Assembly (NCBI GenBank): GCA_964399195.1
Contig: CAYNPY010000009.1
Coordinates: forward strand, 1,758-65,325
Source: an uncultured Fibrobacteraceae bacterium
Lineage (GTDB): Bacteria > Krumholzibacteriota > Krumholzibacteriia > LZORAL124-64-63
Direction: 5' to 3'
DNA length: 63,568 bases
This document shows, piece by piece, positions 1 to 63,568 of the stretch. Made by a program: the position numbers and the translations under genes. Below the pieces are notes generated by a model that was not told the DNA's origin, searched no databases, and was given only the letters and a program-made list of their open reading frames with translations. How positions within the stretch are numbered: the stretch's first letter is position 1; each line of letters begins with the position of its first letter.

Positions 1-13026: not shown

Positions 13027-14084
13027 TCGTCGTCATGCGCGAGAACGCGACGCTGCAGGAGCTGAGCGGCGTCATCCGCGAACTGGAGGCGCGCGGCCTG
13101 CGCCCCCGCCCCTCCCACGGCACGCGGCGCACCGTCGTCGGCGTGATGGAGGCGGGCCTGGCGCAGCTGGACGGCGTGGCCGCGCTGCCGGGCGTCGAGC
13201 AGGTCTCGGCGATGTCCAGCAGCTTCAAGCTGGTCAGCCGGGACTTCCGCGCCGAGCCGACGGTGGTCAATCTCGGCGGCGCGCAGATCGGCGGCCGCGA
13301 CTTCGTGGTGATGGCCGGGCCCTGCGCCGTGGAATCGACGGATCAGCTGCTGTCCTGCGCGCGCCAGGTGAAGGCCTGCGGCGGCAGCGCGCTGCGCGGC
13401 GGCGCCTTCAAGCCGCGCACGTCGCCCTACAGCTTCCAGGGCCTGGGCGAGAAAGGCCTGCGCATCCTGGCCGCCGCGCGCGAGGAGACCGGCCTGCCGG
13501 TCATCACCGAGGTGGTCTCGCCCGACGCCGTGCCGCTGGTGGCCCGCTACGCCGACGCGCTGCAGATCGGCGCGCGCAACATGCAGAACTACGCGCTGCT
13601 GGAGGCGGTGGGCCGCGAGCGCAAGCCGGTGCTGCTCAAGCGCGGACTGATGTCGACGGTCGAGGAGCTGCTGCTGGCGGCCGAGTACCTGCTGTCCAAC
13701 GGCAACCACCAGGTGATGCTCTGCGAGCGCGGCATCCGCACGTTCGAGCGCGCCACGTGCAACACCCTGGACCTCTCCGCGGTGCCCGTGATCAAGCAGC
13801 TGAGCCACCTGCCGGTCATCGTCGATCCCAGCCACGGCGTCGGGCACAGCGCCTACGTGGAGTCGATGTGCCGCGCGGCGGCGGCCGCCGGCGCCGACGG
13901 CATCATCGTCGAGATGCACCCGGACCCGGCACGAGCGGTTTCGGACGGGCAGCAGAGCCTCGACTTCGCGGCGTTCGCGAGGATGATGGACGCGGTCCGG
14001 CCGGTGGCCGCGGCGGTGGGCAGGCCGTTGCCGCAGGGCGACGGGGCGGCACGGCAGCGGGAGCGCGGCGGCGGCGAAAGCTGA
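13023..14084 (+). CDS. aroF: DAHP synthase (type I-beta, N-terminal ferredoxin-like regulatory domain)
   Basis: [58 protein letters not shown] overlap with trpA. Confidence 0.94.
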
Positions 14085-14097
14085 CCACGGACAGGCA

Positions 14098-14133
14098 GCC
14101 GCCGGCGGTGGACCTGGGTCGACCGCCGGCGGC
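14098..14133. terminator. Hairpin at the end of the trp-aroF operon
   Basis: GCCGCCGGCGGT / ACCGCCGGCGGC, a perfect 12-bp inverted repeat with inner GACC/GGTC pairing; no U-tract. Confidence 0.5.
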
Positions 14134-14387
14134 CGGGAACTGTCGCAGGCCCGGTCCTCCCAGCCCGTGCCCGCGACGGTCGGGACTCCCGCAAGGGTTG
14201 GGCCAACGGGGTGTCGCGCCCGTCGGCGCCGCCCGCAGCGCGCTGAACCCGTGTCCCGCCGCCTCTTGCGCGCAGGATCGCGCTCGCCGGCGGGCGGGAC
14301 GCACACTCGGCGATGTCCCCCTGTCCCGCGTCGTCCGCGGTGCGACGGACCGGAACAGCAGGACAGCGGGACGCGGGCGCGGCGGCC

Positions 14388-16679
14388 TCAGGCCCGTGGC
14401 TCGGTCAGCGGGGCGACCGGCTGCGCCTGCGGCTGCAGCGAGCGCACGAACACGGCCACGATGTCCGGATCGAAGCGCTCGCCGCCGTCGCGGCACATGA
14501 CCGCCAGCGCCTCGTCGACGCCGACCGGCGAACGCGAGGCGTCGCCGACCAGCAGCGCGACCCAGTTCTCGACGACCTTCACGATGCGCGCGGCCAGCGG
14601 GATCTGGCGGCCCTTCAGGCCCAGCGGGAACCCCTTCCCGTTGAACCGCTCGTGATGGGCGGCGACCACGTCGATGGCCGTCTGCGACGCCTGCAGCCCG
14701 CGCAGCAGCGCGGCGCCCTCGGTCGGATGCTGGCGGAAGCGCGGCCACTGCGTGGGGTCCATGGCCGAGCGCGGCCCCATCAGCGCGTCTTCGCGCGCGG
14801 CCAGGCCCAGGTCGCGCAGCAGGCACCCCTGCACCAGGTCGCGCTCCTGCTCGGCGGTGAAGCCCATGGCGCGGCAGAGGCGGCGCAGGTGAGGGATCAT
14901 GGCGCCGGTCAGCGCGTGCGCGCCCAGGCTGCGCTTCTCGTTCTGCTCGACGAGGAGGCGCAGGATCTCCAGGTCCACGTCGACGGCCGACGCCGCGGAA
15001 TCGAGGCGGCGCAGCAGGCGCGACGTCTCGCCGAAGATCTCCGTCAGCAGCCGGGGCAGGTCCTCGTCCACGAACGAGGCCTCGAGGCCGAGGAGCGCCG
15101 AACCGAGGAATTCGTCCTGCCAGCGCAGGCCCACGATCCAGTCGACGCCCGCGACGAGCAGCGCTTCGCGCGTCTGCCGAAAGAAGTTGGGCAGGTTGGC
15201 CGCGCGCACCGGCAGTTCCATCTGGCGCAGGAAGTGGCGGAGTTTCGCTTCACCGAAGTCCACGCGGTCCCAGCCGGCGCCGTCACCGGCGACGACCCGG
15301 GCGTGCGTCACATCGGGAGGCAGGAAACCGATGCCGGTCAGCGGCAGCGCCGGCCACGCGCAGCGGGCCAGCAGGCGCCAGAATTCAGGGGCGTCGTTCG
15401 CCTCGGGCAGCCTCAGGGCCAGCTGCATGAGGGCCTCGGCCGGGGGGCGGCCGCCCGCGGCGGGGGCCCACCCGGCGCGGCCGGTCGCCGACACCCCGGC
15501 GCCGCCGGGCGCCCGCGCCGCGGGCGGCGGGACCGCGGCGTTCTCGACCGCCGCGGACGGGTTCGCGGCGCCGGGTGCGGACGGCGCGGCCAGCGCGTCC
15601 GCCAGCAGCCGCATGAGCAGCTCGAGCGCGAAGTGCTCGGCGACGGTGTACTCCCGCTCGCCGTCGCCGCGGATCAGCAGCAGCGTGGCGACCAGACGAC
15701 CGTCGGCCCGGATCGGCAGCAGCAGGTCCGGCGTCAGGCACTCCAGCAGCTCGGCTTCCGCCGGCAGCAGGTCGCCGTCGGCCAGGTCGAGCATCGTCAA
15801 GGGGCCGCTGGCCTCCAAGAGCTGCGTCGCGAGCGCGCCGTCAGCCGGCACGGCCCACTGGCTGTCCGCGTCCTGCAGCAGATCCTCGCTGAGCGTCAGC
15901 AGCAGGGCGTCCTCGGCCAGCCCATGGCTGAACAGCAGATTGCGCACGGCGACGGCGAAGTCGGCATCGCGCTCGCCGGGCCTCCAGCGGCCGAGTTCGG
16001 CCGCCGCCTCGGCCAGCGACGTGTAGTGGTGATCCTTGCGCCGCCCGCCGGGGCCCGCGGCCCGGTCCTCGTCGCGGCCGTTGAACTCGTCCAGGACCTC
16101 CTGCACGGCGTCGCGGCCCTCCGCGGCCGCTTCCGCCGGCGGCGACGACGACGCGCGCGAGGCCTCCGGCGCGGGCGCCTCCATCTCCCCCGCCTCCAGC
16201 TCGTCGTCGGCGAACGCCGCGATGGCGCCGAGGTCGCCCAGTTCGTCGTCGTTCGCGTCCGCCGCCTCGCTCACGGCCGTGGCCAGGTCGGCCGCCAGTT
16301 CCTCGGCGTCCGGATCCCAGCGATAGCCATCGTCGTCGAAGCGGGCGGCGGCGGTGGCGACATCGGGAAAGAACCGCAGCGGCAGATCATCGAACCGTTG
16401 GCGCAGGAAGCGGCGCACCGTCTTGCCGGCGCCGACGAAAACCGCCTCGCCGCCGCGCGAGGTGAGGCTGAGCTGGAAGTCCGCGAGCGCGAGCGCGCCG
16501 CCGCCACCGAGAGCGTCGAGGTCCGTCATGTCGAGCACGACGTTCAGCTTGCCGCGCTCGAGGCAGCGGTCGGCCAAGGCCAGCAGGTTCTGCTTGTCGG
16601 CGCGGGCAACCGTGCCGCTCAGGCCGACGCCGAACAGTTGCGGCGCGTCCAGTTCGAGCGGCGTGTAGCGGATGGCCAT
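14388..16679 (-). CDS. STAS + GAF-like + degenerate HD-GYP domain signalling protein
   Basis: N-terminal STAS-like (VVLDMTDLDAL...VFVGAGKTVRRFL); C-terminal HD-GYP (QHPTEG, HHERFNGKGFPLGLKGRQIPLAARIV), but with RD in place of HD. Confidence 0.75.
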   Translation of the reverse strand: MAIRYTPLELDAPQLFGVGLSGTVARADKQNLLALADRCLERGKLNVVLDMTDLDALGGGGALALADFQLSLTSRGGEAVFVGAGKTVRRFLRQRFDDLPLRFFPDVATAAARFDDDGYRWDPDAEELAADLATAVSEAADANDDELGDLGAIAAFADDELEAGEMEAPAPEASRASSSPPAEAAAEGRDAVQEVLDEFNGRDEDRAAGPGGRRKDHHYTSLAEAAAELGRWRPGERDADFAVAVRNLLFSHGLAEDALLLTLSEDLLQDADSQWAVPADGALATQLLEASGPLTMLDLADGDLLPAEAELLECLTPDLLLPIRADGRLVATLLLIRGDGEREYTVAEHFALELLMRLLADALAAPSAPGAANPSAAVENAAVPPPAARAPGGAGVSATGRAGWAPAAGGRPPAEALMQLALRLPEANDAPEFWRLLARCAWPALPLTGIGFLPPDVTHARVVAGDGAGWDRVDFGEAKLRHFLRQMELPVRAANLPNFFRQTREALLVAGVDWIVGLRWQDEFLGSALLGLEASFVDEDLPRLLTEIFGETSRLLRRLDSAASAVDVDLEILRLLVEQNEKRSLGAHALTGAMIPHLRRLCRAMGFTAEQERDLVQGCLLRDLGLAAREDALMGPRSAMDPTQWPRFRQHPTEGAALLRGLQASQTAIDVVAAHHERFNGKGFPLGLKGRQIPLAARIVKVVENWVALLVGDASRSPVGVDEALAVMCRDGGERFDPDIVAVFVRSLQPQAQPVAPLTEPRA

Positions 16680-16804
16680 CGATCAGACCTCTGCCTGAGC
16701 CGCGGCGGCGCGGGTGCGTCCCCGCGCTGCCGCTTCGTTTCGCGCAACTTCGGCCGGCCCCTTGCGATGGCAGGCTCAGGCGCGGGTGCGCCTTCGCCGC
16801 AACC

Positions 16805-17023
16805 TCACACGAGCGCCTCGGCCAGCCAGTTGTCGAGCACCGAGCGCAGGAAGCGCCACTCGCTGCCGACCTTCCGGGCCGGGATCTTCCCTTCTTTCGC
16901 CAAACGGCAGACCGTCTTGACGTGCATCTTCAGGTAATCGGCCGCCTCGACCGAAGTCATGACCTGGCCGAACTGCTCTTCCCCCCCGATGTAGATCCTG
17001 GAGTTGTCGTGGTTGTCGGACAT
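16805..17023 (-). CDS. Small excisionase/MerR-like (HTH_17, BldC-like) DNA-binding protein
   Basis: VMTSVEAADYLKMHVKTVCRLAKEGKIPARKVGSEWRF; ATG 17023 with AGGAG RBS. Confidence 0.85.
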   Translation of the reverse strand: MSDNHDNSRIYIGGEEQFGQVMTSVEAADYLKMHVKTVCRLAKEGKIPARKVGSEWRFLRSVLDNWLAEALV

Positions 17024-17213
17024 TGGGGGCTCTCCTCGCTGTGTGGCCCGGGTGGGCATGACCTGTTGTTGCCGAACGAAAAAGCAAGGGCCATGCCGCT
17101 CCCTTGACGCCGGCAGAATCGGTCCTTTCCGGCGTTTCGGAGCCGTTTACGAGACACCACGCGGAATCGGAGGGCGTTTCGACGGACGGACGGCCTGTGC
17201 AGGATACATCAAG

Positions 17214-17247
17214 AACGGGCCGGGCGTTGCAATCCGCCCGGCCCGTT
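17214..17247 (-). terminator. Likely bidirectional intrinsic terminator downstream of the MCP-like gene
   Basis: AACGGGCCGGGCG-ttgcaatc-CGCCCGGCCCGTT, a perfect 13-bp stem with T-rich flanks. Confidence 0.65.
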
Positions 17248-17278
17248 TCTGCCTTTGCGACGGCGTGTCCGTCGCCGG

Positions 17279-19168
17279 TCAGGCGACGCGAACCGCCCCG
17301 AACTCCGCCAGCTCGTGGATCGGCTCTTCCTGCGGGTCGTCGTCGAGACGCACGGCGCCGAACTCGGACAGCTCGTGGATGCGGTCCTCCACGGCGGCGG
17401 CGGGACGCGCGACCGGTTCCGGATCTTCGACACGCTCCGGCACGACCGTGTCCAGCTCGAGCGGCGCGAGGTCGATCGCGCCATGGTCGAAGACGCCGCT
17501 TCCGGGCGAAGCCCGCTCGATGACGAACGCGTCGTCCTTGGGCTCGGGCGCGAAGGCCGGCGCCGGCGGCGCGACGGGCTCGGTCGTCAGCAGCGGCCGC
17601 GGCGCCGGGGCCACGAGCGCCGGCTGCGCAACGAAGGGATCGACCTCCACGCGCGCACCGCCGCCCTCGCGGCAGAACGGATCCTGCGGGATGACGCGCA
17701 GCGGCGCTTCGCCCGCCGGTTCGGCCGCCGCGCCGTCCGGCAGCGACGCGTCGAACGGCAGCCCGCTCAGCGCGCCGAACGCCTCGCCCAGCTTGACCAG
17801 GCGCTCGGACTGCGCCTGGAAGCGGCGGCCGACATCGGCCAGGTTCGCGGCCACGCGCCCGACCATCGGGCCGGAGCGCCCGATCTCCTCGAGCGCCTCG
17901 GGCGTCAACCCCGCGCCACCGAGGCCGAGTTGCCGCGCCAGCTCCTCGACCCTGCCGGGCGCCGGGCCGGCGCCGGCCGGCGCCGGTCCCGCCGAAGCGT
18001 CGAGGGTCTGCCGCAGCGACGTCGTCAACTGCTCGAGAGCCTGGCTCATCGGCTGCAGGCGCTCGCCGCGCGCGCCCAGCCGCGCCACCTCCATGGCGAT
18101 CTGGAACGCGAGCTTGCTGCCCTGCGCGGCCAGTTCCTCGAGGCCCGCCGCCTGCGGAACGCGCGCGCCGGCCTGGTCGGCCAGTTCGCGCCGGATCTCC
18201 GCCAGCAGCGCGGCCGCCTGGCTTCCGTCGGCGACGCTGCCGGCCGCCGCGCCCAGGTCCTCCAGGCGCCGCGACATGCGCTCGAGCGCCGCGCCCTGCG
18301 TGCCGATCTGCTCGAGCGTCGCGCGGTGCCAGACTCGGGCCTCCTGGATGAGAGCCATGACGGCCCCGGCCTCGTCGTCGTTTCGGCGCCGGAGTTCCGC
18401 CAGTTCGCGGGCGTCGGCGTTGCGGGCGTCCAGGAAGCGCACCAGTTCGTCGGCCAGTCCGCCGAGCGCCGGCGAGTCGAATCTGCCCGTCAGCACCTCG
18501 CGCGCGTTCTCCGCCAGCGCCTTCTGCACGCGATGGATCTCGCCCTCGACGCCGTTGAAGCGGCGCAGGCGCGCGCCCTGCAGGCGCCAGGCGCCCAGGA
18601 TCTCGGCCGTGAACGCGCCGGCCAGCGGATGGTCGCGCAGGGCGGCGTCGGTCCAGGGGCCCTCGTTGTCCAGCCGCAAGGCCGTCAGCTTCTCGATCAG
18701 GCGCGCGGACGCGGCGCGCTCAGCCGCGAGCGCGCGCAGCGTCGCGTTCAGCGCGCGGGCTCCCCAGGCGGCCGCGATGCCGACGGCGATCGACAGGAGC
18801 ACGACCAGGTTCACCGGGTTGCGCAGCGGCGCGGCGTACTTGCCGGGGTCCAGGAGATCGCCCGGCGCCCACGCGGGCGAGCCGCCGCGCCCGGCCAGGA
18901 GCGCCGCGCTGCCCAGGCCGACGCCGGCCAGGATCACCGCCGCGGCGAAGTAGGCGCCCCAGGGCGCCAGCGGGACAGCCTGCCGAGAGGCGAGCCGACG
19001 CGGGACGCCGGCCACGACGGGCGGCGCGGCCGGAGCCGCGACGCCCGGCTCGCGCGCCGCGGCGGCCGGCGGGGTGTCGCCGGCTTCGGCGCGGGGCAGA
19101 TCGTCGTCGAGGTCGGCGAAGCCCTCGATGGGCTGGTCGTTCGGTCGGGTGCGCTTCTTCTTGCTCAT
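17279..19168 (-). CDS. Membrane protein with a degenerate methyl-accepting chemotaxis-like signalling hairpin and an acidic tail
   Basis: Two TM-like segments, long coiled coil, and ELAAQGSKLAFQIAMEVARLG resembling the MCP signature. ATG 19168 with AAGGA RBS. Confidence 0.6.
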   Translation of the reverse strand: MSKKKRTRPNDQPIEGFADLDDDLPRAEAGDTPPAAAAREPGVAAPAAPPVVAGVPRRLASRQAVPLAPWGAYFAAAVILAGVGLGSAALLAGRGGSPAWAPGDLLDPGKYAAPLRNPVNLVVLLSIAVGIAAAWGARALNATLRALAAERAASARLIEKLTALRLDNEGPWTDAALRDHPLAGAFTAEILGAWRLQGARLRRFNGVEGEIHRVQKALAENAREVLTGRFDSPALGGLADELVRFLDARNADARELAELRRRNDDEAGAVMALIQEARVWHRATLEQIGTQGAALERMSRRLEDLGAAAGSVADGSQAAALLAEIRRELADQAGARVPQAAGLEELAAQGSKLAFQIAMEVARLGARGERLQPMSQALEQLTTSLRQTLDASAGPAPAGAGPAPGRVEELARQLGLGGAGLTPEALEEIGRSGPMVGRVAANLADVGRRFQAQSERLVKLGEAFGALSGLPFDASLPDGAAAEPAGEAPLRVIPQDPFCREGGGARVEVDPFVAQPALVAPAPRPLLTTEPVAPPAPAFAPEPKDDAFVIERASPGSGVFDHGAIDLAPLELDTVVPERVEDPEPVARPAAAVEDRIHELSEFGAVRLDDDPQEEPIHELAEFGAVRVA

Positions 19169-19478
19169 GCCGCGGTCCTTTCCCACTCAGCCCTCGACAG
19201 CCGTGAAGCGGGCGCGGTGCGCCCGGGTCCGGGCGGTGTCATCGGCCATGGCGCCAGCGACCAAAGCGATTTCTGGACGCGGGCGTCGCGCAGGCACCGC
19301 ACGTGACGGGTTCCTGGCGGCCGGTTTTCCGCCGTACCGGTCGGGATCCGGCGGCCGGCGGCCGGGGCATCCGCCATAACCCTTTTTCCGTCAATGAGTT
19401 GACCTGATGGGTGCACCGGGCGTGGCGGGCACGTCTCCTGCTGCCTCGGTCCACCACCCGTCGCGGAAGGAGCCGCCG

Positions 19479-20285
19479 ATGCCCACCGCCGCCCGCCTCC
19501 CTGAGCCTCGCCCGCGCGCGCGCCTGTCCGTGCCCGCCGCGCCGTCGCCCGCGTTCCTTCTGACCGAGCAACTGCTCGAAGCCCGGCGCTGCAGCCGGCT
19601 GCCGACCAATCTGGCGGGCCCCGACGAGGACGTGAACATCTACCTGGCGCTGCGCCTGGAGGCGTTCGCGCGCGCGGGCGTCGATCCCCGCGTCGTGCCG
19701 GGCCTGGACCCGTTGGTGCCGGGGCCGCCGCCGGGCCGAAGCCGCCGGGAGCGCGCGGACTGGTACCGGGCGAACGCCGATCACCGCCTCCTGAACCTGG
19801 GCCTGTTCGGCCGCGGCGACACGGCGCGGCGTCGCGACGTGCCGTGGGGCCTGTCGCGCGAGGAGGCGTTCGGGCGCGACCTGGCGATCGCGAAGGCGTG
19901 CTACGCGCTGGCGGCGGACCTGCTGGAGCGGGGACCCGGCGGCGGCACGGCAGCTGTCGCCGTGCTGAGGAAGCTCGCCGCCCGCGGCGACGACTATGTC
20001 CACGTGCTGGCCGTGCTGGCGGTGCGGCGCCTGGGGTTGGGCGCGCAACTGGACGAGCGGGACCTGGCGGAGTTGCTGGCGCCCCGCAGGACGCCGGCTG
20101 CGGCCGCGGTGGCCGACCTGCTGGCGAGCGTTCCTGCCGACGCCGCGGACGTCGTCCTGGACCTGTGGCTGGATTACCGCCGCGCGGGCGACCCGGCGCT
20201 GCGGCGCCGCGGCGAACGGCTGGCGCGCGCGGCCGGGCTGGCCTGGCCGCAGGACGGGGAGCCTACCGGATCCCGCAGAACTTGA
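19479..20285 (+). CDS. Hypothetical protein
   Basis: Open frame with AAGGAG RBS and non-random sequence (DEDVNIYLA, YRANADHRLLNLGLF, CYALAA). Confidence 0.7.
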   Translation: MPTAARLPEPRPRARLSVPAAPSPAFLLTEQLLEARRCSRLPTNLAGPDEDVNIYLALRLEAFARAGVDPRVVPGLDPLVPGPPPGRSRRERADWYRANADHRLLNLGLFGRGDTARRRDVPWGLSREEAFGRDLAIAKACYALAADLLERGPGGGTAAVAVLRKLAARGDDYVHVLAVLAVRRLGLGAQLDERDLAELLAPRRTPAAAAVADLLASVPADAADVVLDLWLDYRRAGDPALRRRGERLARAAGLAWPQDGEPTGSRRT

Positions 20286-21495
20286 GGATCTCGCCGTAGA
20301 GGACGCGCTCGCCGTGCGCGGCCAAGATCGCGTGGCCGCCGGTGGGGAACACCTGGAACCGCGACGCGCGGTTGTGCGCCTTCTTCTGCAGGAAGCGCAG
20401 CGAGTCGGGCGAGGCCCGGTCGTCGTCCTCGCACTGGGCGGCGTAGATCGGCACGCGGACGCGGCCGGCGCTGCTGCGCGCGGCGTCCATGCCCTCCAGC
20501 AGGTCGGCGTTCAGGCCGAGCAGGCGCCGGAACAGACCCAGGCGATGCAGGCGGAAGCGCACGATCTGCCGTTGGACCGCCGACACGCGCGGCATGAGCG
20601 CGGGCGCCAGGAGCACGAGGCTGTTGATCGCCTCGAGGCGGCTGGCCAGGTGCAGCGCCAGGGCCGCGCCGTAGCCCAAGCCCACCACGTGCAGGTTCCC
20701 GCCGCCGCGGCTGAGCATCCGGCAGCGCTGCCCCGCCTGCAGCAGCGAGGACTCCCACGAGGCGTGGCTGACCGCATCCGGCACGGCGCCCAGTTCCGGC
20801 AGGCGCAGCACCCAGACGTTGCAATCGTTGTCGCCCAGGTGCCGGGCCAGCCCGCGCAGGTCCGCCGGCCCCGTGGACATCCCGTGGATGAGCAGGAAGG
20901 AGGCGCGGGCGTTCTCGCGCACGCGCAGGAACGTGCGGTCTTCCTCGGGAATGCGACGACCCGACTCGAACGCCGCGATCAGCTTCTGGTGCGTGCGCAG
21001 GGTCATCAGCTGGCCGCGCGCGGTGTCCTCGCGGTCGCCGCGCGTGCGCGCCAGGTCCCAGGCGGTGAGCGCCAGCGCGCGGGCCTCGGGCGTGACCGCG
21101 GGCTCGGCCGGCATCGGTTCCGGGGCCGCCGGCGCGCCGTTGCGCGGGAGACCGGCGCGGGCCGCCGACGTCGGCGCGTCGGCCGGGGAGTATGACGACG
21201 GGGCCTGCGGCCGGGACGGACCGGGGCGCCGCCCCTGCCCGCCCCGCTCACCCTGACCGCCGCGGCCGCCACGGTCGCCGCGCCCGGCGCGATCGCCCTG
21301 CCCGGGGCGATCGTTGGGGCGCGCGCGATCGCCCCTGTCGTCCGGCGCGCCGCTCCCGTCGGCCGGCACGCGGCTGAGCCGACCGGGTTCGCGGCCGACC
21401 CCGCGCAGCCGCTGACCGCGGCGCGGCCCGCCGCCGCCGCGACCGCCCTGGCCGCCCTGGTTGTCGCCCTGGGAACGGGAACCGCCGTCGTTCAC
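20263..21495 (-). CDS. Alpha/beta-hydrolase-fold protein lacking the catalytic Ser, with a long G/R-rich disordered N-terminus
   Basis: LLIHG, nucleophile elbow GLGYG (normally GxSxG), LVLLAPA, acidic residue in CEDDDR, GGH. Confidence 0.75.
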   Translation of the reverse strand: MNDGGSRSQGDNQGGQGGRGGGGPRRGQRLRGVGREPGRLSRVPADGSGAPDDRGDRARPNDRPGQGDRAGRGDRGGRGGQGERGGQGRRPGPSRPQAPSSYSPADAPTSAARAGLPRNGAPAAPEPMPAEPAVTPEARALALTAWDLARTRGDREDTARGQLMTLRTHQKLIAAFESGRRIPEEDRTFLRVRENARASFLLIHGMSTGPADLRGLARHLGDNDCNVWVLRLPELGAVPDAVSHASWESSLLQAGQRCRMLSRGGGNLHVVGLGYGAALALHLASRLEAINSLVLLAPALMPRVSAVQRQIVRFRLHRLGLFRRLLGLNADLLEGMDAARSSAGRVRVPIYAAQCEDDDRASPDSLRFLQKKAHNRASRFQVFPTGGHAILAAHGERVLYGEILKFCGIR

Positions 21496-21627
21496 GCGCG
21501 CATCCTGTCAGTCAGCGTCCATGGTTGATGTCGGGCAATAAATACGGCCTCGGGCCGCCCGGCGCCAGCGGCGATTGGCCGCACCGCGCCCCCCGCGGCG
21601 GCGGGCACGATCTCGACGGCACGCCTC

Positions 21628-22779
21628 TCAGCGCACGGGGGCCTCCGCCACCTCGCCCAGCAGCGCGTCCAGGCGCGGTCCGATGCGCGCCCAGGTCCAG
21701 CCGTCGGCCAGCGTCTGCAGGCCGCAGACGTGGCCACAGGCTCCGCCCGAGATCAGATCCGTCAGCAGGCCCTCCAGCCCGGCCTGGTCGCCGTAGAAGT
21801 GGCGGCCCCGGCAAGCCGGTCCGTACAGCGAGGGATAGACCTGGCCGCGCGGCAGCACGGCGTAGGCGCCGGCGTGGATCGCCTCGGCCACCGAGATGCC
21901 GAAGTATTCGTGCGCCGCGCAGCTGACGACGATGTCCGCGGCCCGGAGCCACGCCTCGTACGTGCGGCGCTCGGGGATCCAGGCGAAGGCGCGGCAGCGC
22001 GCGCCCAGGCGCTCGGCGACCGGGGCGAACACCGCTTCCTGTCCCGCCGGATCGCCCAACAGCGCCACCTCGAAGTCCAGTCCGCGCTCGAGCAGCGCCT
22101 CCAGCGCGCGCGCGAACATCTCCGGACGCTTGTCGAACTCCCAGCGGTGGTTCCACAGGAGCAGGTGCCGCTGCCCGCGCGGCCACGGCAGGGCTTCGGA
22201 CTCTTCGCACGGTCCGCCGCGGTACTGCGAGAAATGTCCCGGCGGCAGCGGCGCCCGTTCGAGTCCGACCGGGATCACCTCGCTGCGCGCGTGGATGCGC
22301 GCGGGGACGTCCTTCGGCACCGCCTCCGGCATGCGGTTGAGGAACCCCGGGATGGCCTCCAGGAACACGTCGCGGTGCCATTCGGAATTGAACACGACGC
22401 GGTCGGCCGCCAGGCAGCTGATGATGTTGGTGAACCCGAAGTGGAAGTCGAACTCCTCGAGCGGGCTGAGCGGATACGTCAGTTGGTTCTCGTGCATGTA
22501 GAGCACGACCGGCACGCGGTCCAGGGGCGGGCGGAGCAGCCCGCGCAGGTCGGCGACGTTGAGGAAGCCCGTCGTCAGGATCAGGTCGGCCCGCGGCGGC
22601 TGCGCATTGAGCCGGTCGGCGAACCACGCCGCCGCCGCCCGCATGCGCCATTTCCAGAACCGTCCGGGCAGCGCCAGCACCTTGTACCGGTGCCGGGAGC
22701 AGCCGAGCAGGCCCTCGCGGAACGCGCGGTGCGAACCGTCGTCCCACGGTTCGAGAAAGATTATCTCTTTTGAAGTCAA
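21628..22779 (-). CDS. DUF3524-domain GT-B glycosyltransferase (GTDC1/QTMAN-like)
   Basis: LEPWDDGSH, LPGRFWKWRMR, YMHENQLTYP, FNSEWHR, WNHRWEFDKRP, HEYFGISVAEA. The TTG start is uncertain. Confidence 0.85.
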   Translation of the reverse strand: MTSKEIIFLEPWDDGSHRAFREGLLGCSRHRYKVLALPGRFWKWRMRAAAAWFADRLNAQPPRADLILTTGFLNVADLRGLLRPPLDRVPVVLYMHENQLTYPLSPLEEFDFHFGFTNIISCLAADRVVFNSEWHRDVFLEAIPGFLNRMPEAVPKDVPARIHARSEVIPVGLERAPLPPGHFSQYRGGPCEESEALPWPRGQRHLLLWNHRWEFDKRPEMFARALEALLERGLDFEVALLGDPAGQEAVFAPVAERLGARCRAFAWIPERRTYEAWLRAADIVVSCAAHEYFGISVAEAIHAGAYAVLPRGQVYPSLYGPACRGRHFYGDQAGLEGLLTDLISGGACGHVCGLQTLADGWTWARIGPRLDALLGEVAEAPVR

Positions 22780-23073
22780 GAAGATACGCCTTTCCGAGCC
22801 GTGACCGGGCGGCCGCCCCCCCGCGCCATCACGACGCGTTTTGTTGATTCAACAGGTGCGATATTGATCAAAGCGCAGATCTAGCGTACCATTATTAGGC
22901 TCTAGTTCGCGCATTTTCAACGTCCGGGAGCGGTCCGGGGGATCGTTTCCGCACCGCCGCGCGGCGCCGACCGCGCCGGGCCCGGGCCCGGCGGTCGAGG
23001 CGCGCACCCGAACCACGGCCGGACATCCGTTCCGGAGCAGGGCCGCCGGCGCCGGCGGCCAAGGGGAGAACTC

Positions 23074-26000
23074 ATGAAGAAGTCGTCGCTCGTCGTCCTG
23101 TTCGCCCTCGCGCTGGGCGTGGCCTTCGGCGCTCCGTCCGACGCGGCGGCCGGCGCCCCGGTGCCGGTCCCCGGGCGGGTGCTCGTCGCCTTCGAACCCG
23201 GCTTCGTCCCGGCGGTGGACAAGGCCGCCGGCCGGCTCGCGACGGGCGTCGGCGAACTGGACGCCGTGCTGGCCGCCGCGGGCGCGTCCGGGCTGGAGCC
23301 CCTCTTCGCCGCCCCGGCCGGCGCCGGCAAGAACGACGGCTTGTACCGCGAGTTCGCGCGCCATTACCTGGTCGAGCACGCCGACCCGCGCGGCAACGAC
23401 GCGGTCATCGCGGCGCTCGAGTCCCTCCCGTTCGTCGAGAGCGCCGAATCCGATCTGCAGTTGGCGGCGCACGGCACCGCCTTCCTGCCGAACGACCTGA
23501 ACAACCAGTGGTACCTGCGCAACCTGACGACCGGCGGCGGCGACATCCGCGCGATCGGCGGCTGGGCGGAGTCCCTGGGCGATTCGAACATCATCGTGGC
23601 CGTGCTGGACACGGGCGTCGACTGGCAGCATCCCGATCTGGGCGGACCGCACCCGGACAAGGTGAACGGCGCGCTGTGGACCAACTGGGAGGAGTACTAC
23701 GGCACGACCGGCATGGACGACGACGGCAACGGCTTCGTCGACGACATCCGCGGCTGGGATTTCGTCAACGTGTCCGGGACGCTGGTGTACCCGGGCGAGG
23801 ACGCGGGGCCGGCGGACAACGACCCGATGGACTTCAACGGGCACGGCACGCTGGTCTCCGGCTGCATCGCGCCGCTGACCAACAACGGCGTCGGCATCGC
23901 GGCCGTCGCTCCCGGCTGCAAGGTCATGGCGATCCGCATCGGCTTCCAGAACACCGACGGGCTCGGCGTCTCGTACGCGTCGCTGATGGCTTCGGGCTTC
24001 ATGTACGCGGTGAACAACGGCGCCAAGATCATCAACCTGTCCTACGGCACCGGCTTCACGACGGCCTTTGCCAACGCCATCAACGCGGCCCTGAACGCCG
24101 GGCTGGTGATCTGCGCCTCGGCCGGCAATGACGGCGACGAGGTCGCCGGCTACCTGCAGGGCCTCTCCGACAGCCGCATCCTGGCGGTGGCGGCCACCGG
24201 CTCGGGCGACACCAAGACGGACTTCTCCAGCTACGGCACCTGGGTCGACATCTCCGCGCCCGGCGAGGGCATCTACACGACTGCGTACAACCAGTCCACC
24301 GGCACCAGCACCTACGACTCGACGCAGGGCACCAGCTTCTCGAGCCCCATCGCGGCGGGCGCCTGCGCGCTGATCTGGTCGGCGCACCCGTCCTGGACGT
24401 CGTCGCAGGTGGCGGCGCTGATCCGCTCCAGCGCCGACCCGCTCGACGCCCTCAATCCCGCCTACGCCGGCAAGCTGGGCGCCGGGCGCGTCAACCTGCT
24501 CAAGGCGCTGGGCGACAACGTGCACCAGTTCCCGCAGGAGTTCCCGACCCTGTTCGACGCGATGAACGGCGCCGCGGCCGGGGACACGGTCAAGGTGCGG
24601 GGCGACGTCGTGGTCAGCGCGCCGTTCACCGTGATCGGCAAGGGCCTGAAGATCTTCGGCGGCTACGACGCGAGCTATGCGTCGCGCGACCTGGGCGACG
24701 GGCGCACGCTGGTGACCGGCGGCGGCGGGGTGCAGCTGACCTTCCTCGGCGACATCACGGCGACGACCGAAGTCGACGGCTTCGAGATCACCGGCGGCAC
24801 CGGCCAGAACATGAACATCATCGCCCCGGGCACGCGCTGCGCCGGCGGCGTGCTGGTCAACCAGGTCTCGCCGGTCCTGCGCAACCTGAAGATCCACGGC
24901 AACACCGTGGGCAGCGGCAGCCAGCTGGGCTGCGGCGGCGGCCTGCTGCTGGCGAACTCGTCGTCGCTGGTCGAGAACTGCGAGATCACGGGCAATACCG
25001 CGATCTATGGCGGCGGCGTCTTCGTCTCGGGCGGCTCGCCGACCTTCGTGGACTGCGTGATCACCGACAACGTGCTGCTGGCGGGCAACCCGACGTACGC
25101 GCCGCGCGGCGGCGGCTTCTACGCGCACGGCTCCACAGCGGCCCTGCTGGGCTGCGAGGTCAGCGGCCACCTGGACGCCGATCTGGGCGGCGGCATCTAT
25201 GCCGGCGGCGCGGGCCCGATGTCGGCGCTGACGATCGACAACTGCACGGTGTCGGGCAACACGGCGAAGACCGGCGGCGGCGGCCTCTACCAGACCGGCG
25301 GCGCGCTCAACGCCTCGTCCACCGTGTTCGAAGGCAACGGCAAGACGCCGGCTTCGAGCTTCATGTACGGCGGCGGCCTGCAGGCCACCGGCGGCGCGCT
25401 GACCACGCTCGTCGACCTTACCGTCCGCAACAACCAGGCGCAGGTGGGCGGCGGCGTGGCGCTGGTCGGCTGCACCGATGCGACCATCGACGGCAGCGTG
25501 GTGTACGGCAACACGGGCCAGTTCTGGGCCGGCGGCATCCTGTTCGAGAACTGCCCCAACAGCGGCATCACCTCGAACACCGTCTACGGCAACACCGGCG
25601 GCGCCGGCGCCGGCGGCGTCTACGTCGCGAACTGCGTCCCGGTGGTCAGCCACAACATCTCGGCCGGGAACCTCGGCGGCGCGACGTTCGGCAACGGCTT
25701 CGCGTTCTCGGGCGCGGCGGTGACGCCGACCTGCAACGACGTGCACGGCAACGCCGGCAGCGGCTGGACGGGGATCACGGACCCGACCGGAACCGGCGGC
25801 AACATCGCCGTCGACCCGCTGTTCTGCGACGCGGCGGGCGGCAACTTCCAGCTGCAGTCGGCCTCGGCGTGCCGGCCGGAGAACAGCGGCGCCTGCGGGC
25901 TGATCGGCGCCCTGCTCGGTTCGTGCGGGGCCTCGGCGGTGCCGGGTGGCCAGGAGGCGGTGCCGGCGGCTTTCCGCGTCGAGCAGAACTTCCCCAACCC

Positions 26001-26244
26001 GTTCAACCCGCAGACGACGATCCGCTTCGCGCTGCCGGCGGCCGCGCGCACCACGGTCAGCATCTTCGACGTCGCCGGACGGCACGTCCGCACGCTGCTC
26101 GACGAGGAGCTGGCCGCCCAGGTGCACCAGGTGACCTGGGCCGGCGACGACGCGAAGGGCCAGCCGGTGGCGGCCGGCGTCTACTTCTACGAGGTCAGCG
26201 GCGGCGGGCACCGGGCCGTCGGGCGCATGGCCTTGGTCAAATAG
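23074..26244 (+). CDS. Secreted S8 subtilisin-like protease with right-handed beta-helix repeats and C-terminal FlgD-Ig domain
   Basis: Triad VAVLDTGVD / NGHGT / GTSFSSP and oxyanion SAGND; repeated GN..GGG beta-helix motifs; QNFPNPFNPQTT...MALVK. GGGGAG RBS. Confidence 0.9.
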   Translation: MKKSSLVVLFALALGVAFGAPSDAAAGAPVPVPGRVLVAFEPGFVPAVDKAAGRLATGVGELDAVLAAAGASGLEPLFAAPAGAGKNDGLYREFARHYLVEHADPRGNDAVIAALESLPFVESAESDLQLAAHGTAFLPNDLNNQWYLRNLTTGGGDIRAIGGWAESLGDSNIIVAVLDTGVDWQHPDLGGPHPDKVNGALWTNWEEYYGTTGMDDDGNGFVDDIRGWDFVNVSGTLVYPGEDAGPADNDPMDFNGHGTLVSGCIAPLTNNGVGIAAVAPGCKVMAIRIGFQNTDGLGVSYASLMASGFMYAVNNGAKIINLSYGTGFTTAFANAINAALNAGLVICASAGNDGDEVAGYLQGLSDSRILAVAATGSGDTKTDFSSYGTWVDISAPGEGIYTTAYNQSTGTSTYDSTQGTSFSSPIAAGACALIWSAHPSWTSSQVAALIRSSADPLDALNPAYAGKLGAGRVNLLKALGDNVHQFPQEFPTLFDAMNGAAAGDTVKVRGDVVVSAPFTVIGKGLKIFGGYDASYASRDLGDGRTLVTGGGGVQLTFLGDITATTEVDGFEITGGTGQNMNIIAPGTRCAGGVLVNQVSPVLRNLKIHGNTVGSGSQLGCGGGLLLANSSSLVENCEITGNTAIYGGGVFVSGGSPTFVDCVITDNVLLAGNPTYAPRGGGFYAHGSTAALLGCEVSGHLDADLGGGIYAGGAGPMSALTIDNCTVSGNTAKTGGGGLYQTGGALNASSTVFEGNGKTPASSFMYGGGLQATGGALTTLVDLTVRNNQAQVGGGVALVGCTDATIDGSVVYGNTGQFWAGGILFENCPNSGITSNTVYGNTGGAGAGGVYVANCVPVVSHNISAGNLGGATFGNGFAFSGAAVTPTCNDVHGNAGSGWTGITDPTGTGGNIAVDPLFCDAAGGNFQLQSASACRPENSGACGLIGALLGSCGASAVPGGQEAVPAAFRVEQNFPNPFNPQTTIRFALPAAARTTVSIFDVAGRHVRTLLDEELAAQVHQVTWAGDDAKGQPVAAGVYFYEVSGGGHRAVGRMALVK

Positions 26245-26266
26245 TCGCGGTTCCGCGCGGCTTCCG

Positions 26267-26294
26267 GGGGCCCCCGTCGGCGGATGGGGGCCCC
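26267..26294 (+). terminator. Hairpin after the S8 protease gene
   Basis: GGGGCCCCCGTC-ggcg-GATGGGGGCCCC (one G-U pair), followed by TT. Confidence 0.55.
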
Positions 26295-26545
26295 TTGACG
26301 TACCATGATCGATTCTTCGTTTTCGAATTATTTCCTGTCACACGCTCAGAACAATTTGGACGCCACCTCCTTTTTTTGCCGTTTCGCACTTGAAGCTGCC
26401 GCCGGGATCTGGCATGCTCCACCGTAGGTGGTTTGTGCGCCCGCCGGAACCCGGATTCCGGCCGGGGCGCGGACGGCCAGGGCGCCGTGGCGGCTTCGTG
26501 CGGCGGCGCCGCAAATGTCGAGTCTCTGCACAGGGGGGAAGATCC

Positions 26546-27493
26546 ATGCGCATCTTGAAATCGATCCTGACCGCGGCCCTGGTCCTTTCGCTGGCCGGCG
26601 CCGCCTTCGCCGCCGACCTGCACGACACGACCAAGATCCCCGTCAACAAGGCTCCCGGCATCGGCATCACCGGCTCGCAGGGCCTGCTGGACTGCAGCGG
26701 CGCCATCGAGGTCGACCTGAACGTCGGCGTCTACAACGGCACGACGGTGGGCGCGCCCAACAACGTGACCTTCTACGGCTGCAGCGCCTGGAACGAGGGC
26801 GGCGGCGAGGTCGTCTATCGCGTGACCTTCCCCGCCGACGTGACCTGGGAAGTCGGCCTGAGCGGCCTGTCGGCCGACCTGGACCTGGCCGTGCTGGACG
26901 CCTGCGACGAGAGCCTCGGCTGCCTCATCGTGGTCGACAGCGGCGTCTACGTGTCCGAGCCCTACCCCGGCGAGTTCTACTTCGTGGTGGACGGCTACAA
27001 CGGCGCCAGCGGCCCCTTCACGCTCACCTTCACGACCACGCCGTACGTGGCGCCGCCGACGATCTGCGAGCTGATCCAGGACGTGACCGGCACGTACTTC
27101 ATGGGCGACACCTGCGACGGCTACAACAACATCGCCACCGACGCCTGCGGGACGTACACCGAGAACGGCCTCGAGCACTACTACGAGATCCAGGTTCCGG
27201 CGGGCTGCTTCTTCACGGCCAACGTGACGTACGACACCGAGGACGGCGCCCTGTGGGTGCTCGACGGCTGCGACCCGGGCTACACCTGCGTGGGCTACGC
27301 GGACGACACCTTCGGCGGGCAGATGGAAACCGTCACCTACACCAACACGACCGGCGCGATGCAGACGGTGATCCTGGTCCTCGACTCGTGGGGCACGGCC
27401 GCCTGCGGCACGTACCAGTTCGAGTTCGTCAGCGACTGCGCCGTGGCGACCGAAGTCGAGTCGTTCGGCGGCGTGAAGGCGATGTTCCGTTAG
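26546..27493 (+). CDS. Secreted Cys-rich protein with two tandem beta-sandwich (PPC-like) repeats and C-terminal FGGVKAMFR motif
   Basis: Signal peptide MRILKSILTAALVLSLAGAAFA; internal duplication (GEVVYRV...DLDLAVLDAC vs LEHYYEI...DGALWVLDGC). Confidence 0.8.
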   Translation: MRILKSILTAALVLSLAGAAFAADLHDTTKIPVNKAPGIGITGSQGLLDCSGAIEVDLNVGVYNGTTVGAPNNVTFYGCSAWNEGGGEVVYRVTFPADVTWEVGLSGLSADLDLAVLDACDESLGCLIVVDSGVYVSEPYPGEFYFVVDGYNGASGPFTLTFTTTPYVAPPTICELIQDVTGTYFMGDTCDGYNNIATDACGTYTENGLEHYYEIQVPAGCFFTANVTYDTEDGALWVLDGCDPGYTCVGYADDTFGGQMETVTYTNTTGAMQTVILVLDSWGTAACGTYQFEFVSDCAVATEVESFGGVKAMFR

Positions 27494-27534
27494 GACCCGC
27501 CTGAGCACGCTCGGCCTGACCGGCCGCGCGCAAG

Positions 27535-27562
27535 AGGGCCCCGGGGTTCGCCCCGGGGCCCT
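27535..27562 (+). terminator. Hairpin with UUCG loop
   Basis: AGGGCCCCGGGG-ttcg-CCCCGGGGCCCT, a perfect 12-bp stem after the secreted-protein gene. Confidence 0.65.
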
Positions 27563-27672
27563 GTGCCTTGTCCGGCCGCCGGCGGCACGGTACCTTGGCG
27601 GTCGGCAATCCCCCGCGGCCGACGCGCGCCCTGCCGTCGCGCCGCCGAACCCGAGCCCCCGCGAGGAATCCG

Positions 27673-28056
27673 ATGGCCACCCGCCCGTCCCGCAAGCTCC
27701 AGACGTTCGCCAACCCGCACCCGGAGCGGGACTACGAGATCGAGTTCGACTGCCCGGAGTTCACCTGCCTGTGCCCCCTGACCGGCCAGCCCGACTTCGC
27801 CCGCTTCCTGATCACCTACGTCCCGGACCGCAAGTGTGTGGAACTGAAGTCGCTGAAGCTCTACCTGTGGTCCTACCGCGACCAGGGCGCCTTCCACGAG
27901 AAGGTGACCAACCAGATCGCGGACGATTTGGTCACGGCGCTGCGGCCGCGGCGCCTGGATGTCCGCGGCGAGTGGTTCGTGCGCGGCGGGATCGCGACGG
28001 TGGTCAAGGTCTCGCACGACGGCAGCGCACCGGCCCGGGCCCGGTCGAAGCGCTGA
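27673..28056 (+). CDS. queF: NADPH-dependent 7-cyano-7-deazaguanine (preQ0) reductase, short type
   Basis: [16 protein letters not shown] (catalytic Cys and Asp), [25 protein letters not shown]. Confidence 0.96.
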
Positions 28057-28167
28057 CGGCCGCCATGCATTCGTGACAGTTCTCGGGTATCCTGACCGCA
28101 CCCAGACCGGCTGACGGCGGACGCCGGACCCTCCCGCGCCGCCCCGGCTCCCATCCAGGAGGCTGTC

Positions 28168-31158
28168 ATGTCACGCTTGCTCCCGCTCGTCCGCCTGGGA
28201 CTGCTCCTGCTGCTGGCCGCGCCGGCGGCGGCGCAGCTGGACCCGCCCCAATTCGCGCGCATCGACGAAGCGCTGGCCGCCGGCCGGATCGACGCCGAGC
28301 AGGCGCTCTTCCACCGCTTCCAGTACGTGTTCGACGGGGACAAGCTCCCGGCCGACCTGGCGCCGGCCGAGCGCACGCCCATCCGCTGCGCGACGCCGCT
28401 GATCATCGAGTACAACCGCGTGCGTGATCGGCTGCGCCCGGAGACCGTCGCCGCGATCGAGGCCTGGCTGGCGCCGCCGGCGGGCGACAAAGCGACCTAC
28501 ATCAGCCCCTCCGGCCGGTTCTCGCTCACGTACGTGACCGCGGGCGGCAACGCCGTGCCGCCGGCCGACACGAACCCGGCCAACGGCGTGCCCGACTACA
28601 TCGAGCGCGTGGCCGGCTACCTGGACACTTCGTGGAACACCGAGATCACGCAGTGGGGCTTCACGGCGCCGCTGACCAGCCCCTACTACGCGGTCAGCTT
28701 CTCGAACCAGGCGGGCACCTACGGCTACACCACGGTCTCGGGTTCGACCACGCGCATCGTGCTGGAAAACGACTATGTCGGATTCCCGCCCAATGACGAC
28801 CCGGACGGCGACGCCCTCGGCGCGGCCAAGGTGACCTGCGCGCACGAATTCAAGCACGCCTCGCAGTACCGCACCTCGCTGTGGAGCGAGGGCGGCTGGG
28901 TCGAGGTCGACGGCACCTGGGCCGAGGACCTGGTCTTCGACGCGACGAACGACTACTACAACTACCTCGGCGCCGGCAACGGCATCACGTCGCCCGGCAC
29001 GTCGCTGGACGGCGGCGGCACCGGCTCCTACGAAGACTGCATCTGGCAGCAGTGGATGAGCGAGACGTGGACGCCGCAGGTGATCGTCGACCTGTGGACC
29101 TGGCGCGCGACGCACCAGGCCCAGTCGATGCTGGCGTCCTACGACGCGATCCTGGCCGCGCGCGGCTCGTCGATCGCCGCCGGCTACCCCGTGTTCGCGG
29201 CCTGGAACTACGCCTGCGGCGCGCGGGCCATCACGGGGTTCGGCTACGAGGAGGCGGCGAGCTACCCGACCAGCCAGGCCACCGCCGTAGCAGCCTATCC
29301 GTACGCCACCAGCGGCGCGTTGAACCACCTGGCGGCCGCGAATTTCCACTGCACGGGTTTCGTGCCGGGCGAGCCGGGCGAGTTGCGCGTCGACTTCGAC
29401 GGCGCCGACGGGCAGCCGATGGCCGTCATGGCCGTGATCCGCCGCAACGACGGCACCGGCCTGATCGAGCCGATCGCCCTGGACGGCGCCAACAGCGCCA
29501 GCGCGGTCCTCTCGGTGCCGCTGGCGGACCTCAGCCGCGTCGGCATCGTGGTGGTCAACTCCGGCACGACCGGCGACGGCAAGGCCTATTCGCTGACGAT
29601 CAGCCGCGACCTGCCGCCGGCGGCGGCCACGCTCAGCAGCGCTTCGATCGCCAAAACGATGCCGACCAACTCGACGGGCAGCGAGGTGCTGGACCTGTCG
29701 AACACCGGCGCGGCCGGCTCGCAGCTCGAGTGGGCCGCCTATGTCGTGGCGGACAACGTGGGGCTCCCGGCCAAGGCCGGCCGCCGCAACGCCGCCGCCG
29801 TACCGGCCGTCGGTCGCGCCGCGCCCGGCAAGCTGGAGCAGGCCGCGCCGCTGGCGTCGGTGCAGTACGCCGGCGACTGCGTGCTCGGCAACGACGACAC
29901 CGGCAACATCCAGGGCTACTACGGCACCTGGGTGACCGGCCAGGAATCGTACGCCACGTTCATCAACCCGGCCGACTACGCCTGCTCCTGCAACCCGGGC
30001 TTCAACGTGCGCTCGATTCACCTGGTGCTGTACATGCCGGTCGGCGCGACTCTGCAGGCGCAGGTCTCGCTGGCGGCCGCCGGCGCCGCGTGCGACGGGC
30101 CGGGCGCCATCCTCGAGACCTCGGCGCCCGTCTCGTTCTCCGGATTCACCACCGCCGGTTACTACAACCTCGAGGTGCCGTGCAACTTCGCCTGCCAGGA
30201 CATGGACGGCTCCTACTTCCTGGTGTTCGAGATCCTCAACGCGGTGTCCGGCGTCGGCATGCCGGTCGACACGACGCCGCAGAGTTGCGTCAACTTCAAC
30301 CAGTGGGGCGAGGGCTGGCAGGACCTGGTCAACGGCTACAGCTTCGCCGGCGACATCCTGCTGTGGGCCGACGTCGACTGCTGCGGCACGCCGGAGCCCA
30401 GTTCCTCGGTGCTGTCGCCGAACGGCGGCGAGGTCTTCGCCGTCGGCGGCAGCCTGCAGGTCGACTGGGCCGCCCAGGTGCTGACCGAGGTCAAGGTCGA
30501 GCTGAGCCGCGACGGCGGCGGCACCTGGGAGGTTCTGGCGGCGTCGACGCCCAACGACGGCACCGAGACGTTCGCGCTCACGGGCCCGGCCGGCGCGGAC
30601 TGCCTGGTGCGCGTGGGCAGCACCGACGGCGCGGTGACGGATGTGAGCGACGGCCCGTTCTGGGTCTACGAGCCCGTGCCCTGGTTGACGGTGGCGCCGA
30701 CGGAGGGCACGCTGGCGCAGGGCGCCACGCAGCCCCTGACGCTCTCGTTCGACACCGCGGGGCTGCCCGACGGCCCCTACCAGGCGTGGCTGGTCATCCT
30801 CGACAACGCCGCCTCCTCGCCGGAGGTGGTGCCGGTCGGCCTGACCGTGCAGACCTACATCAGCGGCACGGGCGTGCCGACGGTGTTCGCGCTGCGCGGC
30901 AACGCCCCCAACCCGTTCAACCCCTCGACCCGGATATCTTTCAGCGTCCGGACGGCGGGGCTGGCCGTGGTCGACGTGCTGGACCTGCAGGGCCGCCACG
31001 TGCGGACGCTGCTGTCGGGCCCGGTCGAGGCCGGCGAGCGCTCGCTGGACTGGGACGGCCGTGACGACGCGGGCCGGCCGGTGGCTTCCGGTTCGTACCT
31101 CGCGCGCCTGCGCGCGGACGGGCAGGTCGCCACGCACAAGATGGTGCTGGCCAAATAG
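28168..31158 (+). CDS. Secreted HExxH metalloprotease (MXAN_6640-like) with C-terminal FlgD-Ig domain
   Basis: Signal peptide, NGVPDYIE, IVLENDY, CAHEFKH (HExxH), NAPNPFNPST...HKMVLAK. The family name is from recall. Confidence 0.8.
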   Translation: MSRLLPLVRLGLLLLLAAPAAAQLDPPQFARIDEALAAGRIDAEQALFHRFQYVFDGDKLPADLAPAERTPIRCATPLIIEYNRVRDRLRPETVAAIEAWLAPPAGDKATYISPSGRFSLTYVTAGGNAVPPADTNPANGVPDYIERVAGYLDTSWNTEITQWGFTAPLTSPYYAVSFSNQAGTYGYTTVSGSTTRIVLENDYVGFPPNDDPDGDALGAAKVTCAHEFKHASQYRTSLWSEGGWVEVDGTWAEDLVFDATNDYYNYLGAGNGITSPGTSLDGGGTGSYEDCIWQQWMSETWTPQVIVDLWTWRATHQAQSMLASYDAILAARGSSIAAGYPVFAAWNYACGARAITGFGYEEAASYPTSQATAVAAYPYATSGALNHLAAANFHCTGFVPGEPGELRVDFDGADGQPMAVMAVIRRNDGTGLIEPIALDGANSASAVLSVPLADLSRVGIVVVNSGTTGDGKAYSLTISRDLPPAAATLSSASIAKTMPTNSTGSEVLDLSNTGAAGSQLEWAAYVVADNVGLPAKAGRRNAAAVPAVGRAAPGKLEQAAPLASVQYAGDCVLGNDDTGNIQGYYGTWVTGQESYATFINPADYACSCNPGFNVRSIHLVLYMPVGATLQAQVSLAAAGAACDGPGAILETSAPVSFSGFTTAGYYNLEVPCNFACQDMDGSYFLVFEILNAVSGVGMPVDTTPQSCVNFNQWGEGWQDLVNGYSFAGDILLWADVDCCGTPEPSSSVLSPNGGEVFAVGGSLQVDWAAQVLTEVKVELSRDGGGTWEVLAASTPNDGTETFALTGPAGADCLVRVGSTDGAVTDVSDGPFWVYEPVPWLTVAPTEGTLAQGATQPLTLSFDTAGLPDGPYQAWLVILDNAASSPEVVPVGLTVQTYISGTGVPTVFALRGNAPNPFNPSTRISFSVRTAGLAVVDVLDLQGRHVRTLLSGPVEAGERSLDWDGRDDAGRPVASGSYLARLRADGQVATHKMVLAK

Positions 31159-31272
31159 GCGGCGCGGGCTGCCGGCCGCCGGGCCGGCGGCAACGATGGA
31201 CGGGCCGCTCCCGCGAGCCGGATCGCGCGGGGCGGCCCGTCGCCTTCTCCGCCGATGCGCGGCGGCGGCCGG

Positions 31273-32289
31273 TCAGATTCGAAACGGCTGCGGCCGCCCG
31301 CAGCCGGGGCAGGCGGCGCCCGCGCCCAGGCGGGACACGGCGCGCGGGCCGCCGCGGTCGACCAGCAGCTCGCCGCAGGCCGGGCAGTGCGAGTCGCGTC
31401 CCATCGCGCCGCCGACATCGCCCAGGTGCACGTTGCCCAGATACACCCACTCCAGCCGGGCGAGCGCCTGTTCGCGCGCGCGCAGCAGCGTCGAGCGCGG
31501 CGTGGGCGGCGCCTGCAGCCGCCAGGCCGGATGGTAGGCGCTGAAATGCAACGGCACCGACCGCCCCAGCCCGGCGACGTGCTCGACCAGCCGGTCGACG
31601 TCCGCAGGCGCGTCGTTGTGCCCGGGAATCAGCAGGTTCGTCAGCTCCACGTGCACGCCGGCCGCCAGAAAGGCGTCGATCGCCGCCAGCACCGGCCCCA
31701 GCCGCGCCTTGCAGACGCGGCGGTAGAAGCGGTCGTCCATCGCCTTGAGGTCGATGTTCGCGGCGTCGACCAGCGGCAGCAGCTCGGCCAGCGGTTCCGG
31801 GTTGAGGTAGCCGTTGGTCACCAGCACCACGGCCAGCCCGGCCTCGCGGGCGGCCAGCGCCGCATCGCGCACGAACTCGAACCAGACCAGCGGCTCGCTG
31901 TAGGTGAAGGCCAGTCCCACCGAGCCCTGGCGGCGCGCCGCCGCGACCAGCTCGCCCGGTGTGGCCGGCCGCGTGGGCGCGTCCGGCCGCTGGCTCAGGC
32001 TCCAGTTCTGGCAGAACAGGCAATGCAGGTTGCAGCCGGGCGCCGCCACCGAGAGGATCTCGCGACCCGGGTGGAAATGGTACAGCGGCTTCTTCTCGAT
32101 GGGGTCGAGGGCGACCGTGGCCACGCGGCCGTAGTGGAGCGGCCGCATCACGCCCCCGTGGTTGGCGCGCGTGCCGCAGGGACCGGCCTGGCCCTCGCGC
32201 AGCCGGCAGCCGACCGGACACAGGTCGCAGGCGGCCTGGCCGTTGGGCAGGGGCCGCCACCAGGCGGCCGCGATCCCGGTGCCGTTCAT
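31273..32289 (-). CDS. amrS: AmmeMemoRadiSam-system radical SAM enzyme
   Basis: N-terminal CDLCP..C..C, DPIEKKPLYHF.PG, GCNLHCLFCQNW (CxxxCxxC), FTYSEP, VTNGY, NIDLK, YHP, VYLGN. Confidence 0.9.
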   Translation of the reverse strand: MNGTGIAAAWWRPLPNGQAACDLCPVGCRLREGQAGPCGTRANHGGVMRPLHYGRVATVALDPIEKKPLYHFHPGREILSVAAPGCNLHCLFCQNWSLSQRPDAPTRPATPGELVAAARRQGSVGLAFTYSEPLVWFEFVRDAALAAREAGLAVVLVTNGYLNPEPLAELLPLVDAANIDLKAMDDRFYRRVCKARLGPVLAAIDAFLAAGVHVELTNLLIPGHNDAPADVDRLVEHVAGLGRSVPLHFSAYHPAWRLQAPPTPRSTLLRAREQALARLEWVYLGNVHLGDVGGAMGRDSHCPACGELLVDRGGPRAVSRLGAGAACPGCGRPQPFRI

Positions 32290-33479
32290 GCGTCGTCTCC
32301 CTCGCGCACGCGGGCCAGGTTCGCCAGGACGCGCGCAGCGCTGCGCCGCAGGCCTTCCGGATGCGCGCGCCACAGCGGCGTGCGGCGGAACCGGGCCCGG
32401 AAGGCATGGTCGTCCAGGGTCGCCAGGTCCGCCAGGCCCAGTTCCGCATGCGCAGGCAGCTCGCCGTAGCCCTCGCGCAGCGGCGGCAGCCCCGTCGGCG
32501 GCTGCGCGGCCGCGCGCCGGTTCCACGGGCACACGGCCTGGCAGATGTCGCAGCCGAACAGCAGGCCGCCCTGCTCGGCGTCGCGACCGGGCGGCGCCGT
32601 CCCGCGCCGCTCGATCGTCCAGGTGCTCAGGCAGCTTCCGGCGTCCAGGCCGCCGCCGGGCAGGATCGCCTGCGTGGGGCAGGCGTCGACGCAGCGCGTG
32701 CAGGTGCCGCAGCGCGAGACCGGCGCCAGCGGAGCGGCGCGCCGGCGACGCGGGGTGACCGCGTAAAGCGGCTCGGCCGCCGGCGCGCCGGCCGGCGGCA
32801 GCCCGGCGACCTCCAGGTCGGTCAACGCCACGCCCAGCAGCAGGCCCGAGCCCAGCTTCTCGTGGATCAGGCAGGTGTTGCGGCCCAGGAAGCCGAGGCC
32901 GGCCAGCCAGGCGTACTCGCGCTCCAGGTAGGGCCCGGTGTCGACCGCCACCCGCGCGCGGAAGCCCGGTCCCGCTCCGGCGGGCGCCGCCGGCGCGCCC
33001 TCCCGCGCTGTCCCCAGCCCGGCCGCCAGCGCCGCCAAAGCGCCGCGGATGTCGCCCAGCAGCAGATCATGGTAGTCCAGCCCGCGCGCGTAGCGGGCCA
33101 CTCGCGCGGTCCAGGGCGGCCGGTCCGGCGTCGTCGCCTCGCCGGGCGGACCGCCGGCCGCGGGGTCGGCATCGCCGGCCGGCCAGCCGTCGGTGTAGCG
33201 CTGCGCGAAGACCAGCAGCGTGCGCGCCCACGGGTCGCGCCCGGTGGGATCCAGCCGGGCCTCGGGCTCGCGCACGAGCCAGTCCAGGCCGCCGTGGCGG
33301 CCCTCGGCGACAAAGGCCCGCCAGCGGTCGGCGTGAGGCAGGGGGCAGGGCAGGGCCAGGGCGCCCGCGAGGTCCAGGTGGTGCGGCGGGCAGGCTTGCG
33401 CCAGCAGGGCCGCCAGCCGGGCGGCGTCCAGGCGCGGCCCGCCGCCGGGGCCGGGCCGGGCGTCAGACCCCGGCGCCAT
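32286..33479 (-). CDS. queG: Epoxyqueuosine reductase
   Basis: ARYARGLDYH, VDTGPYLER, AGLGFLGRNTCLI, CGTCTRCVDACPT, CLSTWTIE, GCDICQAVCPWN. Confidence 0.92.
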   Translation of the reverse strand: MAPGSDARPGPGGGPRLDAARLAALLAQACPPHHLDLAGALALPCPLPHADRWRAFVAEGRHGGLDWLVREPEARLDPTGRDPWARTLLVFAQRYTDGWPAGDADPAAGGPPGEATTPDRPPWTARVARYARGLDYHDLLLGDIRGALAALAAGLGTAREGAPAAPAGAGPGFRARVAVDTGPYLEREYAWLAGLGFLGRNTCLIHEKLGSGLLLGVALTDLEVAGLPPAGAPAAEPLYAVTPRRRRAAPLAPVSRCGTCTRCVDACPTQAILPGGGLDAGSCLSTWTIERRGTAPPGRDAEQGGLLFGCDICQAVCPWNRRAAAQPPTGLPPLREGYGELPAHAELGLADLATLDDHAFRARFRRTPLWRAHPEGLRRSAARVLANLARVREGDDA

Positions 33480-34440
33480 CGCCGGTCCCCGGGCCGGCCA
33501 GACGGGCCAGGGCGCGCCCGCAGTCCTCCACCAGGCGGCGCATGACCTCCGCGGCAGGCGGGACGTCGTCGATGAGCCCGGCGACCTGCCCGATCTCCAG
33601 CTCGCCCTCCTGGAGGTCGCCCTCGAGCATGCCGCGCCGGGCGCGGCCCTGCCCCAGCTCGGCGGCCAGCTCCTCGCGCGAGGCGCCGCGCGCCTCCATG
33701 GACTCGACGCGCTCGCGGAAGGCGTTGCGCAGCAGGCGCACCGGCACGTGCGCCTTGAGCACCAGGCGCGTGTCTCCCGGGCCGGCCGCCACGACGGCCC
33801 GCTTGAACGCATCGTGGCCGCTGGACTCCACGGTGGCGGCGAAGCGGGAGCCGACCTGCACACCGGCGGCGCCGAGGGCGAGCATCGCGGCGACCTGCGC
33901 CCCGGTGGCGATGCCGCCGGCGGCGATGACCGGGATGGACACCGCGCGGACGCACTCGGGCACCAGGACCAGGGTGGTGATCTCGTCGCGGCCGTTGTGG
34001 CCGCCGGCCTCGAAGCCCTCGCAGACCACGGCGTCGCAGCCGGCCTCTTCGCACTTACGGGCCAGGTCGGGATGCGCCACCACGTGCACCACCGTGCAGC
34101 CGGCCTCCTTCAGCCGGGCAGCCGCCGCGCGCGGGGAGCCGGCGCTGGTGAAGAAGATGCGCACGCCCTCGGCCAGCGCGATCTCCAGGCACTCGGCCAC
34201 GTGCGGGTAGAGCAGCGGGAGGTTCACGCCGAAGGGCCGGTCGGTCAGGGCGCGGGCCTTGCGCACCTGCTCGCGGAACGGATCCGGGCGCAGGCTGCCG
34301 GCCCCGATCAGGCCCAGGCCGCCGGCGTTGCTGACGGCGGCGGCCAGCCGCGCGCCCGCGTTGTAGACCATGCCGCCCTGGATGATCGGGTGCTCGATGC
34401 CCAGCAGGCGCTGCAGGCGGGTGTCGGGCCAGCGGGTCAT
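33463..34440 (-). CDS. Nitronate monooxygenase / FabK-like flavoprotein
   Basis: PIIQGGM, AVSNAGGLG, PFGVN, EGFEAGGHNG, IAAGGI, GVQVGSRF. Confidence 0.88.
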   Translation of the reverse strand: MTRWPDTRLQRLLGIEHPIIQGGMVYNAGARLAAAVSNAGGLGLIGAGSLRPDPFREQVRKARALTDRPFGVNLPLLYPHVAECLEIALAEGVRIFFTSAGSPRAAAARLKEAGCTVVHVVAHPDLARKCEEAGCDAVVCEGFEAGGHNGRDEITTLVLVPECVRAVSIPVIAAGGIATGAQVAAMLALGAAGVQVGSRFAATVESSGHDAFKRAVVAAGPGDTRLVLKAHVPVRLLRNAFRERVESMEARGASREELAAELGQGRARRGMLEGDLQEGELEIGQVAGLIDDVPPAAEVMRRLVEDCGRALARLAGPGTGDGAGV

Positions 34441-34455
34441 GCTCTCCCCCGGGGT

Positions 34456-35019
34456 TCAGAGGCCGAGCCGGTCGGCGGCGCCGGTCATCGCCGCCAACAC
34501 GTGGCCGATGACCTCTTCCGGCGCCAGGCCCAGGTCGCTGGCGCCCTCGGCGATCTCCTCGCGGTTGACCTTGGCGGCGAAGTCCTTCTTCTTGAGCTTC
34601 TTGACCACCGAGCGCACCTCGACCCCGGCGATCTTCCGCTCCGGCTGCACCATCGCGCAGGCGGTGCAGAAGCCGCACAGCTCATCCACCGCGAACAGCC
34701 AGCGCGCGCAGTCGTCCTCGCGCGGGACGCCGGTGTGGCTGGCGTGGGACAGGATGGCGCGCACGAAAGGCTCCGGGTAGCCCCGCTGCCGCAGGATCTC
34801 CGCGCCGCGCCACGGATGGTCCGCCGCGTCGGGGTAGCGCTCGTAGTCGAAGTCGTGCAGCAGGCCGGCCGCGGCCCAGTACGCCGGGTCGCCGCCGGTA
34901 CGCAGCGCGGCCGCCCGCATCGCGGCCTCGACGGCGTAGGCGTGGCGCCGCAGGCTGTCGGTCTGGGTGTACTCGTGCAGCAGCGCCAGCGTGACGTCGC
35001 GGTCGAACAGGTCGCTCAT
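34456..35019 (-). CDS. HDIG-type HD-domain phosphohydrolase
   Basis: LRRHAYAVEAAM, GLLHDFDYE, AILSH, LFAVDELCG. Confidence 0.88.
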   Translation of the reverse strand: MSDLFDRDVTLALLHEYTQTDSLRRHAYAVEAAMRAAALRTGGDPAYWAAAGLLHDFDYERYPDAADHPWRGAEILRQRGYPEPFVRAILSHASHTGVPREDDCARWLFAVDELCGFCTACAMVQPERKIAGVEVRSVVKKLKKKDFAAKVNREEIAEGASDLGLAPEEVIGHVLAAMTGAADRLGL

Positions 35020-35070
35020 GGCGGACTCCCGAAGAGGGCGCCGGCCGGCTTGCGCCGGCGCGCGCAGGGC

Positions 35071-35796
35071 CTAGATGATCAGGTCGTCCTCGTGCCGGTT
35101 CAGCCAGTCGCGGCAGCGCCGGTGGTGCGGGCAGACCTCGTCCAGCAGGCTCCAGAAACGCCGGCTGTGGTCCAGGTGCCGCAGGTGGCACACCTCGTGG
35201 GCCACGATGCTGTCGATCACGTCCGGCGGCGCCATCACCAGCCGGTAGCAGAACGACAAGGTGCCGCTGGGCGAGCAGCTGCCCCAGCGCGTGGTGCGTT
35301 CGCCGATGACCACGCGCGACGGCCGCCGGCCCACCCGGGCCGCCCAGTGCTCGATCCTCCCGGGCAGGTGCTCGCGGGCCAGCCCCCGCAGGTACTGCTC
35401 GACCACCGGTCGCGGCGACAGGATGCGGTCCGGCGGCATGTGCAGGACCAGCCGGTCGTCGGTCAACTCGGCCCGCCAGCCCCGCTCCCGCGCGCCGAGG
35501 GCCTTGAGCTGCAGGCGCCGGGGCCGGCCGAAGACGAGCAGCTCGGCGCCCGTGGCGAATTCGCGGACGCAGGGTCCGTCCCAGGCGTCGTGCTCGTCCA
35601 GCTTCGCCACCAGCCAGTCGGCCCACTGGTGCAGCAGCCCGGGCACGATCTCCGGCCGCGCGCGCCAGGGCACGCTGACGACCAGCCCGTCGCGCCGGCT
35701 GACCTCCAGCCCCGGCCGCCGCGTGCGCCGGTTCCGGCGCAGGCGGTAGCGCAGCGCGCGCCCGCGCAGCAGGGTGCGCAACAGCGGTTCCTTCAC
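35071..35796 (-). CDS. YgjP/DUF45-like (M48/SprT-related) zinc metalloprotein
   Basis: RWGSCS, LVMAPPDVIDSIVAHEVCHL, HSRRFW. GTG start at 35796 is inferred. Confidence 0.85.
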   Translation of the reverse strand: MKEPLLRTLLRGRALRYRLRRNRRTRRPGLEVSRRDGLVVSVPWRARPEIVPGLLHQWADWLVAKLDEHDAWDGPCVREFATGAELLVFGRPRRLQLKALGARERGWRAELTDDRLVLHMPPDRILSPRPVVEQYLRGLAREHLPGRIEHWAARVGRRPSRVVIGERTTRWGSCSPSGTLSFCYRLVMAPPDVIDSIVAHEVCHLRHLDHSRRFWSLLDEVCPHHRRCRDWLNRHEDDLII

Positions 35797-35878
35797 GGGG
35801 TCACCCGCGGACGGGCGTCGCCGGCGGTCATGGTGTCGTCTCCGGGCTGAGGTGGCGGCGCCGCGCGCGGCCCAGGGC

Positions 35879-35907
35879 ATCTTAGCCCGCGGCGCGGAGC
35901 TTGTCAG
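35879..35907 (-). promoter_or_regulatory. Sigma70-like promoter of the ygjP-HD-NMO-queG-amrS operon
   Basis: On the minus strand: CTGACA, 17 nt spacer, TAAGAT. Confidence 0.55.
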
Positions 35908-35978
35908 CGGGCGACTTCGCGCCGCGGGCCGAGCCCTATGATCAGCCGCGCCCGGGAATCCGCAACCCGCATTTTGCC

Positions 35979-36007
35979 TTGAGATTGCGCTCTCAGGCGC
36001 CTAGACT
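35979..36007 (+). promoter_or_regulatory. Sigma70-like mscL promoter overlapped by a TGAGA-N6-TCTCA palindrome
   Basis: TTGAGA (35979-84), 17 nt spacer, TAGACT (36002-07); inverted repeat at 35980-35995. Confidence 0.6.
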
Positions 36008-36089
36008 ACCCTCTCCCGCACCGTCGTGTACCGAGGTGCCCGGACAGGGGCCAGGTGGCGCCGCCACCGTCTCCCGGAGGAGGAGCGGA

Positions 36090-36542
36090 ATGCTCAAGGA
36101 ATTCAGGGATTTCGCGGTGAAGGGCAATGTCGTCGACATGGCCGTCGGTATCATCATCGGCGCCGCGTTCGGGACCATCGTCAGTTCGCTGGTGGCCGAC
36201 ATCATCATGCCGCCGATCGGCATGCTGCTGGGCGGCGTCGACTTCACGAACATCTTCGTGACGCTCAAGGACGGCGGCGTGGCCGGCCCGTACCCGACGC
36301 TGGCCGCTGCCCAGGGCGCCGGCGCCGTGACGATGAACGTCGGCCTGTTCCTGAACAAGGTGATCAGCTTCCTGATCGTCTCGTTCTCGGTCTTCATGCT
36401 GGTCAAGGCGCTCAACAAGGCCAAGCGGGAGGAGCCCAAGCCCGCGCCGGCGGCGCCGACCACCAAGGAATGCCCGCTGTGCCTGTCGACCATCCCCCTG
36501 AAGGCCACGCGCTGCGCCCACTGCGCCGCCGACCTGAAGTAA
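36090..36542 (+). CDS. mscL: Large-conductance mechanosensitive channel with C-terminal CxxC..CxxC
   Basis: [40 protein letters not shown]; GGAGGAGG RBS. Confidence 0.96.
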
Positions 36543-36552
36543 GGGACCGCTG

Positions 36553-37311
36553 GTGTTCGGCTGGGGGCGCGGACGGCGGCGGCGGCAGTTGCTGGCCACG
36601 CCCCTGCCGGAGGACCGGCGCGCGCGTCTGCACGCGCTGGCCCCGCTGACGGCGCGGCTGCCGGCGGACCGGCGCGCGCGGCACGAAGGCGTCGTGCAGC
36701 TGCTCCTGGCCGAGAAGCGCTTCGAGGGCGCGGCCGGGCTCGAGGTGACCGACGACATGCGCCTGGCGATCGCCGGCCAGGCCGCGCTGCTGCAGCTGCG
36801 GGCCGGGGCGGACTACTACCCCGGCCTGCACTCCATCGTGATCTACCCGACCGCTTTCGCCGTGGCGCACGAGCGCCACGACGAGGACGGCCTGGTCCAC
36901 CTGGACGAGGACGAACTGTCGGGCGAGAGCTGGGGCCACGGCGCGGTCGTGCTGGCCTGGGACGACGTCCGGCGCGAGTCGAAGCGGCGCGACGGCTACA
37001 ACGTGGTCCTGCACGAGTTCGCCCACCAGCTGGACGACCAGACCGGCGAGGGCGACGGCACGCCGGTGCTGCGCGACCGCGCCCTGGCCGCCCGCTGGCC
37101 GGCGGCCTTCCAGCCGGCTTTCGAGGAGCACGCCCGGCGACTGAAGCGGCGGCGCGAGGTGCTGTTCGACGCCGACGCCGCCGAGAGCCCCGCCGAGTTC
37201 TTCGCCACCGCCGTCGAGCTCTTCTTCGAGTTCCCGCGCGACCTGCGCCAGGAATACCCCGCGGTGTACGAGGTGCTGGCGGCCTGGCTCGAGCTGGACC
37301 CGGCCTACTGA
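36553..37311 (+). CDS. MtfA/M90-family zinc metallopeptidase
   Basis: EKRFEG, IAGQAALL, LSGESW, NVVLHEFAHQLD, EFFATAVE.FFE.P. Confidence 0.88.
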   Translation: MFGWGRGRRRRQLLATPLPEDRRARLHALAPLTARLPADRRARHEGVVQLLLAEKRFEGAAGLEVTDDMRLAIAGQAALLQLRAGADYYPGLHSIVIYPTAFAVAHERHDEDGLVHLDEDELSGESWGHGAVVLAWDDVRRESKRRDGYNVVLHEFAHQLDDQTGEGDGTPVLRDRALAARWPAAFQPAFEEHARRLKRRREVLFDADAAESPAEFFATAVELFFEFPRDLRQEYPAVYEVLAAWLELDPAY

Positions 37312-40300
37312 TCCCGCTTTGCGTGCTCCTCGGGCGTGAGCGGCCGCACCGGCTCCAGCCCGGCGGCCTGCAGCCGTGCGTTGAGCGCCGCGAGGCGCGG
37401 GCCGGTCAAGCCGGCGAATTCGGCGCTCGCCCGCTCCAGTTCCTGCGCCAAGGCCGCCTGCCGGTCCAGCTGAGCCCGCGTCGGCGGGCCGCCGAACCCG
37501 GCCACGCCGGCGTACAGGCCCACGACCTTCTCGCGCAGCGCCTTGCGGCCGCTGATGCCCTGGACCTCTTCCTCGACCATCATCCGCCACTGGAGGTCCC
37601 GCAGCTCGCCGGCCAGGTCGCGCAGGTCGGCGGCCAGCGCGGGGTCGGCGACGGCGCCGGCGGCGGCCGCGTCGGCGCGCGCGCCCAGGTCGCGCCCCGC
37701 CTCCTTGACCGCGTCGCAGGCGTAGGCCAGGCGGGCCAGCATGTCGTACAGCGCGCGCACGGCCTTCTGCTGCGCCGCCCGGGCGGCCGGGGCGTGCGGG
37801 TAATCGGGGTCGTAGCCGACGTCGACCGTGCCCTCGTATGACTCCTCGCCCTTGACCAGCCGGTAGCGATACGTGCCTTCGGGCGCCGACGGCCCCACCG
37901 AGGCCGCGAACGCGATCGAGGGGTCCATGACCGGCGACGGCGCCACCTTCGGCGGCTTGAGCGTCGGCGACCAGGTCACCAGGTTCAGGCCCTTGCGCGT
38001 GCCGGCGGGCAGGGTCTTGAGAACAGAGCCGTCCGCGTCCAGGATCTCCACCCGGATCGGGCCGACCAGGTGGCGCTTCGGCAGGTGGTAGACGATCCGG
38101 GCTGCGGAACCGGGATTGGACGCCACGTACCAATTGTCGCCGGGGAACTGCTGCGAGTCCCGCGGGATGCGCAGCACCGCGGGGCGCGAGGGCAGCAGCG
38201 CGACCGGCGCCTCGAGCGCCGCCGCGGTCAGGTGGCGCAGCGGCGTCAGGTCGTCGATGACCCAGATCCCGCGGCCATGCGTGGCGATGACCAGCGCCCC
38301 GTCGCGCTCATGCACGACCAGGTCGTACACCGGCACCGCGGGGAACTCCTCGCTGAAGCGGGCCCAGTGGCGCCCGCCGTCCAGCGTGATGAACAACCCG
38401 TACTCCGTGCCCAGGTAGAGCAGGTCGGGGTTGACCGGGTCCTGGCGGATGACGTGCGCATACCCCTTGACGTCGGCCGTCACCAGGGAACGCCAGGTGG
38501 CGCCCAGGTCGTCGGTGGCCAGCACGTAAGGCGTCATGTCGCCGGCGCGGTGGCCGTCGGCGGTGACGAAGGCGGTCCCCCGCCGGTGCGGCGAGGCTTC
38601 GACGCAGCTGATCCAGGTGCCGCGCGGCACGCCGGGCAGGTTGCCGGCGACGTTGGTCCAGCGCGCGCCGTCGTCGGCGGTGACCTGGAGGTTGCCGTCG
38701 TCGGTGCCCGCCCAGATCACGCGCCGGTCGCGCGGCGACTCGGCGATGGTGAAGATGGTGCAGTGGTTCTCGGCGGTGGTGTTGTCGACTGTGAGGCCGC
38801 CGGACTCGAGCTGGCGCTGCCGGGCGGGGTCATCGGTGGTCAGGTCGCCCGACACGCGCTTCCAGGTGTCGCCGCGGTCGGTCGAGCGGTGCAGGAACTG
38901 CGAGCCGACGTACAGCCGCTCGCCGCGTCCCGGGCTGGTCACGATCGGCGTGTTCCAGTTGAAGCGGAAGTCGGGCTCGCCGGGGCCGGGCTGCGGCTTG
39001 ATGTCCTTGCTGTCGCCGGTGCGGCGGTCCAGGCGCTGGACGTTGCCGCCCTGCCATTCCCAGTAGACCAGGTCGGGGTCCGCGCGGTCGGGCACGACGG
39101 CAAAGCCGTCGCCGCCGCCCAGGTTCTCCCAGTCGTCGTTCTGGATGCCGCCGGGCGCGCGGGACGGCCCGGTCCAGGAGCCGTTGTCCTGCAGGCCGCC
39201 GTAGACGTGGAACGGCCGCCGGTCGTCGACCGCCACGCGGTAGAACTGCGAGACCGGCAGGTTGGGCGCGAAGTCCCAGCCCGAGCCCTGGTTGCGCGAG
39301 GTGTAGATCCCGCCGTCGGTGCCGACCACCATGTGCTTCGGGTCGGCCGGGTTGATCCACAGCGCGTGGATGTCCGGATGCATCCAGCCGCCGACCGTGC
39401 GGAACGTGACGCCGCCGTCGCTGGTCACGAGCATGTAGGTGCCGGCCTTGTAGACCCGCTGGGCGTCCTGCGGGTCGGGGATCAGGAGGGCGAAGTAGAA
39501 CGGCCGTCCGCCCACGGCGCGGTTGTCGGTGGTCTTCGTCCAGGTCTCGCCGCGGTCGTCCGAGCGGAAGAAGGCGGTGCGCTCGGCCTCGACGACGGCG
39601 TAGAGCGTGGACGGCTGCGACGGCATGACCGCGATCGCGATGCGGCCGAGTTCGCCCGCCGGCAGGCCTTCGCTCAGGCGTCGCCAGGTCTCGCCGCCGT
39701 CGCTGCTCTTGTAGAGGCCGCTGCCCGGGCCGCCCGAGGTGAAGAAGTCGGGCGAGCGCCGGAAGTGCCACATGGCGGCATAGACGACGTTCGGGTCGGC
39801 AGGGTCCAGCGCGATGTCCACGCAGCCGGTGGTCTCGTCGATGTACAGCACCTGGTCCCAGGTGGCGCCGCCGTCGCGGGTGCGGAAGAGGCCGCGTTCC
39901 TTGCCCGGCCCCCACAGGGGCCCCATCGCGGCGACCCAGACGGTGGCCGGGTCGGCGGGATGGATGATGATCTCGGCGATGCGCTCGCTGCCCTCCAGTC
40001 CCAGCCGCTGCCACTTCTCGCCGCCGTCGACCGTGCGGTAGACGCCGTCGCCGACGCCCACGCTGTTGCGCACCCAGGACTCGCCGGTGCCCACCCAGAC
40101 GGTGTCGGGCCGCGCCTGGTCGATCGCCAGCGCGCCGATGGACTGCGTGTACTCGTCGAACACCGACTCGAAGGTGACGCCCGCGTCGCGGCTCTTCCAG
40201 ACGCCGCCGCCGGCGCTGCCCACCCACAGGAAGCGCGGGTCGGCGTTCACGGCGTCCAGGCAGGTGATGCGGCCGCTCATCACCGCCGGGCCCAGGTTGC

Positions 40301-40445
40301 GGGCCCGCATCGCGCCGAAAACGTGCGAGCCGAGCGGGATCCCGTCGCCCGGCGGCGCAACCGCGGGTTCGGCGGCGAGGCCGGCGCCGGCCGCGACGGC
40401 GGCGAGGATCAAGCCGAAGACAGATGAACGAAGCCCGGTGGCCAT
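37305..40445 (-). CDS. Secreted VPS10/sortilin-like (BNR/Asp-box) beta-propeller protein
   Basis: Signal peptide, RNLGPAVMSGRI, many SxDxGxTW Asp-boxes, GGLQDNGSW, GGDGF, THGRGIW. Confidence 0.85.
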   Translation of the reverse strand: MATGLRSSVFGLILAAVAAGAGLAAEPAVAPPGDGIPLGSHVFGAMRARNLGPAVMSGRITCLDAVNADPRFLWVGSAGGGVWKSRDAGVTFESVFDEYTQSIGALAIDQARPDTVWVGTGESWVRNSVGVGDGVYRTVDGGEKWQRLGLEGSERIAEIIIHPADPATVWVAAMGPLWGPGKERGLFRTRDGGATWDQVLYIDETTGCVDIALDPADPNVVYAAMWHFRRSPDFFTSGGPGSGLYKSSDGGETWRRLSEGLPAGELGRIAIAVMPSQPSTLYAVVEAERTAFFRSDDRGETWTKTTDNRAVGGRPFYFALLIPDPQDAQRVYKAGTYMLVTSDGGVTFRTVGGWMHPDIHALWINPADPKHMVVGTDGGIYTSRNQGSGWDFAPNLPVSQFYRVAVDDRRPFHVYGGLQDNGSWTGPSRAPGGIQNDDWENLGGGDGFAVVPDRADPDLVYWEWQGGNVQRLDRRTGDSKDIKPQPGPGEPDFRFNWNTPIVTSPGRGERLYVGSQFLHRSTDRGDTWKRVSGDLTTDDPARQRQLESGGLTVDNTTAENHCTIFTIAESPRDRRVIWAGTDDGNLQVTADDGARWTNVAGNLPGVPRGTWISCVEASPHRRGTAFVTADGHRAGDMTPYVLATDDLGATWRSLVTADVKGYAHVIRQDPVNPDLLYLGTEYGLFITLDGGRHWARFSEEFPAVPVYDLVVHERDGALVIATHGRGIWVIDDLTPLRHLTAAALEAPVALLPSRPAVLRIPRDSQQFPGDNWYVASNPGSAARIVYHLPKRHLVGPIRVEILDADGSVLKTLPAGTRKGLNLVTWSPTLKPPKVAPSPVMDPSIAFAASVGPSAPEGTYRYRLVKGEESYEGTVDVGYDPDYPHAPAARAAQQKAVRALYDMLARLAYACDAVKEAGRDLGARADAAAAGAVADPALAADLRDLAGELRDLQWRMMVEEEVQGISGRKALREKVVGLYAGVAGFGGPPTRAQLDRQAALAQELERASAEFAGLTGPRLAALNARLQAAGLEPVRPLTPEEHAKRDQ

Positions 40446-40554
40446 CACCGCTCCCCCTCGGTCGCGTCCCCGGCGGGCCCGCCCGCCGGGGACGATGGTG
40501 GTCGCTGCCCGGTCCGCCGGCCGGCCCCCGCGGCGCGCGCGCCGGCGCCGGTTC

Positions 40555-41313
40555 CTAGTTGCCGGTCGAGTCGGCCGGCGCGGTCGCCTTGGCCGGCATC
40601 GCGAAGGCCGCGGGATCGACCGGGACGCCGAACTCGACCGTGTCGAAGACCATGTTCATCATCACCACGTCGCCCTGGCGCGTCTCGAGCGAGAACGGCA
40701 TCACGAGGCCGCCCTGCGCGCGGAAGTCGCTGAAGTACATCTGCGACTCGATTTCCTGCTGCTCGAACTTGACCTTCGAGTTCTGCTTGAGGGGCAGGAA
40801 GGACTCGGCGTCGAGCCACAGGTCGATGACGACGTCCTGCTTGGTGTCGATGCGCAGGCGGTGCGCGGGCGTGCCCTCCACGTCCTCCTGGCCCACGTAC
40901 TCGCCCACCCAGCCGCGGGCCTCCCAGTTCTGCAACGGTCCGTCCATGTCGGCCTGCAGGCGCACGTTCTTGGTCTCGAACTCGCCCATCGGCTGCGGAT
41001 CCTGCGAGCCCGTCATCGGGTTGATCGACCAACCCGTCGTACCGTCGAAGGCCTGGACGATGTTCATGCCCATGACCGAGACCTCGATGCGCAGCAGGTT
41101 CGGGCGGGCCGTGATCATGGTGATGGGCATCTCCATGCCCTGGGTGACGATCTTGCCGGTCACTTTCTGGCTCTGCACGGCCTTCAGCGCGGCGGCGCCG
41201 CCCTGGGCGTCCAGCGCCTTGGCGACGAGTTCTTCCAGATCCATGGCAAGGGCGCCCGTCGCGGCGAGAGTCAGCGCGGCGAGCACGACGGCGGTCAGTT
41301 GACGGAGCTTCAC
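40555..41313 (-). CDS. Exported LolA-like / outer-membrane-lipoprotein-sorting-like protein
   Basis: Signal peptide, AQGGAAALKAV, QAFDGTTGW, LWLDAESFL, FSDFR...GLVMPF. GGAGG RBS. Confidence 0.65.
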   Translation of the reverse strand: MKLRQLTAVVLAALTLAATGALAMDLEELVAKALDAQGGAAALKAVQSQKVTGKIVTQGMEMPITMITARPNLLRIEVSVMGMNIVQAFDGTTGWSINPMTGSQDPQPMGEFETKNVRLQADMDGPLQNWEARGWVGEYVGQEDVEGTPAHRLRIDTKQDVVIDLWLDAESFLPLKQNSKVKFEQQEIESQMYFSDFRAQGGLVMPFSLETRQGDVVMMNMVFDTVEFGVPVDPAAFAMPAKATAPADSTGN

Positions 41314-41441
41314 GGTCCCAATCCTCCTGGGTACGGGTCGAAGGCCGGATACGCGGCGTTTGCGGGAAAGTTGCCGCCGGGCCGGCGGCGGGCGCGCCGG
41401 GTCACTACCCGGCGCCGGGGCGGTTTGTTCGGGCGCCGCAG

Positions 41442-43497
<2,056 letters not shown>

Positions 43498-43576
43498 CGC
43501 CGCGCCTCCGGTCTGCCGCGGGCCGCGCTGGGCGGCCGTCGCGAGGTCGTGGACGCGCGGACCGGGCCGGCCCGCG

Positions 43577-44284
43577 CTAATCGGCCGGCCGCGCCTGCTC
43601 CCGGGCCTCGCGGACCTCGCGGTCGAGCGCGCGCAGCCGGTCGCGTTCGCGGATGATGTTGCGGATCTTCGTGGCGATCAGGTCGATCGCCACGCGGTTG
43701 TGGCCGCCCTCGGGGATGATGATGTGCGCGTACCGCTTGCTGGGCGCCACGAACTGCAGGTGCATCGGCCGCACCACGTTCAGGTACTGGTCGACCACCG
43801 ACTCCAGCGTGCGCCCGCGCTCGCGCGTGTCGCGAAGCAGGCGGCGCAGCACGCGCTCGTCGGCGTCGACGTCGACGTAGAGCCGGATGTCCATCAGCTC
43901 GCGCAGTTCGCGCGACTCCAGGACCAGGATGCCCTCGACGAAGACGATGTCCGCGGGCTCGCAGACGGCCGTCTCCTGCAGGCGGCTGTGGATGCTGTAG
44001 TCGTAGCGCGGGATGCGCACCGCGCGGCCCTGCTGCAGTTCGTGCAGGTGCTCGACCAGCAGCGAGGTCTCGAAGGCGTCCGGGTGGTCGTAGTTGATCC
44101 GGGCGCGTTCGGCCATCGGCAGGGCGGAATTGTCCCAGTAGTAGGAATCATGATGGACGATCTGGATGGTCATGCCCGGGCAGGCCTCCCGGACCCGGTA
44201 GGCCACCGTGGTCTTGCCCGACCCGGAGCCCCCGGCCACCCCGATGATCACCGGGGGCAACGGCTTGTGTCCTGCGTCGTCCAT
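43577..44284 (-). CDS. udk: Uridine kinase
   Basis: IGVAGGSGSGKTT, DSYY, NYDHPDAF, EGIL, RVLRR..RD..ERGR, PSKRYA. Confidence 0.96.
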   Translation of the reverse strand: MDDAGHKPLPPVIIGVAGGSGSGKTTVAYRVREACPGMTIQIVHHDSYYWDNSALPMAERARINYDHPDAFETSLLVEHLHELQQGRAVRIPRYDYSIHSRLQETAVCEPADIVFVEGILVLESRELRELMDIRLYVDVDADERVLRRLLRDTRERGRTLESVVDQYLNVVRPMHLQFVAPSKRYAHIIIPEGGHNRVAIDLIATKIRNIIRERDRLRALDREVREAREQARPAD

Positions 44285-44290
44285 GGGCGC

Positions 44291-44319
44291 AAAATACCCG
44301 GTCCGCCCGGTGGTGTCAA
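44291..44319 (-). promoter_or_regulatory. Sigma70 promoter of udk(-hpt-guaB), probably leaderless
   Basis: On the minus strand: TTGACA, 17 nt spacer, TATTTT, then 6 nt, then ATG; no Shine-Dalgarno sequence. Confidence 0.7.
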
Positions 44320-44406
44320 TTTGGCGGTGCGGGCCGCCCCGCGCCGTGGACGGCGGCGGCGGCGACGGCCGCCGGCGGCCCCCGCGGCAGGCCCGCTCGG
44401 GCGCCG

Positions 44407-46584
44407 TCAGGCCCGTTCCCGCCGCAGGGACAGCGAGATCCGCCCCCGCTCGAGGTCCACCGCCGTGACCCGGGCCATCACCTTCTGGCCCACCTTCACC
44501 ACCTCGTTGGGGTCCCTCACGAAGCGGTCGGCCAGCTGGCTGATGTGGGCCAGCCCGTCCTGGTGCACGCCCACGTCGATGAAGGCGCCGAAGGTGGTCA
44601 CGTTGGTGACGATGCCGGGCACGACCTGGCCGGGCACCAGGTCGGACGGTTTCTCCACCCCCGGGGCGAAACTGAAGGCCTCGAACTGTTCGCGCGGGTC
44701 GCGGCCGGGCTTGGCCAGCTCGGCGGCGATGTCGCGCAGCGTGGGCAGGCCCACCTCGTCGGTGGCGTACTTGCGGAGATCGACGCCGGCCAGCGCCTTC
44801 TCGTCCCCCACCAGGGCGGCCACCGGGCGGCCCAGGTCCGCGGCGATGCGCTCAACGACGGGGTAGCTCTCGGGGTGGACGGCGCTGGCGTCCAGCGGCT
44901 GGTCGCCGCCGCGGATGCGCAGGAAACCGGCGGCCTGCTCGAAGGCCTTGGGGCCCAGGCGCGCCACCTTCAGGAGCTGCTTCCGGCCGCGGAAGGCGCC
45001 CTCGGCGTCGCGATGGGCCACGACCGCGGCCGCCAGCTGCGGGCCCAGGCCCGAGACGTAGGCCAGCAGCTGCGGGCTGGCGGTGTTGACGTCCACGCCG
45101 ACGGCGTTCACGCAGCTGATGACGGTGTCGTCGAGGCTGCGCTTGAGCGCGCGCTGGTCGACGTCGTGCTGGTACTGGCCCACGCCGATGCTCTTGGGGT
45201 CGATCTTGACCAGCTCGGCCAGCGGGTCCATCAGGCGGCGGCCGATGGAGACGGCGCCGCGGACGGTGACGTCGTGGTCGGGGAACTCGGCGCGGGCGAC
45301 CTCGCTGGCCGAGTAGATCGAGGCGCCCGACTCGTTGACCATCACCAGGGCCACCGACGCGGGCAGCCCCAGGCCGCGCACGAAGGCCTCGGTCTCGCGA
45401 CCGGCGGTGCCGTTGCCGATGGCGACGGCCTCGACCGCGAACCGCTGCGCCAGTTCGCGGACGATGCGCCCGGCCTCCTCGGCGGCGCGGCCGCCGGTGT
45501 GCGGATAAACGGTCGTGTGGTGCTTGAGGGCGCCCTGCTCGTCCAGCACGACCAGCTTGCAGCCGGTGCGGAACCCCGGATCCAGCGCCAGGACGCGGCG
45601 CTGGCCCAGCGGCGCCGCCAGCAGCAGTTCGCGCAGGTTGCGCGCGAAGACGCCGATGGCCTCCTCGTCGGCGCGCCTGCGCATCTCCAGGCGCACCTCG
45701 GTCTCCATCGCCACCGAGAGCAGGCGGCGCCAGCCGTCGCGCACCGCCTGCCGGACCTGATCGGCGGCGGCGCCGGCGCCGGCCGGCCCCTGCGCCGCGA
45801 CGAACGGACGCGTGGCGATGGTCAGGGCCCGCTCCTCGGGCACGGCGATCTCGAGGTGCAGGAACTTCTCGCGCTCGCCGCGGCGCATGGCCAGCACGCG
45901 GTGGCCGGGGGCCGTGCGGACGGGCTCCTGCCAGTCGAAGTAGTCGCGGAACTTGGCCCCCTCCTGCTCCTTGCCGCGCGCCACGCGCGAGATGAGCGTG
46001 CCCTGCTCCAGGTAGAGCGCCCGCAGCTCGGCCCGCACGTCGGCGTTCTCGCTCACCGTCTCGGCGATGATGTCGCGGGCGCCGGCCAACGCCTCGTCCG
46101 GGCCCGGCACCTCCTGTTCCGGGTCCACGTGCGCCTGCGCGCGCGCCAGCACCTCGGCGGCCGTCGGGCCGGCCGTGGCGCCGGCGGCCGCCGACAGCAG
46201 CCACAGCGCCAGCGGCTCCAGGCCGCGCTCGCGGGCGATGGTCGCCCGGGTGCGGCGCTTGGGCCGGTACGGCAGGTAGAGGTCCTCCAGCGCGGCCAGG
46301 GTGCCGGCCGCGGCCAGGCCGCGCCGCAGCTCGTCGGTCAGCAGCTGCCGCTCAGCGAGCGACTTGACGATGGCCTCGCGGCGCTTGTCCAGCTCGGCCA
46401 GCTGCTCGAGGCGGTCGCGCACGGCGGTGACGGCCACCTCGTCGAGCCCGCCGGTCGCCTCCTTGCGGTAGCGGCTGATGAACGGCACGGTGGCGCCGCC
46501 CGCCAGCAGCTCGGCGGCGGCCGCTACCTGGCGGGCGGGGACGTTCAGTTCGGCGGCGATGGACTGGATGTGGCCGGCGTTCAC
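44407..46584 (-). CDS. tex: Tex family S1 RNA-binding transcriptional accessory protein
   Basis: ATVPFISRYRKE.TGGLDE, LEDLYLPYRPKRRT, LDPGFRTGCK, ESGASIYSAS, IGVGQYQHD, FIDVGVHQDGL. GTG start at 46584 with GGGAG RBS. Confidence 0.95.
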   Translation of the reverse strand: MNAGHIQSIAAELNVPARQVAAAAELLAGGATVPFISRYRKEATGGLDEVAVTAVRDRLEQLAELDKRREAIVKSLAERQLLTDELRRGLAAAGTLAALEDLYLPYRPKRRTRATIARERGLEPLALWLLSAAAGATAGPTAAEVLARAQAHVDPEQEVPGPDEALAGARDIIAETVSENADVRAELRALYLEQGTLISRVARGKEQEGAKFRDYFDWQEPVRTAPGHRVLAMRRGEREKFLHLEIAVPEERALTIATRPFVAAQGPAGAGAAADQVRQAVRDGWRRLLSVAMETEVRLEMRRRADEEAIGVFARNLRELLLAAPLGQRRVLALDPGFRTGCKLVVLDEQGALKHHTTVYPHTGGRAAEEAGRIVRELAQRFAVEAVAIGNGTAGRETEAFVRGLGLPASVALVMVNESGASIYSASEVARAEFPDHDVTVRGAVSIGRRLMDPLAELVKIDPKSIGVGQYQHDVDQRALKRSLDDTVISCVNAVGVDVNTASPQLLAYVSGLGPQLAAAVVAHRDAEGAFRGRKQLLKVARLGPKAFEQAAGFLRIRGGDQPLDASAVHPESYPVVERIAADLGRPVAALVGDEKALAGVDLRKYATDEVGLPTLRDIAAELAKPGRDPREQFEAFSFAPGVEKPSDLVPGQVVPGIVTNVTTFGAFIDVGVHQDGLAHISQLADRFVRDPNEVVKVGQKVMARVTAVDLERGRISLSLRRERA

Positions 46585-46804
46585 GGAGCGCTCCCGGTGG
46601 CGTGGGTCGCGGTTGTCGCCGGCGCGCGGCCGACGGCGGGCGGGCGGCAGGATGCGCGAAGGCGGCCCTGGGCGCAAGCGGCGATCAGGCAACGCCGCCG
46701 CGCGGCCGGTTTCGGGGTGGACCGGGCCCGGGCGCCGGGCGATAATCCCCGCCCCGGCGCCCGCCCGACCCACCGGCGCCGCAACCGGAAAGGCCCGCCC
46801 GCCC

Positions 46805-48082
46805 ATGCAGAACGTGATCTCCCTTGCCGGCGTCTTCGTCCTCATGCTCATCGCCTGGCTGATCAGCGCCGACCGCCGGCGCTTCCCGTGGCGGGTCGCG
46901 GCCTGGGGCGTGGGCCTGCAGTTCGCGCTGGCCGTGCTGCTGCTGCGCACCCCCTGGGGCGAGGTCGTCTTCGGCGCCGCCCGCGACTTCATCACGCGCA
47001 TCCTCGGCTTCACGGACGCCGGCGCCTCGTTCCTGTGGGGCGGGCTCTACCGCAGCAGCCCGGAGCTGGTGGCGAACCTGGGCCCGGAGGGCGGCTACTG
47101 GCAGGTGACCAATTCCGCGACCGGCCAATTGACCACGATCGGCACCGTGTTCATCATCCATGTGCTGCCGACGATCATCTTCTTCTCCTCGCTGATGGCG
47201 GTGCTCTACCACCTGGGCGTCATGCAGCGGCTGATCGCCGGCATCGCCCGCCTCATGCAGCGGACGATGGGCACCAGCGGCAGCGAGACGCTGTCCTGCT
47301 CGGCCAACATCTTCGTGGGCCAGACCGAGGCGCCGTTCGTCATCCGCCCCTACCTGGCGACGATGACCAACAGCGAGATCATGGCCGTGATGGTGGGCGG
47401 CTTCGCCACCGTGGCGGGCGGCGTCATGGCCGCCTACGTGCGGTTCGGCATCGACGCCGGGCACCTGCTGGCGGCCAGCGTGATGTCGGCGCCGGCGGCG
47501 CTGGTCATCGCCAAGATCATGCTGCCCGAACGGGAGGTTTCGCCCACACGGGGCGCGGTCTCGCTGCAGATCCCCAAGGAATACGCCAACGTGCTGGACG
47601 CGGCGGCCGGCGGCGCCGGGGTGGGCCTGAAGCTGGCCGCCAACGTCGGCGCCATGCTGCTGGCCTTCATCTCGCTGGTGGCGATGGTCAACTGGGCGCT
47701 CGGCTTCGCGCACACCTCGCTGGGCGCGCTGCTGGGGTGGGTCTTCTCGCCCGTGGCCTGGGTCATGGGCGTGCCCTGGTCCGAGGCCGCCTCGTTCGGC
47801 TCGCTGCTGGGCACGAAGATCTCCGTCAACGAGTTCCTGGCCTACATCCAGCTGGCCGACATCAAGGCGGACGGAACCATGTCGCCGCGCAGCATCGTGA
47901 TCGCCACCTATGCGCTGTGCGGATTCGCGAACTTCGGCTCGATAGCCATCCAGATCGGCGGCATCGGCACCATCGCGCCGACGCGGCGCGCCGACGTGGC
48001 CCGCCTGGGCCTGAAGGCGATGATCGGCGGGGCGCTCGCGTCGTGGATGACGGCGGCCATCGCCGGCGTGCTGACCGGGTAG
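46805..48082 (+). CDS. nupC: Concentrative nucleoside transporter (NupC/CNT family)
   Basis: LPTIIFFS, GTSGSET...ANIFVGQTEAP, GGFATVAG, MSAPAAL, GTK...NEF, CGFANFGS. Confidence 0.92.
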   Translation: MQNVISLAGVFVLMLIAWLISADRRRFPWRVAAWGVGLQFALAVLLLRTPWGEVVFGAARDFITRILGFTDAGASFLWGGLYRSSPELVANLGPEGGYWQVTNSATGQLTTIGTVFIIHVLPTIIFFSSLMAVLYHLGVMQRLIAGIARLMQRTMGTSGSETLSCSANIFVGQTEAPFVIRPYLATMTNSEIMAVMVGGFATVAGGVMAAYVRFGIDAGHLLAASVMSAPAALVIAKIMLPEREVSPTRGAVSLQIPKEYANVLDAAAGGAGVGLKLAANVGAMLLAFISLVAMVNWALGFAHTSLGALLGWVFSPVAWVMGVPWSEAASFGSLLGTKISVNEFLAYIQLADIKADGTMSPRSIVIATYALCGFANFGSIAIQIGGIGTIAPTRRADVARLGLKAMIGGALASWMTAAIAGVLTG

Positions 48083-48089
48083 GCCCGGC

Positions 48090-48965
48090 TCACCCGGCGT
48101 CCGGGGCGACGGGAGCCGGGCGCAGGACGGCGCTGAAATCGAGGTCTCCGTCGCCGGCCGCCAGCGCCGCCGCGTACGCGTCGTGGACCGCGGCGCCGAC
48201 CCGGGGCTCCAGGCCGGCGCGCGCCGCCAGTTCGCGGGCCAGCCGCAGGTCCTTGGCCATGTGCTTGAGGGGAAAGGCCGCGGCGTAGTCGCCGGCGAGC
48301 AGGCGCGGGCCCTTGCCGCGGAACATCGGGTTCGCCAGGGCGCCCGCGTCGAGCACCTCCAGCAGCTGCGCCGGATCGAGTCCCGCCGCCCGCGCCAGCG
48401 CGAGGCCCTCGGCGAACGACGCCATCATGCCGCCCATGACCTGGTTGACCGTCAGCTTCAGCCGCGCGGCGGCGCCCGCCTCGCCCAGGAACAGGCGCCG
48501 CTTCCCCAGCAGGTCCAGCAGCGGCGCCGCCTCGTCGTACAGGGAGCGGTCGCCCGCGGCCATGATCACCAGCTGGCCCTGCTCGGCCGGCTGGCGCGAC
48601 CCGGAAACCGGCGCCTCCAGGAAGCGGGCGCCGCGCGCGCGGACGGCCGCCGCGATCGCCGCGCTGGTGTCCGCGTCGACGGTGGACATGTCGATGTAGC
48701 CGCCGCCGGGCGCCAGACCCTCGACGATGCCGCCGGGCCCGCAGGCGACGGCCCGCGCCGCGGCCGGGTCGGCGAGCATGGCGAAGACCATGTCGCAGCC
48801 GGCCGCGAGCTCAGCCGGGGACGGCGCCGCGCGCGCGCCCGCCGCGACCAGCGGCGCGCAGGCCGCCGCGGTCCGGTTCCAAACGGCCAGTTCGTGACCG
48901 CCGCGCAGCAGGTTCAGTGCCATCGGCGCGCCCATGATGCCCAGACCGGCGAAGCCCAGTCTCAT
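48090..48965 (-). CDS. Beta-hydroxyacid dehydrogenase family NAD(P)-dependent oxidoreductase
   Basis: GFAGLGIMG, WNRT, DMST, EAPVSGS, KL..N, FPLKHMAKD. Confidence 0.88.
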   Translation of the reverse strand: MRLGFAGLGIMGAPMALNLLRGGHELAVWNRTAAACAPLVAAGARAAPSPAELAAGCDMVFAMLADPAAARAVACGPGGIVEGLAPGGGYIDMSTVDADTSAAIAAAVRARGARFLEAPVSGSRQPAEQGQLVIMAAGDRSLYDEAAPLLDLLGKRRLFLGEAGAAARLKLTVNQVMGGMMASFAEGLALARAAGLDPAQLLEVLDAGALANPMFRGKGPRLLAGDYAAAFPLKHMAKDLRLARELAARAGLEPRVGAAVHDAYAAALAAGDGDLDFSAVLRPAPVAPDAG

Positions 48966-48996
48966 GCCGCCCACGCCCCTCCCGCGCCGGCGCGCG

Positions 48997-50961
48997 TCAC
49001 TCGCCCAGCAGGTGCTTGCGCCAGAACAGCACCTGCGCGGCCCCGAAGTAGTCGGCGTTCGGCTTCTTGGCGAAGCCGTGCCCCTCGTCCTTGAACATCA
49101 GGAACCACACCTCGCCGCCGGCCCCGCGCACGGCGCGCACGATCTGCTCGGCTTCGGTCCAGGGCACGCGCGGGTCGTTGTAGCCCTGCGCGACGAACAG
49201 CGGCTTCGTGATCCGGTGCGCGTTGTTCAGGGGGGCGATCTCCTCGTGGAAGGCGCGCATGGCCGGGTCGCGCTCGTCGCCGTACTCGGCCCGGCGCAGG
49301 TCGCGCCGGTAGTCCTCGGTGTTCTCCAGGAAGGTCCGGAAGCTGGAGATGCCGACGACGTCGACGCCGGCGCGGATGCGGTCGCCGTAGTCGACCATCG
49401 CCGCCAGGACCATGTAGCCGCCGTAGCTGCCGCCGGTCACGCCCACGCGGTCGGCGTCCAGGCCCGGCTGGCGGGCGATCCAGTCCAGCAGCGCGCCGAT
49501 GTCCTTCACCGAGTCCTTGCGCAGGAAGCCGTTGTCCAGCTGCAGCCAGGTCTTCCCGTAGCCCGAGGAACCGCGCACGTTCGGCACCAGCACCGCCACC
49601 TGCAGCTCGCGCAGCAGGTACTGGAAGGCGGGATTGAACACCGGCCGCGCCTGCGACTCCGGGCCGCCGTGGATGCTGATGACCACCGGCAGGCGCCGGT
49701 CGGCGGGCACGCCGGCCGGGCGGTAGTAGAAGGCGGGGATGCTGCGGCCGTCGAAACTCTCGTAGCGGATCAGCGTCGGCGCCACGAAGGCGGCCGTGTC
49801 CAGACCGCCGACCTCGCTGCGGGTCCAGCGCTCCACCGCGCCGGCCGCCAGGTCCACGACGTAGACGTCGGCGGGCGAGGTCGCCGTGTTGAGGCTGAGC
49901 GCCAGGCGGTCCCCGTCCGGGGAGAATTCCAGCCCTCCCACCTGCCCCATCGGCAGCGGCGGCAGCGGCTCGGCGCGCAGTTCCGCGGCGCGGATGACGC
50001 GCAGCACGGAGACGCCGTCCTCGTTGGTGACGTAGGCCAACCGCGAACCGTCACGGCTCTGCGCGAACCCGGTGACGTCCCAGGGGATGTCGGCGCCGAC
50101 CGTCGTCACCTCGCCCGTGGCCGGGTCGCGCCGGCGCAGGCGCACGAATTCCGACACCTCGTCCGAAAGGTACCAGAGGCCGCTGCCGTCCCTGGCGTAC
50201 TGCAGGTCCGAGACGGCGGCCCGGCCGCCGTCGACCGGCAGCATCGTCAGCTTGCCCGTGGCGACGTCCACTTCGGCCGGCTGCGACTCCTCGATGGAAA
50301 CGAAGCGGCTGACCAGCAGGCGGCCGCCGTCCCGGGAGAAGTCGTGCGCGTTCCAGGCTCCGCCTTCCTGCACCAGGAGGCGCGGCTCTCCCTGGAAATC
50401 GCGCACCCAGACGTCGGTGTCCGTGCCGTTGCGCAGCGTGCTGCTCCAGGCCAACCGCCGACCGTCGTGCGACCAGAGCGCGCCTTCGTTGCGGACCTTG
50501 GCGCCGCCCGACTGTCCCGCCGTCAGCGGCATCGTCTCGCGCGCGGCCAGGTCGTAGATATGGTGCTGGAAGATCTCGTCGGCGCCGGTGTCCTTGATGA
50601 TCAGGAAGCCCGGTCCGTGGCCGCCGTGACGGACCTTCACCCCGCGCACGGGCTCGCGGTAGAAGGTCACCTGCTCGCGGGCGCCCAACGGCCGCTCGAC
50701 GCGGTGCACCTGGGCCGTGTCGCCGAAGCGCGTCGAGATCAGGAGGCTGCCGTCGTCGAGCCAGCCCTGGAACGAGGCGCCGCGCGTGTTCTGGTAGCGG
50801 TTGAGGCTCTCGATCAGCTGCGGCGGGATCTCCGGCACGTTCTCGCTGATGCGGTTGCCGCTCTCGAGCCGGGCGACCTCGGCGCCGGCGGACGCCGGCA
50901 GGTGGACGAGGGCGGCCAAGGTCAAGGCCAGGGCCAATGCGGCGCGGATCGGTGAGGTCAT
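48997..50961 (-). CDS. Exported S9 prolyl-oligopeptidase-family serine peptidase
   Basis: Signal peptide, beta-propeller, IHGGPESQ, PNVRGSSGYG, GGSYGG, DPRV, DEGHG. Confidence 0.92.
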   Translation of the reverse strand: MTSPIRAALALALTLAALVHLPASAGAEVARLESGNRISENVPEIPPQLIESLNRYQNTRGASFQGWLDDGSLLISTRFGDTAQVHRVERPLGAREQVTFYREPVRGVKVRHGGHGPGFLIIKDTGADEIFQHHIYDLAARETMPLTAGQSGGAKVRNEGALWSHDGRRLAWSSTLRNGTDTDVWVRDFQGEPRLLVQEGGAWNAHDFSRDGGRLLVSRFVSIEESQPAEVDVATGKLTMLPVDGGRAAVSDLQYARDGSGLWYLSDEVSEFVRLRRRDPATGEVTTVGADIPWDVTGFAQSRDGSRLAYVTNEDGVSVLRVIRAAELRAEPLPPLPMGQVGGLEFSPDGDRLALSLNTATSPADVYVVDLAAGAVERWTRSEVGGLDTAAFVAPTLIRYESFDGRSIPAFYYRPAGVPADRRLPVVISIHGGPESQARPVFNPAFQYLLRELQVAVLVPNVRGSSGYGKTWLQLDNGFLRKDSVKDIGALLDWIARQPGLDADRVGVTGGSYGGYMVLAAMVDYGDRIRAGVDVVGISSFRTFLENTEDYRRDLRRAEYGDERDPAMRAFHEEIAPLNNAHRITKPLFVAQGYNDPRVPWTEAEQIVRAVRGAGGEVWFLMFKDEGHGFAKKPNADYFGAAQVLFWRKHLLGE

Positions 50962-51046
50962 GATCGCTCCTCGGTGGCGGCAAGGCGGCGCGGCCGGGTC
51001 GCGCGGAGCGATCCGGCCGGCCGCGGTCGAAGCGGGTTCGCGCGTG

Positions 51047-52168
51047 TCAGATCATCCGCACGAACCACGAGCGGTTCTTCTGCTTCACGCGGCCAAACCA
51101 TACCACCAGCGGGGCCATCACCGCCAGCAGCAGGACCCAGCCGACCAGCGAGCCCAGGACCGCGCTCTCGTGGTAGTACAGGCCGAAGCGGCGCGCCACG
51201 ACGGCCAGCAGCGGGATGTGGACGCAGTAGAAGAACAGCGGCACCCGGCCGACGTAGCCCAGCGGCCGCAGCACGCGCGAGCGGGCGTCGATCCAGCTGA
51301 AGGCCCCCACCAGCGCGATCACGGTGCCCGACAGCCACAGCTGGTGGTCCAGGCTGGGCGGGTACTTCTGCACCAGGAAGAAGGAATAGGAGAAGAAGGT
51401 GTTCCAGGCGAAGAGATTGCCGAAGCCGTGGCCCAGCCGCACGGCCCAGCCGGCGGCCACCAGCAGCAGGCCGATCGCCAGGGACCAGCGCGCGCGCCGG
51501 ACGGGATCGCGCCAGACCTCGAACCAGAAATGGGCCATGACGCTGCCGAGCAGCGCCAGCGAGAACCACGGCAGCAGCGGGTACTTGTTGAAATCGCCGG
51601 CGGTGACCAGGAACTCCATCCAGTAGTGGGCGGGGCCGTCCACGTCGTAGGGGATGCGCAGCAGAAGCGGCTGCGCCAGGAACAGGACCGCCACCACCGC
51701 CGCCCGCCACTGCCAGCGCCAGTTGGCCAGGCAGGTGACCAGGACCATGGAAAGGCCGATGGTGCCGATGATGCCCATGTGGTCGAGGCGCAGGCGGTCG
51801 AACCCGCTCCAGGACGCGTTGACCCAGACGATCTGCACGGCCACCAGGAACAGGCCGCGCTGCAGGAAGCCCCAGCGCACCGACCGCTCGCTCTCGCCCG
51901 CCCGCCGGCGGCGGTGGAACACGTAGTAGGCCATCGCCCCGTTCATCATCAGGAAGCCGGGCGCGCAGAGGTAGCCCATGTAGCGCAGCAGGAACTGCGG
52001 CGTGTTGTCGAAGAAGGGGTCGATCGGGTCCAGGCTCAGCCAGGCCGAGTTGAAGTAGTAGTTGCTGTGCCCGAGCGCCATCATCACGCCGACCAGTCCG
52101 CGGAAGGCGTCGATGTAGGAGAGGCGGCCCTGCCCGGGCGCCTTGGCGGCGTTTGCGGTCGGCTTCAT
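51047..52168 (-). CDS. DUF1624 / HGSNAT-catalytic-like multi-pass membrane acyltransferase
   Basis: YIDAFRG...MALGH, CAPGF, YPLLPW, FFLVQKYPPSL, GRVPLFFY..H. ATGA overlap with the upstream gene. Confidence 0.8.
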   Translation of the reverse strand: MKPTANAAKAPGQGRLSYIDAFRGLVGVMMALGHSNYYFNSAWLSLDPIDPFFDNTPQFLLRYMGYLCAPGFLMMNGAMAYYVFHRRRRAGESERSVRWGFLQRGLFLVAVQIVWVNASWSGFDRLRLDHMGIIGTIGLSMVLVTCLANWRWQWRAAVVAVLFLAQPLLLRIPYDVDGPAHYWMEFLVTAGDFNKYPLLPWFSLALLGSVMAHFWFEVWRDPVRRARWSLAIGLLLVAAGWAVRLGHGFGNLFAWNTFFSYSFFLVQKYPPSLDHQLWLSGTVIALVGAFSWIDARSRVLRPLGYVGRVPLFFYCVHIPLLAVVARRFGLYYHESAVLGSLVGWVLLLAVMAPLVVWFGRVKQKNRSWFVRMI

Positions 52169-54600
52169 TCGGCGCTCACCGTGCGCACGGCGCGGAACCC
52201 GACGGTGTCGTCGGCCGAGTCCGGATAGCGCGCGGCCCGCGCCGCGCCGCGGCAGTCCTCGCTGCCGCCGTACCAGCTGCCGCCGCGCACGACGCGCTGC
52301 GTGCCCGTCGGCGGCCCGGCCGGGTCCAGGACGACGCCGTCGCCGTCGGGGTCCAGCAGGCGGTAGTCGCCGTACCAGTCCCAGCACCACTCGGCCACGT
52401 TGCCGGCCAGGTCCGACAGGCCCCACGGGTTGGCCGCCTTCAGGCCGCCGGCGCGCGTGCCGGGCACCTCCCCGCCGGTGAAGCTGCCGCAGTACCAGGC
52501 CGCCGGCGCCAGCGCCGGGTCGACGTTGCACACCCGCGCCGTCAGGTCCCCGGCGACGAAGGCCGTCGTGGTCCCGGCGCGCGCCAGCCACTCCCACTCG
52601 GCCTCGGTCGGCAGGCGCCAGCCGTCGGCCGCGCGGTCCCAGGCGACCTCGCTGCCCGCAACCTGGTAGGCCGGCGTCAGCCCTTCGGCGACGGACTGCG
52701 CGTTGCACCAGGCGATCGCCTGCAGCCAGGTGACCGTCTCCACGGGCAGCGCGCCGCCCGCGAAGCGGGACGGCGACCCCAGTCCGCGCGCGGCGTACTC
52801 GTCCTGCGTGACCTCCAGGTCGCGCCAGATGAGGCTGTCGCTGAGCACGACGGTGTGCTGCCACTCGTCGGCGTCGCGGCCGGCCTCTCCCGGCGGGCTG
52901 CCCATCGTCAGCACGTGGCGGCCGACCGTCGGTCCCGCCGCCGGCGCGGTCTGCGCCACGGCCACGCCGGGATCGGCCACCGCGAAGCGCAGGTGCCATG
53001 TGTGCTCGCCGGCCGGCAGCGTCGTCTGGTAGCGGTACTCCGTCGTGCCGCCGCTCGACGCGAGCGGCGTCATCGCCTGCGCCACGCCGTCGATGACCAC
53101 CTCGTGCACGGTCGGCGCCTCGGCGAAGACGTAGCTCACCGTCCAGGTGAAGAGCGTGGCGGGCGTCCCCGCCCGGCGGTCGAGCCGCGGGTCCAGCAGA
53201 AGGATGCCCTCGCCCGCCGCAGCCCACGCATCCGCGGACAGCGCCGACAGGTTGCCCGCGTCGTCGCGCAACCGGACGGCGAAGTGCCAGTCCGTGCCGG
53301 CGGCGAGCCCGCCGACGACCAGGGTGGCCGGCGTGCCCGGCTCGCCCGGAGCGGCGACGCCCGGCACGGGCGTTGCCGCGGCCCAGGCCGCCTCGTCGCC
53401 GATCGGCGCCGCGGCGTAGCGCACCTCGGTGGCCTCGGCGCGCCCTTCCCAACGGTCGTCGCCGCTGTCGAGCCACTGCAGGCGCACCGCTCCGGCGCCG
53501 AAGGGCGTCGCCGCCACCGCCGCCACCGCGCCGGGCGCCGTGACATCGCGCGCGGACCGGTCCGAAGCCAGCACGAGCAGTCCCTGGTCCCGGTCCACGA
53601 CCAGCAGCAGGCCCTCGTGCGAGAAGCACAGGTCCATCGCGTACCTGGTCAGGATGCGCCCCAGGAACACGGGCGCGCGCGGGTTGCTCACGTCGACGAA
53701 GTGCAGCCCCGCGCCCTGCGCCGCCAGCACGGCGATGCCGTCGCGCACGGCGATGGCCCGGCAGGTGCCCTCGAGCGGCAGTTGCGCCACGCGGACGGGC
53801 TCCGCGCCTCCGTCGATCGCATAGACCGCCAGGCCCGGCGCGCCATCGGCGACGAACGCGTAATCGCCCTCCAGCTCCACGTCCAGGGCCTCGCCCGGAC
53901 TGTCGGCCCAGGCCACGACGCGCATGACTCCCAGCGCCAGGATGCGGGCGTCGACCACCGCGAGGCCCATTTCGTCGTCCGCGACGTAGCACCAGCCGTC
54001 GCGCACGGCCACGCTCTCGGCGTAGCCGTTGGTCCCGGCGAAGACGCCGTCATAGGCCAGAATGCCCGGCTGTGCCGGCAGCGACCGGAACACGCGCACG
54101 CCCTTCCAGCTCTCGGCCAGATAGGCGGTGTAGGCCGCGGCCGGGTCTTCCGGCTGCACGATGCAGATCCGGTTGCCGAAAACGGCGGTCGTATTGCTGT
54201 TGAAGGCCTGGATCGCCGCCGGATCGGTGCCGTCGTAGGAGGTGACTCCTTCCGTGCCCTCGACCACCAGCACGATGTCCCGCAGCCGGCCGTCGAAGAG
54301 CGTGCGCACGGCCCCGACGCTCTCGCTGTACTTGAGCGTGTTGACCGTCTGCAGGAGGACCGGCGCGTACGGATCGCTGAAGTCGATGGCATGGAGCCCG
54401 GCCTGGCCGCCGGCCACGAACGCGGTGCGGCCGATGGTGACCACGTCCTCGTTCTGGCTGGGCAGCGGCACGCTGCCGACGATGGCGAACGGCGCGCCCG
54501 GCGTCTCGTAGAGGTCCTGCTGGGCGCAGCCGCCGGGCAGCAGGCACAGGGCCGCGGCCAGGGCGGGAAGAAGCAGCCGGTGTCCGGGACGCGCGATCAT
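52165..54600 (-). CDS. Lipoprotein: LVIVD beta-propeller + FN3-like + Ig-like + C-terminal FGE/SUMF1-fold domain
   Basis: Lipobox LLPGGC; LVIVD-like repeats (YAFVADG..GL.V.); FGE-fold motifs EVTQ, PVETVTW, WRLPTEAEWE, NPWGL.D..GNVAEW, RGGSW, GFR. ATG 54600 with GAGGAG RBS. Confidence 0.82.
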   Translation of the reverse strand: MIARPGHRLLLPALAAALCLLPGGCAQQDLYETPGAPFAIVGSVPLPSQNEDVVTIGRTAFVAGGQAGLHAIDFSDPYAPVLLQTVNTLKYSESVGAVRTLFDGRLRDIVLVVEGTEGVTSYDGTDPAAIQAFNSNTTAVFGNRICIVQPEDPAAAYTAYLAESWKGVRVFRSLPAQPGILAYDGVFAGTNGYAESVAVRDGWCYVADDEMGLAVVDARILALGVMRVVAWADSPGEALDVELEGDYAFVADGAPGLAVYAIDGGAEPVRVAQLPLEGTCRAIAVRDGIAVLAAQGAGLHFVDVSNPRAPVFLGRILTRYAMDLCFSHEGLLLVVDRDQGLLVLASDRSARDVTAPGAVAAVAATPFGAGAVRLQWLDSGDDRWEGRAEATEVRYAAAPIGDEAAWAAATPVPGVAAPGEPGTPATLVVGGLAAGTDWHFAVRLRDDAGNLSALSADAWAAAGEGILLLDPRLDRRAGTPATLFTWTVSYVFAEAPTVHEVVIDGVAQAMTPLASSGGTTEYRYQTTLPAGEHTWHLRFAVADPGVAVAQTAPAAGPTVGRHVLTMGSPPGEAGRDADEWQHTVVLSDSLIWRDLEVTQDEYAARGLGSPSRFAGGALPVETVTWLQAIAWCNAQSVAEGLTPAYQVAGSEVAWDRAADGWRLPTEAEWEWLARAGTTTAFVAGDLTARVCNVDPALAPAAWYCGSFTGGEVPGTRAGGLKAANPWGLSDLAGNVAEWCWDWYGDYRLLDPDGDGVVLDPAGPPTGTQRVVRGGSWYGGSEDCRGAARAARYPDSADDTVGFRAVRTVSAE

Positions 54601-54628
54601 CTGCACTCCTCGCGATCGATGGGCCGGG

Positions 54629-55837
54629 TCAGAACCGGTAGGCCAGGTCGACCCACGTCTGCCACTGCACGAATGCCTTGTCCGTCGCCAGGTCGCCCTC
54701 CCAGGGCGACTCGACGGTCCGGGACGAGCGGCGGGTCGCCACGCGCAGCGTGACGTCCCGGCTCAGCTTGCGTTCCAGCTCCAGGGTGTACTTGTAGTTC
54801 AGGTCGCGGCGCCCCACGTGGTAAGGGTCGTCCACGAGCGGCCCCTGCGCCGTGTAGTAGTAGTCCATGAACAGGAACGTCAGGCCGATCCCGTCGACGT
54901 AGCGGGCCAGTTGGGGCAGGGTCAGGTCGACGCCCAGCCGGTAGAGGTCCCGTTCGTAGGACGGGTCGCTGTTGTCCGAGTTCCCCGGCACTTCGCCGAC
55001 CTGGTCGATGCCGCGGCCGTTGCCGTCCTCGTAGCTGTAGTCGCCGCTGAGCGAGACCGCCGGGCTGACGGTCCACGAGAGGCTGCCGCGCAGTTCCCAG
55101 GCCGCGATGTCGTTCTCCATGAACTCCCGGTTGTAGTAGCGGAAATTCCGCTCGAAGACGAGCGTCGCCGACACCTTTCGCGACACGGTCTGCCGCCAGG
55201 TCAGGTTCCAGATGTTCCGCTGGAAGCGGAAAGCTTCCCAGGCGAGCGGCGTCGCGGGGTCGACCAGCGGCGAGCGGTCCGACAGGTGACGGATGTACTG
55301 GAATGGGGAGGCGTGCAGGTAAAGTTCCAGACTCTGCCGCCGGCCGACGTATTGGCGCAGGAAGAAGTCGAGGTCGGTGTTCGTCTTGATCGGGTTGTTG
55401 GCGTACATCCACCGCTTCGCGCGCACGCGCACGCGCGTCTGCCCCAGCGCGAAGAGGTCGCGCCGCGCCTCCAGGTCCAGCCCCGGGGCGACGACCAGGT
55501 CGTCCGTCGACTGGTGCGCGAACTTGAACGGATAGCTGCCGCTCTCGAAGGCGTCGATGTCGTCCGTGCTCGCGCCCAGGACGTTGTCGTTGTAGATGAG
55601 GCTCACCGTGGCGGCCCCGCGCACGTCCCAGCCGGCCGGCTTGGGCGCCGCCTTCGGCTTGGCGGCGGCCCGCTTGCGGGCGGCCGGGGCGGCTGCCGCC
55701 GGGGTCGCCGTCGTGTCGGCCGGCGCGGTGTCGGCCAGGGTCGGAACGGCAAGGCCGAGGATCGCGCCCAGCGCAAGCGCCGGCCTCAGCATCGGCGCCC
55801 GCGCACCGCGGTGGAGTCGACGCCCGGACGGCCTCAT
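54629..55837 (-). CDS. Putative outer-membrane beta-barrel protein
   Basis: Signal peptide, Ala/Pro linker, alternating amphipathic strands, terminal beta-signal WVDLAYRF. Start at 55837 (ATGA-coupled to pgsW) or 55792. Confidence 0.68.
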   Translation of the reverse strand: MRPSGRRLHRGARAPMLRPALALGAILGLAVPTLADTAPADTTATPAAAAPAARKRAAAKPKAAPKPAGWDVRGAATVSLIYNDNVLGASTDDIDAFESGSYPFKFAHQSTDDLVVAPGLDLEARRDLFALGQTRVRVRAKRWMYANNPIKTNTDLDFFLRQYVGRRQSLELYLHASPFQYIRHLSDRSPLVDPATPLAWEAFRFQRNIWNLTWRQTVSRKVSATLVFERNFRYYNREFMENDIAAWELRGSLSWTVSPAVSLSGDYSYEDGNGRGIDQVGEVPGNSDNSDPSYERDLYRLGVDLTLPQLARYVDGIGLTFLFMDYYYTAQGPLVDDPYHVGRRDLNYKYTLELERKLSRDVTLRVATRRSSRTVESPWEGDLATDKAFVQWQTWVDLAYRF

Positions 55838-57849
55838 CGCCGCACCTCGAGGTCCCCGACCGGAATCTGGAACTGCGCCGCGATGCCGCACCCGTCCGGG
55901 CGGAGGCAGCGCAGTTCGTAGCGGTGGCGGCCGGCCGGCACCTCCACCCGCACGCGGTGGCGCGTCCCGGGCAGCAGGTGCGGCGTTTCCACCCAGACGG
56001 CGCCCGCCAGCTTCTCCGCCGTCACGTGGTAGGTGCGGCGATCGACCCCATCGCGCGTCAGTTCCAGCGTGACGTCCTGCGTGCCGTTCATCGTCACGTC
56101 GAAGTCGATCCGCGTGTGGATCTGCAGCGAGGTCGGACCCGTCACGTCCAGGACGAGCGGCCGGGCCGGCGCCGGCCGGTAGTACGTGCTCTGGGCGCCG
56201 CTGTCGAACTGGAGCGTCGCCACCGAGCCGTACGAGGCGGGCGTCAGCGGCGCGCGCCCGGTGCCCCGCCGCTTGACCTCGCCGAACAGGCGGCCGGCCA
56301 CCAGCCCGCCGGAGGGGGCGCGGCCCGCCAGCTCGACGCGGTGCACGCCGGGGCCGACGTCGAAATAGGTCCGGCGCAGGGCGCTGACCTGGGCGCCGTC
56401 GCAGGCGGTCGCGGCCTCGTCCGCCGTCAGCGCCAGCGTGCGCGTCTCGGCCACGACGCCGTCGATGCGCACGGACAGCTCGTAGCGTCCACCAGCCGCG
56501 CCCGCGCCCGGGAAGCCGCGGGTCAGCAGCTTGTAGCGCCGCGGCCCGGTCAGCTCGAACGTCGCGCCGCGCCCGTCCGGCAGCACGACGTACGTGACGT
56601 CGCGCCCGTCCGTGCGCACGCAGGCGGAGCCGCCGCCCGCGAGCGGTCGGACCTCGCGCCACGACGTCACCGCGGCGTTCGCGGGCACCGCCGCCAACGC
56701 CGGCGCCAGCGCCAGGAGGACCCACAGCGCGGCCACGGTCCCGGGCTTACGGTTCAGCCGGTCGAACAGGCCCGCCCGGACCTCCGGCGCCAGGATCAGC
56801 ACGCAGGCCAGCGAATAGACGACCAGCATCGCCGCGGCCAGCGGCAGGCTGTACATCTGCCGCTCGAACAGGGGCCCCTCGCCCGGCTGCGGCAGGAAAT
56901 CAGGCGCCACGGGCAGGCCGTTGTCCTCAGCCAGGCGCGTCACGTTCAGCAGGTGCACCACGGGCACGCCCTGCTCGGCGAAGAGCACCATCGTCCCCTT
57001 GCGGGCCCAGTTGTGCTCGCCCAGATCGAAGCTCAGACCCGACGGCACCAGGAGCCGGTTGTGGCTGCTGCCCAGGCTGGCCACGCCGCCGCCCACGTTC
57101 ACGCTCAGCTTGTAGGCGTGCCCGCGCTGGGCCTCGGCCCAGAACGACATGCGGCGCGTGATGGCCTCCTCGATGTTGTCCGCCTCGAGCAAGGGCACGC
57201 CGTGCCGGGCGGCGGCCGCCTCGATCAGGCGCCTGCCCTCGGGGCTCAGGCCGCGCCCCATGTCGTTGCCGCCGCCGTGGGTGGCCGCGGCGCTGCGCGT
57301 GGTGAAGATGCCCGCCTGCAGCAACACCGCCTCCATGTCCAGCCAGGTGAACTGCGGGTCGTTGGCCCCCCACATCGAGGCGCCGATCGACGTGATCACG
57401 ACCGGCCGCAGCTTCATCGTCTCCACGGCCGCGTACAGGGCCACGTTCAGCGCCGGGAACGAGCCGCTGACCGCGACGGCGACAGGGTCGCCCGCCTTGA
57501 GCCCGGCTTGGCGGAAATACTGCACGAGCAGGGCGGCGAAGTTCGGATTGACGCTGGTGAGCTTGGACTCGAGGTCGCCGCGCGCATTCGTGATCAAGCT
57601 GAACTCGGGTCCGATCAGTCCGGTGCCGGCGGGGTCGTTGACCAGGTCGAGGTGACCCTCGTGCAGTCCGCGTTCGACACGCAGCGCCGCGAACGCCCTG
57701 GCGGCCAGGCGGGACGCCTCCAGCTTCAGTTCGTAGTCCCGCTGGCGCACCGGCACGCGCGCGTACTCGAGCAACGCCTGCATGAGCAGCGCCGCCACGG
57801 CCAGGCCCAGCAGGATCAGCTGCCGCCGCCTATCCAACCGCCAGCTCAA
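55834..57849 (-). CDS. pgsW: PgsW-type poly-gamma-glutamate system protein fused to a C-terminal duplicated beta-sandwich exported domain
   Basis: DPAGTGLIGPEFS.IT..RG.LESK.TS.NPNFAA, AVSGSFPALN, SIGASMWGAN, VNVGG, PVVHLLN; a second hydrophobic segment and about 280 aa extension follow. Confidence 0.8.
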   Translation of the reverse strand: MSWRLDRRRQLILLGLAVAALLMQALLEYARVPVRQRDYELKLEASRLAARAFAALRVERGLHEGHLDLVNDPAGTGLIGPEFSLITNARGDLESKLTSVNPNFAALLVQYFRQAGLKAGDPVAVAVSGSFPALNVALYAAVETMKLRPVVITSIGASMWGANDPQFTWLDMEAVLLQAGIFTTRSAAATHGGGNDMGRGLSPEGRRLIEAAAARHGVPLLEADNIEEAITRRMSFWAEAQRGHAYKLSVNVGGGVASLGSSHNRLLVPSGLSFDLGEHNWARKGTMVLFAEQGVPVVHLLNVTRLAEDNGLPVAPDFLPQPGEGPLFERQMYSLPLAAAMLVVYSLACVLILAPEVRAGLFDRLNRKPGTVAALWVLLALAPALAAVPANAAVTSWREVRPLAGGGSACVRTDGRDVTYVVLPDGRGATFELTGPRRYKLLTRGFPGAGAAGGRYELSVRIDGVVAETRTLALTADEAATACDGAQVSALRRTYFDVGPGVHRVELAGRAPSGGLVAGRLFGEVKRRGTGRAPLTPASYGSVATLQFDSGAQSTYYRPAPARPLVLDVTGPTSLQIHTRIDFDVTMNGTQDVTLELTRDGVDRRTYHVTAEKLAGAVWVETPHLLPGTRHRVRVEVPAGRHRYELRCLRPDGCGIAAQFQIPVGDLEVRR

Positions 57850-58303
57850 TGAGCCTCCCTCCGTGCGCCACGACCAGCCCCAGGCGCACGATGAACGCCG
57901 CCACGGTCATCGTGCAGATGGTCTCGACGATCCCCTGTCGCAGCATCCAGTAGGCGATGAGCCCGGGGATGATGTAACCGATGGCCTGCAACACGGCGGC
58001 GTCGACGCCCAGGCCGGCGGCCGCATTGAACACCTTCAGGTAGCGCGTCAGGTAGCCGAACAGGTAGCCCGCCAGCACGCAGAACACCATCGTGCGCCGC
58101 CCGTAGAGCAGCACGAAGCGCCCGATCAGCTTCACCACGCCGTACGTGACCAGCGCCGCCAGCAGCGTGCCGATGATGCGCAGCGGCTGGTCCAGGTAGA
58201 GCGCGATGTACCCCGGCACCACGAGTCCCCCGGCCGCCAGGCCCAGGATCTCGCTGAAGACGAGGCTGACGACCAGCCCCAGCCCGATGCTCTGGAAGAT
58301 CAC
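57830..58303 (-). CDS. pgsC: Poly-gamma-glutamate biosynthesis protein PgsC/CapC
   Basis: IGLGLVVSLVFSE..GLAAGGLVVPGYIALY, LYGRR, IGYIIPGLIA. GTGA overlap with pgsB. Confidence 0.92.
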   Translation of the reverse strand: MIFQSIGLGLVVSLVFSEILGLAAGGLVVPGYIALYLDQPLRIIGTLLAALVTYGVVKLIGRFVLLYGRRTMVFCVLAGYLFGYLTRYLKVFNAAAGLGVDAAVLQAIGYIIPGLIAYWMLRQGIVETICTMTVAAFIVRLGLVVAHGGRLIELAVG

Positions 58304-59466
58304 GCCGCCCCGCTCCTTGCCCGCAGGTGTTCCAGCAGCGCGTGACCGATGCCGGCTATGTTCCCCACGCCCACCACCATCCCCCCGTCGGGGACCCTTG
58401 CGATCAGTTCGCGCCAGAGCGCCGCGGCGTCCAGCCGGCTCAGATCGCTGATCGTCTCGCGCGGCAGGCCCTGCCGCAGGAGCATGTCGACGAACACCGC
58501 AGTGCCGGTGCCGATCACGGCGTAGTGCGCGGCCGGCAGCTCGCGGCCGAACAGGGGCGCCAGGTCCTTGCTCCGCCGCTGGCGATCGCCGCGGTTGTTC
58601 ATCAGCAGCACGACGCGCGACCAGTCGCGCTGCAGCCCGAACCGCTCCCAGATCCGCACGTAGCTGACCGGGTCGTTCGCCGCGAACGCGTTGACGAACT
58701 CCACGCGCTTGCCCGACTCGAGCAGCGGCCAGCGGGTCAGGGCGCCCACGTCGGGCGTCACGCCGTACATCCCCGCCAGCGCCGCCGCGCGTTCGACGCC
58801 CGCGTCCAGGCACACGGCCAGGGCCAGGGCCACGTTGTCGGCGAACTCCTCGTAGGCGAAGCCGGCCATCTCCTGCTCGGTGACGTCGCCGGCGCGGCAG
58901 AGCCGGAACGTCGAGCCCTGTCGGCGCGCCACGCCCTCGAGATAGCCCGCGTAGGCCTCCTCGGCGGTGAACAGCTTCGCCCGGCGCGGCACGGTGCCCG
59001 CCAGGCTGGCGGCCACGTCGTCCAGCGTCGGCCCCATCACCTCGAGGTGGTCCGGCCGCACGTTCGTGATGACGCCGTGCGTGGCGCGGACGATGGAGTG
59101 TTCGCACGTCCGCTGCAAGTCCGGCCTGACGGCCATGCACTCGAGCACCAGGGCGTCGCAGCGCTCGCCCGCCGCCGCCCGCATGACCGCCAGCTGCTCC
59201 CGGATGTTGGGGCCGCCCCGACGCCGGATCGGCGTCTCGCGGCCGTCCACGTGCACCAGCGCCGCGGCGCTGCCGGTGGTCTTGGCCACCACGCGCAGGC
59301 CGCCGCCGCGCAGCCCCGCCCCGATCAGCCGCGCCACCGACGATTTGCCCCGCGTGCCGTTGACGTGCACGCGCACGGGGATGCGCCGGCGATGACGGTC
59401 GTGGCGCCAGGTCTCCCAGGCGCCCAGGGCCGTGAGCAGGCCCAGCAGCAGGGCGATCAGCTTCAT
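58300..59466 (-). CDS. pgsB: Poly-gamma-glutamate synthase PgsB/CapB (Mur-ligase superfamily)
   Basis: RVHVNGTRGKSSV, AKTTGS, NIREQ, LECMAV.P.LQ, ITNVRPDHLEVMGPT, NAFAANDP, GVGNI.G.G. Confidence 0.93.
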   Translation of the reverse strand: MKLIALLLGLLTALGAWETWRHDRHRRRIPVRVHVNGTRGKSSVARLIGAGLRGGGLRVVAKTTGSAAALVHVDGRETPIRRRGGPNIREQLAVMRAAAGERCDALVLECMAVRPDLQRTCEHSIVRATHGVITNVRPDHLEVMGPTLDDVAASLAGTVPRRAKLFTAEEAYAGYLEGVARRQGSTFRLCRAGDVTEQEMAGFAYEEFADNVALALAVCLDAGVERAAALAGMYGVTPDVGALTRWPLLESGKRVEFVNAFAANDPVSYVRIWERFGLQRDWSRVVLLMNNRGDRQRRSKDLAPLFGRELPAAHYAVIGTGTAVFVDMLLRQGLPRETISDLSRLDAAALWRELIARVPDGGMVVGVGNIAGIGHALLEHLRARSGAA

Positions 59467-59482
59467 GCCGGGCGGCCGCCTC

Positions 59483-62400
59483 TCAGCGCACGAGGGTCAG
59501 CTTGGCGGTCGCGACGCCGTCCGCCGATTCCAGCCGCCCGAAATACAGTCCGCCGCCGAGCGGCCGCCCGTCGTCGTCGCGGCCGTCCCAGAGCCGGCGC
59601 CCCTCGCCGCCGGTCAGCGGTCCGTCCGCCAGCGTCCGCACCAGGCGTCCCGCCACGTCGTACACGCGCAGGCGGGCGTGGCCGTCCCGCGGCAGGGCGA
59701 ACGCCAGTTCGATGGCGCCGCGCGCCGGATTGGCGCCCACCGTCCGCAGGAAGAAGCGCGCGCCGCCCTGGCCGCCGATGGCGACCTCGCCGGGACGGCT
59801 CTCGGTCTGCCAGGGATGCAGCGCGACCAAGGCGTAGCGGGCCGCCGGGTCGGCCGACGGCGCGGCGTCGGTGAAGGCGCGCGCCTCGGCCGGCAGCGGC
59901 TCGGCCGTCAGCCGCAGGCTGCCCGCGGCGTCCAGGCGCTCGACGTGCCAGCCCAGCACCGGCCGCTCGTCGGCGGGCCGCCAGGCCAGCCGCACGGCCG
60001 GGCCGAGCGGCTCGGCGCTGAAGGCGGCCAGGGCGAACGGCACGCGCACCGGCGGCGCCGTGGTCACGCGGACGGCCAGGCCCGACTGCAGCGGGGCCAT
60101 TCCGGCCGCGTAGTGGTTGTCATAGGTGAGCTGGAGGCCGTCGAGGCCGTCCGGCGATTCCCAGCCCGCCGTGGCGTACATGCGCAGGTGGTCGTTGTTC
60201 GAGACATGCTTGTAGAGGAACAGCATCTCGCCGTTGCCGTCCGGCCCGACGCGGCGCGCCGGATCCAGCAGCACGAGCTGGAACGTCTGCAGCCCGAGCA
60301 CCTCGGGCTGGTAGTTGGGCAACCGGCTCCACTCGATGATGAAGCGGCCGCCGGCCGCGTCGTGCCAGGCGTAGATGCCATCGGGCGGCAGGCCGTTCGG
60401 CAGCTGTGCGCCCGACGCCGGCGTCTCCGGGTTCAGGTTGTCCCAGAACGGCGCCACCAGCGCGTTGTTGCCGTGCGTCGACGGCAGTGTCCAGTTGTAG
60501 AAGTCGTAGCGGTTGGACAGGTCGAACGACACCCAGCCGTTGTCGCAGACGCGCAGTCGCGTGTAGTCCTGCCCGAAGTAGCGGAACGCGAACGGCAGGT
60601 CCACCAGCACCGACGTGGCCAGGTTGTCGGGCACCGCGAAGTTCAGCTTCGTGCCCGGGCCGCCCAGCAACGTGGAGATCTCGGTCCAGGCGTACTGCGG
60701 GCGCGCGGCGGGGTAGTCCAGGTCGGCGCTGTCGTAGGCGTAGTAGCCGTGCGCGTCCGGACCGGTGGGCGCGGTGACGTCCACCCGGCCGATCACGGCC
60801 GCGCAGGTGGACTCGCGCCGCCAGCCCTCGGCCGTCGTGATGGTGACCGTGAAGTTCAGGGCCGTCCCCACCGCGGCCTCGGCCGGCACCGCGATCGACA
60901 GGCCGTCGCCGGTGCCGACCGTCGCGCCCGGCGCGCAGGGGCCGAAGGCCGCGCCGGCGCCCGCCAGCGCGGCGCCGGACCCGTCGGCCAGCGCCAGGGC
61001 GACGGTCCCGCCCGCGGTCGCCAGCGAGCCGTCGTTGCGCAGCGTCAGCACCAGCGGCGTCGTCTGCCCCGGCTCGACGTGACCGGCCGCCGCGTCCAGC
61101 GCCAGCGGCTGCAGACGCGCGGCCGCCACCGTGAACGACCACGCCGAGACATCGACGGCCCCGCCGCCGCGGTCGGCGGCCAGGCGCAGGGTCACCGTCG
61201 CCCCGTCCTCCGCGTCGTCGGCCACGGCCACCGTCAGCGGGGTCTGCGCCGGGGCCTCGAGCCCGGCCGCGAGCGCCGCGAACGAGGCCGTCCCCGCCGC
61301 CTGCGCCGGCCCCTCCACCGCCACGGCCGTCACCGCGAAGGCGTCGCTGCCGGCCGTGCCGCGGTTGGCCATGCGCAGCGTGACGTCCAGCGTCTCGCCG
61401 GGATTGGGCACGCCCTCGGCGCCGTCGGCGACCGTCGCCGACACGGCGGCCACGAACACGGCCGCCGCGGCGGTCGGCACCGTCGTCTCGACCGGCGCCA
61501 CGCCGGCTCCCGTCACCGCGACGACCACCGGCGCGCCCGCGCCCACCGGCGCCAGTTCGAGCCGGGCCACGCCGGCCGCGTCGGTGCGGCCGCTGCCGAG
61601 CAGCGCGCCGCCCTGCGTCACGCCCACGCGCGCGCCGGCCACGGGCTGGCCGCCGCCGGCCGGCAGGACGGTCACCGTGATGTCGTTGCCGCCGACCGGC
61701 AGCGATGCGGGCGCCTCCACCAGAATCGGAACCGGCGCGCCGCGCCAGTACTCCAGCGCGGGATCGCCCAGCAGGTTGTAGATGTGGAAGTAGAACTCGA
61801 CCGACTCCTCGCCGTTGCCGGCGGCGTCCACCTCGTTCGGGAAGTAGTCCAGGAAGCGCAGCTTGCCCGCGTTGAGCAGTGCGCCCAGGTCGGTCAGGCC
61901 GCTCTCGACGATGCGCTCGAACACGGCGATCGCCATGGCGTCGTTGTAGCGGGTGTGCGACCAGTGCTCGCCGTTGCCGATGAAGGCCACGGCGCCCTTG
62001 CCCGGCGCCTCGGGCGTGCCCTGGCGGAGGAAGGCCTCGCCGAAGCAGGGCGGGCTGGAGGTGTAGTCGCCCGTCAGGCAGACGAAGCTCATCACCACCG
62101 GCAGCTTCCAGCCGTTGTTCAGCGCGGGGATGTCGTTGACCGTGTAGCTGGGCGGGTCCCAGCCGCCGGTGCCGTAGGCCCAGCCGCGGTAGACCACCAT
62201 CGAGGCGCCCGCATCGATGTTCTGCTTGATCAGCTGCGTCCCCAGCAGCGGCGGCAGCGGCACCGGCGAGGTGATGGCGGTCGCGGGCCCGAAGCCGATG
62301 GCCTGCAGCTGGCGGCCGCAGTAGGCCACCGTGTGCGGCGGCGTCGTGGAGCCCGTCAGGCCGGCGACCATCAGCGACTTCGTGAACCAGGCGGTCTCCG

Positions 62401-63241
62401 CCGTGTAGGGCGAACGTTCGTAGCCCACCGTGCGGGCGACCATCGCCTGCGCCTCGGCCAGGCTCTCGACCGGAAAGCGTCCGAGCATCGCGTCCGGCAG
62501 GAAATCGTCGCCGTCCAGCAGCACGTACTCCAGGTCCGAGGGATTTCCCAGGAAGCTGTAGGTGGGGATGGCGCCGATGTCGCCGAACAGGACGACGTGC
62601 TCGGGCGGGTACTCCCACGTGTCGTAGGCGTCCTGCAGCCAGGCCTTGATGCCGGCGGTCGTGGTGCCGGTGACGTCGGTCCCCACGGTGACCACGCGCA
62701 GTCCCTTGCGCGTCTTCCACTCCGCCAGCGGCGCGACCGCCGCCGCCAGCGCCGCGTCATGCACGATCACGTAGCTGCCGCGGCTGACCGCGGCCGCCTT
62801 GCCGGCCGGCAGCCCGGACAGGGCCGCCTCCAGCGCCGGCGACGCCAGGCGGTGGTCGGGCGTCTCGGCGGCCCAGTCGCCGTCGTGCGTCACCTGCAGC
62901 TGCAGCGCCGGCGACGTCGCCCCGCCGCCACCGCCCGCCGGCGCCGCCGCCAGCAGCACCGGGCGGCCGCGCATGATCATGACGCGGCCGGGCGCGGCGG
63001 CCGCGGCGGCGGCCAGACCGGGCGTCCCGGCCCGCGCCGACGTCGCGTTGCGCGGCAGCGCCACCAGGGCGGCGCGGCCGGCCCCCTCGACGCCTGCGGG
63101 CGGTTCCCTCAGCGTGACCAGATCATCGCCGCCGGCCGGGCCGGTCCCGGCGGACGACACGGAAACGGTCCCGGCCGCCGCGAGGGCGACCAGGACCGAA
63201 GCGGAGGCAAGGCGCAATCCTTGCGGCAGGCGGGTCCTCAT
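59483..63241 (-). CDS. C25 (gingipain-like) cysteine-peptidase-family protein with Ig-like stalk and C-terminal FlgD-Ig domain
   Basis: Signal peptide, PLAEWK..KG, PEHVVLFGD, SDLEY..LDGDD..PD..GR, FVCLTGDY..PPCFGEAF, YNLLGDP; ends GANP...ATAKLTLVR. The canonical His position reads YRGW. Confidence 0.85.
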   Translation of the reverse strand: MRTRLPQGLRLASASVLVALAAAGTVSVSSAGTGPAGGDDLVTLREPPAGVEGAGRAALVALPRNATSARAGTPGLAAAAAAAPGRVMIMRGRPVLLAAAPAGGGGGATSPALQLQVTHDGDWAAETPDHRLASPALEAALSGLPAGKAAAVSRGSYVIVHDAALAAAVAPLAEWKTRKGLRVVTVGTDVTGTTTAGIKAWLQDAYDTWEYPPEHVVLFGDIGAIPTYSFLGNPSDLEYVLLDGDDFLPDAMLGRFPVESLAEAQAMVARTVGYERSPYTAETAWFTKSLMVAGLTGSTTPPHTVAYCGRQLQAIGFGPATAITSPVPLPPLLGTQLIKQNIDAGASMVVYRGWAYGTGGWDPPSYTVNDIPALNNGWKLPVVMSFVCLTGDYTSSPPCFGEAFLRQGTPEAPGKGAVAFIGNGEHWSHTRYNDAMAIAVFERIVESGLTDLGALLNAGKLRFLDYFPNEVDAAGNGEESVEFYFHIYNLLGDPALEYWRGAPVPILVEAPASLPVGGNDITVTVLPAGGGQPVAGARVGVTQGGALLGSGRTDAAGVARLELAPVGAGAPVVVAVTGAGVAPVETTVPTAAAAVFVAAVSATVADGAEGVPNPGETLDVTLRMANRGTAGSDAFAVTAVAVEGPAQAAGTASFAALAAGLEAPAQTPLTVAVADDAEDGATVTLRLAADRGGGAVDVSAWSFTVAAARLQPLALDAAAGHVEPGQTTPLVLTLRNDGSLATAGGTVALALADGSGAALAGAGAAFGPCAPGATVGTGDGLSIAVPAEAAVGTALNFTVTITTAEGWRRESTCAAVIGRVDVTAPTGPDAHGYYAYDSADLDYPAARPQYAWTEISTLLGGPGTKLNFAVPDNLATSVLVDLPFAFRYFGQDYTRLRVCDNGWVSFDLSNRYDFYNWTLPSTHGNNALVAPFWDNLNPETPASGAQLPNGLPPDGIYAWHDAAGGRFIIEWSRLPNYQPEVLGLQTFQLVLLDPARRVGPDGNGEMLFLYKHVSNNDHLRMYATAGWESPDGLDGLQLTYDNHYAAGMAPLQSGLAVRVTTAPPVRVPFALAAFSAEPLGPAVRLAWRPADERPVLGWHVERLDAAGSLRLTAEPLPAEARAFTDAAPSADPAARYALVALHPWQTESRPGEVAIGGQGGARFFLRTVGANPARGAIELAFALPRDGHARLRVYDVAGRLVRTLADGPLTGGEGRRLWDGRDDDGRPLGGGLYFGRLESADGVATAKLTLVR

Positions 63242-63568
63242 CGGATCAGGCTCATCCTTCGGCTGACGAACGTCCCGTCGGTTTCCACGCGGTACAGGTA
63301 GACGCCGCTGGGCAGGGCGCGTCCCGCGTCGTCGAGGCCCTGCCACACGAACTCGGTGCGGCCGGCCTGCGCTCGGTCCCAGGTCCGCGTCAGCACATGG
63401 GCGCCGCGCAGGTCATGGATGCTGAGCGTGACCGGGCCGGCCTCGCGCAGCTCGAACCAGATCGTGGTCAGCGGGTTGAACGGGTTGGGCGTGTTGCCCG
63501 CGGCCAGCGGCGCTACGGCCGGCAGCGGCGCCCCGCTGGCGCCGCAGCCGCTGGCGCCCGCCCCGATC
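63238..63568 (-). CDS. 3' end of a secreted protein with a C-terminal FlgD-Ig domain (truncated by the window edge)
   Basis: ...IGAGASGC...GNTPNPFNPLTTIWF...SGVYLYRV...RRMSLIR*; its TGA overlaps the ATG of the C25 gene. Confidence 0.85.
   Translation of the reverse strand, partial: IGAGASGCGASGAPLPAVAPLAAGNTPNPFNPLTTIWFELREAGPVTLSIHDLRGAHVLTRTWDRAQAGRTEFVWQGLDDAGRALPSGVYLYRVETDGTFVSRRMSLIR

Follow-up and report, generated by a model that had tools for sequence, protein, structure and literature searches.

Mannosyl- and galactosyl-queuosine are treated as animal-specific modifications of queuosine (Q), and the enzymes that form them were identified only in 2023. To our knowledge glycosylated Q has been reported in animals only. 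A bacterial enzyme acting on the same nucleoside is GluQRS (YadB), which adds glutamate to Q34 of tRNA-Asp. The animal enzyme QTMAN (GTDC1) is a two-domain GT-B glycosyltransferase with a QTMAN_N domain (PF12038, formerly DUF3524) followed by a Glycos_transf_1 domain. The QTMAN_N family is already in Pfam and thus known, and the initial annotation of the DNA described here remarked that its bacterial members are without known function; in agreement with this, no report of such a function was found in the literature searched.

Our analysis confirmed a gene for a predicted glycosyltransferase of this family (hereafter GT) on the window, i.e. the whole stretch of 63,568 nucleotides analysed from an uncultured bacterium of the Krumholzibacteriota. 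The gene, residues of its product and the surrounding features are as follows.

21628..22779, minus strand: predicted QTMAN-family (PF12038 + GT-B/GT4-like) glycosyltransferase, 383 aa, cytoplasmic, TTG start
GT residues G15-S16-H17, W42/W44/R45, H96-E97-x-Q99...P103 and N131-S132: loops of the N-domain cleft, conserved in the family alignment
GT residues R212, K217 (equivalent to human K296) and E291-x7-E299: donor domain
22920-22891, minus strand: promoter-like site of the GT gene, TTGAAA-18-AATAAT, 10/12 (consensus match only), within an AT-rich island that precedes the gene
21558-21544, minus strand: terminator-like hairpin, weak, past the GT stop and ahead of the hydrolase gene
20263..21495, minus strand: alpha/beta-hydrolase gene downstream of the GT, 410 aa, hydrolase fold at about residues 147-391
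23074..26244, plus strand: secreted S8 subtilase with a FlgD_ig / Por_Secre_tail-like C-terminus (Pfam), between the GT and QueF and divergent from the GT
27568..28056, plus strand: QueF, a unimodular QueF-II preQ1 synthase (PF14489, 7.7e-32; TIGR03139 QueF-II, 175 bits with a cut-off of 87 bits)
32286..33479, minus strand, ATG at 33479: QueG-like epoxyqueuosine reductase with a low-complexity insert (Fer4_16 and QueG_DUF1730 domains)

The QTMAN_N domain was matched over positions 2-168 of the 168 in the profile (E 3.7e-59, 199.7 bits; cut-off 25 bits), and residues 205-317 gave weaker matches to Glycos_transf_1 and Glyco_trans_1_4, slightly under the gathering scores. The protein belongs among those labelled by NCBI or JGI as 'DUF3524 domain-containing protein' or 'glycosyltransferase involved in cell wall biosynthesis'; a model specific to the QTMAN family was not found in NCBIfam. 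For comparison with human QTMAN we used throughout a sequence that we take to be the human protein of 458 aa with Lys at position 296 in HRWEHDK. It passed three checks, namely its length of 458 aa, the placement of K296 in HRWEHDK, which matches a preprint (bioRxiv 10.64898/2026.06.28.735034), and its score against PF12038 (227.6 bits). Identity between the GT and this presumed human sequence was 35% in the N-domain (8e-30) and 37% in the core of the donor domain (8e-25). The presumed human protein is identical at 36 of the 41 columns that reach at least 90% conservation across 67 diverse bacterial proteins of the family, and at all invariant family columns (11/11). Its N-domain identities to the bacterial proteins (median 33%, maximum 41.5%) overlap those of the bacterial proteins among each other (33-74%). 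In the family alignment R212, K217, G294 and E299 are invariant or almost so, and the EX7E motif E291-x7-E299 could be read off the sequence. K217, which does not vary across the 67 bacterial members, aligns with K296 of the presumed human sequence, the lysine required for manQ formation according to the same preprint.

The assignment of the DUF3524 plus GT-B arrangement to the GTDC1/QTMAN architecture in the initial annotation is thus borne out by the Pfam domains and the human comparison, and the gene is, as far as its sequence tells, a full-length and intact relative of the animal queuosine-mannosylating enzyme. Like animal QTMAN, it has the two-domain architecture and the equivalents of Lys296, R212 and EX7E, and is predicted to be a cytosolic enzyme encoded by a free-standing gene in a cell in which Q-tRNA is presumably present. 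Unlike the presumed human protein it is devoid of a low-complexity linker of about 110 residues. A further difference from animals is that the bacterial host makes Q de novo and does not salvage queuine; activity, donor and tRNA target of the GT are putative.

An AF2 model of the GT (pLDDT 93.6) showed a GT-B fold, in which the conserved N-domain residues are predicted to lie at the C-terminal ends of strands beta1, beta2, beta4 and beta5, that is on the side facing the cleft. All best PDB matches in the fold search were retaining GT-B enzymes, the nearest solved folds being GlgM, MshA, SenB, OtsA, BshA and sucrose-phosphate synthase (Foldseek, TM 0.6-0.7, E down to 4e-14, identity 11-18%). 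The PDB copy searched contained no solved QTMAN structure, and the one sequence match there was weak (MshA, E 0.009, C-domain only). Fold and donor-binding motifs are shared with GT4-type retaining GT-B enzymes that act on small acceptors (MshA, BshA, PimA, SenB, GlgM), whereas the N-domains of these enzymes are without the QTMAN_N motifs. A basic pI was considered as a hint of RNA binding and was uninformative (pI 6.4 for the window protein, 6.3 for the family median and 6.8 for the presumed human protein).

We propose, with a probability of roughly one half, that the GT is a tRNA-Q34 hexosyltransferase, probably a mannosyltransferase, and the bacterial counterpart of QTMAN. A queuosine role is supported because of the homology to human QTMAN. 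The GT would be a soluble, retaining GT-B enzyme whose C-terminal domain most likely holds an NDP-hexose, probably GDP-mannose, by way of R212/K217 and E291-x7-E299. The anticodon loop of a Q-containing tRNA (tRNA-Asp, perhaps other GUN tRNAs) would be held in the cleft of the N-domain, which is lined by the family-specific loops GGSH, WxWR, HENQxxYP and NS, and the hexose would be moved onto a hydroxyl of the Q34 cyclopentenediol. By analogy to GluQRS, the GT would then be a second bacterial hypermodifier of the Q cyclopentenediol on tRNA-Asp, although GluQRS is a class I aaRS paralogue by fold and its chemistry is unrelated. It counts against Q34 transfer that the acceptor specificity of GT-B enzymes can shift at 35% identity.

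The host genome encodes QueA+Tgt, QueC+QueE and QueD outside of the window (tblastn with E. coli references), and QueF and QueG are encoded within it. The QueG-like protein scored 161 bits against TIGR00276, under the cut-off of 200, because of its Ala/Pro/Gly-rich insert. Genes for tRNA-Asp(GTC) and tRNA-His(GTG) and a ManC-like gene are also present. The full Q pathway together with tRNA-Asp(GUC) suggests that Q34-tRNA as acceptor substrate is available in the host. The initial annotation had proposed co-occurrence with Q genes as a check, and indeed QueA was detected in 80 of 83 genomes carrying PF12038 (96%), compared to 298 of 301 background Spirochaetota genomes (99%), with Q-negative phyla lying outside the sample. 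Tgt was present in two of the three carriers without QueA, and none of the 83 carriers examined was convincingly Q-negative. Co-occurrence was seen, but it cannot discriminate, because QueA occurs in 99% of the background genomes. As a test of the donor, ManC co-occurrence was uninformative: the domain was found in 34 of 40 Desulfobacterota carriers (85%) and in 93 of 101 background genomes (92%), which is no enrichment, and the remaining 6 of the 40 carriers had no detectable ManC domain.

The family comprises 813 clusters at 50% identity with E<=1e-30 and occurs in 13% of the sampled Desulfobacterota, in 3% of the sampled Spirochaetota and widely in Krumholzibacteriota; when eukaryotic members were looked for, the longer representatives were all bacterial or metagenomic. 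A cell-envelope or polysaccharide function of GT4 type, as implied by the JGI label, would go with clusters of further GT, flippase, polymerase or sugar-modifying genes, and the gene context gives it no support. None of the 224 (113 + 111) flanking genes at about 60 loci belonged to a recurring glycosyltransferase or polysaccharide-export family, the gene context showed no polysaccharide or LPS clusters, and the neighbours of the GT on the window are a hydrolase and a protease rather than genes of such a cluster. A pairing with a phosphatase as in compatible-solute synthesis (SPS/SPP or OtsA/OtsB-like) was likewise not seen: no HAD-type phosphatase is adjacent to the GT, and a HAD domain was detected neither in the downstream 410-aa protein nor in its N-terminal 150 residues. 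The S8 subtilase is outside the GT system.

The initial annotation had further placed the GT about 5 kb from queF and about 10 kb from queG, in separate transcription units, and had taken this proximity as evidence for a link that was 'suggestive only'. The three genes are where it put them (the starts of QueF and the GT are 4.8 kb apart, and the QueG-like gene lies at 9.5-10.7 kb from the GT), and separate transcription agrees with the strands, the promoter-like site of the GT (1 found in the scan vs 0.1 expected) and the hairpin, which we call weak since 3 such hairpins were found in the region vs 1.2 expected. QueF is located on the plus strand downstream of the S8 peptidase gene and a hypothetical gene, and this unit diverges from the GT at a 294-bp spacer that holds the GT promoter-like site. 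One might read this shared spacer as part of a dedicated local Q-glycosylation locus joining the GT in function to queF/queG, the more so as the arrangement with QueF is retained in 31 of 35 Krumholzibacteriota loci and QueF directly adjoins the GT at one locus (L054) from which the S8 peptidase gene is absent. However, the block of about 20 kb around the GT is syntenic as a whole within the Krumholzibacteriota, and unrelated neighbours are retained equally well at 0.70-1.00 (S8 peptidase 0.97, 38/39; a 996-aa protein 0.93; a radical SAM protein 0.87; an HD-GYP-like protein 0.79). Outside of this lineage no Q gene was found in the GT flanks at any of 71 loci (Spirochaetota, Desulfobacterota, Chloroflexota, Eisenbacteria and others), and of the 34 neighbourhood types one is Q-linked, compared to 0.78 expected by chance. 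Moreover, the substrate of QueF is free preQ0, several steps before Q-tRNA exists. About 2.3% of the host genome was calculated to lie no more than 10 kb from a Q gene, so that such closeness is mildly unusual within one genome; across lineages it is not unusual. A local Q-glycosylation locus is therefore largely refuted by the comparative data and very improbable, and Q-gene clustering is ruled out as functional evidence by the outside loci, the neighbour retention and the chance expectation. The proximity argument did not hold up, being block synteny of one phylum-level lineage in which QueF is kept like unrelated neighbours, and the caution attached to it was right. queF and queG themselves are normal genes of the Q pathway, and their place in the same conserved block reflects inherited gene order.

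The same comparative data bear on two other acceptors. The family might act on a non-RNA acceptor (a small molecule, lipid or protein), perhaps together with the alpha/beta hydrolase, with animals having recruited the scaffold later. The hydrolase is the tightest partner in the lineage and the only neighbour retained in all Krumholzibacteriota loci (47/47); beside the GT in other phyla it is absent. Such a partner would suit a reaction on small molecules better than the modification of tRNA. AMP-binding ligases, a thioesterase and a GMC oxidoreductase are among the neighbours elsewhere, the closest solved structures belong to small-molecule GT-B enzymes, and clustering with Q genes was seen nowhere outside the one lineage. 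Those structural matches are, however, generic at 11-18% identity, and the weak terminator-like hairpin separates GT and hydrolase. No operon partner conserved across phyla was found, as would be expected if the acceptor is universal and already present in the cell and not a pathway intermediate. Conservation is strongest in the acceptor-side N-domain, whose invariant loops are common to the presumed human QTMAN. We consider a non-RNA acceptor rather unlikely on balance. A nucleic-acid acceptor other than Q34, such as another tRNA or rRNA nucleoside, a Q precursor (oQ, preQ1) or 7-deazaguanine in DNA, appears clearly improbable. It would fit the rRNA/tRNA methyltransferases, RNase II, SNase-like nuclease, TopA and UvrD that are neighbours in some lineages, but the human enzyme (presumed sequence), which is specific for Q, has the cleft residues in common with the bacterial proteins, and dpd genes were near none of the examined loci. 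Viral relatives of this family were also not found: tblastn against 50,697 phage records and a pattern scan of IMG/VR based on the family alignment gave none, PHROGs yielded one weak generic GT match alone, from a Spirochaete member, and a fold search of BFVD returned generic GTs only.

Hexosyl transfer to Q34 hence has to be judged from the protein itself, as the locus adds nothing beyond homology toward Q glycosylation. Since neither proximity nor co-occurrence gives support, it is the orthology-grade similarity to QTMAN that carries the case for glycosylated Q in bacteria. Tentatively, and at slightly less than even odds, we suggest that bacteria of several phyla (Krumholzibacteriota, Desulfobacterota, Spirochaetota, Chloroflexota and others) turn the Q34 in their own tRNA into a manQ-like hexosyl-queuosine, and that this is a bacterial invention from which animal QTMAN descended. 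If so, prokaryotes would join the known range of tRNA glycosylation, a date could be put on the origin of animal QTMAN, and glycosylated queuosine would be open to study in carriers that can be cultured, for example Desulfonema magnum 4be13 (locus L074; NZ_CP061800.1, gene at about 4,662,270) or a Marispirochaeta isolate. These would offer genetically simple systems for the role of the sugar, be it in decoding speed or in the protection of tRNA-Asp from cleavage, the latter named in a preprint.

In favour of Q glycosylation, the immediate neighbours of the family in some independent lineages are related to RNA or to GDP-mannose synthesis. In three Spirochaete loci a gene for an RsmB/F-type RNA m5C methyltransferase overlaps the GT gene, and a TrmB gene was found convergent with the GT gene, with overlapping 3' ends. 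Such RNA-related neighbours make up a small part of the at least 33 neighbourhood types and may be due to chance. Two further gene contexts of the family were unremarkable. At one locus (L065) a gene for the GDP-mannose pyrophosphorylase ManC overlaps the GT gene by 4 bp, and at another (L069) a gene for another sugar-1-P nucleotidyltransferase is located beside it.

The gene at 21628-22779(-) proved to be intact and a true bacterial representative of the QTMAN family; its host makes queuosine (Q)-modified tRNA. Judged from its sequence, the most likely function of the 383 aa product (here GT) would be glycosylation of Q34, probably with mannose, to which we give about an even chance (roughly 0.5). 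The genome has about 73% G+C (assembly of 3.84 Mb in 197 contigs, 95% complete) and is, judged by the relatives of this gene, a Candidatus Krumholzibacteriota MAG; genes of the window were called from GC3 frame bias together with Pfam/NCBIfam.

Genes around the QTMAN-like gene; families named are from Pfam/NCBIfam
14388-16682, minus: STAS/GAF/HD_5 protein
17279-19186, minus: predicted gene, no family named
19407-20285, plus: predicted gene, no family named
20263-21495, minus: alpha/beta hydrolase
21628-22779, minus: QTMAN_N + GT-B protein
23074-26244, plus: S8 subtilase with FlgD_ig tail, 1056 aa
26390-27493, plus: predicted gene, no family named
27568-28056, plus: QueF
28168-31158, plus: 996-aa protein with FlgD_ig tail
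31273-32532, minus: AmmeMemoRadiSam-type radical SAM enzyme
32286-33479, minus: QueG-like
33463-34440, minus: nitronate monooxygenase family

A promoter-like site of its own, located in an AT-rich island, precedes GT, and a weak hairpin follows its stop. The initial annotation had placed GT near queF and queG in separate transcription units, and the gene calls, the promoter-like site and the hairpin bear this out in every detail. The island (22860-22930, about 70 bp) stands out sharply against the 73% G+C and is part of the spacer from which GT and the S8 peptidase gene diverge. No other sigma-70-like promoter match than the one in this island was found in the region.

The family comprises 813 clusters at 50% identity (E<=1e-30). 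When 67 diverse members (32-65% identical to the window protein) were aligned, 11 residues were invariant (H17, R45, H96, E97, Q99, P103, R212, K217, Y274, G294 and P310) and about 30 further ones nearly so. The human GTDC1 sequence used for comparison is to be taken as unverified; it passes three checks, namely a length of 458 aa, the lysine of its HRWEHDK motif at position 296 and a PF12038 score of 227.6 bits. Compared with it, the window protein is 35% identical in residues 6-169 (8e-30) and 37% identical in residues 207-319 (8e-25), and 36 of the 41 strongly conserved bacterial columns, including all invariant ones, are identical in it. K217 aligns with K296 of the human sequence, and human Lys296 is reported to be required for formation of mannosyl-Q (preprint 10.64898/2026.06.28.735034). 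The N-domain of this human sequence is at most 41.5% identical to bacterial members (median 33%), which is about the distance of the most divergent bacterial members from the window protein (minimum 33%). The unverified human sequence differs from the window protein by an extra linker of about 110 residues.

A confident AlphaFold model of the window protein has a GT-B fold (pLDDT 93.6, pTM 0.92), whose neighbours in the PDB are generic retaining GT-B enzymes with 11-18% identity; a PDB search found no deposited QTMAN structure. The conserved N-domain motifs come after strands 5-13, 31-38, 91-95 and 127-130; in the model this edge faces the cleft, the place of acceptor binding in GT-B enzymes. 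The acceptor-binding N-domain of GT-B enzymes is usually variable. Mainly because it is here strongly conserved, up to the human enzyme, we infer that the acceptor is conserved between the bacterial family and the Q-specific human enzyme. The main rival explanation is an acceptor other than Q34, which draws its best support from the lineage-specific alpha/beta-hydrolase partner and from the fact that acceptor sites of GT-B enzymes are in general plastic. Some sources label the family "cell wall biosynthesis", which is countered by the flanks, as neither glycosyltransferases nor flippases nor polysaccharide families recurred in Pfam tallies of 113 and 111 flanking genes. No paper on bacterial QTMAN-family members was found in the literature searched. 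Phage and viral sequence searches and a fold search that started from this family led to no QTMAN-like glycosyltransferases of DpdA clusters.

The genome of the window encodes the full de novo pathway, with QueF and QueG in the window itself, QueA and Tgt on contig C148, QueC and QueE on C65 and QueD on C20, as well as tRNA-Asp(GTC). QueA was detected in 33 of 35 carrier genomes of a first scan, in all nine carriers among 301 Spirochaetota and in 38 of 39 further Desulfobacterota carriers. Two of the three carriers lacking QueA have Tgt (one a fragment at a contig end) and therefore look like assembly gaps, and no convincing Q-negative carrier was found among the carrier genomes examined. The proposed co-occurrence check cannot discriminate, however, since 298 of the 301 background Spirochaetota genomes have QueA too. 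The donor side was equally flat, with a ManC domain in 34/40 carriers vs 93/101 background genomes.

The proximity of queF and queG was correctly observed but carries no weight as an argument for function, for which it had originally been put forward as suggestive only. A one-genome-per-species scan found at least 589 relatives, and 80 loci were kept; 54 of them belong to the Krumholzibacteriota group (57-89% identity), the other 26 to other phyla (37-45%). QueF lies near GT in 31 of 35 Krumholzibacteriota-group loci with enough flank (0.89), and unrelated neighbours are kept as well (hydrolase 1.00, S8 peptidase 0.97, 996-aa protein 0.93, radical SAM enzyme 0.87, STAS/HD protein 0.79, genes without a named family 0.66-0.70), so that this is conserved block synteny and not selective retention of Q genes. 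QueF and QueG occur in none of the 26 distant loci, Tgt, QueA, QueC, QueD and QueE in none of the 80, and Q genes in none of 45 further loci, which span 547 kb and come from Desulfobacterota, Spirochaetota and two metagenomic contigs. At least 33 neighbourhood types are represented among the 62 loci outside Krumholzibacteriota in which the GT gene could be located; as about 2.3% of the genome is no more than 10 kb away from a Q gene, 0.78 of 34 types would be Q-linked by chance (P of at least one, 0.55).

In other lineages GT is essentially free-standing, and no partner gene was conserved across phyla among the loci compared. Some neighbours are RNA- or mannose-related. An RsmB/F-type (NOL1-NOP2-Sun) RNA m5C methyltransferase (PF01189, 6.5e-29) overlaps the GT stop in three loci of Marispirochaeta and relatives (positions within locus, L058:9989-11891, L076:9869-11862, L078:9872-11883); it is short (259-269 aa) and under every NCBIfam equivalog cut-off. 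In human tRNA-Asp, Q34 and m5C38 are mutually dependent (preprint). TrmB is convergent with GT, 3' ends overlapping, in the L055/L059/L060 lineage. In a Desulfobacterales MAG (L065:11086-12297), the gene of a ManC-type mannose-1-phosphate guanylyltransferase (GDP-mannose pyrophosphorylase) and GT share 4 bp. A sugar-1-P nucleotidyltransferase is the immediate upstream neighbour in locus L069, and a UDP-glucose/GDP-mannose dehydrogenase, into which an intein bearing a LAGLIDADG domain is inserted, ends 4 bp upstream of GT in Desulfonema magnum (L074:7124-9994). RNase II and SNase-like neighbours occur in two Desulfobacterota lineages. These neighbours fit a tRNA mannosyltransferase but, among the at least 33 contexts, are too few to be more than a hint; others have no relation to RNA or sugars (AMP-binding ligase, DUF362-Fer4, CarD, hisH/hisF, TPR proteins, kinases).

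In the Spirochaete loci, GT and the methyltransferase gene overlap stop-to-start, an arrangement like that of a single operon. In two genomes of the Desulfobacterota sample with low G+C (31-32%), spore-photoproduct-lyase-like radical SAM and SNase (thermonuclease-like) genes directly precede GT in the same orientation, with a gap of 7 bp (L159:4195-5959, L160:4230-5992). A DUF362 protein with two [4Fe-4S] ferredoxin domains sits directly beside GT in two phyla, co-directional and overlapping in one Spirochaete and convergent in six Desulfobacterota loci (L062:10056-11177, L157:4763-5887, L146, L161, L163, L165, L168); the known epoxyqueuosine reductases are Fe-S enzymes too.

Within the window, the QueG-like protein contains Ala/Pro/Gly-rich low-complexity inserts and matches TIGR00276 in two stretches (161 bits vs a cut-off of 200); the ATG at 33479 is its likelier start, because the longest ORF (to 33863) overlaps the nitronate monooxygenase gene. 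Directly downstream of QueG, the radical SAM enzyme (31273-32532(-); TIGR04337, 307.8 bits, cut-off 220), whose longest ORF runs into the QueG 3' end, is kept with the block in 26 of 30 related loci. The subtilase and the 996-aa protein both terminate in a FlgD_ig-like domain, which suggests a shared C-terminal sorting signal, and the subtilase adds a sub-threshold Por_Secre_tail match. QueF lies between these two genes on the same strand, an odd site for a housekeeping gene; in locus L054 the subtilase is missing and QueF abuts GT.
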